This document shows, one piece after another, positions 1 to 64,000 of a stretch of 64,000 nucleotides of DNA; the first letter of the stretch is position 1, and each line of letters opens with the position of its first letter. The stretch is from Massalongia carnosa (Eukaryota): NCBI GenBank assembly GCA_965645245.1, contig OZ287079.1, positions 744,001-808,000 on the forward strand. Direction: 5' to 3'. The position numbers and the translations under genes were made by a program. Below the pieces are notes generated by a model. The model had not been told where the DNA came from and did not search any database. It worked only from the letters and a program-made list of their open reading frames with translations.

Positions 1-74
1 TAGTAGGTTGTTTCGTTCTGGTTCGTGATTCGTAGCCTTTCCTGCGTTGGCTAACAAGATTTGGCTGTCGGTAG

Positions 75-2418
75 TGGAGAACTCCACACTCAAAGGGAAT
101 ACGCCATGGTAGACATCATGAGCAACATCACCGATAAAGAGAATTGGGACGAGAAGGTATTTAACAAGGAGATCATCCAAAAATGGAGAGCCGAGCTCAA
201 GGGGCCCTCAAAAGAGGAATTAATCATAAAGATGACAAATAAGCCAACCGCTGCTGAACAAGCAGAGAAAAATAAGGATAAAGACGGAGATAGCAAGGGT
301 GACGAAAAGGCAGATGAACCGGAAGATAAAGAGGATGAAGAGGACGAAATATCGGAGAAAATGATGGACTGGGTAGGTTATCGAAAATTCACATAATTCT
401 TACGGGAGCTTTCTCATAGAGATTTTGCTGATAAAAATACCTTGCACTTTTATTTCTTTTGCCTTTACTTGATCTGTAGTTAGCTAAGTTCTTGCTCATA
501 AATTACTGATGGTAAACAGTGCATTGCCGAGCTTCAATACAAGGCGAGGCTTTTCAAAGAGATCAACTGTGTTGAAGGTCCCGATGGCATCTTCAAGTCT
601 GACACCATTATACCGAATGAGCTTAGAGAGGCTTTGATACAGACTGCTGCGCCGTTGGAAAATATTCCAGAACGGTCAAAGGATTGGCATCCGGGTTCTA
701 ATGAACAGGTGCTTGATTTGGTTCATCCTTCGTTGTATCCACTTGTTTATGGCCAATCAAAAATCCTTGTCGATAAAGTTCTCAGCCTGGACGACTGTTT
801 AGGGCGATGTGGAGATGGAGAGACACTCCCCAGACCTTCCATTATAGAACCGCAAGGAGCAGAAACGTATGAGAGTATGATACCCGGTGCTTGGTCGACT
901 CGATTCCAGTGGCTGCCCAGCGACTTTGCAGTTCCATTAGGAGTAAATGATGTCAAGTAAGTGTGAACGGAAGCTTGTTTCCTGCCCCTCTCTTCTTCAT
1001 TAACTGATGGTTGCGCAAGGATCATGAGTTATATCAACAATTTGCATCCACATGCTCATAAGGACCTCTACTCCGTTGTTGAGCAGATCGTCTCTAAAGC
1101 TATTCCAGTTTGGAATCATACCTTGTCGCCCCTGAAAGCGCGATATAAAGTTCCCGTAAGAGTACAGATGAAGGGGTATGGCTATGAAGGCTATGAGGAT
1201 GATTGGCATGAGCTTGAAATGGAAGAGGATGAAGATGAAAACGATTATGAGGATAGATTGGGCGCGTGGAAAGAATCTCGACGCATCATCCAGCCAGAGC
1301 CTGAGGAGTTTAAGCCGCCTATGGAAAGACTTCACGCACTCTATGAGAACCTGAAGCCCGAAGACACCCCATTGGTGGATCTTAGAAAAGACTTTGGGAA
1401 GCTGCAAATTATTGTCAAACTCGCCAATATCCATCTTACCCCGGAAAACCCCACCTATCCTGGGGGCTCTTGGCATATTGAGGGACAGCTCAATGAAAAT
1501 ATGTAAGCTTCCTCGTTAGATTAGTGAATTGATGAATTTTCGCTAATGATCATGTTCTAGATGTGCTACCGCCTTATACTACTATGATACTGAAAACATT
1601 ATTGGTAGCGCGCTCTCCTTTCGCCAGCAAACAGACCCCAATCCAGTCCTTACGTACCCGCAAGACGACCATCGAGCGGTGGAAACGATATTTAATATCG
1701 ATGCCGAGGGTTCGTCTATTCAAAACTTAGGTGATGTGGCTACTAGGGTACCTATCTTCCTTGAATAACGACTGGTTTGTGGAGTTGACTGACATCTCTC
1801 AAGGAGGGACGGCTCTTGGCCTTTCCCAACGTAACTAATTTCTACTCTTGAGCTATGATGTGCGCTTACTTGCGAACAGATCTTTCAACACTGTGTCTCG
1901 GAATTCCGCCTTGCCGACCCTTCCAAGCCCGGCCATCGCAAGATCCTTGCCCTGTTCTTGATCGACCCGCATTACCGTATTATCAGCACCGCTAATATCC
2001 CGTGCCAGCAAAAGTCCTGGTGGGCCGATCAAATCCGCGAAAGTGGAACACTTGGGTGCTTGCCGCCAGAACTGGTTGACCAGGTCCTCGATGTATGGAT
2101 TCATCCCCACGCTTAGGGTTTCGTCGGCACATGAACACTGATGCAATTTCACAGTACGAGGTCGATTTCCCTATCTCGCTCGAGGCTTCGAAAGCGCAGA
2201 GACTCGAGCTGATGGCCGAAAGGAGCGTTCTGTATGTGTTACTGTCTTGCCAATTCTATCACTTGATTTCGCGCAAGAATTGGTCTGATATCGTCTCTTG
2301 TAGTGTTGGAGAGCAAAACGACCGATACGAGAATACGTGCCGATTCTATGTAAGCCTGCGACAACGAAACTCCTCGAAGGGGTGTTGCTAACCCCAGTGA
2401 AAGCTTTGCGAGCATTGA
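75..2418 (+). CDS. DUF4246-family protein, multi-exon, 5' end upstream of window
   Basis: Spliced ORFs 61-396, 634-960 and 1024-1506 plus short exons. Motifs KDWHPGS..VLDLVHPSLYPLVYG, LQIIVKLANIHLTPE.P.Y.GGSWHIEG, EGRLLAFPN, and C-terminal FYLCEH* (TGA 2416-2418). Confidence 0.85.
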
Positions 2419-3483
2419 GCTGTGCCATGCGGCAAGGATTTCAAGCCACGTCATCTGGTCGTAGCAGAACTCTTTTCCATCGTTTCGGAAATGTAGGGCG
2501 AGACTCGCCCATGGAGATTTCTTCCCATCATTTCCAGAAGTCGTGTCCATTGAGGGCTTCATGCTGAATCCACGACTGAGATAGTTTTCTAATGCAGATT
2601 TTGACTATCTACATCGTGAGTTTTTGATTTAATATATCACATAGCATAGCGCTGGCCGGCATGGGTTTTGGTGTTGGTAATCATTACTATCCGAACGGTT
2701 TAGAATGACGGGAAGAGCATTCTACTCATCTCTGGCAATCTACTACGTGATCCAATACTCTACAACCCCACTCCTTTCATTCAGTTTTGACTTTTCTGTC
2801 ACATAGTGAGTCGTTGCGGTGATGAGGTTTCAGCGTAGGTAGTTACCGCTGAGGGATGTCGGTGGAGGCATAAGGCATGAGATGAGGCACGAGGCAGCTG
2901 AACCCTTAGCATGCAAAATTAGTCAAGGGTTGCTTTCACCGACGTGCAGCCGAGGCCTCTAGTTAACCGAGACCGCCTTAGCTCACTGACGCCACCATTG
3001 CCAAGCCTCACGCTTCCAGGTTGAAGCGGAGAAACCTCCTTGTCCGCTGGGGCAGAAAGACCGGGGGCCATGTAAAATATGTACTATGGATGTATGGATG
3101 TATGTATATCGTATCTGCAGGACACGTGAGATGCTCGCCGGTGACTCAATCGGTCGAGCTTAAACCAATCGTTTAGTTAGGGTCGAACCCTGAAGGTTTC
3201 TTAAAAGGATATATATATTGCGTTGGGCATTCATCCCCCCGTTGTCTCTTTTCCGCTTTTCATCTGTCGTCTATCCAATACGTACAAAGGCTGTGTCGTT
3301 GGCCCGGACCCCCCGCTAGTTCTGTCTGACATTTGCAACTATAAGAGCTGTGCCTTGGATACTAAGCAATATCTCCCGGCTGTGGGGTTTCACGTTTTCA
3401 ATATTTCCAACAGCCCTTTGCCCTTCCTTAATTGCGAGTTCTTCACAATCTTTCAAACTTACTCATACTATATCCACCACAAG

Positions 3484-4541
3484 ATGTTTTTCGATATCGA
3501 GAAGCGGGCTCTGGCTTACTTGGAACCCATGATGATTGTTCTTGTTGCAGTTTACGGTGAGAACGACAATGAATAAGGACAACGGAGCTTCTTTAAGGCG
3601 TTTTCGCAGGCTTCTTCGCCGTTTTAGTAGAGATTGTCGTCCTGCAGAGAAATCCAAAGGACATTGGAAATCTCACCGTCTTCAGGGAGAGAATTTTCGC
3701 CAAGGCCTGGCTGATGTTGGGTGAGTTACATCGGCAGACCAAACCCTCGATTGCTCCACTTCGCAGAAACTACCAGCCATCAAGCCCCATCTGACTAGCA
3801 TCGTCAGGTCCTAGGGTCGCCAAGGCCGAACTCGACACCATGCTCCCCGCCCTCATCTCTCAAGCCAGGGGCGTGGTCATCGAACTCGGTCCGGGTAGCG
3901 GCCACCAGCTTTCCCGCTACGACGCCTCGAAAATCACCCGAATCTACGGTGTCGAGCCAAACGTGAACCTATACCCCGCGCTCCGTGCCAGCATCAAGAG
4001 CGCCAAGCTAGATGACATTTACACCATCGTTCCATGCGGTATTGAGAACCTTGCGGAGATGCAAAAGCACGGGATCGAGCGGGAGAGCGTCGACACGGTA
4101 TTGAGCGCGCAGGTGCTTTGCTCGGTGCCGCGGCCGGAGGAGGTGGTGCAGGGGTTGTATCCGCTTATGAAAAGGGGGGGGGTATTGATTGTGTACGAGC
4201 ATGTCCGCAGTCGGGATTACGTGACGAGGATGATTCAAAGTATGCAGTCCGTTTGGGTTCTGCTCTCGTTGTACACGCCATTTCTTTGACCCTCCCCCCT
4301 TTTTATATTTTCCAATTCAAAAGCGAAGACTAATTCCCCTTTTCCCCCCTCCTCCCCACCCCCCCCTCTAGACCTCTACAATCTCGTCTGGCCGTACGGC
4401 CTTGGAAACTGCCACCTCGACCGCCCCACCGATCAGTATCTCCGTAACGCCGGCCCGTGGGCCAACATCGACGTGACGGTCTCCGATGTGGCGGAACCGT
4501 GGGCGCCGGTCCCGCGCGTCATAGGTCGGCTGACGAAGTAG
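3484..4541 (+). CDS. Class I SAM-dependent methyltransferase (METTL7-like) with hydrophobic N-terminus, 4 exons
   Basis: Motif I VIELGPGSG, DTVLSAQVLCSV, GGVLIVYEHV, and last exon GNCHLDR. GT-AG introns join the exons in frame. Confidence 0.85.
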
Positions 4542-5521
4542 GTAAGCGAGGTAAGTCTGGAGGGAAGGACAAGGCGTGTAGTTTGGGGAGTCGATGACAT
4601 GAAGGGTTCACTTGTCTGTTTGTTTGTTTTTCCGCCCGCGGAGAGCGGTGGGTTGGTGGGTTACGTTTCACGTTTTGACTTTCAGGGGAAAGAATTCACT
4701 GCAAGATTAAGTTTTGGGATATTCCGTAACGACGCCTTCTCTACCCCAAAGCAGCATCCACAACAGCGAAAAACCGCTATCTGGATCAAAGTTTGTTATG
4801 GCAGTTCCAATCATCCTGGATAGAAAGGAGACCTGGCAAAACATGTTCTCTAAAGAAAACTTTCTTATTTATTTACCTTTTCTTCCTTCAGGAAAAAAAA
4901 GACGCAATAGAAACACTGGAAGCGTTGAAATAGAAGGAGAACTCTACTATCGCTACAACCCCTTAATGTTACTACTTACCCAATCCCCTCCCCTTTCCTT
5001 CCCCCCCCTTCGAAGGGACCCCTCCCAATAATCTCCGACCACCACCTAAATCGCTCAAGTACATAGGTATTTTACCCTTTGCGCCCACCACTCTCCGCCT
5101 TTCCATCCTCGCCAATGCCTAAAGGGACCCTCTTACTCGGAAAGTCCTAAAATCATTCCTACAGCTATCCTACCAACCCTCCCCTTTCTCTATCAACTCT
5201 AGATCCCCTATCCCATTTCTTTTCCACCCCTCTCCCATCCCCCCCCCCTCCCCAAAAAAACACTCACACCAATTTACCTCACATTTCCATCTACAAGGGT
5301 GCTGGAAGAAAACAGGTAAGAAAAATTATAACCCCATCACCAGCCGCAGCAGCGACGTCACGAAGCGTAAGCGAGTAAACAGACGAGAGGCGGGCAAGAG
5401 CGGAATTGAGAAGGCGATCGGGACGAGCAGACGCATGAATAAACGAACAAACGAACAAGTAAGGAAATGGGCAAGTAGGTACATAAGTGAATAGGGGAAG
5501 GTATTCGACGGTGGCGGTTTC

Positions 5522-5570
5522 GGTTTCTGGTTTCTGGTTTCTGGTTTCTGGTTTCTGGTTTCTGGTTCTG
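5522..5570. repeat. (GGTTTCT)n heptamer tandem repeat, ~6-7 copies
   Basis: Directly visible in the sequence. Confidence 0.9.
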
Positions 5571-6543
5571 ATATTACAATGGTTTCGGGTTTTCGGGTTT
5601 TAAATGCGGATATAGGTACAGATAGGAGTTGTATATCCCGGGAGAGGAGGGAGGGAAGATAGAGGGAAAAAAAGAATATGTATCAATCAAGGCCATACTG
5701 AAGATGAATAAAGTCTTCAAAGGCATATACAGAGTCAATATCCAACGTCCACTCGGGACGAAGAGAGGACCAACCATATCAAAAATAGTCTCGTGGAGAC
5801 TGAAATATTTTCTTTCGCTATGGCGAGATTACTCATCTACTCCCGAAACGGGGCGATGAGGTGGAAGAGCATCGAGCAACTGAAAGATGCGATAGCGTCA
5901 GAAAGGGCTCTAGCGATGGGAGGCTTTCTTCTTTGGCTGCATTAGAGGTTGTTTGAGTTGGTTATCTATTTGGTTTGGATTTTGAGGTTCTCGGATTCTC
6001 GGAACGACGAGATAGCGGACAGTAAGGTAGGAAAAACGTAGCTGAAAATGCGCTTCGGAACATCGGAGGTCGATGAATCAGCGTTTGTAAGAATGATAGG
6101 CAAGTCGGTGTGCTGGAGGTGGTAAAAGGGTTTCCGGCTTTTTGGTGTTGCTAAAAGAAACTCCAACAATTCAAGTTGTATGAGGGAAACAGATCTAGGA
6201 TGAGATTCTGGAGGAAATGACCACGCCCTATATCTTCATTTCTTCAACTTCCGTACAATGCCGGCTTTTCAACTACAATGATAGATGTTGATTGTCACCT
6301 CAAAAATGCATAGATTCGTCAATTTCCATAGTGTGTTGCTTATGTTTAGGCAAATCACTCGATTAGGTGATGGGCATGATTTGAGATGCTGCGCAAAGAT
6401 TCGCTTGCAGTTTCTTACCGAGATATCTCGTTTTCCGACGTGCCTCGCGCATAGTGCCTTTGACTGATACTGAAAGGCAGCATGTCTTCCCCCACTACAC
6501 CGCCGACTTCCTTGTTGCTGACAGCCTGCAGTTTGTCCGCGGA

Positions 6544-7344
6544 TTACCTGCTGTCGAAAATCTGCGCGACCTCGTCGTCGTTGGCCGGCTGCTCACTATC
6601 TCCAAATAGCGGCTGGTCCTGAAATTGATCCCCTCCGCTCGGGAGCGCCAGTGGAGCGTCCTCAGTGACCTGGTCGTCGGAACTCGAAGGAAGCGTGGAA
6701 CTGGCCAAATAATTTTGACCGTCGATACTGCCAGACTTTTGACTAGGGCACGTACAACGAGGATCTCCACACCAGTACGCATCGCGTTTGTTGGGACGGC
6801 TGTCTGAGCATACAGGCGTGAGTCCTCCGCGGAATCTACATTGAGCGCATGTTTCACCCATATTCCATGTCACACAATCCTATTAAAACCCAGCTTTTGT
6901 CAATTTAAAACTAGTAGTTGGGACTTAAGAGGGTCTTACATGAGAGGTCTTACAGTAGGGCTTAGATCCAAGTAAGAATACTGAAAATACAAAGTATTGC
7001 TCTGGTGACCTATTCAGTTCTCTCTTGACTCCCTCGCCGCACTTGCAACCAGATGCTCGCTCCAGGCACAAGTCCATGGGATTCGCATCATAGCAGTAGC
7101 CTTTTATAAGCCCGTCCGAATTTTCATCGCAGTACACACAATCTTCTATCTTGGTGCAAGGCTAAAATTCCGCAGGAAATCAATTAAAGACGCGCACTGT
7201 ATGTAAAATCCATTTCAAATGTGTTCTATGACTTACACCAGAGTTCCTCGAATGATCATGGCACCTTACCAGCAACTTAAGATCAACCCAAGCAGCTGCA
7301 ACTATGAAAAGCGTAAGCAGTGCCGGAAGGACCAGAAGATTCAT
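6544..7344 (-). CDS. Small secreted cysteine-rich protein (~220 aa, effector-like)
   Basis: Exons 7344-7237 (signal-peptide-like MNLLVLPALLTLFIVAAA), 7161-6940 and 6879-6544, joined in frame by GTAAG..TAG introns; ~16 Cys. The 3' end is uncertain because of a possible extra donor at 6547. Confidence 0.7.
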
Positions 7345-7871
7345 TGGAAATAACGTATGAAGGGTAAAAGATGGGGAAAGAATTTGACGAGGGAAATAAC
7401 TCTAACCTAATAGCAATCATTATATAGTTTCAATTTCAGGTGATCTGCAAGATGTCACCAACGTTCGGGGCTGACAGGTAGCTGGGCTTATTTGAACCGC
7501 ATTTTTTAATGAGAATTAGAGCTCGAGAACGAAGCCCGACACAGACTTGATACAAATCCAATCGCGTACTTGAAACCTCCGGGCCGTAGCTACGTAGCTA
7601 GTCTTTATTGTCCTCCTTCTCTTTTGCGTCTGGAATTGTGAGGTGAAACACGTTAGTTTACCTCAGCGAAACACGAGAGGCCAGTAGAGAAGCGTGGAGG
7701 TGATACGATCGTAGCGAAGATGGATTCTAAACTCACTCGCATTTTCGTCACATGATAACTACGCCTTACCGAAAGTCATGTGATATGGTAAACCTCCCCT
7801 TTGGGAAGAACCTCTACGGCCTCTGTATTGCAATGGGAACGTCCAATCGTTCATCTTTCATTAAGCAGCAA

Positions 7872-9718
7872 ATGAAAAGAGTACTTCCCGGTCCGGTGCC
7901 AAGTGGATACAGCCTTTTCAACACCATGGCTGGTATCAGGTCATTATATAAAGATGATGTCGACTTTGCCGTCTTAGCTTTGCAGTCGCCGTCTTTTAAC
8001 ACGCAGTGCGGCCGTCTCACCCGACGAGCTTAGCAACGCTGACTCCAGCCTGCAGCCTTAAGTCTAACGGCCAACTCGATTTCAGCGACCCAAAGGCGGT
8101 GCAGTATGGCGCCTAAGAAGCATTCCTGATAGCAGATAAAACTGATCGAGAGCAAGGCAGCTTACGAAAAGTCTGCTACAACGAGATTTCAATCTTGAGC
8201 TTGATTTGCCTGGTGATCGGTTATGTCCGCCTGTACGTATCGTAAAGGCTAAATCTATATGTTTTTTTGGCTGAGGCTTGGTCAGGTACCAAATAGGTAT
8301 TTGATATTTTTATGCTTGGAGCAGAGTATCAATCGGTTGACCCCTCCCTGAAAGGTTGAATTATGTTTTTTGGATGCAAGATCTTCTCGATACCACCGGC
8401 AACGATTTCTACGACGGCTATGATCCAACCCGTGAGGTAGTCGGACTTGATATGTACGCTGTTGTATGCTAAGGCTTATTTTCTGAATACTAACACGCTA
8501 CGTAGAGGCACAGGATCCAGTTGCATCTATCCACTACTCAGCTGCTCCCTAAGACAAAACTGGAAGTTTGCAGCCACAGGTTAGGAGTCTCCCGACAGGA
8601 ATGGCAGGTATTCTCTAATCAAACTAGATATCGACGAGAAAAACATCCAATATGCTCGCCAAAACATCCTTCAAAACAACTTCAAGTCCCGAATTCGCCC
8701 TGTTCTTACTCGACCTAATGATCCTTTAATTTACCTCGATGTCTTTGGTCTTAAAACGTAATTCATTCCGCCGAAAGGACCACAGCTCCCTCAAGCTCCC
8801 ACTCCCATCATAACTAACCCCCCGTCCTAGCATCGACTTCACGATTTGCAACCCCCCCTTTTACTCCTCCACCATAGATCTTCTCACTTCCGCCGCTGCA
8901 AAATCCCGCCCCCCAAATTCTGCCTGCACTGGCGCAGAGGTCGAAATGGTTACTCCTGGCGGCGAAGTCGCATTCGTGACCCGCATGATTGAAGAAAGTC
9001 TTACGTTAAAAACCCGGTGTCAGTGGTACACAAGCATGCTTGGGAAACTGAGCAGCGTGAGTGTTTTGGTGAACCGGTTACAGAGTGCTGGGGTGCAGAA
9101 TTGGGCCATTAAGGAGTTTGTACAGGGGGGCAAGACAAGAAGATGGGCAATTGCATGGAGCTTTAGGGGACTGAGGCCAAAACAGGTGAGATTTTCTACC
9201 CCTTGATGAAGAGATTGATGATTGCTAGGATCGGAAACTAAATCGATTTGCGCAAACAGGATGTTGCGAGGGGGATCCATGGCTTGCCAAAACACCTCTT
9301 ACCGTTCCCTCCAGAGTATACGTTTCATGTCCCTGAGGCGTCGCCTCACAACTCCGCCGAGCGATTAACGACCATATTTAACTCCCTAGACATCGGCTGG
9401 GACTATCGTCCCTCGACCGCCACGGCAATCGGCTTTGCCAAGGGAAATGTCTGGTCTCGAGCCGTGCGGAGACAACGGGAGAAGAAAGCCCTCGGGATAA
9501 AGACCTATTCTGAGGCAGAAGGCGATGACGACAATAGAATGGACGACGACGAAGACAACGAAGACGAAGAAGAACTAGCACTTGGGTTTACGATCCAATT
9601 TAACACGGGACAAGATAAAGGCAGCACCGATGTGCAGATTCGCTGGGTTCAAGGGCTAGACAGCGTGCTATTCGAAAGTTTCTGCGGCATGCTCAAGCGC
9701 AAACTCACAACCCTTTAA
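7872..9718 (+). CDS. METTL16/RlmF-family RNA m6A methyltransferase (U6 snRNA methyltransferase homolog), multi-exon
   Basis: Spliced exons give LDFSDPKAV, RLCPP-VPNR-LNY, GLDI-GTGSSCIYPLL, catalytic CNPPF, MVTPGGEVAFV, WYTSMLGK and QG.KTRRWAIAWSF. The start codon is uncertain (7872 or 7926). Confidence 0.9.
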
Positions 9719-9808
9719 CCCCTCTCCCTCGAGAAAATCCCATATGTCCCTCAACCCTCCACCGGTCCCCTACTTCTTCCCCCTTCTCTTAAACCACCAA
9801 AGCTTCCC

Positions 9809-10647
9809 TCAAACCTGCCCGCCCTCCGCTCCCTCCGCTCCCTCTGCCAACCTCCCTAACTCCCCCTCCCCCTCCACCCTCATGCTCACCCACTCCTCCA
9901 ACCTCGTCGCGCCCAAGCCCTCGTAAAACCGGATGCTCGGCTCATTCCACCTCAGCACGCTCCACTCCAACCGCTCGCCCCCAATCCGCCGTGTTTCGCG
10001 CGCCAACTCCGCCAGCAACCGTTTGCCGTACCCACGCCCCCGGTGCGCCGGCCGCACGAAGAGGTCTTCCAGGTAGATCCCCGGCGCGCCGCGCCACGTC
10101 GAGTAGGTCGGGTAGAAGAGCGCGAAGCCCGCGCAGGCGGAGGAGGCTTCCGCTGACGAGGACAAGTCGACACTAGGTTGGGCGGCGGCAACAGGATCGG
10201 TATTAGGAGACGCTGGGTGAGGGGCCCGCTCTTCCTCCTCTTCCTTCGACGGCGAGGGAAAAAGCAGCAACGTGCGCGCATACCCACCACCGGACCCGAA
10301 CCCGGACCCAGACGGGGACGTGGGCGCAGGGCCGAAAGAGAGCGTGGCGCGGAGGGAATCGTGCGTGGCGAGGACGGCTGCGGGGGCTTTTTCGTAGAGG
10401 GCCAGTTCACGGATGAGGGCGAGGATCAGGGGGACATCTGTTTTGGGGGGGGAGGGGGGGAGGGTTAGGGGCTGCTTGTTGCTTCGGGAGGGGGGTTGCT
10501 TGTTTGTTGGATTGGGTGAATTGTTGGTGGGGGAGGGGTGGAGGAGAAGGAATTGGGCCAAGAAAAGAAGGGGATATCTTTGTAGCTAGGTAGGTATATA
10601 TTAACGAGTACATACCATTTTCCGTAGCGTACCGCACTATCGGCCGG

Positions 10648-10679
<32 letters not shown>

Positions 10680-10763
10680 ATTGTTGTTATTGTTATTATT
10701 ATTATTGTTATTATTATTATTAGAGCGAGGGTCGGGAACGGTGGGTGGGGATGGGGATAGCAT
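9809..10763 (-). CDS. GNAT N-acetyltransferase (Ats1/SSAT-like) with N-terminal poly-Asn
   Basis: ALIRELALYEK, YSTWRG.PGIYLEDLFVRP..RGRGYG, RLEWSVLRWNEPSIRFY. Intron 10615-10438 joins exon 1 (..RYATEN) to DVPL in frame. Confidence 0.88.
10647..10721 (-). repeat. (AAC/AAT)n trinucleotide microsatellite encoding ~25 Asn
   Basis: ttg/tta runs on the + strand; N25 in ORF 10407..10763. Confidence 0.9.
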
Positions 10764-11338
10764 TTCGAGGGGAATTTAGGTTATTTCGAGGGGGGGGGGA
10801 TGGGGAAGGGGGGGGTTTGGGTTTATGTAGTCCGTACAGAATACTCCGTACTTGCTTCTTCGAGGGAGGCGGTTTGACGGTTGCTTTCTGGCGATGGATG
10901 CGGAATGCGCGTCATCGTGGTGGCTGGAAGGGGATGCAGGGGTTGTAACTTATGTATGTACGAAGTACTGTGGGGGAAAATGGGGGGGGGTGGGAAGCTT
11001 AACGGGTATTTAGTATGGTATGGTATGGTATGGTGCTGCGAACTGAACCGTAAAAGAAAGGGGATAGGTACATCGATCGTTGTGCCTGGGCGTCTCTTCC
11101 GATCTTAGCATTCATGTAGGTATCATCGTGTCGTAGTCCTGCTTCTTGACTCATGTACTTATGTAGTAATGAGTCCCTCGTTCGCCGAGCCTAGTTAACC
11201 CTACCCCATTCACAGGCAAGCATGGAGTACAGGCCAAGTAGATAGCAGAGCGACGGAGTGACTGGATGATTGGGCGATGAGGATCCCATGCAACCTTTCC
11301 CTGAGACGAATAACCTCCACGCTCTCCTTAATTCCTAT

Positions 11339-14300
11339 TCATCCCACTCTCAACTCCCGCAGTTTTTCCTCCAACGCCGCGATCCTCTCGCTTCCTGCCC
11401 ACCCCTCCTTCGCTCTCCCCAGCACCGCACGGATTGCACTCCTCGACTTAAATCGCCACTCCTTACATACCAGCTCCCCGGCCCCCATGCCGCCCTCGCG
11501 CCTCCTCTCGCCCAGACTCTCATATGCGTCCGCCAAGTCCACAGTTGCGTCCACGACGTCCTTCCACTTGGCTTCGGCGTCGTGGGTGCCGCTTTCCCAG
11601 CCGGGATGGTTTAGAGTGACGCGCCAGGCTTTCTCGAAGGCGCCGAGGGTGGCGAAGGGGTGGTTGGCCTGCAGGGAGAGCTTGGCGGTTAGGAGCCAGA
11701 GGCGGCGGGAGGTGGTGATGAGGGGGGTAATGCGCTTTTGCACCAGGTCTGTGAGCATTTTGCCGAAGCCGGGTTTTCGGGAAGGAGGGGTGGTGTGTGC
11801 TCGGGTGTCGGTCTCGTTGGGGGGTTCGGAGCTGTTGGGAGGGGATTCCGGGACGCTTGAGGAGGGTGGTGCGGGCGGAGAGGAAGAGTCAATGAAATGC
11901 GCGACGAGGCGCTCAAGGACGTCAACTTCGATGCATTTTTCGCCTTCGATGTTGCCGAGGAGGTCGATCAGCCGAGTTTGAGCAATGATAATGTCGGTGT
12001 AGGGGGGGGGGGAGAGCTTCACCGCCACGGTGAGAAGGTTCTGCCAGATACGGTAAGATTCTCGTTTGAGCACCGCGGCGCGTTTGAGTGCCACGAACGC
12101 TTCTTGTATATGCTTCTGAGGATTTGATGTTGACGGATTAGTTTCATCGTCGTCTTCAAGGCCGTTGCTGTCGTGTGGGGTGTTTGGGGCTAAGGGGGCG
12201 GAAAGAGGTTTCTCGGGCGGAAGCCTTAACAGAGCAGCGGCCAAGTTACTCCAGGACTCGGCATCCTTCTCTTCGATCTGGATTGCTCTTCCATAGGCGT
12301 CGACGGCACCCATCCAGTCCTCTAATTGCAGCCTTACAGAACCAAGCGCAAACCAAGCGCTATGGTTTTGCGGGCTTGTTCTCAGCGATTTTGCATAAGC
12401 TTCTTCCGCTTTAGGCAGGCTACGAGTTGCCAGATAATGCCGTCCTAGCGATCGTTGCGCCCGTGCATAACGGTGGTTCGAAATCTCCCAAGCACGCTCG
12501 TAAGCTTGTGGAGACTTTTCCATATCGCCGAGGATACAGAAGAGTCGAGGAGCATCAGCGGGAAGAGGCTTATGTTCTGAGAGTACCATTAGCTGAATCA
12601 TGCTATATGGACAACGGCACCAGAAAATCCCATCGATGCAAGTCTTGCAACGCTGTGGAGAAATGCAACAAAGATAATAATACTAAAGACAAATGTACTT
12701 ACCCGTAGGAGTACTATTGTGAGACATGGAACAAGCATTGTAAAGCTGATTGTGAATGACCTTACGTGCCTCATCCTCTCTATCGCAAGCGGCCCAGCAT
12801 AGAGCAACTTCAGCCCACATCTGCAGCCGTTTGTAGATCTCGAGCGCGGTCCGCAGTCCACCAAGCGTAACCCAACGATCTGCGAGCTCAGCTTCAAGCT
12901 GCCATCGAGTTGGTGACCCAAGTTGGTGTATATAAAGAAGACGCTCTGTGACTGGGGCTGACTCTGAAGCCTTTGGTTTGGGAAGGAAAGTAGTCGAGGC
13001 TGGTTCATCTACTTCAGGAGCCAAATCTATTGTGGGGGGGATAAAGGTTGCTGATGCCGTATCTGCAATGACCTGGTCAACAACGGTTTGAAGCTGTAGT
13101 ACGCCCCTCTCAACCGTTCTTGATCTGTATCCTTCAATCCGACTGCGAACAAGCAGCGCTTGTGTGTACACTTGCCAATTTGTGCTGCCCCCCGTCAAAA
13201 CGCGAGTGGCATAAGGCAAGGTTTCTTCCCGGGTGAGTCCGTCTTGGGGTGAAGTGTTGGTAATTGATGAAGCAACAGCAAGCAGAATGATAGCGTCCAA
13301 CGGTTGAAGCGTAGGTTGGTTTGCAGGATCTAACGCCTTAAGAGCTGGCGATATATTATCCTCATCTTGAATAGCTGACGGTGGCTCCTTGGAGAAGGAA
13401 ATCTGTTCAAGCAAAGTGTCATCATTGAGGTCCAAATTAAGAGGCTTTGAAGCATCTTTTGCCTCTTCGTCATCAATGTTCCTATTTAAATCATCTAGGT
13501 TCGTTACGTACGATGAGCCGTTCTGGTGTATATATTCTGTTCCGCTCTTTGCCAGTACGACCAACTGGCTCAGCTCGTTTTGTTGAAACTTCGTTCTTTT
13601 GCCTAATCTACCGGTCAGAGCAAACTCCAGATGGGTTTGCCTAGCAGCATTCTCGAGGTCTTTTCTCGCTTTGACGTCGAATCCATAATGAGTATGTATC
13701 GTCGCTCGTTCTACGAGAAAGAATGCCTTGATCTTAGAGCTTTCATTGAAAATGCTCCGCTCAAGTGCCGCTAGATCCTCATATATACTTTTTTGCAAGC
13801 TGTCAACGTTCCCGTTCAGCATGCGTTGATGCCAAAAATTCACTCTAAGCCTTCCCCATATGTAGAGTGTATCTTTCCCTACAATGGCTTCATGATTCAA
13901 CAAGCACTTTGCTAGGCAGAATAGTTCAACCCTAGGCGTCAATTGATACACCGTCTCTCCATCCACAGACAAATCTAAAGTTAGTTTCTTCTCAAGCCTT
14001 TCTGTTCGGCTCGGGTCATCATGTACCTCTGGGGGGAAGACAACTCGACTAGAGATCCATGAGAGTGGCGGACCCGTCACATTAGACTGGAGAAAGGCTT
14101 GGAAAGCTGCGATCCCGATTGAGAAGAGATCCGCTCGAAATGACGAGATGGAGCTTCCCTTCGAATGATCTAATAAATAGCTTACTCGGCATGATAGAAA
14201 GTTGTTCCAATCATCCTTGCAGCCTTGCAGCGAGATTGGATCAATGTTGTGGTTTTTCTCCTGATCAAGCAAAACTCTAGCTAGTGACGAATTCAAAACC

Positions 14301-14368
14301 GAGTAAAAGTCTCCCTTCTCCAAGTCCTGCTCAAATGACGCGCTAGGCGCATCAGGTTGCAGAGCCAT
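11339..14368 (-). CDS. EMW1: TPR protein of the EMW1/TTC27 family, 2 exons
   Basis: FLQSNVTGP, LTGRLGKRTKFQ, LNDDTLLE, NWQVYTQALLVRSRIE, and TPR repeats. Intron 12702-12577. Confidence 0.88.
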
Positions 14369-15031
14369 AGCTATCTCTAAAGGCTGAGGCTGTAACCTTT
14401 CTTTTCCATATCGTCTAGAAGTAAATCTTTTCAAAAATCCCCAAATCAAATACTCTTCAATCTTGAGAGAATCATTCTTGTCGGAGCTCGAACAATCAAA
14501 ATCAGCGGATTGAAAAACTTCCTCGTTTCTAATATTGTCACGTGAACGTGAATCAAACCTACAGCTTTGCACGTGATATGTGAGCCACCAAATGTGATTT
14601 GCTTTCGCGAGGGTTTAGACTTAAATTCGAGTGGTCCGGGAACAGAGTCAGCTGCTTCACCACAACACGATTCAGAGCAAGAGCGGTAACTCTTTTTACG
14701 AAAGCATTTCAATAATCTATCCTCTATGTAACAGGTTATGGGAATCGAGTCTTTGGAAATTTCCGCATAATGTGACCTCCCCCTGGCCAAACGCCACCGC
14801 AAGGACCTATCAGTTCCTCAAAGCCACCAGAAGGATAAGTAAGATAAGCGCTCGAAGCGCAAAGCCATGTCTGATGATATGCATCAATCGTTTTCGTTGT
14901 GGTATTCCTTCCCTTCTCCCCGGCGTTTATTTTCACATAACAAAAGGAGTTCAAAAAGATGACTCCGTGGCGTCAACAACAATTAATAAGGAAGAAATGC
15001 CTTTGGATGGCTTCCGGATGAAAATTTTCGT

Positions 15032-18000
15032 TTATTCTTCGTCTGTAAAAACCTCTCTGTTGGAATGTCAATGAAGTTTTAAATGCAGCCGAGATAAAAT
15101 GAACTTACTCTCCACGCTTGCGGCGTGCCATTCTATCCTTCTTCTTCTTTCGTAGTTCGGCAGAGGTAAGCTCTACAACGACTTGTTAGCAAGATTCGGA
15201 AGTTCCGAACGAGATGTGCTCACTCTTCTGCTTCTTGTTACCGTCGATCTTGTTACCCATAGCATCGAATCGCTCCTCTTCATCATCCTTGTCGGTAAGA
15301 CGTGGACCAGCACCTTGACCTTGAACCCAGTTATGGCCCGAGGGCGTCATTTTACCGTCCATGACGGCCCAGACTTCCTCAGTCAGGTTTTGCGTAAATT
15401 CAGCAGAGTGAGTAATAATGATAACACCACCCTCGAACGCCTTCAGAGCCTTAGACAGTGCGCCAAGCGAGTCGCGATCAAGATAATTGGTAGGTTCATC
15501 AAGAACAATAAGATGGGGTCGTTGCCATGAGCAAGCAGCAAGAACAACCTTGACACGCTGACCTCCAGAAAGCCCTCGCATGCGAGAATGAGACACTAGC
15601 TCCGCATCAAGACCAAAATGGGCACAATGCTGTTCGATTTCCTTACGAACCAATGGACGGAATTGGCCGCTAGCAAGAGCCTCCTTTTGATCAACTTCGG
15701 CGACCATTTTGGAGTGGGATGATAGGATCTCAGTACGAGGAATCCAGGCGTTATCGGCAGACATCATGGGTATCCACTTCTCGTTCTTTTGGCCAACGTT
15801 TTCACCGAGCAAAAACGAACACTCATACTCATACGAGTTCTTGAACTTTCGTCGCGAGCTGATGCTAATGACTCGTCGTTGAGTACCATCAATCTTGTAG
15901 ATCTTGTCCATGGCCTTTTCATCCTCGTCGGTTACGATCTTGTTAGCACGGTCCATTGTTTCGCGATCCTCACCGGTTTGAAATCGCCATTGAATATATT
16001 CCGAAGGAGTAAGGTCTAGGTGGTGATCAATGTGAGCAAAAGCATGTTGCTTGATGTACGCAATACGGATATTCTCATGAGTGTAGACATCTCCAGTAGT
16101 AGGGATGAGTTCTCCGGTAAGTACGTTGATAAGAGTGGACTTGCCGGCACCGTTGGGACCGATAACAGCAATACGAGATCCAAGCGAGCACTGGAACGTA
16201 ATGTCGGAGATCTGAGGTTTCGATGTTCCTGGATACTGGAAGGTCATGTTATTAACACGAACAATGGCCTTAGCCTTGGTCTTCACACCCTCGAGGAAGC
16301 CAGGCTCAGGAAATTTGAATTCCATCTCGGATGCGCTGAGCTCATAGTATGATTTTGCTGTAGGGCACCTCTTCACAAACTCAGTCAGATTACCGCGATA
16401 TCGTCGCAGCTTGAAGCGCTCGTAATGAATGACGTGCTGAAGAACATTGTTGAGGAATTTGCTGTCGTGAGAAACAATAATGGATGTGCAAGGTGATTCA
16501 ATAAGGTACTTCTCAAGCCAAAGAACGTTCTTGACATCCAGATGGTTAGTAGGCTCATCAAGTAATAGAATATCTGGGTCCTCAAAAACAGCACGAGCAA
16601 GAGCAAGCTTCATCTTCCAGCCTCCAGAGAGCGATGTAATGGGACCTTCAAACTGCTCCTGGAGAAAGCCGAACTCGAGCAGCTTGGCCTCAATAGCAGA
16701 TTTCTCAATAGTAATTCCGACATCTTCAAGCTTCTTTTGGGTCCATCCGATAACAGTTTGTTCGGTATCGGCGGAATCGAGATCGTGCTCAACAAATACA
16801 GTCTTCACCTCATCCTTCTTAGGGAAGCCCTCGACTTGTTCGTTATTGATAGCGCGCATAAGGGTAGATTTGCCAGATCCATTAGGACCGAGCAGACCAT
16901 AACGCTGACCACGCTTAAGGCGCAGGTGAGTCTGGTTAAGTAGGATCTTTGCACCATAAGCTAGATTGAAGGTGCAGTTACAAAGGTCTTCTCCCTCTTC
17001 GTCATCTTCGTCGGACTCAGCCTCATCCTCAGCGCCCGGAGAAGCTCGCTTGCGGAGAGCATCTGCAATGGGTTTTGAGTCGGCGTCGCCAACAATAGCG
17101 GTGATATAAGGAAGGGTGTTTTCGGTCCAGCTGGTGGAGTCGTTTTCCTTCTCATCGATGAGCTGACCAGCTATAGCAGAGATGTACTCAATGACAGGTT
17201 CAAATTTTGCAATGGCGTCCTTGTGCGATGGAGTGAAAACTTGCTTTAGAATAGCGGCAACAGTAGAGATATCTCCTGCATGGGAGACCTCGGGGATCTT
17301 GCCATCTTTGACAGCACCAACCCGGACAAGAGTATCGAGGCCTTGCTTGGTCTTTTCACGAGCCTCAGGATCCGCCAAATTGTCATAATTCTTTTGTAGA
17401 GCTGGCATAAGCTTAGGTAAGAAGGCCGCCACAATCTGAGGATCTTCTACCAGTTTGCACATGTTGTCCACAATGACGGCGGCTTTTCGCTTCACCGCTG
17501 TCTCACGTTCGGCAAGACCACGATCAAGAAGAGGAACCATAATAGCAAGCGTAGGCTCATGGACGTCAGTGACGAAAGTAGTAGCACCGAGAAGATGTAT
17601 AGTCTCAGGGACATTCTCAGGCTTTGCAATACATTTAATGAGTTCTGGAATAAAGCGATCAATATCTTTGTTGACGATCAGATTGCAAACTTTCTCCATT
17701 GTACCATAAGCAGCTTTCTTGACCTCAGGTTTGGTATCCCACATTGACTCGGAGACAACCGGAATAAGGTCTGGTACACGGAGCGCGAGTTGTGAAGGTG
17801 CACTCTCAACGAGTGCTTCAATACACATAAGCCCTGTCATCTTCTCCGGCCATTTTTGTGCGGTGAGGATTGATTTGACGATGGGTGGCAGAACCGACTT
17901 GACAGCATTTGGATTGATAGCCTTAACAATAGCGATTGCTGCTGCTTGAGCAGCAGTTTTCACCGAGGTTATCTTATCCCCAACAGCAGCCAGGGTGGGT

Positions 18001-18450
18001 GCAAGCAAAACGACAAGATATGGCTCAACAGCTGGTGAAACAGACGAGTGCTGGGCAATGGCCTGAATGGTATGGAGACCGCGCTCTCGTGTACTTGCAT
18101 CCTTTTTGTTTGCAAGCTGCTTCTTCAGATGCTCAACAGCCCTGAGTGTTGTTAGCGGGAATCAGCTAAAGTTCGGATTAACACTTTTCGCGACCATGGC
18201 ACAATGCCACAGCCGCGAAGCAATAGGGGTAGAAAAAGCTCTGCACTTACTTTGTAGGTGCATCGTGCTCTTCAATGTCGCCGTTGATGAAAGTCGCGAT
18301 GTTGCCAGCAGCAGCGCTCGTCTCAGCAGCAGTTTTTGAAATACTTAGTTTGCCTAGAAGCTCATCAAGAACCTTGACTGATTTCTGGTTTTCGGATTTA
18401 GTGTTAGCGGTGTTCGAGGGAACAGACTCCATGACGTCGAGCGATGGCAT
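15032..18450 (-). CDS. YEF3: Translation elongation factor 3 (eEF3)
   Basis: HEAT region ([15 protein letters not shown]), two ABC domains ([27 protein letters not shown]), chromo-like insert, and basic tail ending EVFTDEE*. Introns near 18250-18143, 15223-15173 and 15107-15057. Confidence 0.97.
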
Positions 18451-19709
18451 GATGCTAGATTTGGAGGTATTTTGAATGGTAAAGGAAGGTTTTCTAGTGG
18501 GTTACTGTGGTTGTGGAGATGACGTTTTGGCTCAGATGAAACCGAGAGGTATTGCTGAAAAAAGTGAAAAGCCCAGGAGAATCTTATAAGGCAAGCCCAC
18601 ACTCTATTTGGATGATCTATTGCGATCAAGTTGAAATCGACTTGACTTCAGAACCTCTGTGAAGAGAAAGACAAATAACCGGTCTTTGGAGAGTATGAAA
18701 AAGAGAAGATGGATGAAATAGAGAAGTAAGTGATGGTGGCTGGCGGCGGTTTTATGAAATTTCGTTGTGGGCGTGTCCGGGCGAAAAATTTCTGTCAAGC
18801 TCAACACATATTTGGTTTAGCGTTGCTTAGTGTTGGGTACATTTTCCCCTTTCACTAGCTCATCAAGCAATATTCTTGCATCGGCCTCTATGACTTCTCA
18901 CCGCCATCAATTTCATTCAGCCCTGATAGGGGATGGTCTTGACTTATCCTGTCTACCTTTCTAATCACCCCTATATTCTCCCCCTTTCTCGCATGATGCT
19001 TATGTTCTTTCTCACTACTATTCCACCATATCACAAAAACACTCCTTATATTTACCGAGTAGAGTCCCTACAGAAGTTCTTCCTGCAGCATCTTTTCTAT
19101 CTAGTGGCAGAATGCAGACAGAAATGCCCAGCCCTGCGCTTTTCCCGGTGTTGCATGCTTGTCGGCTGTTCCATATAATCTGTAACGGGCCATCAACCCA
19201 TCATTGACATTGCATAGCCCGTGCTTTTCTATTTTGAGAGTCGACGCGTCCATGCAAAAAGAAGACAAGGTACATGTACTATGTACCTGTAAAAGAAAAC
19301 CTTCCCATCCAATCAAATCCGCCACGTTTCCATTAATAATCGTGCTGACCCAACCAACACCCCATCACATCTTCTGGAATCCTTCGGTCATTCACCGTTG
19401 CTATTGTCATCACTCTGTTCTTGAGTCTTTGAAATTCTCTCCGCAAAATTGTTCCCCCAGATTCAAACTAACCCACACTATCTAGATGGAGTGGTTCTGA
19501 CGGTGAGATCTCAATTGTAACCTACCTAGGTAATTGTGTTGCTCATACAATCCGATGAATTTCTCATTGACACCAATGCCCTGAAGAAATTTGATGGTAC
19601 GGCGTGAACATTATATGATAATTTATGCAACCCGTGCAACAATAGCCTTTCAAATCGAGTCTGTAACCGTACATCACTTTACGTGCTCCTGGAAGACCTA
19701 TCTTCACCC

Positions 19710-20838
19710 TCAGATCATTCTTAGCCCAACGCTCATCTCTCTCTTCACCCGACGCCTATATGCCTCCCGGAACCGAATGCGATCCACCGTGCCTGCCCCA
19801 ACTACGGCCACAAACAGAAAAGCCCATACACTAGTGATTATAAAACCCACAGGAAAAATCCCTAACGTCCTCCCTGGCATTACGAAGTGCGGTGCCTGCG
19901 CCGGTGCTCTTGAGGGCGGCGTTGGTGTAGGGCTCGTGGTAGAGGTCTTTGTATTGACATCAGCGAATACACCGCTAACGAATGATGTGTTGTTAGGCGA
20001 AATCTTCGTGGTAATAGGGTTGCCTTCTTTTGACGTTCCAGAGAGAGCAATGGTGGGAACTAAGAGGGAGCGGGCGGAAAGGCTGTAGGCGACGTCGATT
20101 AGCATACTGGAAGACAACCGTGTAGAAATTCAATAAGGAAAAGCTAAGAGCTTACTAGTCATTAACCTCTCCCATCTGGTTCTCATGTATCTTGCCAACA
20201 AAGGTTAAATCTTGAAGCATCTTTGGTGACGGGATGATAGATCGCTTCATCGTGATGGTTTGGCTTCTAGCGGCTCGTATGGGCGGTAATTTCTCATGTC
20301 TCTTTCCCTTGACAGATTTACCTACTGCAAGAGAAGCTCCGCTGCAAGAAATGCCTATGCTCAATCCATTTGCGTCCAAAGCAGCCCAGTCTCCAATTGC
20401 CGGAGCCATCCTGTATAATCTTAGACTTGCTTGGAAGGACCCGGTAGAATTATTGAAATAGCGAATATTGTAGCAGGCAGCCATGCCAGAAGGATTCGTC
20501 TGAGAGTCGTTTATTTTCGAGAAAGCGTCTTGACATGCTGCTTCCGTTTCGGTGTTCCATTTGTTGGCATCGATCGGTGCTGCAGGTTCGGTCGGTTTTG
20601 GTGCAACTTGAGCAGCTAGAGCTACAGGAGTTGAAGGAATGACGTTGCGTTGGTGGTAGAGCTCATGATTCAAAATGTTGTGAGCATCTCGACGGACTTT
20701 CTGGTCGATATATGCTTTATAGCGGTAGGCTTTGGAGACATCAATGATAGGCTTGGCAAAGATCCGACCGAGACCTTGAACGGAGAGAACTTGCTCTGCG
20801 AAGAGGAGCACTGCCGCAATGGCAATAGAAAACCGCAT
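19710..20838 (-). CDS. Fungal hypothetical protein with signal peptide and a C-terminal TM helix, 2 exons
   Basis: N-terminal MRFSIAIAAVLL, NPSGMAACYN, and C-terminal PGRTLGIFPVG..TM..GTVDRIRFR. Confidence 0.7.
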
Positions 20839-22053
20839 GTCTCCAGGACTTGGGGTTGATTATGTCCAGGTATTAGTGCGGTGAGACCTTGCTTCGATGG
20901 CTTGATGTTGAGTAGGCATGAAAGTGGTTTTTGGAGAAGCACAACTGTCCAGCAGCGAAGATGTTGACCGGGGGTTAAACAGTCGTTCCTGCCGTATATG
21001 AATTGGAAAATGCCGAACGATGGGATATCTTCACCAAATCAAGGTCACCAAACTCCAGAAAATGCTCCAAAAAGATAATAAACAAGCACTCGACCTGCGA
21101 GTACTGATGAAAATCACGCTATGGAATGAGAATGAGAGGAGGGGAAGATGCAGCTTTAGATAGCTACATAGGAGAATTATGGCATAAGCGCTTGGCAAAT
21201 TCCTCCTGGCATTCAGAAACTCAACGTCTCAAAGCGAACCACAAGCAAAGTCCAGGTAGCGATGCATTATGGCTGTGGGAACTCACGAAGCAGTTATGAG
21301 ACGGCTACGGTGCGGGGTTGAAGGATGGCTGAATTAGGCAAGGAACTGGTCCGTGACAAATCACGGATGGCGGGCGGCTCTGCGGAAATGACGCAGCGCC
21401 ACTTGGTCGAATCTTTATGGTGGAAAGGCATGATCCAAATATGGGACTGAGGCGTTCGGCAGGACGACGGGTTCTGATTGCTTCATGCAAATGGCATCAG
21501 GCGTTAACGGAAGGGAGGAGGTCTGAGGCAGGCGTGGTCTCATCTCTGTGGCTTGGCTGGACGGAGCTTGCGCGCGTAATTAACTTACTTTTAGCGTGTC
21601 TTAAAATTATACGCAAATCATGCGGCAGGGAACACGGATTCTTCGCAGATTCTGATACTGTTACAAGGTTACCTTGATAGTTAGTACGATACCGGAAATA
21701 CCCTAGCTCAAACCCTCGATCTTAAAAAATCTAGATCATACCTACCTTAAACCTCGAACAATCACATAGTCAAAGCTGTAATGTTGCTCAAGGGAAAGGT
21801 AAGTACCTAATCGTTGAGTCCCTCGGTCGTAAAATCTTTTTTCCTACCGAGGTAAGCATATTCAAGCCGCAAATAAAACCATCAGACTCGCCAAGACCAT
21901 TTTAAAGTGTCGCACCAGTCGTAACGGTGCGCCCAGAAATGCTAGGAGATGTCGCCATATCATGCAAACCCTAATGATTATTCCTCACGCTTCCTCAACG
22001 TCCCCTTAACCAAACCAAGTACAGCTTCCCCGATACTGTTGAAAGTTGCCAAA

Positions 22054-24258
22054 TTATCTTGAAGGACCGCCCACAAGCTTTCCAGAATATAATCCAGCGA
22101 AATCAAGTTGCGCCAGCTGGCCCTGTACATGGTCGATCTCCTTCCCCAACTCTTCCACATTTTGAGCGAGACTGCTGACCTCGTCGAACTTCCTTCGCTT
22201 GTTGGCGTCTGCAATCTGCTCTTTAACGAGAAATGATTGCTCCTCGAGCACGATCAGCCTTTCACGCAATGATTTCTCCTCGGCTTCAAGGGCCGACACC
22301 GCGCTACTGCTGCTGGCTTGAGATGTGGTGTCAACATCATTGTATTTGATAGATGCAAGCGCGCCGTTGGGCCGATCGTTCGAGTTCAGCCGCCCGCTTG
22401 AGCCCATACCGTAAGCCGAAGCATGCTTCATGATCTTAGGAAGGGCCTTAAGGGGTAGCATGTGAATATGCAGGAAATTGGTCGCTTGTTGGAAAACCGC
22501 TTTCTGAAGCTTTTGCTGAGTCGGTGACGTGGTGGGAAGGTCGCGCAATCGGCGAGCCGCAACGTTGTATTGAGCAAAGGAGTCCATAAGCCTTTTGCGA
22601 ACCCTTGAAGCATCCGCAAGCTGCGATTGTGAAGGAGCTTGGTTAGGATCCCTGGGAATAAGTTAATGTAACGAATCGTGATAATTTGCTAAAATACTGA
22701 CTGGAGCGCCATGAGCAGGCGTTGAAACTTTGGTAGCATCAGCCTTATCCCTCTTTCAAACTGAATCAAAATTTCATAGGCTCGAACATCGGACGGCCTT
22801 AATGTAAGCTCTGAAGTAAAGTCGCGTCTGCTGAAAACCGTATTCCTACAGCTGCGGCACATTCTCACATCGACGCTGACTTCTGTAGGAGCCTTCTCTG
22901 TCATGCGGTCAGTCACTTGAAGAAGTCAGCCCCTAATGATCGGAAACTTGAAAGCCCACATACTGGCAGCAACATTCAAGCCAACTTCTTTCGAACAGTC
23001 TGTAAATGGATCTCCACATACAACCCGCCCACAAACCCTACAGTGATGCCTTCGGAAAGTATAGCTAGAGAATTCTTGTTGACAGAACGGACAACGCGGA
23101 ACGCTGGCATCTTCCTCCCACGTTACAACTGATTGCTCCAGAGTCTTCCTGTTGTTTTTGCCTCCTGAAAGCTGCCAAAGTAGTCCACCACCATTAGGGT
23201 TTGTTTCCTGGGGAGTATTGGCCAAGAGTTGTGTAAGCTTTGTCAATCGTTTCTCTAGCCGAGAAACCTCTAGTAACGTCTGATCAACAGTCTTCCTACG
23301 AAATTGAGCAAAATCGATAGTATGATCTCGCTCCAAGCCTGTTAAGCCTTAGTGTCATGCTGAAGAGAGTCCGATAGTGTCAAGCCTCACCGTTGCGGTC
23401 CATATAACCTTCCCGTGACTTGTAGCATGTCTCACAGACTCGGCACCAAAGTCCTCTTACTGGTTCGTGCTGAGCAGACCTCGAAAGCTTCATCTGGTAC
23501 ATTGTATGTTCATCACAGAATAATCTCCCACACTTGCGACAATTGATTTTCCCGTTTGTTGGTGTAAGCCGCTTCCCACAAGTTGGTTCGGAGCATTCGT
23601 CGTTCGGCATCTGTCGCTGCCAATGTTCCCTAGTAATTACCTCATCTGGATCGGGCTGTACAAGCTCTGGGGTGAATGTAGCCACCGGCCGTCCTGGCGA
23701 ACGGGGAGCATCATTAGATTCGAAGACATCAAGGCTCTTGAACTTCTGATTGAGGACCGCCAATGGTTGGAACCGCTTAGCCTTAACCATCTGGCTCTTG
23801 AACCAGTCTTTGACTTCATCTTGTTTCAACTCTTCAAGATATTTGTGGTTATCGTCGAGGTGTCTAGGCAAAGATGAGCTCAGCCATTGGCAGCGGATGC
23901 AGATAGGTTACCTATTTAGTTGTAGCAGAGTCACCTACTCCATGTCAGCACCAAGCATCGCCAAGGGTTGGGGCGATTTGACCATCTCCTCATTACATAT
24001 TGGGCAGACGAGCGTTGTCCCTGCTGCAGCCACAGCCACGGCCAGATTACTCTCATCGCTTTGATCTAGGGAAACTCTAGAGCTAAAATCCTGGGCAGCC
24101 GTTGATTGCTGCGATATAGAAGTAGAGGAATCGACCGATATTGAGCTTGCTGAGGGGGAAAGCAGGCTCGAGTTTCGCGGAGGAAAAGATATGACACTAG
24201 AAGACAATGATCTTCCACTACCAAGTACTCTACCTCCTCCAAGCTTCCTTGATGCCAT
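22054..24258 (-). CDS. PEP7: Vacuolar segregation protein Pep7/Vac1 (rabenosyn-like: C2H2, two FYVE-type fingers, Rab-binding coil)
   Basis: CPICNEEM, NCRKCGRLFC, RRHHCRVCGRVVC, and a coiled-coil C-terminus LEEQ.F.V...RRKFDE. Confidence 0.9.
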
Positions 24259-24899
24259 CTTGCTTAACTGCGGGAAGCTTCATGGGATTAACAAGGCTAC
24301 CTAGAATTCGGGTCAGAATTTGCCACAGAAGCCTTTAAAGCGACTTTGGATTCGTCAGAAATTTCTGCAGAATAACTTGAGTAAAGGCATTTTGTTTTTT
24401 TGCATGACCATCAAATTTTCAATTTAATATAGTGGACTTGGTTTGTAGATATTTTAGAATCAATATATTATCAATAACGATTCTTGTATGTACTTTACGT
24501 TCAATTACGAGCTTATAACAGGAGAAAGCAAACGTAGCAAGATTACTATAAGACATCCAAACTCTCACATAAGATTTATATCTCAATCTATAGAGCGAAG
24601 CCGGCCAGTTTCATTAGTAAGGGATTTACGCCACATGAAATCTTCAGGGGTTAATAGAATAACTGCTCCGTCGACAGCTACCAAGCCCAAGACAGTAAAG
24701 CTTGCAAGGCATTATTCTAGCATTATGCTTTTCAGGGCTCACCGATTACTATAGTTTAATTTTGCTGCAAGGTTCAGCAAGAGACCGCCTAATGCAAGTA
24801 TGTTCGTGGTCGAATGAGCTTGCAATCAGTAAGTAAACAAGACCAAGCAATCCTTGATTAAGAAAGGAGTTTATAAATTAGGTTTATGGTCCGATGGAT

Positions 24900-26470
24900 T
24901 TGGTAATAGTAGTACTACCTGTACGAAAGATTGCCTATAGAACAGGACAGTCCTTCCATAAATCTCTGCAGCAACACGCTTCTAAGCCTGGGCTGTTTCT
25001 GGTCTAGATGCTTTCATGGCCTTGGTTCGATTCCAATCCGAAAATCACCCACCATTCAGGGGACCCATGATCAGCACAGTACCTAAGTCTCTGGTCCTGG
25101 AGTCAGTTATGAGATCCGGGGGACAGAACCGAAGGCTTTCGTAGAGGACCTCAGCTAGGTATATAGCTGAGGTGAGATGAAGTCGTAGATTCCCATTCCA
25201 TGCAAGAAACACACTGATCATGTTTGGTAGGAAACCATACTCCTGTTGCGTCTGCAGTGATCAACCTGGTTGCCAGCTAGCTTGCGGGACTTTCGGAGCT
25301 AAAATGTCTTTGACCATCGCAGATGCTTCTGCAAAGGTCCAGATTTAGCCAGGGGACGGCGATCATACTGAAAATTATTGGGCATCAATGGCTTCTCAAT
25401 TCGAAATTTGTGGATGGATAGAAGAGCTTGTGAAATATTCGCCGATACAGAAAAGCTCAGACCCAACATCGACCTTTCTTATATCTTATCCTTACTCAGC
25501 ACATAACAAATGTAAAACTCTCTTCCATTGATCTTGTATGAAAGGAGATCTCGGCCGCACGATGGTTTGCAGAAGGCGTTTCAACATATTTGCAGTACGT
25601 CTCTGACTGATCCACAGTCTTAAAAAGGGTAAAAGGACACGAAGAATGGTATGGTCAAAATGAGCTCGGGAAATCGATTTGACGAAGATAAGAACAGAAA
25701 GTTTAGAGCTACAAAACCAACTTCCAGCAGCAGCACGTTGATTGCTATTTTCCCCATAAAAACGAACCATACTTGAGAAAGGAATGAAGAAGGAGCCATT
25801 TATAAGATCCCAGACTACAATCTGAGTTCTGATATATTTGTAATAAGATTATGCAAGACCCAGGCTTAGCAACAAGATCTCTAGCCCATGTCGGTCTGGT
25901 AGAGCGCCACTTGTGACATAAGAACGAATTTGAGATGTTTGTGGCGGAGAGAGGCTGTCTCGATTTCATTGAAGAAAGTCGTTTCTAGAAGAACCTAAGC
26001 AATATCTTACAAGCACGATCCTGCTACTTATCATGGGCTCCATGCAGTATAATACCATTAGTTTCAATGGCAACACACCTCTACAAGTCAGCAAAAGAGC
26101 TACACCGTGAGAAAAATAAAGTTGATTGGACATCATATGTTGCCTCATTATCCTCGTGACTGGTGCTTGAAAGTCAACATCAAAATTTGTAATCTCACGC
26201 TAGAACTTGCATACCCAAACGGCAAAAGGAGAAAATTAGAATGTTAAAGAGTATCTTACACAAATCTTTGCGTTCATGAGTTTGAGCGTCCGAAAGATGG
26301 ATTCCATCAAGAGTTCGCATTTTTCTTACCGGATAGGTTTGCCAATTTCCATCAAATCATCGACAGTAGAAAGAAAACTTTCAAGACATGATCAGAAACA
26401 TTTGCTCTTAAAGATCATAGGATTAAATACGGACTCTGAAGAGCGGGTCTCAATAAATCCATTGGTTGAA
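24900..26470 (-). pseudogene. Possible decayed gene of unknown family
   Basis: One minus frame (~26170-25710) reads as protein-like text interrupted by several TAG stops. No recognisable motif. Confidence 0.3.
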
Positions 26471-26592
26471 TAAAAACTCGCGGACTTGCACTTTGACTAC
26501 ATGGCCCTTTTGAAAGTAATCTTGGATGACGTGCTGACCAACTTAGAGTAGTTAATCGTGTGCGTCCCAATTAAATTTACGTAAAATTTAGA

Positions 26593-26599
26593 TCACGTG
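26593..26599. promoter_or_regulatory. TCACGTG (Cbf1-type E-box) upstream of MET8
   Basis: gaTCACGTGc lies ~95 bp before the ATG. GGACGTCAT, a near CYS3/bZIP-like site, is at ~26669. Confidence 0.4.
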
Positions 26600-26692
26600 C
26601 TATCTCTAGATCAACAAACATACCTCTTTCTCTACCTTTGCGTTTCTCAAAAGGTTAGATTTGTCTTTGGACGTCATTGATATTGACTGTTC

Positions 26693-27547
26693 ATGATGCC
26701 TGAGGAATACCCTCCTATCCAAGGTGGTGGCTCGTTAATTCTAGCATGGCAAATCAAGAGCAAGCGTGTGCTTGTTGTAGGTGGAGGAGAAGTCAGTGCC
26801 TGGTCTGGACTCAATCCTAAATTGCAAGCTAAATATGTGCAGGTTGCCGCAGGGCGAATACTTAACGTACTCAACGCGGATGCCAAGGTGACTGTTGTAT
26901 CGCCGCGAGATGGTCTAAACAATGAGGTAGCATACCGGGTTGATCAAGGGGAGGTCGATTTTGTGGATCGAAAGTTTGACCCATCGGATCTGGACAATGT
27001 CGACATGGTCCTCACAGCTGTCGATGATCCAGAGGCGTCTACACAGATATGGAAACTCTGTAAGGAGAGAAAAATCGCCGCAAATATTGCTGATGTACCG
27101 CCGGAATGCGATTTCTACTTTGGCAGTGTGCACCGCGATGGCCCTTTACAGATCATGGTCAGTACGAACGGCAATGGTCCAAAGCTTGCGAGTATCGTGC
27201 GTAAACAGATTGCAGCTTCGCTTCCCGGCAACATTGGGGCCGCCATTCAGAATGTTGGCACGTTAAGAAAGAAATTGAGAAAAGTTGCGCCAGCCATCGA
27301 GGAAGGCCCGAAGCGCATGCAATGGTGGGTCTTTATGTACTTTGCGATTGCAGCTGCTCACCATACAACCAGGATATCAAAAGTATGTGAATCATGGAGT
27401 CTCGAAGATCTTGTTGCATTAGATGAATGCGACATGGAAGTTTTGCTGGGGTGTTATACATCAGGCACCGTCCCGAATCTTAAAGAGATACGCACTGAGA
27501 ATTCGGTGGATGGCTATGCGTTTGATGGGAGTTTCGGATGGTGGTAA
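26693..27547 (+). CDS. MET8: Siroheme synthase Met8 (precorrin-2 dehydrogenase/ferrochelatase)
   Basis: GGSLILAWQ..KRVLVVGGGE, ANIADVPPECDFYF, LQIMVSTNGNGP, RMQW. Introns 26792-26842 and 27325-27372. Confidence 0.93.
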   Translation: MMPEEYPPIQGGGSLILAWQIKSKRVLVVGGGEVSAWSGLNPKLQAKYVQVAAGRILNVLNADAKVTVVSPRDGLNNEVAYRVDQGEVDFVDRKFDPSDLDNVDMVLTAVDDPEASTQIWKLCKERKIAANIADVPPECDFYFGSVHRDGPLQIMVSTNGNGPKLASIVRKQIAASLPGNIGAAIQNVGTLRKKLRKVAPAIEEGPKRMQWWVFMYFAIAAAHHTTRISKVCESWSLEDLVALDECDMEVLLGCYTSGTVPNLKEIRTENSVDGYAFDGSFGWW

Positions 27548-29139
27548 ATGCGATAGTACGAGAGGAACATCGGATGTTTCATGCTGGACATATTTTATGT
27601 CTGAAAATCAACCGAGAAGGCGCCGCGAGGGTCAGCCACCAAGCAAATATTCGCAGGTTCTTCGCCTGAAACCTATCATCGAGTTCCGGAATAGGAGTAT
27701 ATCAATAGGCAAGCAATCCATGTTTTGGTACTTTCGGGATTCTCCACGGCTAACTTAAGGAGATAGTTCCGAAAGACAGAAAGATCTGGGTATTTGGTGT
27801 GATTACCCTATAACTTCCTCAACCCCTCATCTTTGACCACAGAGTCGAAGTCGCCAAACACGATTTATGAGGCCATCCAAAAACTCTCTCTTCTAAACAG
27901 AAACCATTTCATTCCCTTATACTACACAAAGATGTCGATTTTGTCCATATATCTAGCTAGCTCGTTCATGAATCTCCGTACGTGGCTTGGTTTGCCATGC
28001 AGGCAGAAAGGAGCATATCGCAACACTGGAGGGACTACAGGAAAGCGGCCCGGAATAGTTGACAGAGGATGATAGAATCGCCTTCTTACCTAGTTATTTC
28101 ATAGATATTCACTCCATTCATCAGACAACTATAGATCCCTCGGTACCTAACTCTGTAGATAAGACACCCTCCATATCCCCCCCCCCCTTTTCCCCAACAA
28201 CAACATCGCCATGCTGTACAAAAGCTAATGAAAAACGAACTCTTAATTACAGAAGCTCCCTAGAAACAGTGTTGGTTGTCTAGAATGCCTCCTGCGAGAA
28301 GACCTTGAGCTAGGGCCAGAAGAGGCTGAGCGGGCAGATGAGGTCATTTGCCTGATATTCCTATCGTAGTCAAGGTGGACTTTGTCCTGCTGGCGTGGAG
28401 CTGTCAAATGATAGTAGCAGAAAAATAGAGGCTGCCCATCTCCCCCCTATCCTAGCCCCTCTCCATCTCTAGCGAATCTCAAAGCGTCCACCCCCCAATC
28501 CCACCTTTACGGGTCCTTTCAATGCGCTTCGGGGGCCTTGCCCCTAATTTAGAGGCAACCCTTTTTACTTCCGAGTGGTCGTGATAAGTGGCATCTTCGT
28601 TGTTGTGTTGACAGTGATTCTGCAGAAGGCTCCACGTTCCCGTCTCCCGGATTAAAACTATTAGCAAATACCCCGGTCTCTCTAGACTATGGAGTATGGC
28701 TGACGGTGATCCGTTATTGTATTCAGTAAGTAGCTATCAGAATTCTGCTTATCCTGCCGTTTCCAGCTTGAAATGATTGTCCATTAGACGAGTAGCGAAT
28801 AGGTATATTGGATTAGAATTGCTTTTGAAGAAAATTGGTACGGTGTGGAAATCGCCAAGGACAGAACGGCCTCCCTTTTCCATATTTTCCCATAGTTATA
28901 CAGCGCTTCTACGGGTATGCTGGAGAGAGCGAGTTTCGAAAACACTTTGTTCTCTTCTGGGGTAAAGCCTAGATATCGCACATACGACCCACGAAATGGC
29001 TGTATTATTGTATTTCCAAGAATGGTAGGAATCGTGTTGTTACTTCGACACCTTGTTCGAATGTTTTCTGCATCGGGGTATTTCAGCGACCGTTGTTATT
29101 TCGCTTTGGTTTATTGTAGAAGTATAAATGAAACAAGAC

Positions 29140-31006
29140 TAAACAAGATTTGGGGACAAGGAAAAGATAAAGTAGCCACACTTTTAAGCATGGACGTCGC
29201 CGGCGCGTTTGATACAGTTTCACATCAAAGACTAACACACAATCTACGTAAAAGAAAAATCCCGAAATGGATTACTGATTGGTTAAACAGCTTTTTAAAT
29301 GATCGTAGCACAACTCTAGCTATAAATCGAAAAGCGACCGGACGATTCGCGGTGAGAACTAGCATACCACAGGGCTCCCCTCTCTCATCCATCCTTTATC
29401 TATTCTATAATGCAGACCTATTGGAAATATGTGAGCGACCAGGCACAAACACAAGTGCCATAGGATTTGTAGACGATGCCAACATTTTGGCATACGGAAA
29501 AAGCACCGAAGAGAATTGCAAGACTCTGGAGTCAATACACAGACAATGCGAAAAGTGGGCTTCCCGACACGGATCCCTATTCGCTCCGACGAAGTACGAA
29601 CTCATTCACTTGTCTAGAAATCCCAAAAGATTCAATATGGCTGCATCTATCAACATTTCAAGCACCGAAATTGAACCAAAAATGGACATTAGAGTCTTAG
29701 GCTTGCAAATTGACACCAAATTGAAATGGGGACCGCACGTTCGCAAAACGCAAAAGAAAATGGTTAAACAATCCATGGCATTGACAAAATCTCCACATCG
29801 ACTTGGGGTGCCACCTTCACCAAAGCAAGGCAAGTTTACAGCGCCGTAGTGCGTCCGGTCATGACATACGGGTCAACCGTATGGCACATGCCCAAAGAAG
29901 TCAAAAAGTCAAAAACGTCAACGAGCAAGCTCTCCGTTATGCAAAACAACTGCCTTCGCACCATAGCCGGTGCCTTTAAAGCCACTCCCATTCCAGTTCT
30001 TGAAGCAGAGACATACATAGCACCCATAGATGTATACCTCGACACGCTACAGGCGCAGGCCGGACATCGACTCTGAGCCGGAGGTCAATCGAAGGTCATT
30101 TCTTCCGCATGCAGCAAAATAGTTAACAAACTTCAAGGCAAGGCAGGTCGCAAACGCCTTCAAAAACCCACTCCGGGAGAGCTGAAGCACACCTGGGCCA
30201 AAAACCTACTGATCGACGCAAAAATCGTTCAACCACCCAAAGCACACCCACCATGGTCCGACCCCTCCCCAGCGCATCTCCGCAAAGTCTCCGTAGCAGC
30301 GTTGGCTCGTCAAAAACAAATGCAGACAATTAAAGCACGACAGCTGAAAGTCTGGAACGACTCGTGGAGCGCATATCAAAATCGCGTCACCGAACCCTCC
30401 ATAGCGCAATCAGTCCCACTGAGCAAAAAACGACTGAAAATACACACGCTGCTAAAAAAGGCAGAAAGCGCCCTGAAAACACAGATCCGCACCGGTAAGA
30501 TCGGTCTAGCTGACTTCCTCTACCAGCGACGGGTCCCCGCCGTCACCTCACCGGCCTGCCCATGTGGCTGGCACAGACAAACTCCAGAACACGTAATTAT
30601 GTTCTGTAGACTTATTGACAATAGAGAACAGATGTTTTGCGCCGCTGGCACGAACAACTATCAACAGCTGACCGAAACATCAAAAACTCTAAAGATATTA
30701 ACTACTTGGCTAATGAAAACAGGTCTACTGACCCAATTCTCAATGGCATCTACACTATTGTACAATTAACAGTAGTTTCACTTCTCTTTTCCTTCTTATC
30801 TCACAAGGCGTCACAGTTCTCACATGATTTTCGCTCTGCGTTTCCTGTCCGACGTCAACCCGGTGTCACAACGGACAGGTATCAAGGGATATGGTTTTTA
30901 CACCTGAAAAAGGTTTTCCATGTAACATAACTTAGATAGCTTTGCCCGCATGGGCCGGCCTACGGCTGGTGACATATCGGAGTATGAATACATCATCATC
31001 ATCATA
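29140..31006 (+). mobile_element. 5'-truncated, degenerate Tad1-like LINE (RT plus C-terminal CCHC knuckle)
   Basis: SMDVAGAFD, IPQGSPLS, GFVDD, LGLQID.KLKW, and CPCG..QTPEHVIMFC. Frameshift near 29790, TGA at 30074, and a (CAT)n tail at ~30991-31005. Confidence 0.92.
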
Positions 31007-31282
31007 ATAAATCGATAAACTTTATATTTAAAAATAAAACGCTTGATAAATACTTTTAAATTAATCATAAAAAATCGATCAACTTAAATAATTTAAACGA
31101 GATAATTCGAAATCGATATTTAACACATCGAAACGAATCTGATTTATGACTCGACTCGATATCTGATTGAGTCGAATTAATCAAAACCCGACTGCATTAA
31201 ATGCGACGTATTGTCAAGTTTTGTTGATTTGATTTTTCATCGCAATACTCCGCTCAACTTGACAGTTTGAATTCTCATCACA

Positions 31283-32941
31283 TTATTTGGCGAAAAAAGC
31301 AGCTAGCGCAATGAGTATCCAGTCTGCAATCAGAAGAATCCCTTGAATCCTAAATTGATAATTCAGTCAGTGTACTTGACGCGATATATGGGAAAGGAAA
31401 ATTGCCTTACCAGCTCGATTTGCCATCAATGATAAGGTAGTTGATTAGCAGGACCGAGGCAAAGAGTGAGACAACCTCGAATCCATCAAAGTTCAATGTC
31501 AGATCGAGATGCATGCCCCAGGCGATAATGATCATCAACGGAGTAACGAAGAGTGCTGTCTGTAAGCATTTGACGATCGTGTAATTGACCGTCTGATCAA
31601 GATTATCTTTGATAGCATGATTGATTGGCGTCAAGTCGTTGTTAAGGATTGGGAGTATAATTAAACCGATGAAGGTCTTCGAGATATTTGCCCGTTGGCT
31701 GAGAGCGTCGATACTGTCAACGGCGAATTGGGTACAGAAGGCCGTCAAAGTAGACGATATTATGAGGACGAAGAGCATAACGTAAGCTGTGAGCTGGGGC
31801 TGTGGGGTTTGTGGCTCTTCCTCCTCGGGTTCAAGGACAAGATTTGTCTGAACGCCTTCACCTCCCATACTTGCAGAGAGACCCGCTACTGCATTGGCAC
31901 TACCTCTACTAGCATCTCTTGTGCGGACACCGTGACGCTGATTAGGTGTTCTTTCGCTAGGGAAACCGTAATCAGAAGCATGAGTATAGAATTGGAAGAC
32001 CAAGAATGATCCATACACCAGGATTAGCACTAATGCAGCACCTCGAGATAAACGCACGATATCGTTTTCGGATGTTTGCTGCAGCAGGTGAGAAGCAGTT
32101 GGTACGAGCAGACTTGTAGCTGCCAGGAAGAATAGGTTGGCTGAAATATGGGCCACCGTAATGTTGAAATGTTGTTCAATTCGGTAGAGCCCACCCAAGA
32201 GGATGCTGAAGCCTAGGACCAGGAGTACACTACTGAGTATACCGCCAATCAAATTCCTTTGTAGAACATCCAGCTGGTTTGCCCGGAGAAGGAATATGCA
32301 CGAAACAATTTGAACGAAGTTGCTTTCAATGTTAGTTTAACCTGGAGGTCGGCATTGTTAGCGTTGAATTCATACCTGATTGTGATGTAGACAAGTCCGC
32401 CCCACTCCTTGCCGATCCTAAGGACCAGTTCCGCAATAGACATTTCTGCTGCAGCAGAGAGGGGAATTATGGCAAAGAAGTTGACTAGGAACGTAGTAAG
32501 CGACGCGCCCTTGGTATAACGAACCGCAAAGCCGGCTGGTACAAGCAGAAACAAAAAGTTGATCCAGGAGTTAAAGATAATTGCACGGATCTGGCTAGCC
32601 ACCGTGAGATTCCCACGATTTTGAGAGAACAATCGAGACGACTTCGATCTGTCTCGTCCGTCAACACCGTCAAAATAGACTGACTAATATCAGCCGGCCA
32701 TTCGTATGGACTTGGGACAAAACACAGTCTTACCTCTCAAGATCCCTGGGAGCTTCCTCTTTTTCTCCTCGCCTGGCCGCGCTCTTTTTGCTAAGACATC
32801 GCGCTGTAGTTGTGCCCTCTCAGTAAGCTCATGTACCTCGGCCATATTGAACGAAGACGGATCAGGATGAACAGCCTCAAAAGATCTTGTGGCGCGTTCT
32901 TCGTCCTTCTGAGATATGTCTGTAGTCCTCGCCCTGATCAT
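31283..32941 (-). CDS. Divergent Ca2+/H+ antiporter (CAX/Vcx1 family), 4 exons
   Basis: NSWINFLFLLVPAG, LIGGILS..LLVLG, SRGAAL, FQFYTHA, ISKTFIGLIILPI, LQTALF..P, DGKSSW; stop at 31283. Confidence 0.85.
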
Positions 32942-34289
32942 GTCAAAAAACTCTAATTTGGTTCTTCATTCCGATTGTCGGATCGAGTCGATCGCTTCTG
33001 CGGAGAACGATCCTTCATAAATGGAGGAGTCGTACGAATAAGAAAACAGACTGAAGGAGATTTTAGTCAAGAATTCACATGGATTGAATATCAATTAAAG
33101 ATATGTATCTGCTTGTTGTTGTCAAGGTATAAGAAATCTCCGTTTTTGTTGACGGTGGCAGTGGAAGTCAATTTATTGTGTCTGAAGGTTGCGCTTTTCA
33201 GCTCAATGACGCCGCCTGCAGCCTTGTTTTTATTATTTGAATTTGTCTTGTACTTATATGATTTTTCCACAAATAAAAAAATTGTAGAATGAAATTAAGC
33301 CGAGTTCAGATCGAGCAGAGTACTCATGAAGTTGAGAAGCTCCATTACTCTAGATTCGCCGCAGCGATTCCATCCTGGAGCGATTAGGTATGTTGAATCA
33401 TTCAACTTTCATCACGATCTCGTTCACACAAACCCCGAACTCGCTCCCTCGGACTCTCGCACAAACCACACCAACCGAAAACAGCAACTTCGCTCTTTCT
33501 GCTACCGAAAACGTTCCGTGTAGGATTAATACGAGTAGCAGCATTAAAAAGCTGCTGTCTCTCGTCCGCTCATATCTTCTCCGTCTGGACTTGCCTTGAA
33601 TTGGTTGATGAACCGAGAGCATGGTTCACCAGTCATAGCTGCATGAGATCTAGCAGATGTCATACCCACTGCTGCTATAGTAAGATTGTTGGCTCCTCGA
33701 ATCTTCATCGTTCATGCAAACTTCCGCGAGAGCGTTCGTGGATCCTAGCCAGTCTCGAAACGTTTAGACAGCATATGGGGCAAAGAACTAGGACGTGAGC
33801 TTAGAGATGCAATACAAATACCAATGATGATGGTTTCCTCTCTTGTTGAAGGATTATATCTGAGGGACAAGGTTCATAGACCGGTATCATCACGTGCTTT
33901 TGACACATCTCCAGACGCGCCAGCAAGAGTGTGAGATATAAGGATCAAACACTGCATTCTACAGGAAATCATGTATATGAGCTTACTCTCGATATCATCT
34001 AGTTCAAGTCCTGTCATGCGGTGCATCAGGCTGCTGACTTTGACTCGGAAGAGGCGGACTTTTCTCACCCTACTCCGCCCCCCACTACCACCCTTCTTCA
34101 GGATTGAACTTCTTCCTTCTCAACTCCAACTCTTTTATTTCCTCAGCTTCCTTCTCAAACATCCAGCGTAGTAACTATCTTTCGTTCGTCTGGCTTGGTC
34201 CTCTTCCAAACCCGAAAAAAACACATTATCAAGAACCACGTTGCCTCGAAGCCGATCCCAGCCTTTCTCAACCCCCTAAACTAGCAAGA

Positions 34290-35207
34290 ATGTCCGATCC
34301 CTATCGCCCGGCCTACTACGAAGGCGCCTATGCGTCTCAAGATCAACATGCTGGTGGTTACGATCAAGTAAACATGCGCCTCCCCACCTCCCCTCGTCTA
34401 CTCCCCTCCCGCTCCTCCCTCAAATCAGCCAAAGACGTCCCTTGGCTAACCTCATCAGCACCCTGCGCAACATCAGCTTCAGCTCTCCCAGTCCCACTAC
34501 CCACCCTCCCCCCGCTCCTCTCTAGCGCCACCTCCCGTCTACTCCTACCCTCCAACCTCTTCCACCCACAACAGTCGCTCAACATCCACCCATTCCCACC
34601 GCCGCCATCATCACCATCGCTCCCACTCGGGGCATTCTCGCGGCTCCAGCCGCTCGCGATCAAGCTCCTCCAGCCGCGGTGACAAGAAGCGGACCGTGAA
34701 AGCAGTCGGCGCAACCCTTGCCGGAGCGGCGGGAGGAGGAGTGCTAGGCCATGAGCTTGGTGGAGGCACGTTAGGAACTTTGGGGGGCGTGCTGGCAGGG
34801 GCGATTGGAGCGAGTGCACTGGAAAGACGTCATGAGCGGTGTGTATGATTTTATTTGGCTTCTTTCCTCATACCATGATCTCGCAGAGAACGGGGATTCG
34901 CTCTTGCATTTCTCTCTCTCTCTTCTTCCGAAGATCTCACCCATCCACCAACCCCCAGTTCTAACCCACCTGCAGCCACAAACACCCGCGCTCCCGCCGC
35001 GCCTCTTTGACCGACGACAATGGCTCCCATCACGGCCACGGCCTTCGGGACAAGCTGACCGAGTTCCTCTCCCCCGGCGGCGAAGAGCGGAGGAGCGGGG
35101 AAGACAGGAGAAGCCAGAGCCATACCGGCGGGGAGAGGAGAAAGGAGGAAAGGAGAAGAGACAAAAGCGAAGATTGGGTGGAGGACAGGAGGGGAGGAAG
35201 GTGGTAG
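34290..35207 (+). CDS. Small His/Ser/Arg-rich protein with a glycine-zipper motif, 3 exons
   Basis: Spliced frame MSDPYRP.. / ..GATLAGAAGGGVLGHELGGGTLGTLGGVLAGAIGASALERRHE / ..GGRW*. Confidence 0.7.
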
Positions 35208-36162
35208 GTCAATTAGGTAGGAGGGCTTTTAATAATGGGAGAAGGCGAGGTTGATCGAACGGATGGTGGTATAACGATTTCATGGCAACGCTTTTTTTTG
35301 CATTTCCTTTCAACGATTAACGACCCACGCACGGAAAGCTAGATGACTTTTTTTGGGATCTGTGGAGGCTTAATCGTTCTTCAGCGAATAAATCTCCTCC
35401 TTCCTTCCCTGACGCGTGTGCCGTAGAGATAGGTATGTATGTCTCTACATAGGTAGGTACCTTACTTACCTACCTATTTCTATTTCCATCCATCCATCCA
35501 TCCATCCATCCATCCAGCATCATCCCCATCCCCGATATTCCACGCGCCTGCTTTCACCTGCAAGGAACCGTCATCGGCATCGGCATCGGCAAACATCCCA
35601 TACATATATACCTCTAAGGACGACAATCACTGCCCCCCTTAAATTTTCGTAAAAGCCATGATCGAGAAATTAAACGACAAGGAGGGAAAAAGACAAGCTG
35701 TTGACGACTATGCAGTCGTACGGAAAATGGGGGTGGGGATGTTGGCTGATCATGTTGACGAGGTAGGGAACTTTGGAGTTTGCGGGGGGGGTTTCGCTTG
35801 CTTTGGGCTTTGGGCCTTTGTGGAGATGGTTGTTCGTTTTACGGGCGTGGGAGGGATGGAGGGAGGGATAGATGGATGGATGATATATATAGTAGGTATA
35901 GTACGTATGGACTTCTGGACGTGGATAGGGTTAAGTGCTCAGGAGAGATGTCCATCGTTGTTGTGCCTTTTCCAATCGCGTCTAAAAGCCCGCTCGTGGG
36001 GGTTTGGGGAGCTGTCCATTCGGGATATTATAAGAATCCAAAAAAGCGCTTTTCGGGTCTACCGCCTGATGAAACTCGGATACCGTTTTCAACCCTTCCC
36101 AAAATCAAAACAGAGAAAATTTGGTCTCAATTACCAAGGGAGGAAAAAAGCAAACCTGTTGT

Positions 36163-38046
36163 CTAATCCCGCCAAATCGCCACTCCCCCCCGCAGACCCT
36201 TCCTCGCTCGCTTCGATGGCGTGCTCGGGATTCCGTCCTCCGTGATAGCGTCTGTAGCCATATCAAGGATTTTCCGTTTTCGGGATGGGGATGACGATGA
36301 AGGTGGTTGGAAGTGGGATCTACGGCCTGTGGGTGGGGGTGTTGGGAGTTGGGTGGGTTCGGATTTGGGGTTGGGTGGTGCGGGTATTGGGGCTGTGGTT
36401 GTTGGGGGGTTGAGGAGATTGGTGAGTGGAGGTCTGAAGGGGCCAGGGGGTGAAAGTCGGCGTGGTTTTGAACGGGATACTGAGGTCGAATTGACAACGC
36501 ATGAGGATGGACGTTGAAAGTTGGCATGCGGTGAAGGGTGGAGAGGGTAGGAGCCGGCTTTAGTGTTGTAGTGTAGGAGGTTTGGTTGTGAGCGTTGAGG
36601 CTTTGCTGTAAACGGAGGTCGGATGTTTCTCGAACTCGACCCTGTTATGGGATTAAGGATATTTGGCGTTCGATCCTGAGATATTACCTTGGGTGGAGTA
36701 AGAGGTAATTGTAAATTAACGCTTGTAATCGGTGTCATAGTACTTGGGGATGAACGATGAAACATTGCTTTGGATCGCCGGTGGATCGGTTTTGAAATCG
36801 AGGCTGTGATTGGGTTGGTGGATTTATTTTCGTCCTCATCAGCCACACTGGTTTTATTCTTGATGAATGGTGTCCGCTTGCTCCCCTTCAAAGCCGCGCC
36901 ATTCAGCTCCCCCTGCACATGCCATAGATCCGGTCGATGCCGTCTCAAAGAATCCACCCAGGCATCACATTCCATAGGAACCCAATAATCGATGACCTCC
37001 TTCCACATGCTCTCAGCTGGCTTCGTCAAGTTCACAAGCACAACCGTCCCCTTGCCACCCACTCGTGCGTGCACCGCTTTCGCAAATTCCTTCACTAGTA
37101 CCTTTAGGCCATGCACATGAAGCGAAGTCCCGAGAATCAAAAGCACATCCGGAGCGAGCGCTAAGTCGTGCGTGGTCATCGTTCCAATTACATCGGCCGA
37201 GGGGTGCTCTTCGCCGTATAGGACAATGTTCGGTCGTAAGGAGCCTACACTTGTGCCGCGTTTGCCTCGATCGCGCCGGTCTCGATCTGCTGCGAGACAT
37301 GATTGGCAGTCCAGGTTTTTGCCATCTGACAACATGGCCTTGGGGTCTCCGGTTTCCCATTTGCAGACCGCACGACATATATTGCACCTCAGTGATTCCA
37401 AATCGCCGTGCAATGGGACAACCTCACACCCCCCATCCGCCATTCCACCAGGTATGAGGCTCGCTAGCGACCTCGGCAGCCCCATTGACTTCTTCGTAAA
37501 CCGAGATCGATTGCCCTTGCCGCGATCTAGATCCGTGATTAAGCCTTCGCGAGTCTCGAGACCATCGATGTTTTGTGTATAGCAACGCACTAGTCTTCGG
37601 CAGTCACGGAGGGTGCGGATGAAGCGGTGCGTGGCGGCAGTTTGTTTTACATCGTTATGGATTTTTTGTCGAAGAGAAGAGATGAATTTATAGAATATTG
37701 AGGTACTAATGGGGTCTTTCCATACGTTGCAGCTGAAGAGGTCTTTACCCTTGAGTTTTGGTGGTGGCAAATGCTGGATGCCCGAGACTGATTTGGAACA
37801 CAAGCTTGCATATTCATTCTGCGATTGGATCAAATTGTAGAGCCCATTCTCCGATCTAAAATCCTATGAGAAGATTGATTATTCAATGGTTCATTGCTAT
37901 CCAAACCCCAAAAGACTCACCGGGATACCGCAACTGGTCGAGATGCCGGCTCCAGTAACCACGACCACTTTTTTCGATGTAGCCAGGACATCGGCAATAT
38001 TCTGCAGTTGACGATTATCCTGCCTTCCCACCTCGATGATCGGCAT
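36163..38046 (-). CDS. HST3: Sirtuin NAD-dependent deacetylase, Hst3/Hst4 type
   Basis: VVVTGAGISTSCGIP/DFRS..GLY, YTQNIDGLE, PLHG with Zn Cys pairs, LRPNIVLYGEEHP, and LGTSLHVHG. One intron at ~37920-37864. Confidence 0.88.
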
Positions 38047-38211
38047 GGCGATAGTTAGAGTGGATGATTTGGTTTTCTTAAGGGAAGTATATATGGAGAG
38101 TTAAGGATTGGAAACTCAGAATAGGTTGTGAGTAGCTGAGAATTGATTGGGAAGCTGTGGGAAGCTGTGGGAGTGCCTCGTCCGCCCGTGGTTGTAAACG
38201 TAGCTGTAGAG

Positions 38212-38238
38212 ACGCGTCTTATCGCGCAAATAACGCGC
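38212..38238. promoter_or_regulatory. MCB-like CGCG cluster upstream of HST3
   Basis: ACGCGT at 38212, with TCGCGC and ACGCGC within 27 bp. A GTAAAC forkhead-like site is at ~38194. Confidence 0.45.
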
Positions 38239-38400
38239 TCTTAGATATCGGCAATCCTTGTCACGTGGTAGAACCGTGTGGACATTAATGGACTAGCAAA
38301 ACTGCTCTCAGAAAGTATTTCTGGTCTGATCCAATTGAAGTCTGTAGCATCATAGCCATACACCATCGCCATCATACCCGAAACCCCTTGCCCTAAATCC

Positions 38401-40297
38401 TCATGCTCTACATAACCTCCCTCCAGCTTCTACGACCCACTCCTCACTCCCCACAGCAGCGGTAGCATAGAAAATCCTATCCGGATCATACTTGGCTTTC
38501 ACGGCTCTCAGTCGGCCATAATTCGCCCCGTAATAAGTTTGTTGCCAGTTCGGCTGCAGAAAATCGCCTTCATTCAGGTAGCATCCAGAGTCCGGATCTA
38601 GCGCGGTAAGCTGCGGGATATAGCTATTGGTCATTTTGCGCTGCTGGGCGAGCATCGCAGATAAGGGTGCAGTGAAACTCCACGGTCTAGTGAGACATAT
38701 TTCAGCGTGAGTTTCCGCCTAGACTACATAGCTGAAAAATACATCACCTGGGTGATACTCACGTAGAGATAACAACGTCAAGAAGCGTATCTCTCCATGC
38801 TGGGAGCACGGCGTTGTCAACGTCCCCAGCTACGGCTTTGGATACGTTTAGGGCAACACCGATGAATGATCCGCCGTCTTCGGTGATGTTTCGAACCGCC
38901 GCCGTGAGGGCGTCATTTTTGGTTTCAATCACCGAACGGCGGATGAGTCGACCCCCATATTGGGCGGTGCCAACTTGGATGTGGAATTGCATTTCCGTGA
39001 ACTCCGGAAGGTAGCCTGGAAACTGACGAACTGTTAGGGTGTACTTGATGCCGAGCTTTCGAAATTTGCTTAGGAGCGGCTCGAGGAGTTTTTTCAATTG
39101 CGCTTTCGGGATGCCGGGAGCCGTCACAGGAGAGATGAGAAAGGACGTATTTGTAACCATTGAGATGCTCATTGCGCCTGCATCCACGATCGGCGCTAGT
39201 GAGGCATGATAAGCGGCAACCCCAGCGTAGAAAGTGTCGGCCGTGATCCCCTCATTCGAAAATGTCAAATTTGCCGCCGAAACAGGAATGTCCTTGTGCG
39301 CCTTCACGATCAAAGACCAAACTACACCATATGTACCGCCTCCACCGCCGGATAAGGCCCAATAGAGGTCTGTGTTTTCGGTACGGCTCGCTTGACGAAT
39401 CTTTCCAGTGCCGTCAACAACTTCCCACTCCAGGGTCTGATCCGCGGCCAGACCATACTTAGAAGACAAGGCAGAGTGGCCACCGCCTTGAGTGTATCCG
39501 CCCGCCAGTCCAACTGTGGGGCATTCTCCTCCCACTACAGCGAGATCCTGCTTATCGGCGGCGTTGTAAGCTTCAAATCCTTGGACCCCGGCTCCTATTT
39601 TGATGGCTTTGCCTGAGTAATGAGAGCCTTTGTAGTCCAGAAAGGTTATGCTCTTTAGGTGATGCGTCCAAATTGCTAATGCGCCTGCTCCGGTAGATTT
39701 CCCGAGGTAGCTATAGAGATTATTATATGCCCGGGAAAGCATCGATCAGTAAAATTACTCGTGTCCTGTGTTCCTGACTACCAGACGAATGTTGTGCTTT
39801 TTAGCGAAAAATATGCCCTTTGAGATGTCTGAGCGTTGAGTAACGTTAATAGCATAATCGACGTAATTTCCTATGGTGCATCGAGTTGATTTAGGAGTGA
39901 AGGGGTCACAGCTCTGGTTTGCAAAGAAAGGGGCCATGACTGACGAGGACGATTCATAGCTATCAATTGTTAGTACGATTTCGGTAGCCTAAGTGAAGCG
40001 TTCTGACTGTTGTTCAGGCTCCAACCAATTCATTTGGAGCCTTTTACAGGCGCCTTCGTTGTAGACTGGATCGTGACAGGGAGCTCCAAGAGGCACTGTG
40101 GCAACAAGTTTTCCATTCACTGAGCTGTTCAGATTTCGCCATTCGAGCAAAGAGGGCCAAGCTGCATCTCCAGGGAGATGGCGGCAACTTGGATTGGATT
40201 CAGCTAGAGAAACCCAATTCCAAAGAAAAGGTATTGAGATAAGGAATTTGAACGTTGATAATCCGTGCCAGATTTTGATTTTTTTTGGACTTGCCAT
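38401..40297 (-). CDS. FAD-linked oxidoreductase (BBE-like/VAO family), probably secreted, 4 exons
   Basis: CRHLPGD..WP, RNTGH(D)YLGKS, GECPTVG..GGY..GGGHS, DLYWALSGGGGGTYG, and BBE C-terminus YLNEGD..YYGANY..KAKYDP. Confidence 0.92.
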
Positions 40298-40453
40298 GAT
40301 TTTTAAATGCGAGCATTAGAGTAGGTCTCAACTAGGTCTATATCTGAGGTCTGGCAAAGATACACAAATTCAGAGCGGGGTAATCGTGCTAAACCAATTT
40401 CGGAATAGAAGAGCATCCCTTACTGCTTACCAGACGTTGCGTGGCTCTATAAG

Positions 40454-40557
40454 CCGGCTAAGCCCCTCCGGGTTAGCGTCACTGCTGACTAACATCAGTG
40501 CGATAGCACGCATGCGTAGTCAGCTAAAGGGCCGCTAATCCGAAGGGGCTTAGCCGG
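40454..40557. repeat. 104-bp foldback (MITE-like inverted repeat)
   Basis: Arms 40454-40478 and 40533-40557 match at 23/25. Inner pair GCTGACTA/TAGTCAGC. Confidence 0.8.
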
Positions 40558-40705
40558 TCAATGTCGTTTTTTCCTATCCATCAAACAATTCACCACGTCA
40601 TCAAAACAACTCCGATTGTGAATGTTTCAACTTTTATACGTAGAGAATTGACTACTATATCATTGATATTTTTTTTCTCAGCCGCTTTCTCCTCCCTAGC
40701 CTTCT

Positions 40706-41195
40706 TGTTACGATCCGCCTTCGGCATACCGTAACAAGAACTCAGTTAGGCCTAGTGCCACCTGCTAGCCTAACACGCCGCAGACGTGACATCGGCATCT
40801 GCGAGCACAGGACGAGTCGGGAACGTATGACTCGACGGACAAGCGATGACAACACAGGAAGGAGTGGGACGAGAGATATGAACACATCAGTGATCAGACG
40901 GGATCAGTTTGCCTAAAGGGGAAATCTACCGCGGTAGATTTAGGATACGAAACATCGCTGGGGTCGACATACCTGATCACCTCTGATCACCTGTATCCTG
41001 TACCTTGTTTTGCATAGGACTTGGACTCATATATACGCTCGTTATGTCTAGATAGGAACAGCAGTGTTCAACTACTATAACTTATCAATAGCTCGTACAG
41101 AGTCTTAGCAAGGATAATCGCTCTGAAGTCTACTCTCCATCTTTGCCAAGCCTCCATTCCCCCGTGGCGGAAAGACAGCCCCTTGGAATCTTACA
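40706..41195. mobile_element. Solo LTR (family A), 490 bp
   Basis: TG...CA termini with a 5-bp TSD CTTCT at 40701-40705 and 41196-41200. Confidence 0.9.
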
Positions 41196-41290
41196 CTTCT
41201 TCGGTTTTGTCTTTTCTTCTTGAACAAAGCTCCCTACACTGACTCACCTTGATGATCCATCCTGAAAGGCTACCTGTCCATCAAGAACGG

Positions 41291-41783
41291 TGTAAGATTC
41301 CAAGGGGCTGTCTTTCCGCCACATGGGAATGGAGGCTTGGCAAAGATGGAGGGCAGACTTCAGAGCGATTATCTTTGCTAAGACTCTGTACGAGCTATTG
41401 ATAAGCTATAGTAGTTGAACACTGCGGTTCTTATCTAGACATAACGAGCGTATATATAGGAGTCCAAGTCCTATCCAAAACAAGGTACAGGATACAGGTG
41501 ATCAGAGGTGATCAGGTATGTCGACCCCATCGATGTTTCGTATCGCTAAATCTACCGCGGTATATTTCCTCTTTAGGTGATCACTGTTCCTCTAAATCAA
41601 CGCTGATGTGTTCATAATATCCAATGAGATTCTCCCGTCCCACTCCTTCCTGTGTTCACAGTTGTCATCGCTTGTCCGTTGAGTCATACGTTCCCGACTC
41701 GTCCTGTGCTCGGTAGTCATGTCCGCGATAGCGTGTTAGGCTAGCAGGTGGCACTAGGCCTAACTGAGCTCTTGTTACGGTAT
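41291..41783. mobile_element. Second LTR of family A, inverted relative to the first, lacking its last ~21 bp
   Basis: Near-identical reverse complement of 40727-41195; starts TGTAAGATTCC. Confidence 0.9.
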
Positions 41784-41967
41784 TGAGACGGGGTGATGAA
41801 TGGCAGAGATGCGTGCTAATGGAAGGAGGTGCGACGTGATAGATAGATGGCCAACTGAGCAGTGAACAGCCACAAATGATCGAATGATTCTACGACTGCA
41901 TGAACATGTGAAGAACTCGACTAGACGACTACACAGATGAATATGTTGCCACTATGGTTATGTGACA
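41784..41967. mobile_element. Possible short LTR (TGAGAC...GTGACA) truncating the family A LTR
   Basis: TG/CA ends fall exactly at the breakpoint. No matching TSD. Confidence 0.35.
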
Positions 41968-42029
41968 AAGATGTATGTGTAGAGATGTGTGTGTATGTAG
42001 GTGTAGAGATGTGAGGTGCATGTGTGGAG

Positions 42030-44277
42030 ATTACCATATTAAAATCTGTTGCATGGCATGCGAAGTGCGATACCCATTCAGCTTTATTCATCGCTGGGTT
42101 TAGCTGCATGAGATTATATGTGATGCGATAAAATGGTGCATTAGATGACTCCGCATTGTCTGATGATCTAGAGACTAGGCGATGGGCTTTTGACAGCGCG
42201 CATGGCTCACTCGCGTTGGTCTTGGGCACCTTACCTTCATTATCTTGATTGGATATTTTTACTCCCCTAGTTGATGATTCAAGATGTTGAATGACTTCAA
42301 TCGATGCGTGTGCTAGCATTTGATGCCATTCGTAGGCCGTTGCAACTTTGGAAGCTGTTGCTTTGAAAGCTGTTGCAACTTTATTGTTAGCTACTTCAGA
42401 CTTTTGAGCTGGAAAAGCGTATACTTGATTGTCTGAGGTGTTGTCTTCTAGCAGGTAGTGCCCGTTATATCGCTTTACATTGGCCACTGTCATTCCTTCC
42501 CTATGCAGGTGAAGTTTCCAGTTATCAAAGTAAAGCCCTTTAACATAGAGCAAGTCCTGAGAGACTAGATTGGTCATGAAGTTGGACACATATGCTACAT
42601 TAAGTAGTGTCATGCTTTGCGGTCCGGTAGGGGTTGGTACGGTGGTTTTTATTGTGCCATAGCTCTCTATTGCGAGGCGTTGGGTGCCCGCAATAAGATA
42701 TTCCCCTACTGCTTTCTTTTGGAATGTGTATCTGAATTTCATGGTGCTATTGCAAACGTGGCTATTTGATCCGTTATCCAATATCCATGAATCTCTGATA
42801 GTGTAGCTATCTGCTAAGAATGATGAGGAGGTTTTTATTGATGTAAACGCTCCTATCTCCTTTTCCTGATTAGCGTTGGTGGTGGTCTCTTTATTGAATA
42901 TGATTTTGATCGTTGAAGGGATTTTTCTACCCTTGCTTTCACTTGTTGGTTTTTCATTGCCTCTTCCACAATAGCCTCTGTTTGAGCCTTTGGGGTCCAA
43001 TTGACTGGTCTTTTCTCTGACACTAGATAGTAGTAGTCGCTATACCAATGTATAGAACCACATAGACACTTATTGGGTGATTTTGGCCCATTAAATGTTG
43101 CGCCAGATTCATCAGATTGTCCTTCCTTCCCCTTTTTCTCAGCCACAAATGCAGAATGGGTGTTGTTGTCCTTTGCTTTTTGCGACTGATGCAGGCGGAT
43201 AAGACGGCGAAATTTTTCGATCAACAGATCAAGGTCCTGAGGCTTATCATCCTCCCAAATCCATGAGATAATTGTCAGCGAAGATTGGTTCTTTTGAATG
43301 AATCGCCATAAGAAAATCTCTGAGCGGCCGATTCCCGATTGCTTCACCGATTTTATATGTTATAGCCTCGCTACAGACCAATTGCCATTCTTCCAAACAT
43401 GCTTCAATGTCCTGCTTTCCAGGCCCCTTGCATAGCTTATGATACTTTGTTTCAATATCTAGCGCACGAGCCGAATCGCTGGGTGCAAGTCTTCGTTTTA
43501 GTGCTATGAGATGATCCCATGGATGCGATTCCACGTTTTGAATGTAGGTGGCATTCGCTATCGAGAGAGTTTCTTGAATATAGGTTAACAAGTTGATGAA
43601 GGCCTTTTGTTGCCGTTCGTAATTGACCAATAGTCCTTTGTATTCCTGAAAATGAGCCCTATGTAGCTCATACCCCTCCTTGTCAAAGTGTGCGGTCTCT
43701 GTTGGGAGAGCATATGTGGGTTCAACCGGTTTTAGAATGTGAATTGGCTTGATAGGCTTTTCAGGGTTGACTAACTCCCATATTCCATTGGTGATGGCCC
43801 GATTCCGCACGAAAGAGTACCAGGTATCCCAATCCGCTGGTTTGGCTAGGATAATCTTTCTTGTGATAGTAGAGTTCATCTTGGCGGCTTGATTTGTTGA
43901 TTCAATTGAATTGAATTTGATTAGCTTGCGAGCTTAAGTAGTCTAATGCAAATTGAATGCGCGATTAGCAAAGTTTCCTCGGTTGGAATTGCTTCCGGGC
44001 TCATAACTGTTGAGCTGAATGTATGATCTGAGGCTTTTTGCCCTGATGATCAGTTGAGATGATTTACGTCTTGACCAGATGAGGTGAAATGAATGGCATT
44101 GATCTATAGATGATTTTCTAGCTAGGTATGCCGCCAGGGGATAGATCAAGAGATGTCTCCGAAGGAAGAAAGAATGTGGGGGATGAAGAATTTTTATCTG
44201 TGCCGCGGTGGCAATGTCATGTGACGGGCTGTGACGGGCCCGTTGACCAATGTTGGTTAATGCCAGTATAGCTGACA
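42030..44277 (-). mobile_element. Truncated Ty1/copia element (5' LTR 44277-44008, PBS, gag, protease, start of integrase)
   Basis: LTR TGTCAGC..CTCAACA followed by the PBS GTTATGAGCCC. Gag ORF 43879-43247, protease WILDNGSNSHVC, and WHQMLAH; frameshifted, with no RT. Confidence 0.9.
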
Positions 44278-44279
44278 TT

Positions 44280-47200
44280 TGAGATATGATAATAATGAGC
44301 TCTATGATGAATTTATATTTACGTCAGAAGAATATCTCTTCATAGTGAAATAGATGATTGATTTATTGATGGACTCATGATGAATCCTCTAAGCCTCAAT
44401 TTACAAAAAGAGAATTTTGTATGAGCTTGTCTCGCTTGTTACATAATCTCTGCCGTTAGTCCGACAAATTGGTACTGACGTCAAGATAGGAGCATATATT
44501 TGTTTCCACTCCAGATGGGTTCAGATCATATCGTAAATCGCTTTGAGAAGGGCCATCATCGTCAGCTATTTGCAAAGAGTGCTGCATATGAGACAAACCG
44601 AAACCCCGCGACTGTTTGCAGCATCCATTTCTCTCCATCGATGACGAGTTATATCTACAGCATGCAAAAGTGTATGAGCGTTCGGCAGGCCTAGATATTC
44701 GTCGGTTTCTGATTCTTCTGCTTCATCGGCCTGGCCGGTTTCATTTTCTTCTAATAATTCTCGAACTGACATCTTCATGGCCTGATTCTTGGCAGCACGT
44801 CGCTGTTCTTGATCTAATTTCGATTCTATTTGACTCTTTCTCATCTGTGAAATATTGTCAGCGCAATATAACGCATATTCGTCAAGAGTTTCCGTAGCCT
44901 CCAACCAAATTTGCCAGGTAAAATTGAGAAAGGACGATATGGTAGCATTATGAGCATGAAATTTCCTCGACAATTGATCCCAGGGAACAAATAGACCGAG
45001 TAAAACCAAACCCAGATCATTCTGTCTTGCATCTGTATCTGGATTGCCTCCCTGTATAGCGTCTTCAGCGGCCTCGTTTGTCGACAAGGACCCTATCAGA
45101 GCCACCAAAGTGCTGTATGAAGATGCTTTTAAGGACGCTGCGCACCACATTGTTGCTGTGGATGACCGCTGCCGAAAGGAATATCGTCGTCGACCCTATT
45201 GCGATCACTGACAATTGTGATAAGTTTGAAATAATCGTACAGCGAATACTGAGCTAGCTCTGATCCCCTCCATTGATAATGATCAAACATGCTAACTGGC
45301 AATTATTTGGATGGACGAAAACGTACAAAATTGTCAATAGGATCCGACTCAAACATGTCTGCAAAAAGCAATTTTGGAAACCTCTGACGAAGAGCAAACA
45401 GATTGAGTCTTTTTATATTCCGGCACGGGGTAAAATACTCGGGCAAATCTAACAGAGAACTAGCAGCAAGAGGGCCACTAAAATCTCGATCATATGCGAG
45501 CCGATTAAAGGCCCGAAGAGCGAATTTGTCAACATCTACGATCCGTATTTGTTCTGGATGACCAACCGCGACACGTTTATCTGCTGCATCTTCAAAGGCT
45601 TTGCGGCAGTCCCCCTTAGTAGCGTAGTTGGTTATATAGCGTACGAGTGCCAGGGCATAAATAGGAGCAGTTTTAGTGGTAGAAAGTCAATCGTTTCTCC
45701 CAGTTTGTTTTGCATGTGCAAGAACTCGTTTGTCGAACTAGTCATATCAATTGCCCAGTGCTACCATTCCGCCTGTTTCAGTCACAGTTCCAACAATTGT
45801 CATTTTCAAGATTCGTAGTGTATCCTTCTCTTTCCGCAAAATCCGATCCACACTGTAAAACACGATCAGCAATACCCGCTGGAACGAATTCGTCTTCCCA
45901 GTTTTCTAATAAGTCGTATTTGATGACAATGTTTTTGTATAGTGGATTGTTGTCTTTAAGCCAGAGTAAGGCTTGTAGGACTTTGTCTCTTCTGATGCGA
46001 GCAAAAGGACGAATATCTTCAACGGTATGAGGCCTTTTGCTAGCCCACACTATTCGGATCACATCATGCAGCACTAAGGAGCTCGACGGTAAGATATCGA
46101 GCAACGGTCTAGGATTTTGGGGGAGTACTACAGCATGACCGCGTATTCGTTGATAGGAGATGAAACGGCTGGCTCCACTAGGTCTTAACTTCATTATAGA
46201 AATCACCGGATGAGCTCGAGCAATGACGGCTTCTTCTACCGATGTCAAGTCTTTAAGAATCATGGGATAACTTTGACAAGTAGACATGCTGATAGCATTA
46301 ACGGATCCGAATTTTGGGATTTTCGATTGCAAAATCATTCCATAACAGGCTTTGCAGAAGTAAAACTTGTCATCCTTTAATCCACAACAATCAAGATCAG
46401 CTTCCACGAGTGTCTTTGACGACACGGCCCTTCTAAATACAGGATCTGTTTTATGTAGCATTTTAATGAAAGTATGATGTATGAACTGTCCACAAGAAGC
46501 GCAGACATTCGTAGTGTCGGCTACGAGTCTCTACATGAGTCTGGAAACGCCTGATAGCTTCGCGAGTAGAAATATCGGTTAGAACAGGCGGAAAGGACGA
46601 AGCGGCGGCTTTCCTTCTATTAAAATCATTAATCAACACATCTCTGGCACTGAAGTTAACAATAGATCGTGCAGGGACATTGCGGGATGCTGGTTGAAGA
46701 ACGGGTCGAGATGTAGAATAAGGGCGGCGATCTTTCAGCCCAATGTTGCTTGGTGCGGGTGAAACAGCAGATTGAAATATAGAAGCAAGGCGGTCTTCTG
46801 GTTCAACACTGGGAGGCACTGGCTGAAGAACAGATTGAAATGAGAAAGAATGACGATCTTCCGGCCCAACGTTGCAGGGAGCGGGTTGAAGAACAGATCG
46901 AGATGTAGAACAAGGGCGGGCTTCTGGCCCAACAACGCTGAAAGGCACCGACTGAAGAACAGATTGAGATGAAGAAGAAGGAAGCTTCTTCGATCCTCTT
47001 TCATTTGATTCGGACGGTCCTGGTAGTATTGGGCGAAAAGAGATCGCTGATAGCGGTGCACGTGAGGGTCGTCCTCTTTTTCGAATACGTGTAGAAGAAG
47101 CATTAAGCAAATGCTTTGGCATAGAAGGATTGAAATAACTGGCCATTTTATAAAAGCTATAGGCGAGAAAATTAATCTCGAAAAAACAGCTCTTGCCACT

Positions 47201-47353
47201 TTAAAAACATAAAATAAGGAGAAGAAATTGCAAAGGCACTCCAACCTTTTAAACAAGAACATGGATTTTCTTCCATCAGCAGAATAGGACACGTGAAGGT
47301 CATTGAACCATCGATGAACGTTCCATCTACGGTTGCCCTAGATGGACCGTTGA
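44280..47353 (-). mobile_element. Degenerate, internally deleted Helitron-like element (DUF6570-like N-terminus, Rep remnant, pre-helicase region)
   Basis: LTSVEEAVIARAHP..RGHAVVLPQNP..VLQALLWLKDNNPLY, YITNYATKGDC at ~45640-45610, and DLGLVLLGLFVPW. Frameshifts present; termini uncertain. Confidence 0.75.
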
Positions 47354-48521
47354 GGTTAGACTAAAGGCTTATCGCATCCATTCATAAATAGTCCATCGTC
47401 ACTCATCATTGCGTCAAACAACATGTTAATGAATGAAAACGTCAGCGAGGTTACTATGCATATTAGAAGATAAACATATGGAGCGCTTATAAAATCGAAT
47501 ATGGGAAACGGACGAGAGAGGTAACTCTGCGGACGCACCCACCAATGATATGAAGAAAGAGCAGAAACAAGGAGCGATCGCCCGCAGCCGGTGCAATGCT
47601 GTCCCAAAGTACTGTTTCGGTCTAGATTAATCCCGAAGTTATGTATCCGGCTTAGCAGCACCAAGATTTTATATTTGGCTCGGACAATATGTTCTATTAG
47701 CCTCGTGATGCTCGATTCACGTCTTATAAATCGACAACCATTGGTCATTGCCGGCGGATAAACGAAAGCGATGACCTGAGGACGGCTAGTTGCCCCTCGC
47801 TCGTATGACTCTAATCATTTGGCAGATTCTCTGATCTCGTCATCAGCCTAATCATTCGGCATCGAGAGGGAGATAAGATACTGGTCACTGGCCACGATAA
47901 GACAAGCCCTTGGAAGAGCCATGGACATCTAGCTCCAATGATGAAGCAATGATCTGAAAAATCGGTCATGTTATGCAATGCATGCTGCATGCAGCGCGCA
48001 AAGATAACCTAAAAGAATCTAGCTCAGCTGACGTAACGCTAAATCTAAGCGACCATGCAGGTCAAGCGCTTATGTGTCCAATCAAGACTAGGGATGCGGA
48101 ACCCTGTAGCGCCTGATGTTTCTACATCACTTGCTTCCTTCAGGTACATAGGATGCTTTAGCTAACTATGAAAGCCTCTTCTCCTACGATATGTAGCAGA
48201 TACGGCCTAAGTGCTTATAACAGGTAACATCCTGGTTGGTTATCTAGCTGCAAAACTTGCCTATATCAAGATCTGTAATACCAGCCAAGGCAAAAGCATC
48301 CTGCCTCTTTTGGACCTATCTATCACATTGTGTTAACTTCTTGAGGCAGCTGTCGAAATCTATCATGTTCTAGTCAAATGTATATCAACTATTGAAAGTC
48401 TGAGATGGAAACAAACCCTCCGTTATCAACTCGGACACCATTTTTTACGATCCATATAATAATATAAAAAATAACAATTAAAACCCTCATACTCTCCTAT
48501 TTCAAAAACATACGCCTTTGC

Positions 48522-51155
48522 CTATACGCGCAAAATATCCAACAACAATCTCAGTGGAAAATTCTGGATTCCAGAAACCTTCTCCAACAAACTAATTTCG
48601 CTCAGAATCTCACGATGTAACGCATTCAACACTGCGGCTGTATACGCAAGGCTGTCGGTGCGTTTTAAATGTGCAAGCACAAGGTGCTTGTGCCCTAAGC
48701 TTGACTTGCCCGCAACGCGACGCTGGAGGAGAACGCTGCGAAGCTGCATATTTCGCGGGTCCACTTGGAGAGCATGAATGAGGGGAAGGGAATATTTTCC
48801 TTCGTCCAGGTCTTCACAAAAGCCTTTTTGCTTCGAATACTATGGGTGAAGTACTTGTCAATGCTATCGCGTGGAGAGCGATATAAGAGTACGACTTACA
48901 TCGGCAGATACAAGGTTCTGATAGTCATCACGAATCTGGAAATAGCGACCGAACAGAGTAATCAAATCTTCAAGGTCAAAATTTGGGCTTTCAGTAGAAC
49001 GAGCTACCATAAGCTTGGATAGCAAACGGAAGAGACCACCAGTCTCTGTATAGGTTAGTTTAAATTCTCAGATTAAATTATAGCTGGTACACTAACTGTT
49101 ATCTATCATCTTCAGGTACTCTCCAACTGTAGGGCAGACTACGTTGTATGTCCAGTAAAGGTCGAAGCTCTGCCCTATGAACAGGTTTCGCATTTCATCT
49201 GCCATTATCTGTTAACTCAGAATATTTTCTAGAAATGGATTTTAACTCGCCAATGAAGACAGTTAAGCATTCTGGATCGTTAAATTTTCGAATTTCGTTC
49301 AAAGCTTCGATGATCAGATAATTTGCTGAATTTACAGTCTGGGCCGGGCCAAAAATTGTATGCGTTGATGGTTGTTCACGTCGTAACGGGGATGAATCTT
49401 CTAGGTCATCAAGCCTAAAGAGCGAATTACCATGGAGAATCTTTGAAAGAGTCGTAAGAAAACTTACATTAATGAAGCGTCATGAAGGAGGCTGATAACC
49501 GATTTTATAGTTCCCAATGACTGCGCGGAGATTTTCACCCATACGTTCAGTGCATCAATAGCCTGGTCTCTGACTCCTTTAGAAGGTAATGACTTCAAAT
49601 ATTGTGAAGGAGCCGAGACGACCTGATAGTAAATGCATAAGCTATTACGGACGTATTGTGTGGGATAAAGCATTGCATAACGGACCTCATCGCCTAAATC
49701 TGGCAGCCATCGCTTCAGCATAAGATATTCAGCCTGGCTGAGATAAGATTTCTCGGTCGGTTCTGTGCTCTCAATCCCGCTCGAGATCTCGGCTCCGCTA
49801 GCTGTATCTGTTTTGGTTGTTTGGCTGAGGCTAACAGTGGCATCCTTTGAAGGAACGAGTAAAGCGTTGATATCACTAGCAAGTGATATGTCTGGTAGAA
49901 CGATGTTGTACTTGTTTGTGCTAGTTAAATCTCCTTTTTGATGGATTTCAAACGCCTTGCTGACGCCATTTTTCATCCGGAATAGTTGACGTTCATTGAA
50001 GGAAACGTTGGGATGATATCTTGGACAGTCCAAACTCCAAACTCCATTTCCGCTTATACTGTATAATGTGATCTCCATATACTTACGCAAGTCTGGAGAA
50101 ATCTCCATGTTGTTCAAGGCCTCTTTCAAAACAACCATGTAGGTTGCGATACTCTCCTTAATCTTAATTTTACAGAGGTCTTTAGCCTCGTCAGCCGTGA
50201 TGGAATGCTCGCCCATCAGAACCCAAACAGCGTTGACCACATCGGAATCACCATTCCGTATAGCCGTGTCATATTCCTTTTGCCACGAGAAGATGTCATT
50301 TTGAAGACCAAGAGCAACCCAAGCAGGCCGCATGAGCCGTCGGGATAGGTCCATTTCTTCCTCAGGGATTGTAATGGCCATCCCGAATGTCACGATTCCA
50401 AACCAAAACCTCCTGAACTTAGCGGTTATTCTTGTTAGGTTTTATGGAACGCTTACATCTCGCCAACATCAATGATTCTGTACGGAATGTATTCTTCCAA
50501 GGTAGCAAAATGCTCATGATGCTGTCGACCAGATGCTAACTCAACAAATGCCGCCCAGGACTTCATTGTAGTCAAAGCGCGTTCGCGGTCAATGGATAAC
50601 ATCTCGAGAAGCATCTTTGATTGAATTTGTTTCTTTCCAGAACTCCTTGACTCGATGAAACCATTCTGGGCACCTTCACGGAACGCTTTGAGCATCTGAT
50701 CATTCTCCGCCTCTAACTATATCATGGTTAGATATGAAATAAGATCTTGCGAAGCAATAAGCTTTACCTGTTCGTGAGTGATCTCGTCTAGATGGTCTGG
50801 AAATTGTCAACTTGTCAACTTAAAACCGCGAATGGAATGATAGGAAGCTTGCCCTACCGTCATAAAGAAACGCAAATTCATTGGCGTACGAAATGATCTC
50901 AAGCCGGTCTGGCAGGCATTCTGGAACGCTAATTGCCATGAAATTATATTTGGGATGCAAGCCACCTTTATAGTTTTCAACAGGCCCAACCAGCTTTCTC
51001 CAATCCTCTTGAGCACGTAGAGTTCCAATCTCTTCTAGGTCCCAGTCTTTGTGCATCCGGAGAGGAATGGGTCCACACAATCCCTCGGTCTCATACGTCG
51101 CCGGATCCACCAAGGTGGAGTACTTGTATTCCATGTTGGAGGGCTGGAACTCCAT
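48522..51155 (-). CDS. Bifunctional (chimeric) terpene cyclase-prenyltransferase (di-/sesterterpene synthase, PaFS/AcOS type), ~8 exons, apparently intact
   Basis: TC domain: [26 protein letters not shown] and NSE motif [11 protein letters not shown] domain: [58 protein letters not shown]. Confidence 0.95.
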
Positions 51156-52582
51156 GGTCAAAAAATGCGTATCGAATTAAGACGTATAGCGTCAAGAGAA
51201 AGATATGGAGGAGGACGAGGAATATTAAATCTCCCTTTCGTTTTGCTTCCATGATTTCTTGTGACGGCTAATTTGTCAAGCTCCACATTACCTAGCTTTA
51301 TGCTACGAGGCTAGTAATCAGCGCCTCTATGATCTTAGCCAATAAGCGTCCAAGAACGGAAATCAAGAGGATACTCCTGCAGGATCCGCTAAATCGCCAC
51401 TCGTTCTTCGAGCTATCAATGCACGGTGAACAGATTGGACTTCTGATGCTGCTAGGGAGCTGGCTTGCGGCGCAATGCGAGAGGTTCGGCCATGGAAAGC
51501 GCATAGAGAGAGCATCTTCTGCTGGTGCTTGATAATGTGTCATTTATGTCCGATAAGATCCTATTCGTGGTCAAGGGAGTCAATTCGTAATACTCTTGCT
51601 AACACCTTTGGACTAGATGCTATCTTTTGCCACCCCACTCATGGGAGAGAGGATCAATTGTTGGGCAGATGGTACCACCGGAATGATCACCGGGTCTAGA
51701 TGCATGATATCACAAACGCTACTTACTCGATCCTGGTTTTGACTGATATCTGCTTGGTATTCCTGATCCCTCAAGAAAGTTTCCATATTCCCTGAGGCGG
51801 TATAACAACGGTGGGACCCAGCGAATACTTTGCCAATCGCTGGAAGCAAGCTAGTCACCTCGTTCACCTTGCTTATTCTATTTAGCACCCTTGCCAGCAT
51901 ATCAACCATCCGTCGGTGTGAGAAGTGGAGTCGGTTTAGTGATGGGTTTTGGGGTCATTCTTCAGATACTTTTGTGGCCCAGACCTCTTTGATGGGTCTT
52001 GGAATGTCATGCCTAAAACGGCACCTACGGCTGAAATGTACGGCCAATCTTACCCTCATGACAAAGGCGAAATTTAAAGTGATGACAGCTCCTAGCGGCA
52101 TATGCGGGTAAACCCACACACCCTCCTTTTGCATCCACCGCACCTTTCCGTACTTTATCCACGAGCACATTCCTACCCGTAGGAGGGATGATGGTTCAGG
52201 ATTTTGTCTCTTGAGATCTTGGGGCTACTTTAGGTAAGCGGATTCAGGGTTTCATTGGTGCACGGCATAAGCGAAACTGGGAGTTTCCAAGGGTGGGAGG
52301 ATGTGAGGTGGCAGGGTGACACTGGAATGGTCACGTTGCTTGTTGTGCTACAACGTAAACTGTAAGACATCTAGGTATCTTGGTCAATCCCTAGCAGTCG
52401 GCAAGGCAGGTGGATATCTCTAGTGATTTGCCTTAGGGCAAGAGGGTGGGTACTACAGGTCTTAGGGCTGGAGACGAGGGGGCGCGTACATGCTACAAGG
52501 GTTGTAAGAGCGGCACAGCCCAAGCTAAGGTACCTACCTACCTACCTTGGCTATCTAGCCACCTACCGTCCTATTGATTCAT

Positions 52583-52715
52583 TCACCTCTCACTCACCTC
52601 TCACTCACCTCTCACTCACCTCTCACTCACCTCTCACTCACCTCCCACTCACCTCTCACTCACCTCCCACTCACCTCTCATTCACCTCCCACTCACCTCT
52701 CACTCACTTATCACT
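52583..52715. repeat. 11-bp minisatellite (TCACCTCTCAC)n, ~12 copies
   Basis: Directly visible, with some CTCCC variants. Confidence 0.92.
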
Positions 52716-52852
52716 GGCTGATTTCTAATCGTCTCCTACCTCAAACATCCTCCATCTAACCAAGTTCACAGGCTCGGACCTCTCTGCCCAAGCTAAGGTC
52801 AGCTAGACGCCTTGATAGGTATGTGAGTAGGTCTCTTACATCAACATCAATC

Positions 52853-52956
52853 TTAATGCCACTGCCACTGCCACTGCCACTGCTAATGTCAATATCAATA
52901 CCAATGCAAATGCCAATGCTAATGCCAGTACCGGTGCTAATGCTAACGCTAATGCT
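52853..52956. repeat. Degenerate hexamer repeats (GCCACT / GCYAAT)
   Basis: Directly visible in the sequence. Confidence 0.75.
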
Positions 52957-53244
52957 AGATATATATGTCTATGAGCGAAGAGGCTCCGATCAAGTAAGCT
53001 GACTGGCTGGACCCCCAATTATCTAGAGTTACCTGCAATGTCTCGCGCCTCTTCGTATGTTAATTTTGACCGCCCTGTAGGTATAGGAACTGAGCCAGTT
53101 CAAATCCAGCGGTAGGTCCCCATCCTCCATTATCTTTTTCTTTTCTCTGGCTTCCCCCCCTCCCATGCTTTGCTTCATCCAGCTCAAATCGATAGACTCG
53201 ATCAGAAACCAAGATTCTCTTTCTAACTGCTGCACGCCTTCACC

Positions 53245-55283
53245 ATGACCACTATTGTGGATTATCAATTGCTACTCTTGCCATGGAGTTTCGCCGGCGA
53301 ACTGCTCACTGGCTTTCTGTCTTTGGCCATAGTCTCTGGTGTCACCATAGCTATTAATCGCCTGTTTTTCTCGCCCCTGGCCGGTTTTCCTGGTCCGAAA
53401 ATAGCAGCGTTGACGGATTGGTATGAGTTTTACTACGACTTCTTCAGGCACGGAAAATACATTTTTGAAATTGAGAAGATGCACGAGAAATATGGTGAGT
53501 GTGATTAGATGTGCTGGGGCGTTTCTTGCCGCATGAATTCGGCGCTTTTTTGGTGATATTGCGATAGGCCCCATTGTGCGTGTTAATCCGCGAGAGTTGT
53601 CAATCCATGACCCAGACTTCTACAGTGAGCTCTACGTCACAGGAAGTGTGAGACGCACGGAAAATCACCACAATTTTGCCGAAGGAATCGGCTACGAAGG
53701 TTAGACAACCTAGACTCAGCCGTACCCAGCCATGGTGGGCGCTTACGCGGATAGGATCCCATTTTCTGACCGTACCACATGACCTACATCGACGTAGGAG
53801 AAAGCCTTTGGAGCCCTTCTTCTCTCGCGTAGGTGTCACGCGCCTTCAGCCCATGCTAGCTGAGGTGGTAGGCAAACTCGAACGCCGTTTCGAAGCCCTG
53901 AAAGGAACCGGCACCGTTATTCGTCTCGATCATGCTTTTCACGCCTTCTCGGGCGACGTCATCTTCCAAATATGCTGCGAAGAGCAAGCGACGTTTTTGG
54001 AGGACCCAGAATTTGCTCCCGAGTGGTTGGTTACGTCAAGATATTTCGGGAAATGTTGCTAACAAAGCTGTAGGTTCGATCTGATACACTCAATTGTGTG
54101 CTCGATACCCCTATTTGTACAGTTCCCGGTCCTGGTTAAGTACGTCTGCTCTAACTGGACCTTGGCGCCTTATCTATCGTAAAGTGTGTATTGACGGTTG
54201 GACAGGATCCTGAGCTTGATTCCAGAAGCGGTCTTGTCATGGGCGCATCCCGGGAGTCAAGGTTCCAACAATTTTAAAAAGGTAAATCATCAATTAGGTG
54301 TGTCCTTGGATACGAATGAGCTAATAATAAGCACAGATGGCCAACAAGCATATATCTGATGCCAAACGTGATAAGTTGAGCGCCAAAGGTGTTGAAATTA
54401 ACGAACGGACCTCGCTCTTCCGTCACATTCTTGACAGTGACATGCCAGAATCTGAATTGTCTTCAGAGCGACTGAGCAAGGAAGCACAAGTAATACTCGG
54501 AGCTGGTACTACAAGCACCGCTCGGACACTTGACTTGATCTCCTATTATATATTAGCGAATAAACACATTCGCGCTACCCTCAACAATGAGCTAAAAGAC
54601 ATTATGGCGACCTATCCTGAGAAAACTCCATCCTGGGCTGAATTGGAGAATCTGCCCTATTTGCAAGCGCTGATCAAAGAAGGGCTACGGTAATTGCAAT
54701 ACTCTTCTGGATGGTCGTCAAAGCATGGCTGACGGTTGTGAGCGGAATAGTCTTAGCTACGGAGTTATGCACAGACTTCCACGGTGCTCGCCAGATATTC
54801 CCATCAAGTATAGGGGATGGACAATTCCATGTGGCGTCAGTTCCAGTAGATTCATGTGAAGAATTCTCATATTAACGTGCCTAGGTCCCGGTTGGTATGT
54901 CCGCATATCTGATGCACAGCGATCCACGTGTTTATGAAAACCCTCACGAGTTCTGCCCTGAGCGCTGGCTCGGAGCTACCAACCCAAGGATGACTCGGAA
55001 CCTTGTTCCCTTTTCTAGGGGTTCTCGTAGGTGCCTGGGCATGAAGTAGGCAACCCGATGACTCTGATTGATTATGAATTTTTTCATGGTATATGTTAAC
55101 GTTTAACAAATTGACAGCTTGGCGTACGCGGAAATCAACCTCGCTCTTGCGGTGCTGTTTCGGCCAAACGGCCCAGCCTTTGATCTTTACGAGACCACCG
55201 AGTCCGATGTCATCCAAGCACATGATTTTCTCATTCCGCTACCGAGGCTCGACACCAAGGGCGTAAGGATTGTGATCCACTAG
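53245..55283 (+). CDS. Cytochrome P450 (secondary-metabolism type, CYP58-like), multi-exon
   Basis: N-terminal [26 protein letters not shown]-helix AGTTST, KEGLR, PERW, and heme motif [10 protein letters not shown]; stop at 55281-55283. Confidence 0.95.
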
Positions 55284-56389
55284 CATCAGGTAGAAACAGC
55301 TTGAGCTTCTCCTACGTAAGATAGAGATTTCCAATATGGCATGTTAAATCCCTTGGTTGGTGGTGTTGTGTATTCTTTCTCTGGACAGCGGTTTGGCATA
55401 TAGAGCATCGAAGTGTTTAGAGGCCGACAAATTTTGCAGAGACATGTAAATGCTGGAAGTGGCCATTCAACTGGCTGCTTTGAACTCTTGACCTCGACAT
55501 TCTCCTCATCCCTCATTGATATAGGTGACTTCCCCTAGCTGCTCTTCCCCCCCTCCCAACCCATCAACATAGAAGAACTCCACCAAGCCAATTCCGTATC
55601 TCCCGACCTCGAACGTATTGCTGAACCTCTAACCTAAGGTCTATGTATGTCCCGCCTACTACCCGTACATTCCATATTATGTTAAATACACACACCCGCC
55701 CAGCAAATATCTACATAACCCTCCCCCCCCCCTCTTTTCCACGAACTGGTAAGTCCATCAGTTCTCCATCGCCCAAAAGGTCCAACAACACATCAACACA
55801 CACCACCATCTCAGAACCGCTCAATCACAAACCAATCGCGCAGAAGCAAAAACCACTTCCTCCAAAAAAACCCCCCATCAACGTATCCCACCCCCGTCCG
55901 GATTTACTCTTTCGGTTTTTTTATTCCCACAACACAACCCGATCCGAGTGATCACTCCCCCACTCACTGCCTGCTGGTCAGAAAATAAAGGGAAGGGGGG
56001 GGGGGGGTTGGTTAGTTAATGGGTAATCTCGGATTGGGAAGGGGGTAGGGGGGAAGAAGCGGAGTCGGGGCCAAATGGGAACTAACTTACCCCGTTTCCC
56101 CTTCGGGTGGACGGAAAGGTCGGTGCTGATGCTCGTACCGCCTGTGCGCGGAGCGTTAGGGGATCCGAAGCATTTCTCCGGGAAGGTGGTCAACGACCGT
56201 TTTGATGACGGTCCATTCGACGGTCATGGCCGTCTTGAATCCGAATGGCGATTGCACAGTCGCCTAGGAGCGGTGTTAGTCCATAAGGTGGCCTTTACGT
56301 GGTGAAAGGAGCTATGAACATTGTACACACTTCTCCCTGCAGGGGCATGCAAAAGAGAAGTAATGGGAGAGGATGGAGAAGAAGACTTA

Positions 56390-56950
56390 CCGGCCATCTT
56401 GATCAATGACCCTTCGTGCGGGTTCAGCTCTGCGGTCCCCTGGGCCAGAAACTCCCACGCTACCGTCTGACAGCTCGCCGGGCTTAGAGATCCCAGAGCG
56501 GCGTCGCATTTTTTGTCTAGGCCGGACATATCGACCGCTAGCGATTTTTGCGCCATGAGGCCATCAGTCTACGCCAGGTTGGGGTCGGTCCTCTCGCATT
56601 GCTGGGTTGCCCGCAAAGTGTTCGTTAAGCGGGAGATCAACCGATTATCTCGCCCCGGCATCCTGAAGTAAAACGAGTTCAATCGCGCCACGGTGCAATC
56701 CATTATATCATGGTTTCGATCGCCTGAAAGATCGTCGTTGTGCTGGCCTGTCAAGGTGATAACCATGAAGGGGTCGAAGACCACTGGAACGCCGATTATG
56801 TCATGGGTCGTGGAATTATCCAGGCAACGGCGAGAAGTGAATTTTACCTTTCACGGGGTCGAGCAGGCTTTTAACCGTCTCGTCAAATCTGTAGGTAATA
56901 AATCCTCCAGCAGTTCGGCTTTTGATACAATCCCGGTTGCTGGTGAAAAT
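56390..56950 (-). pseudogene. Interrupted reading frame of unknown family
   Basis: ORFs 56569..56784 and 56224..56556 plus upstream sequence are in one frame with two internal stops, ending at a GTAAGT donor-like site. Confidence 0.35.
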
Positions 56951-58812
56951 CATCTACCAAACGTTCCATGGCATTATTAACCCCTCGTAAGGTATTGCTC
57001 CGACGGAGGGAGCAGCATCGATGGTTAAACTGCCTATTCTATCATCGTCTGAGATCGCAGGTCAGAAGTTTGACACCGTCCATGAAAAGTGGCCTTCTTT
57101 ACGCTCTCCACCAAAGAGTACTGGAGATGTAAAAGAATTGGAGCATAGACAAATCATATCCATGGTCACGAAAGCTGCTCTGATTCCTCACTCACTTACG
57201 ATTTCGCTTTAGAATCTTGCGCGGCAATTTAACCTTTGGAGGTGGCGTGCCTAACCATTATGATTGTGAGACGTAAAGTAGGCGTCACCTGTACTCCGCG
57301 CCCAGACTATGCTCATGCATTGGTACTCCCAGGTGATGCCCGTGTTAGGAAAGCACCTGATTACATCTGGACTCTGGAAACTTGCCCACGAGATGGCCAT
57401 AGGAGCAGGTCCAGTATCAGAAGATAGGATAGGCGGAACAAGTCCTGGCGGTACGCAAAGATCTTCATAGATGTAAAAATCAAGAGCTGAAAGCTTGAAC
57501 AGGGAATTATTACAACCCGATGTTGGTAGTACGTGGTAGGTATGGCGGAAAAGCAAAGCTGGGATGAAAAACCGCCGTCGCCATCTGAAGGTTGCATGAA
57601 ATTATGGGAGGCAACGAACGAGCGAGAGCTTTCCTTTCAATCGCTTTGTGGACAGAGTAGAATACGAATAGAAAGTGCACCTAAAGTATTCCAAAAGCAC
57701 TTTGCCGACCCACGCCATCGGGAGATGGACTTCCAAACATATCTGTCGAAAACAACCGCGCTGGTCACGAAGTCACAGGCTGCGCAGGTGTTTCTCCACG
57801 TTTCACCGCTCCACAGACCAAACTTTTTTAAAACAGAATATCTTCGTCATGCACTTTCTTTCCTTTAAAAAAATCCCACCACTTTCCATGAATGAATTGG
57901 TGTGAAAATACCTCAGAGGCAAAACCCCTTACACTAGACTATCGAGCGGACAAAACAGCAGGCAGTTATAACCCCGCTCGCCCATCTATTTTGCTTTCTT
58001 TCATCTTTTCATCTCTTCGTCTAGTCAGCTAGTCAGTACGTACGTAGTTATATGACGACGACGTTGACCTGATCATTCGTTTCTTTCCATGTGATGACCC
58101 AGTGACAGCACCATAAATCCATCGACGCACACCACCCAGTTTATCCCTCTCCACCGTTAGGCCATCAAAATACCTCCAATGCCAACCTAGAATAAGTGTC
58201 AACAGTTTCAACTATCCCTGTAAATCTAGCACCCTCGTATCCCTATAAGATGTTGGTGAAATGGTCAAGGTTCTATATAGCTCATGGATTGGCGACCAAG
58301 TTGGGATGGCGGGCACACCGACCCCCCTCAGTACTTCTAACGAAAGCGTAAACTATTGAAACCATCAGTGCCTTTCCCAAATCTAACGAACCTTTTAAAT
58401 TGAGAGAAGCTATTCAAGGCCGAAAAATTCCCCTGAGGGAGTCGCTGCTCGAGTCGCTCGTATAACGTGTCTCAGCAGTAACACATCCATGGCATATGTG
58501 CTAGATTAAAATGTTTCTCGTCTGAATTGGAAGCAGCCCCGGACGGAAACCGTCGTGTTTGAGCGAATTTTAGCTGAAGTTGCTGTTGAAAAATATGCTA
58601 TCTCGGATAGAACCTACAAATTCAGTGCTGAAGGACACTGTTGTGCAGCTAAAGGGAAATGTACGTAGAAATACTTTTCCGACATAGGATATATGGTCGG
58701 ATGCTGTTGCTCAACTGTGCACCAAACTTTCTTACAGGAAGCTCAAAGCATCCTGTCTTCCCGAAGCTCAAGATATCCAAGTCTCAATTCCGACCAGTCG
58801 TCGCGTCTTTGA

Positions 58813-60439
58813 CTAAAAAGATATCCAATCATATTTAAACTCAGAGGGGCCCTCCGAGGTGGGCTTCAGCGTGCAAGTCAAATGAAGTTTTCGTTGGGTC
58901 AGTTCAACAATAACCATAACTTCTTTCACTCTTTTCTCTTCTTTAATCTGCTTGGCACATTTGACATCCCCCAACCCTTCCTCTTCAATCTCCATTATCC
59001 GTTTTGCAACTTTGGCTGCACCAGAACTGTCCCATGAACCATCCCGACAGTTCAAAGAATCAAGATGTGTAAATGCTCGTCGACGTAGGTAAGGTTCTCG
59101 ACACCGATAAGCAATATAAAACAAGGGTAGGACGATCCCCAACTCAAAGCTTAGGTTTTTATGATGCCATAGTTTTCCTATGGTCCGTGAGGTAGAATTC
59201 ATGAGAGCTGGAAGAGTTTCAATGAGAGTAAGAATTTTCTCAAAGCGCGCCGTATGTGCATCAAACGTGGTTTCCTTTCTTGAAGAGCCGGGGCCGATCA
59301 TGAGCACGGTTATATCGTGGTAAATTTGTGTTATGGTAAGGGCGTCCTGCACTTCCGAATTCAATAAGCCCTGACTCTGCTTTTGCCGAAACTCGGCAAA
59401 TACAGAAGCCCAAGTTTTAAGACAAGTCTCAGACGTAGATTTCATCACCAGAAGATCTGCAATGGTCTGGGATGTTTGAGGCATGGCAGAAAAACCGCCG
59501 CTAAATAGTTCTGATATGAGTATCGACCATTTTAAGTGCTCAAATAGAAGGTGTTGAGCTTCGGCAAGCGAAGAGAACGTAGAGGGAATGTCCTGTTGTG
59601 TGAACATGAAGCGCAGGGATAATTGAAAGGTGTGGGGAACGCGAGAATCTGCTAATGTCATTGCTTGGAGGTCAAGCCTAGAGAATGTTTCAAGGATGTC
59701 GTCGGAAACGGCGGGACCGCCTTTGCTTTGGTCAATCGCCAACCTTTCCCGGATATCCGAGAGGATACATAGTCCACTCTCAAGGTGCATCTGCGCCGAA
59801 CGGTAATCACCCATCTGCTCCTCATAACATATAAACAGCACACATGCGACGAGGGCTTTCTCTAAACTATCATGGGTATTATGCGATAGTAGCTTGGTGG
59901 TATACCTAACCGCCTTGCTATAGTTTAAGAGGGCGTACTGGCGACCTTGATCTAGTTTAATGAGATTCTCCAGCTCATACTGCCGATGCAACGAGCTGAG
60001 AGCAAGAACAGCATGTTTGACCGCAGGTTCGGAATGGCTGATCTGAAGTACCCGGCGACTCCAAAATTCGGAGCCAAAAAAGGACGAAGACTTTGGCACC
60101 GTCCTTGCGCGGAAATAGTTAAAGCATTCTCGCTCGCAGTCGTTATCGAAATTCCCCGTCGGAATGCAGATATCTACCAAAGAACCACCATCATGGACAA
60201 GGCGGGAGATTTGATGTCTTGTCACTTGGACAGTTGTATAGCCATCACATTTGCGACCTGTACTCTGGCATCGGAAGCAACTTGGCCGTTCTTCGCCACA
60301 TTTTACACGTCGAAGCCTAGATCGGGTTTCAGCCGCTCATTCGAAGGACCAGCTGCTAATTTTCGACTGACCTGCACGTGATGCAGCCTGTTTTCACTCT
60401 ACGTATTCTGGCGGATGACTCGAGCTCTCGAGTTTCCAT
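58813..60439 (-). CDS. Zn(II)2Cys6 transcription factor, 2 exons
   Basis: VKTGCITCR / LRRVKCGEERPSCFRCQSTGRKCDGY joined across an intron, followed by a 470-aa fungal TF domain (FWSRRVLQ.SH.EPAVKHA). Confidence 0.92.
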
Positions 60440-60828
60440 CTTTCGTTGTGACGTTAATGATAGAGATTCCGAGCCGAAGCAACCATAGAAATTTCCTTTG
60501 AGCAAGAGAGTGAAAAGTGATTATCCTGTATAGAGTACTCCGTATAGCGTATGTGGATGAGGAGCGTAAACTCCATGTATAAATTATATAGTACGGAGTA
60601 CGTACTCCGTACTCTGTAAAGGGTACGTAATCGTAATTCTTGGCCTAAGCAGAACCGGTTAGTTCGCACCAGTTTCTGTAGCTAACTAAGCTAACTGATT
60701 TAGTCAGGGTGGCTAGATGCCAGTTAACACTAGTCCAATTACGTGTTTACTAAGCCATCATGTCATGTACGTTGTATGTAAATAACATTACTCGGTACAG
60801 AATACAGAAAACTAGAGATACGTACATA

Positions 60829-61797
60829 CAAGGTTGGGTGACATTGGTCCGTGCCCCCCCCATAATTTCGAAAAACAGTTCAAAAAAACACAGACATTGT
60901 TGAATGGCGGTTGCGAGTATAGTTGTAATAGCTTGTTAGGCTCACTGCCACATGGACCACGTGGATAGCGGGTTGTTAGTCTAATCTTCTCCCGGAAGGC
61001 TTTAGGTTTAGCGTGCTTTGTTTGCCTTTGGTGAAAAGTCTGCTAGGCTTTTCCTCTTACATAGCTATATAGTCAATGCGATCACCTGCAACCAGAGTCT
61101 CCTTTTAACTATTATGTTGAAATCTGGTGAGCATGAAGGCCATGCACCATCGTTAAACAATGAAATTCTGAATGAATCTTTCTGTTATGATCTACCTAGA
61201 GACAAGTCATAGGGACACTAGAAACGAATACAATAAAGATGAAGAAGGAAAAAGACAATCGACAACCAGAACCTGCCCCTATATATCCTCTACTGCGCTA
61301 GTACCCATGTGGTATAGTCGTCACGGAACCTTCTAGCAGCTGCGGGAACGAAATCGAAAGCGCCTGCGTGTTCCATCTACGATTGCCCTAGGCGGTGCCG
61401 AGTGCCGAGGTCGTGCCGTGTAGAATCGTGACACTTTCAGTTGTGAAAGATTCGCTTTCCAAACCCCAAACCAAGAGCTCGATTTTCATCCTCCTGAAAG
61501 AGAATTTCACCGAACTCTCGGGCATGAAGAGAATACTCGATGCGTTCATAAGAAGAAATATAATTATTTTCCTGATAGTACGGAGAAACAACTGATAATA
61601 GCACCTGTTTTATATAGTCTTCTTTAATCATTCCCCCTCTGGCTCCGAAAAGATTCTGCAAAAACATCAATTCTGATTTATATCCCCATCCCACCATTTC
61701 CCATACTGAAAAAGACGTTCTACCACTCCGAAAATGAGTCTGAATGCAATCAAGACAGTACCGTTCACCTGTCTTGCGAAGAATTTGATCCTTCTTG
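60829..61797 (-). mobile_element. Degenerate Tc1/mariner (DDE_3) transposon, 3' half, interrupted by two LTR insertions
   Basis: SVW..VGW..KS.L, ILFQED and WPSCSPDFN motifs. Putative TIR CAAGGTTGGGTGAC after TA at 60827-60828. Confidence 0.8.
61183..61433. mobile_element. Solo LTR (family C), 251 bp
   Basis: TGTTATGAT...ATCGTGACA with a 5-bp TSD CTTTC at 61178-61182 and 61434-61438. Confidence 0.9.
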
Positions 61798-64000
61798 TGT
61801 TGAAATAGGTGTATGACTATGGCTATATGGCTATGTAATAATAAAGGTATGTATGACCGTGATGTTAAGGATGAAGAGTTGCTAGGCAGCAATCTTTTCC
61901 TATTACTGGTCACCCCCTTCTAAGCGAGGTGATCTTATCTTATCTTGGGACTAAGCCTAATGCGGCATCTACGGTTTCCGTAGATGATCTGTCCATCTAG
62001 GACAGCCGTAGGTGCTATGTTCATCGTACTGATAGGTGTTCATTGTGCTGGTAGGAATTGGATATTCAACACCCCCCCTCAAGTCCTACCAGTACTTGTT
62101 TCCATCGTGGATTCAACCGTGGTTGAACTTCTTTAACTCTCATGTCTGTTTGTCCATGTTGAGCTGTCTGATAAAGGAGAAGAACTTGACGTGCATGAGG
62201 GTTTTTGTCAGTCCATCTGCAATCATGTCTTCGGTCGGAACATAGGTGAGGTCGATTCTTCCTTCTAGCACCTCGTTTCGTATGAAGTAGTGCTGAATGT
62301 CGATATGCTTGGTCCTGGAGTGTAATACGGGGTTATTGGCCAGTGCTATGGCGCTTTGATTGTCGCCTTTCAACGCAATTGTGCCTTCTCCTCTTAACAC
62401 GTTTATTGTCGGGGATCCGTCATCAGAAGTCATCAATCCGAGTTCGGTCATCAGTAAACGTAGCCATGTTGCCTCCTTTGCTGCTAAGGTGAGTGCCATA
62501 TACTCTGCTTCGGTTGATGACAATGTGACGGTTATTTGTCTTTTGGAACACCAGCTTATTGGTCCATTGTTCAGCATGAACACATAACCCCAGTTGGATT
62601 TTCGCTGCTATTTGTCGAAGGTGATGTCTCTATTCTTGGTACCGCTAAGGTATCTGAGAATGTGTTTGGCCGCTTCCATATGTGTTTTGCCTGGATTCTT
62701 TGCATTTCGACTGATTACGGACGTTGCGAAAGCTATGTCTGGCCTGGTTTCTATCATTGCGAACGTGATGGATCCGACCATGCTTTGATATTGCTTTATG
62801 TCCTTGTCGGAGTCCTGAAATTCATTGATGAAGAGACAGCCTTCTCGCATGGGAGTGCTTTATGGTTTTGTTGACTCGATCTCGTTCGACTTTAAGGCCT
62901 AGATAGTAGCTGATTGGTCCCATGTCTACCATCTTGAAAGCTAGCTTGAGCTGTTTCTTGACTTCTGTGATCATCGGGGAACCCTTTGGGCTTATGATGT
63001 TCAAATCGTCAACGAAAGAGGTAACAATGTGTCCTTTTATCCCTTGAGGTGTGACGAAAATGTTATGATCTGCGTGGAGTTTCTCCAATCCTAATTTGCT
63101 CAATAGAAAAGCTGACAGTCGTTCATACCAGGGACGCGGAGACTGTTCAAACCGTACAGGGCTTTGTTCAACCTACACACCATGCCAGCTGTGTCATATC
63201 CTTTCGGCATGTGGACATAGATGAGTTGATAATGAGACCGTTCAGAAAAGCTGTCACTATATCCAGTCGCTCGATGTGCAGATAATGATGAGCAGCTAAC
63301 GCGAGTAGCAAGCGAAAAGCCATTGTTTGGCCATAGATGCAAAGGTTTGATCGAAATCTACTCAGTATTGTTGGAGATATCCTTGAAAACCCATCTGGCT
63401 TTAAAGCGAACGATCTTTTCATTTACGTCCCGTTTCAGCTTGAATACTCATTTGCCACTTAAGACTATATGTTCGGGTTCCATGGACTCGGTAGGTAATG
63501 TATCCCAGGTTTTATTCTCCAGCAGACTTTTGATCTCATCCATTACCCAGACTGACTCCATTCGTTTGCGTATTTGGAGTTCATTGCTCGATGATATGTT
63601 GAGTCGTACGTGGGTAGATCGGTCCTATCCTTGAATGTGGCGTCTTCATGAATTCGTAAGTTCTTGACCCTGATGACCTTGTAGTCTTTTCCATAAAGAC
63701 GCGATAGATGGTGCTTCTGTCATATCCACACAGGATTCCTTTCTGAGCCCTCGGAGAAAATTTAAACAGCCTTGCTGTTTATTCCTTTTCGCTCTTCTTC
63801 GTGAATTAATGCATAGACTGTAGATCCGAGAATTCTCAGGTGATCCAGCTTAGGTGACTTCTTCTCGAAGATCTCATACGGGGTTTTACCTGCTAAGGCG
63901 TTGGTTGGTCTGACGTTCTTGGTGTAACCATGGCTAGAACCACTTCTGCCCACAAGTAGTCTGGAATGTCTCCGGCAATGACACTGCATCTTGTCATGTC
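61798..64000 (-). mobile_element. Degenerate Ty1/copia element (integrase end, RT, RNase H, PPT, 3' LTR 62071-61798), continues beyond the window
   Basis: GKTPYE..LRILGS, LNKALYGL, SFVDDL, TRPDIAFA, SSTEAEY, RTKHIDI, and [20 protein letters not shown] and LTR TGTTGAA..TTCAACA; many frameshifts. Confidence 0.93.

What the first reader, a model, noticed from the sequence alone, without database searches (positions are those of the whole stretch)
38401..60439. Candidate di-/sesterterpenoid gene cluster split by a transposon nest
Seen: an intact chimeric terpene cyclase-prenyltransferase (48522-51155) and a P450 (53245-55283) are divergently transcribed from a shared ~2.1-kb region. A BBE-like FAD oxidase lies ~8 kb away, separated almost entirely by TE debris, and a Zn2Cys6 factor is 3.5 kb beyond the P450. 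Known: synthase+P450 pairs make stellatic acid and asperterpenoid, and the ophiobolin pathway adds an FAD oxidoreductase. The N-terminus resembles, from memory, fusicoccadiene (PaFS) and ophiobolin F (AcOS) synthases. Inference: this is a 2-4 gene pathway for a possibly undescribed oxidised C20/C25 terpenoid, with the oxidase adjacent before the TE insertions.
Basis: partly seen in the sequence, partly recalled or inferred. Interest (0 to 1): 0.8.

Follow-up and report, generated by a model that had tools for sequence, protein, structure and literature searches.

The report
Lichen-fungus terpene synthase–P450 gene pair
A lichen-associated fungus carries a common kind of two-gene unit (a fused terpene synthase next to an oxidising enzyme) that probably makes an oxidised diterpene; the enzyme belongs to an untested branch of its family, but the two extra genes proposed for the cluster look like bystanders.

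Summary
A single-copy chimeric cyclase–prenyltransferase (9 exons, 731 aa) faces away from an intact P450 across 2,089 bp. Multicopy transposon DNA fills 84% of the 8.2-kb gap to a BBE/VAO-type oxidase, and a Zn2Cys6 gene lies 3.5 kb beyond the P450. The synthase is a clade II enzyme: its cyclase is 69% identical to an uncharacterised Vezdaea protein, 55% to PaFS and 44–47% to the VrcA, EvAS, TvTS and ophiobolin synthases. Trees reject nesting it with PaFS, OblA or EvAS/VrcA. Its pocket matches PaFS at 9 of 10 published sites, which points to C20, with local changes (Tyr98, Ile309, Thr310, Gly318). The P450 is 45% identical to VrcB of the two-enzyme variecolin pathway. The oxidase has a signal-peptide-like N-terminus and belongs to the widespread MreA-like group; in none of 17 species do the listed homologues share a contig length with a chimeric synthase. 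Nothing ties the transcription factor to the pair. Caveats: three non-consensus splice signals, no RNA data, no syntenic relative seen. Verdict: new member of a known kind, product unknown.

The parts
48522..51155 (-). Chimeric class I terpene cyclase-prenyltransferase (clade II), 731 aa; exons 51155-50858, 50796-50768, 50716-50457, 50409-49686, 49622-49468, 49414-49251, 49198-49097, 49045-48900, 48839-48522
   Evidence: model and alignment; Pfam Terpene_syn_C_2 and polyprenyl_synt; PDB best hit fusicoccadiene synthase; no second copy found in the genome (7, 56)
51156..53244 (.). Shared divergent upstream region, 2,089 bp, essentially single-copy, with an 11-nt tandem array at 52579-52715
53245..55283 (+). 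Cytochrome P450, 519 aa, 9 exons, 45% identical to VrcB
   Evidence: (model)
38401..40297 (-). VAO/BBE-type FAD oxidase, 574 aa, MreA-like, hydrophobic signal-peptide-like N-terminus; probably not part of the pathway
40431..41783 (.). Short dispersed repeats and a fold-back element with long inverted arms (40726-41783)
   Evidence: (98 matches listed, self included)
41921..44470 (-). Broken 5' part of a copia-type retrotransposon (gag/protease/pre-integrase), copies elsewhere 94-98% identical
44028..44284 (.). 257-bp element inserted into the copia fragment, flanked by a 6-bp target-site duplication; 23 other copies listed at 98-99%
44560..47371 (-). Broken Helitron-type fragment (DUF6570); a 97%-identical copy elsewhere carries Helitron_like_N
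58813..60439 (-). Zn2Cys6 / Fungal_trans_2 transcription factor, 523 aa; no evidence of a link to the pair
   Evidence: three paralogues at 34-38% over the full query, elsewhere in the genome

Best explanation
A two-gene diterpenoid unit. The prenyltransferase half makes GGPP from DMAPP and IPP (inferred). The cyclase half ionises it on the DDxxD/NSE metal cluster and closes C1-C11 and C10-C14, the type B start of clade II enzymes (family knowledge, PMC8307374, PMC9551204). It then most likely closes C2-C6 to a 5-8-5 fusicoccane-type C20H32 hydrocarbon, possibly by the deprotonation/re-protonation route of TadA because it has Tyr98 where TadA has Tyr91 and PaFS His91 (inferred). The divergently transcribed VrcB-like P450 oxidises the hydrocarbon several times, as VrcB, TadB and OblB do (inferred). 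The oxidase and the transcription factor are neighbours, and the transposon nest lies beside the unit rather than inside it. Shown: gene structure, motifs, family placement, pocket residues, repeat content. Inferred: expression, chain length, product, P450 substrate.
For: Cyclase pocket equals PaFS at 28 of 34 positions that I picked and 9 of the 10 named in PMC9177416, against VrcA 22/6, EvAS 21/6, OblA 18/5, TvTS 23/5. It keeps the bulky floor pair Met222/Trp226 that TvTS, EvAS, VrcA and OblA lack. The two prenyltransferase floor residues are Ile-Ile as in PaFS and the Talaromyces stipitatus enzyme, against Leu-Val (EvAS, VrcA, TvTS) and Tyr-Thr (OblA) (that these are floor residues is recalled from yeast GGPP synthase). 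No decay at protein level: 0 departures at conserved cyclase columns (median of 125 others 5) and 1 in the prenyltransferase (median of 87 others 3); that one (RRG to RRE) is shared with the active TvTS (activity in PMC9177416). The P450's cluster-mate VrcB (45%) sits next to its synthase (OJJ98432/OJJ98433; RAH68434/RAH68435) and synthase plus VrcB suffice for variecolin (PMC10793096). A lichen metagenome from another study holds both genes at uniform 25-28x depth with 24 differences in 5,242 nt and 10 in 2,748 nt.
Against: No RNA data and no relative with visible gene order. Three of 8 synthase introns have non-consensus signals while all 12 introns of the other three genes are GT-YAG; use of the CAG acceptor would insert an Arg where 85 of 87 matched homologues have exactly two residues. 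P450-synthase adjacency was seen in only 2 of 6 species present in both hit lists (not adjacent in Diaporthe batatas, Anthostomella pinea, Aspergillus affinis, A. mulundensis), and closer P450s (58%, 57%, 49%) have unknown neighbours. The chain-length correlates rest on few characterised enzymes; Thr310 replaces a floor Met and may enlarge the pocket. PMC8307374 reports that identity predicts product poorly and that only 34 of 74 tested synthases were active.
Confidence: 0.55

Rival explanations
1. The same pair makes a C25 sesterterpenoid (variecolin-, stellatane- or ophiobolin-like).
For: Prenyltransferase identity is slightly higher to OblA (52.8%), VrcA (51.5%) and EvAS (50.8%) than to PaFS (46.9%); the P450's named relative works on a C25 skeleton; Thr310 and Gly318 are smaller than PaFS Met309 and Val317; AU tests do not reject a sister position to the wider VrcA/Tnd or OblA groups (p 0.38, 0.22).
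Against: Met222/Trp226 floor and Ile-Ile prenyltransferase floor match C20 enzymes; nesting with EvAS+VrcA or the OblA subclade is rejected (p 0.0004, 0.0002).
Confidence: 0.15
2. The synthase is silent or beginning to decay through splice-site damage, or only its cyclase works, using GGPP from the genome's separate GGPP synthase.
For: Three non-consensus splice signals; without the GC-AG intron the prenyltransferase ends early; transposon-rich surroundings; a stand-alone GGPP synthase-like gene on contig C3; short cyclase-only relatives exist (P0034, P0035, P0037).
Against: No frameshift or stop in the model, conserved columns intact, end branch not unusually long (0.25); a second sample shows 0 differences over 47372-52611, so the odd sites are not assembly errors.
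Confidence: 0.15
3. One reading: a 3-4 gene cluster in which the FAD oxidase (and the Zn2Cys6 factor) belong to the pathway and transposons split it.
For: Only 133 + 1,150 bp of unique DNA remain between the oxidase start and the synthase stop once repeats are removed, same strand; FAD oxidases do tailor some terpenoids, and the A. ustus obl cluster has a Zn2Cys6 gene (PMC8836403).
Against: The factor has three similar paralogues.
Confidence: 0.2
4. The P450 is unrelated to the synthase; the divergent arrangement is chance.
For: 4 of 6 testable species do not show adjacency; identity to VrcB is only 45%.
Against: The genome's only chimeric synthase found is head-to-head with the only close member of this P450 group found (next paralogue 43% over one exon).
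Confidence: 0.1
5. A C30 synthase like TvTS.
For: TvTS is the only one of 112 homologues matched at this motif that shares the RRE variant.
Against: The cyclase lacks the small tunnel residues A212, Y216, G300, G303, S307 described for TvTS (5 of 10 sites shared); A212M and Y216W, the residues found here, cut TvTS activity to 15% and 28% (PMC9177416).
Confidence: 0.03

Closest known systems
PaFS, fusicoccadiene synthase (Phomopsis amygdali; P0006, PDB 5er8/7jth)
   Same: Same TC-PT build; best PDB match for both cyclase exons tested; 9 of 10 published pocket sites, Met/Trp floor.
   Different: 47% full length, 55% cyclase; Tyr for His91, Ile/Thr/Gly for Ala308/Met309/Val317; nesting with PaFS+Colletotrichum rejected (p 0.0002).
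vrc cluster: VrcA + P450 VrcB (variecolin, Aspergillus aculeatus; PMC10793096)
   Same: Chimeric synthase next to a P450 that is 45% identical to this one; two enzymes suffice.
   Different: Synthase only 44% identical, C25, small pocket floor (Ala/Tyr); vrc has an ABC transporter, none was found next to this pair.
tad cluster: TadA + TadB (talaro-7,13-diene, Talaromyces wortmannii; PMC9551204)
   Same: Two-gene fusicoccane unit; Tyr at the PaFS His91 position.
obl cluster: ophiobolin F synthase OblA (P0253/P0101), OblB, OblC
   Same: Clade II chimeric synthase plus P450; Ile at PaFS position 308.
   Different: 45% full length, 18 of 34 pocket sites; OblC was modelled on spermidine dehydrogenase and is often unclustered, unlike the VAO/BBE oxidase here.
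Vezdaea aestivalis M1814_002822 (KAI9891309.1; uncharacterised)
   Same: Closest sequence found: 69% cyclase, 61% full length.
   Different: Keeps PaFS-type His91, Ala308, Met309, Val317 and RRG; sister grouping with the window's enzyme is neither supported nor rejected (p 0.37); gene neighbours unknown.
MreA-like / MtVAO615-type FAD oxidases
   Same: The window's oxidase is 62-72% identical full length to its best hits; closest structure MtVAO615 (6f72).
   Different: No terpenoid role shown for this group in my results.

Membership tests
Fungal chimeric class I terpene synthases (PTTS) | N-terminal cyclase with DDxxD/E and NSE/DTE motifs | tested here: met
   DDHLD at 99, NDIFSWQKE at 233; Pfam PF19086
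Fungal chimeric class I terpene synthases (PTTS) | C-terminal trans-prenyltransferase with DDxxD and DDxxN in one reading frame with the cyclase | tested here: met
   DDLED and DDYQN, PF00348; the frame depends on a GC-AG intron not confirmed by RNA
Fungal chimeric class I terpene synthases (PTTS) | Forms a cyclic C20-C30 terpene from DMAPP and IPP | not testable with these tools
   Needs expression and GC-MS
Clade II (type B, C1-III-IV) PTTS | Cyclase groups with PaFS/OblA/EvAS/TvTS rather than with other subfamilies | tested here: met
   Inside a 43-row group (93/92) holding PaFS, OblA-cluster, EvAS, VrcA, TvTS, apart from variediene-type outgroups; clade I enzymes PbSS and NfSS score far lower
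PaFS-type fusicoccadiene synthases | Nested in the PaFS subclade | tested here: not met
   Outside the 99/98 six-row PaFS group; nesting with PaFS+Colletotrichum rejected p 0.0002, sister to the whole group not rejected p 0.07
PaFS-type fusicoccadiene synthases | PaFS pocket residues F65, F89, F196, W197, M221, W225, M309, S312, N316, W319 | tested here: inconclusive
   9 of 10 kept, M309 is Thr; His91 is Tyr
Ophiobolin F synthases | Nested in the OblA subclade with its pocket signature | tested here: not met
   AU p 0.0002; 18 of 34 sites
Class I C30 synthases (TvTS type) | Small residues forming a tunnel under the pocket | tested here: not met
   Met222, Trp226, Ser313, Asn317 present; 5 of 10 sites shared
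Synthase + multifunctional P450 two-gene units (vrc, tad) | Intact P450 adjacent to the synthase and homologous to known partners | tested here: met
   2,089 bp apart, 45% to VrcB
Synthase + multifunctional P450 two-gene units (vrc, tad) | Linkage conserved in relatives; co-expression | tested here: inconclusive
   Adjacent in 2 of 6 testable species; no relative genome or RNA run on offer
Ophiobolin-type cluster with FAD oxidoreductase OblC | Linked oxidase homologous to OblC | tested here: inconclusive
   OblC sequence not available; the paper's template (SpdH, 16%) points to another fold than the VAO/BBE family found here

The most novel reading that the evidence does not exclude
The synthase stands on an uncharacterised, deep branch at the base of the PaFS/OblA/EvAS radiation, and its rare pocket combination (Tyr98 with Met222/Trp226 plus Ile309/Thr310/Gly318; Thr and Gly each occur in only 2 of 125 other rows) diverts the type B cascade to a ring skeleton not yet described, which the P450 (and perhaps the once-adjacent oxidase) turns into a new lichen terpenoid. 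A merely new isomer or new oxidised compound on a known skeleton is likelier (about 0.35) but less exciting.
Probability: 0.12. Interest if true: 0.65.

Novelty: new member of a known kind. Interest (0 to 1): 0.35.

Why it matters
Chimeric synthases are a main source of new C20-C30 skeletons, and this one is a ready two-gene expression target at no more than 55% cyclase identity to any characterised enzyme in my set. Its natural pocket variants test which residues steer the C2-C6 closure and chain length. My four literature searches that joined lichen with terpene-synthase terms returned no paper on a characterised lichen chimeric synthase, so it could link a lichen terpenoid to its genes. Against excitement: the architecture is published (vrc, tad, tnd), eight lichenised taxa already carry unstudied relatives (lichen habit from my own knowledge), and in one screen 34 active enzymes gave only 2 new compounds among 24 (PMC8307374).

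Tried and rejected
RNA: no RNA holder listed; this says nothing on expression. Testing whether the nest is absent in other samples: contigs of X3 and X4 break at both nest margins and none of the 15 joints shown (of 30) skips the nest, so the question stays open; the variant table showed 40 rows, nearly all in repeats (651 not shown), so differences inside the genes could not be placed; X5 was patchy; X6 held only short diverged pieces. Synteny in relatives: the genome search offers no relatives, so contig lengths and locus tags of homologues served as a proxy. RRE as a dead prenyltransferase: rejected, the active TvTS has it. Foreign origin or RIP: GC3 0.49 lies within the neighbours' range 0.45-0.54 and dinucleotide ratios are flat. 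Further cluster genes: 30 kb beyond the window gave transposases, an ankyrin protein, a DUF3638/DUF6606 protein and copia among the ORFs scanned; upstream are a sirtuin, a calcium exchanger and other housekeeping genes. The stretch 56100-57450 gave no family. A CGG-type motif scan of the shared upstream region found nothing distinctive and had no shuffle control. A P450 exon found no PDB match. P0067 could not be tied by identifier to the brassicicene-like cluster. The variecolin paper's supplement, which lists P450 identities, could not be read and may name closer characterised P450s. Earlier scan notes: nothing. No structure was predicted.
Full report
Setting. The window is contig C13:744001-808000 of a 52-Mb, 25-contig fungal assembly. 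A lichen metagenome from another study holds 87% of the sampled words of 48000-55500 and covers the genes at even 25-28x depth, so the host is a lichen-associated fungus, probably the mycobiont (inference).

Observation. Motifs [19 protein letters not shown] and DDYQN are present. The P450 (519 aa, 9 exons) has its I-helix, ExxR, PERW and haem motifs. The oxidase (574 aa) and the Zn2Cys6 factor (523 aa) are open. Three synthase introns are unusual: a GC donor, a GAG acceptor 3 nt behind a CAG, and a weak GTCCGT donor; the 12 introns of the other three genes are GT-YAG. A second sample shows 0 differences across the synthase, so these are real sequence, but splicing is unverified.

Transposon nest. 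Contig depth over 40301-47637 is about 5 to 100 times single-copy in run X3. Genome searches show short repeats and a fold-back element (98 matches), a copia fragment with 94-98% copies interrupted by a 257-bp element with a 6-bp target-site duplication, and a Helitron fragment whose 97% copy carries Helitron_like_N. The stretch 44475-45799 was not searched in the genome; it is called repeat on depth alone. Repeats fill 6,941 of 8,224 bp, leaving 133 bp before the oxidase and 1,150 bp after the synthase. Earlier adjacency is plausible but untested.

The synthase. No second copy was found in the genome. Cyclase identity: Vezdaea M1814_002822 69%, Arachnomyces 61%, Massariosphaeria 60%, PaFS 55%, T. 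stipitatus 51%, OblA-cluster 47%, TvTS 46%, EvAS 45%, VrcA 44% (120 of 130 hits listed). VrcA is identified by organism and adjacency to vrcB; the T. stipitatus protein is taken as the talarodiene-type enzyme by inference from PMC9531244, not by accession. Trees of 125 rows (FastTree), 50 rows and 26 rows (IQ-TREE LG+G4, rows chosen by me to keep each group) all leave it in the unresolved base of the group, outside three strongly supported subclades holding PaFS, OblA and EvAS/VrcA. AU tests on 26 rows reject nesting with PaFS+Colletotrichum (p 0.0002), the OblA four (0.0002) and EvAS+VrcA (0.0004); they do not reject a sister position to the wider groups (0.07, 0.22, 0.38) or to Vezdaea (0.37); the groups were chosen after seeing the trees. 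TadA, MgMS, TndC, SdnA and most PTTS enzymes were not in my set.

Chain length and mechanism. PMC9177416 names ten pocket residues that separate PaFS from the C30 enzyme TvTS. The window's enzyme matches PaFS at 9, VrcA and EvAS at 6, OblA and TvTS at 5. The Met/Trp floor occurs in 19 of 125 other rows, most of them the PaFS-group rows of the trees plus Vezdaea and Massariosphaeria. Two prenyltransferase residues that align with the chain-length floor of yeast GGPP synthase (role recalled) are Ile-Ile as in PaFS and the T. stipitatus enzyme, not Leu-Val or Tyr-Thr as in the C25/C30 enzymes. Departures: Tyr98 for PaFS His91, the position where TadA Tyr91 governs C2-C6 closure (PMC9551204 text and supplement; shared with 2 of 19 other Met/Trp rows), and Ile309/Thr310/Gly318. 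The RRG-to-RRE change is shared only with TvTS among 112 matched homologues. Conserved columns are otherwise intact. Best reading: GGPP, type B bicyclisation, probably 5-8-5 closure, with real room for a different end product.

The P450. A search of cluster representatives with one exon gave 1,607 hits, 150 listed; I looked up names for 20. One cluster holds VrcB (45% full length), adjacent to its synthase in A. aculeatus and A. aculeatinus by consecutive accessions. Four other species with both genes listed do not show adjacency, and closer P450s (unnamed 58%, Monilinia 57%, Astrocystis 49%) have unknown neighbours. Family, head-to-head layout and lack of a close paralogue favour a working pair without proving it.

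Oxidase and factor. The oxidase has 1,271 homologues at E<=1e-40, many named MreA, closest structure MtVAO615, a hydrophobic N-terminus and no close paralogue found. This proxy is blunt for multi-member clusters and cannot exclude a more distant linked paralogue. The ophiobolin oxidase OblC was modelled on spermidine dehydrogenase and is unclustered in 2 of 4 producers (PMC8836403). The factor is one of four similar genes. I give their membership 0.2.

Papers seen: PMC9531244 (part 1 of 3 and passages), PMC10793096 (passages; supplement unreadable), PMC8307374 (passages and section 7), PMC9177416 (parts 1-3 of 7), PMC9551204 (parts 1-2 of 3 and supplement passages), PMC8836403 (passages), PMC5006380 (passages).

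Verdict. A real, probably functional synthase-P450 pair of a published kind, on an untested branch, most likely making an oxidised diterpenoid. The wider split cluster is not supported. New member of a known kind; interest 0.35; chance of a new skeleton about 0.12.

Noticed in passing
window 56185-56568 and up to about 57450, minus strand: Single-copy stretch with a clean GTAAGT...CTAAC...TAG intron (about 56389-56263) and short open frames broken by stops; no Pfam or Atlas match. Possibly a small or decayed gene between the P450 and the factor.
   Followed up: partly
window 49376-49378 (approximate), synthase prenyltransferase domain: RRG motif reads RRE, shared only with the C30 synthase TvTS among 112 homologues.
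   Followed up: yes
window 40298-40430: Only 133 bp of unique DNA lie upstream of the oxidase start before repeats begin, so the nest may have displaced its promoter; the X4 contig stops about 100 bp earlier than the X3 contig.
   Followed up: partly
window 57957-58158: About 200-bp dispersed repeat with 16 other matches at 74-87%; run X4 shows a joint from 58072 to the repeat at 40708.
   Followed up: partly
window 47312-47347, 61370-61391, 61991-62026: Short shared repeat at the right edge of the nest and near the copia element at 62080-64000.
   Followed up: no
window 52579-52715 and 52855-52927: 11-nt tandem array (12.5 copies) and a 6/12-nt array in the shared upstream region.
   Followed up: no
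window 1-38050: Housekeeping neighbours: DUF4246, methyltransferase, GNAT acetyltransferase, TPR protein, elongation factor 3, FYVE/rabenosyn protein, sirohaem synthesis enzyme, a reverse-transcriptase fragment at 28896-29849, a calcium exchanger and a sirtuin.
   Followed up: no
L003-L005 (C13:808001-838000): Further transposon block (Tc1/mariner DDE, hAT, copia), an ankyrin protein and a large DUF3638/DUF3645/DUF6606 protein.
   Followed up: partly
L006 (C3:445000-454999): Stand-alone GGPP synthase-like gene.
   Followed up: no
run X6 laid on window 50526-50639: Another lichen metagenome holds a diverged synthase piece (25 differences in 114 nt) on a 5.6-kb contig.
   Followed up: no
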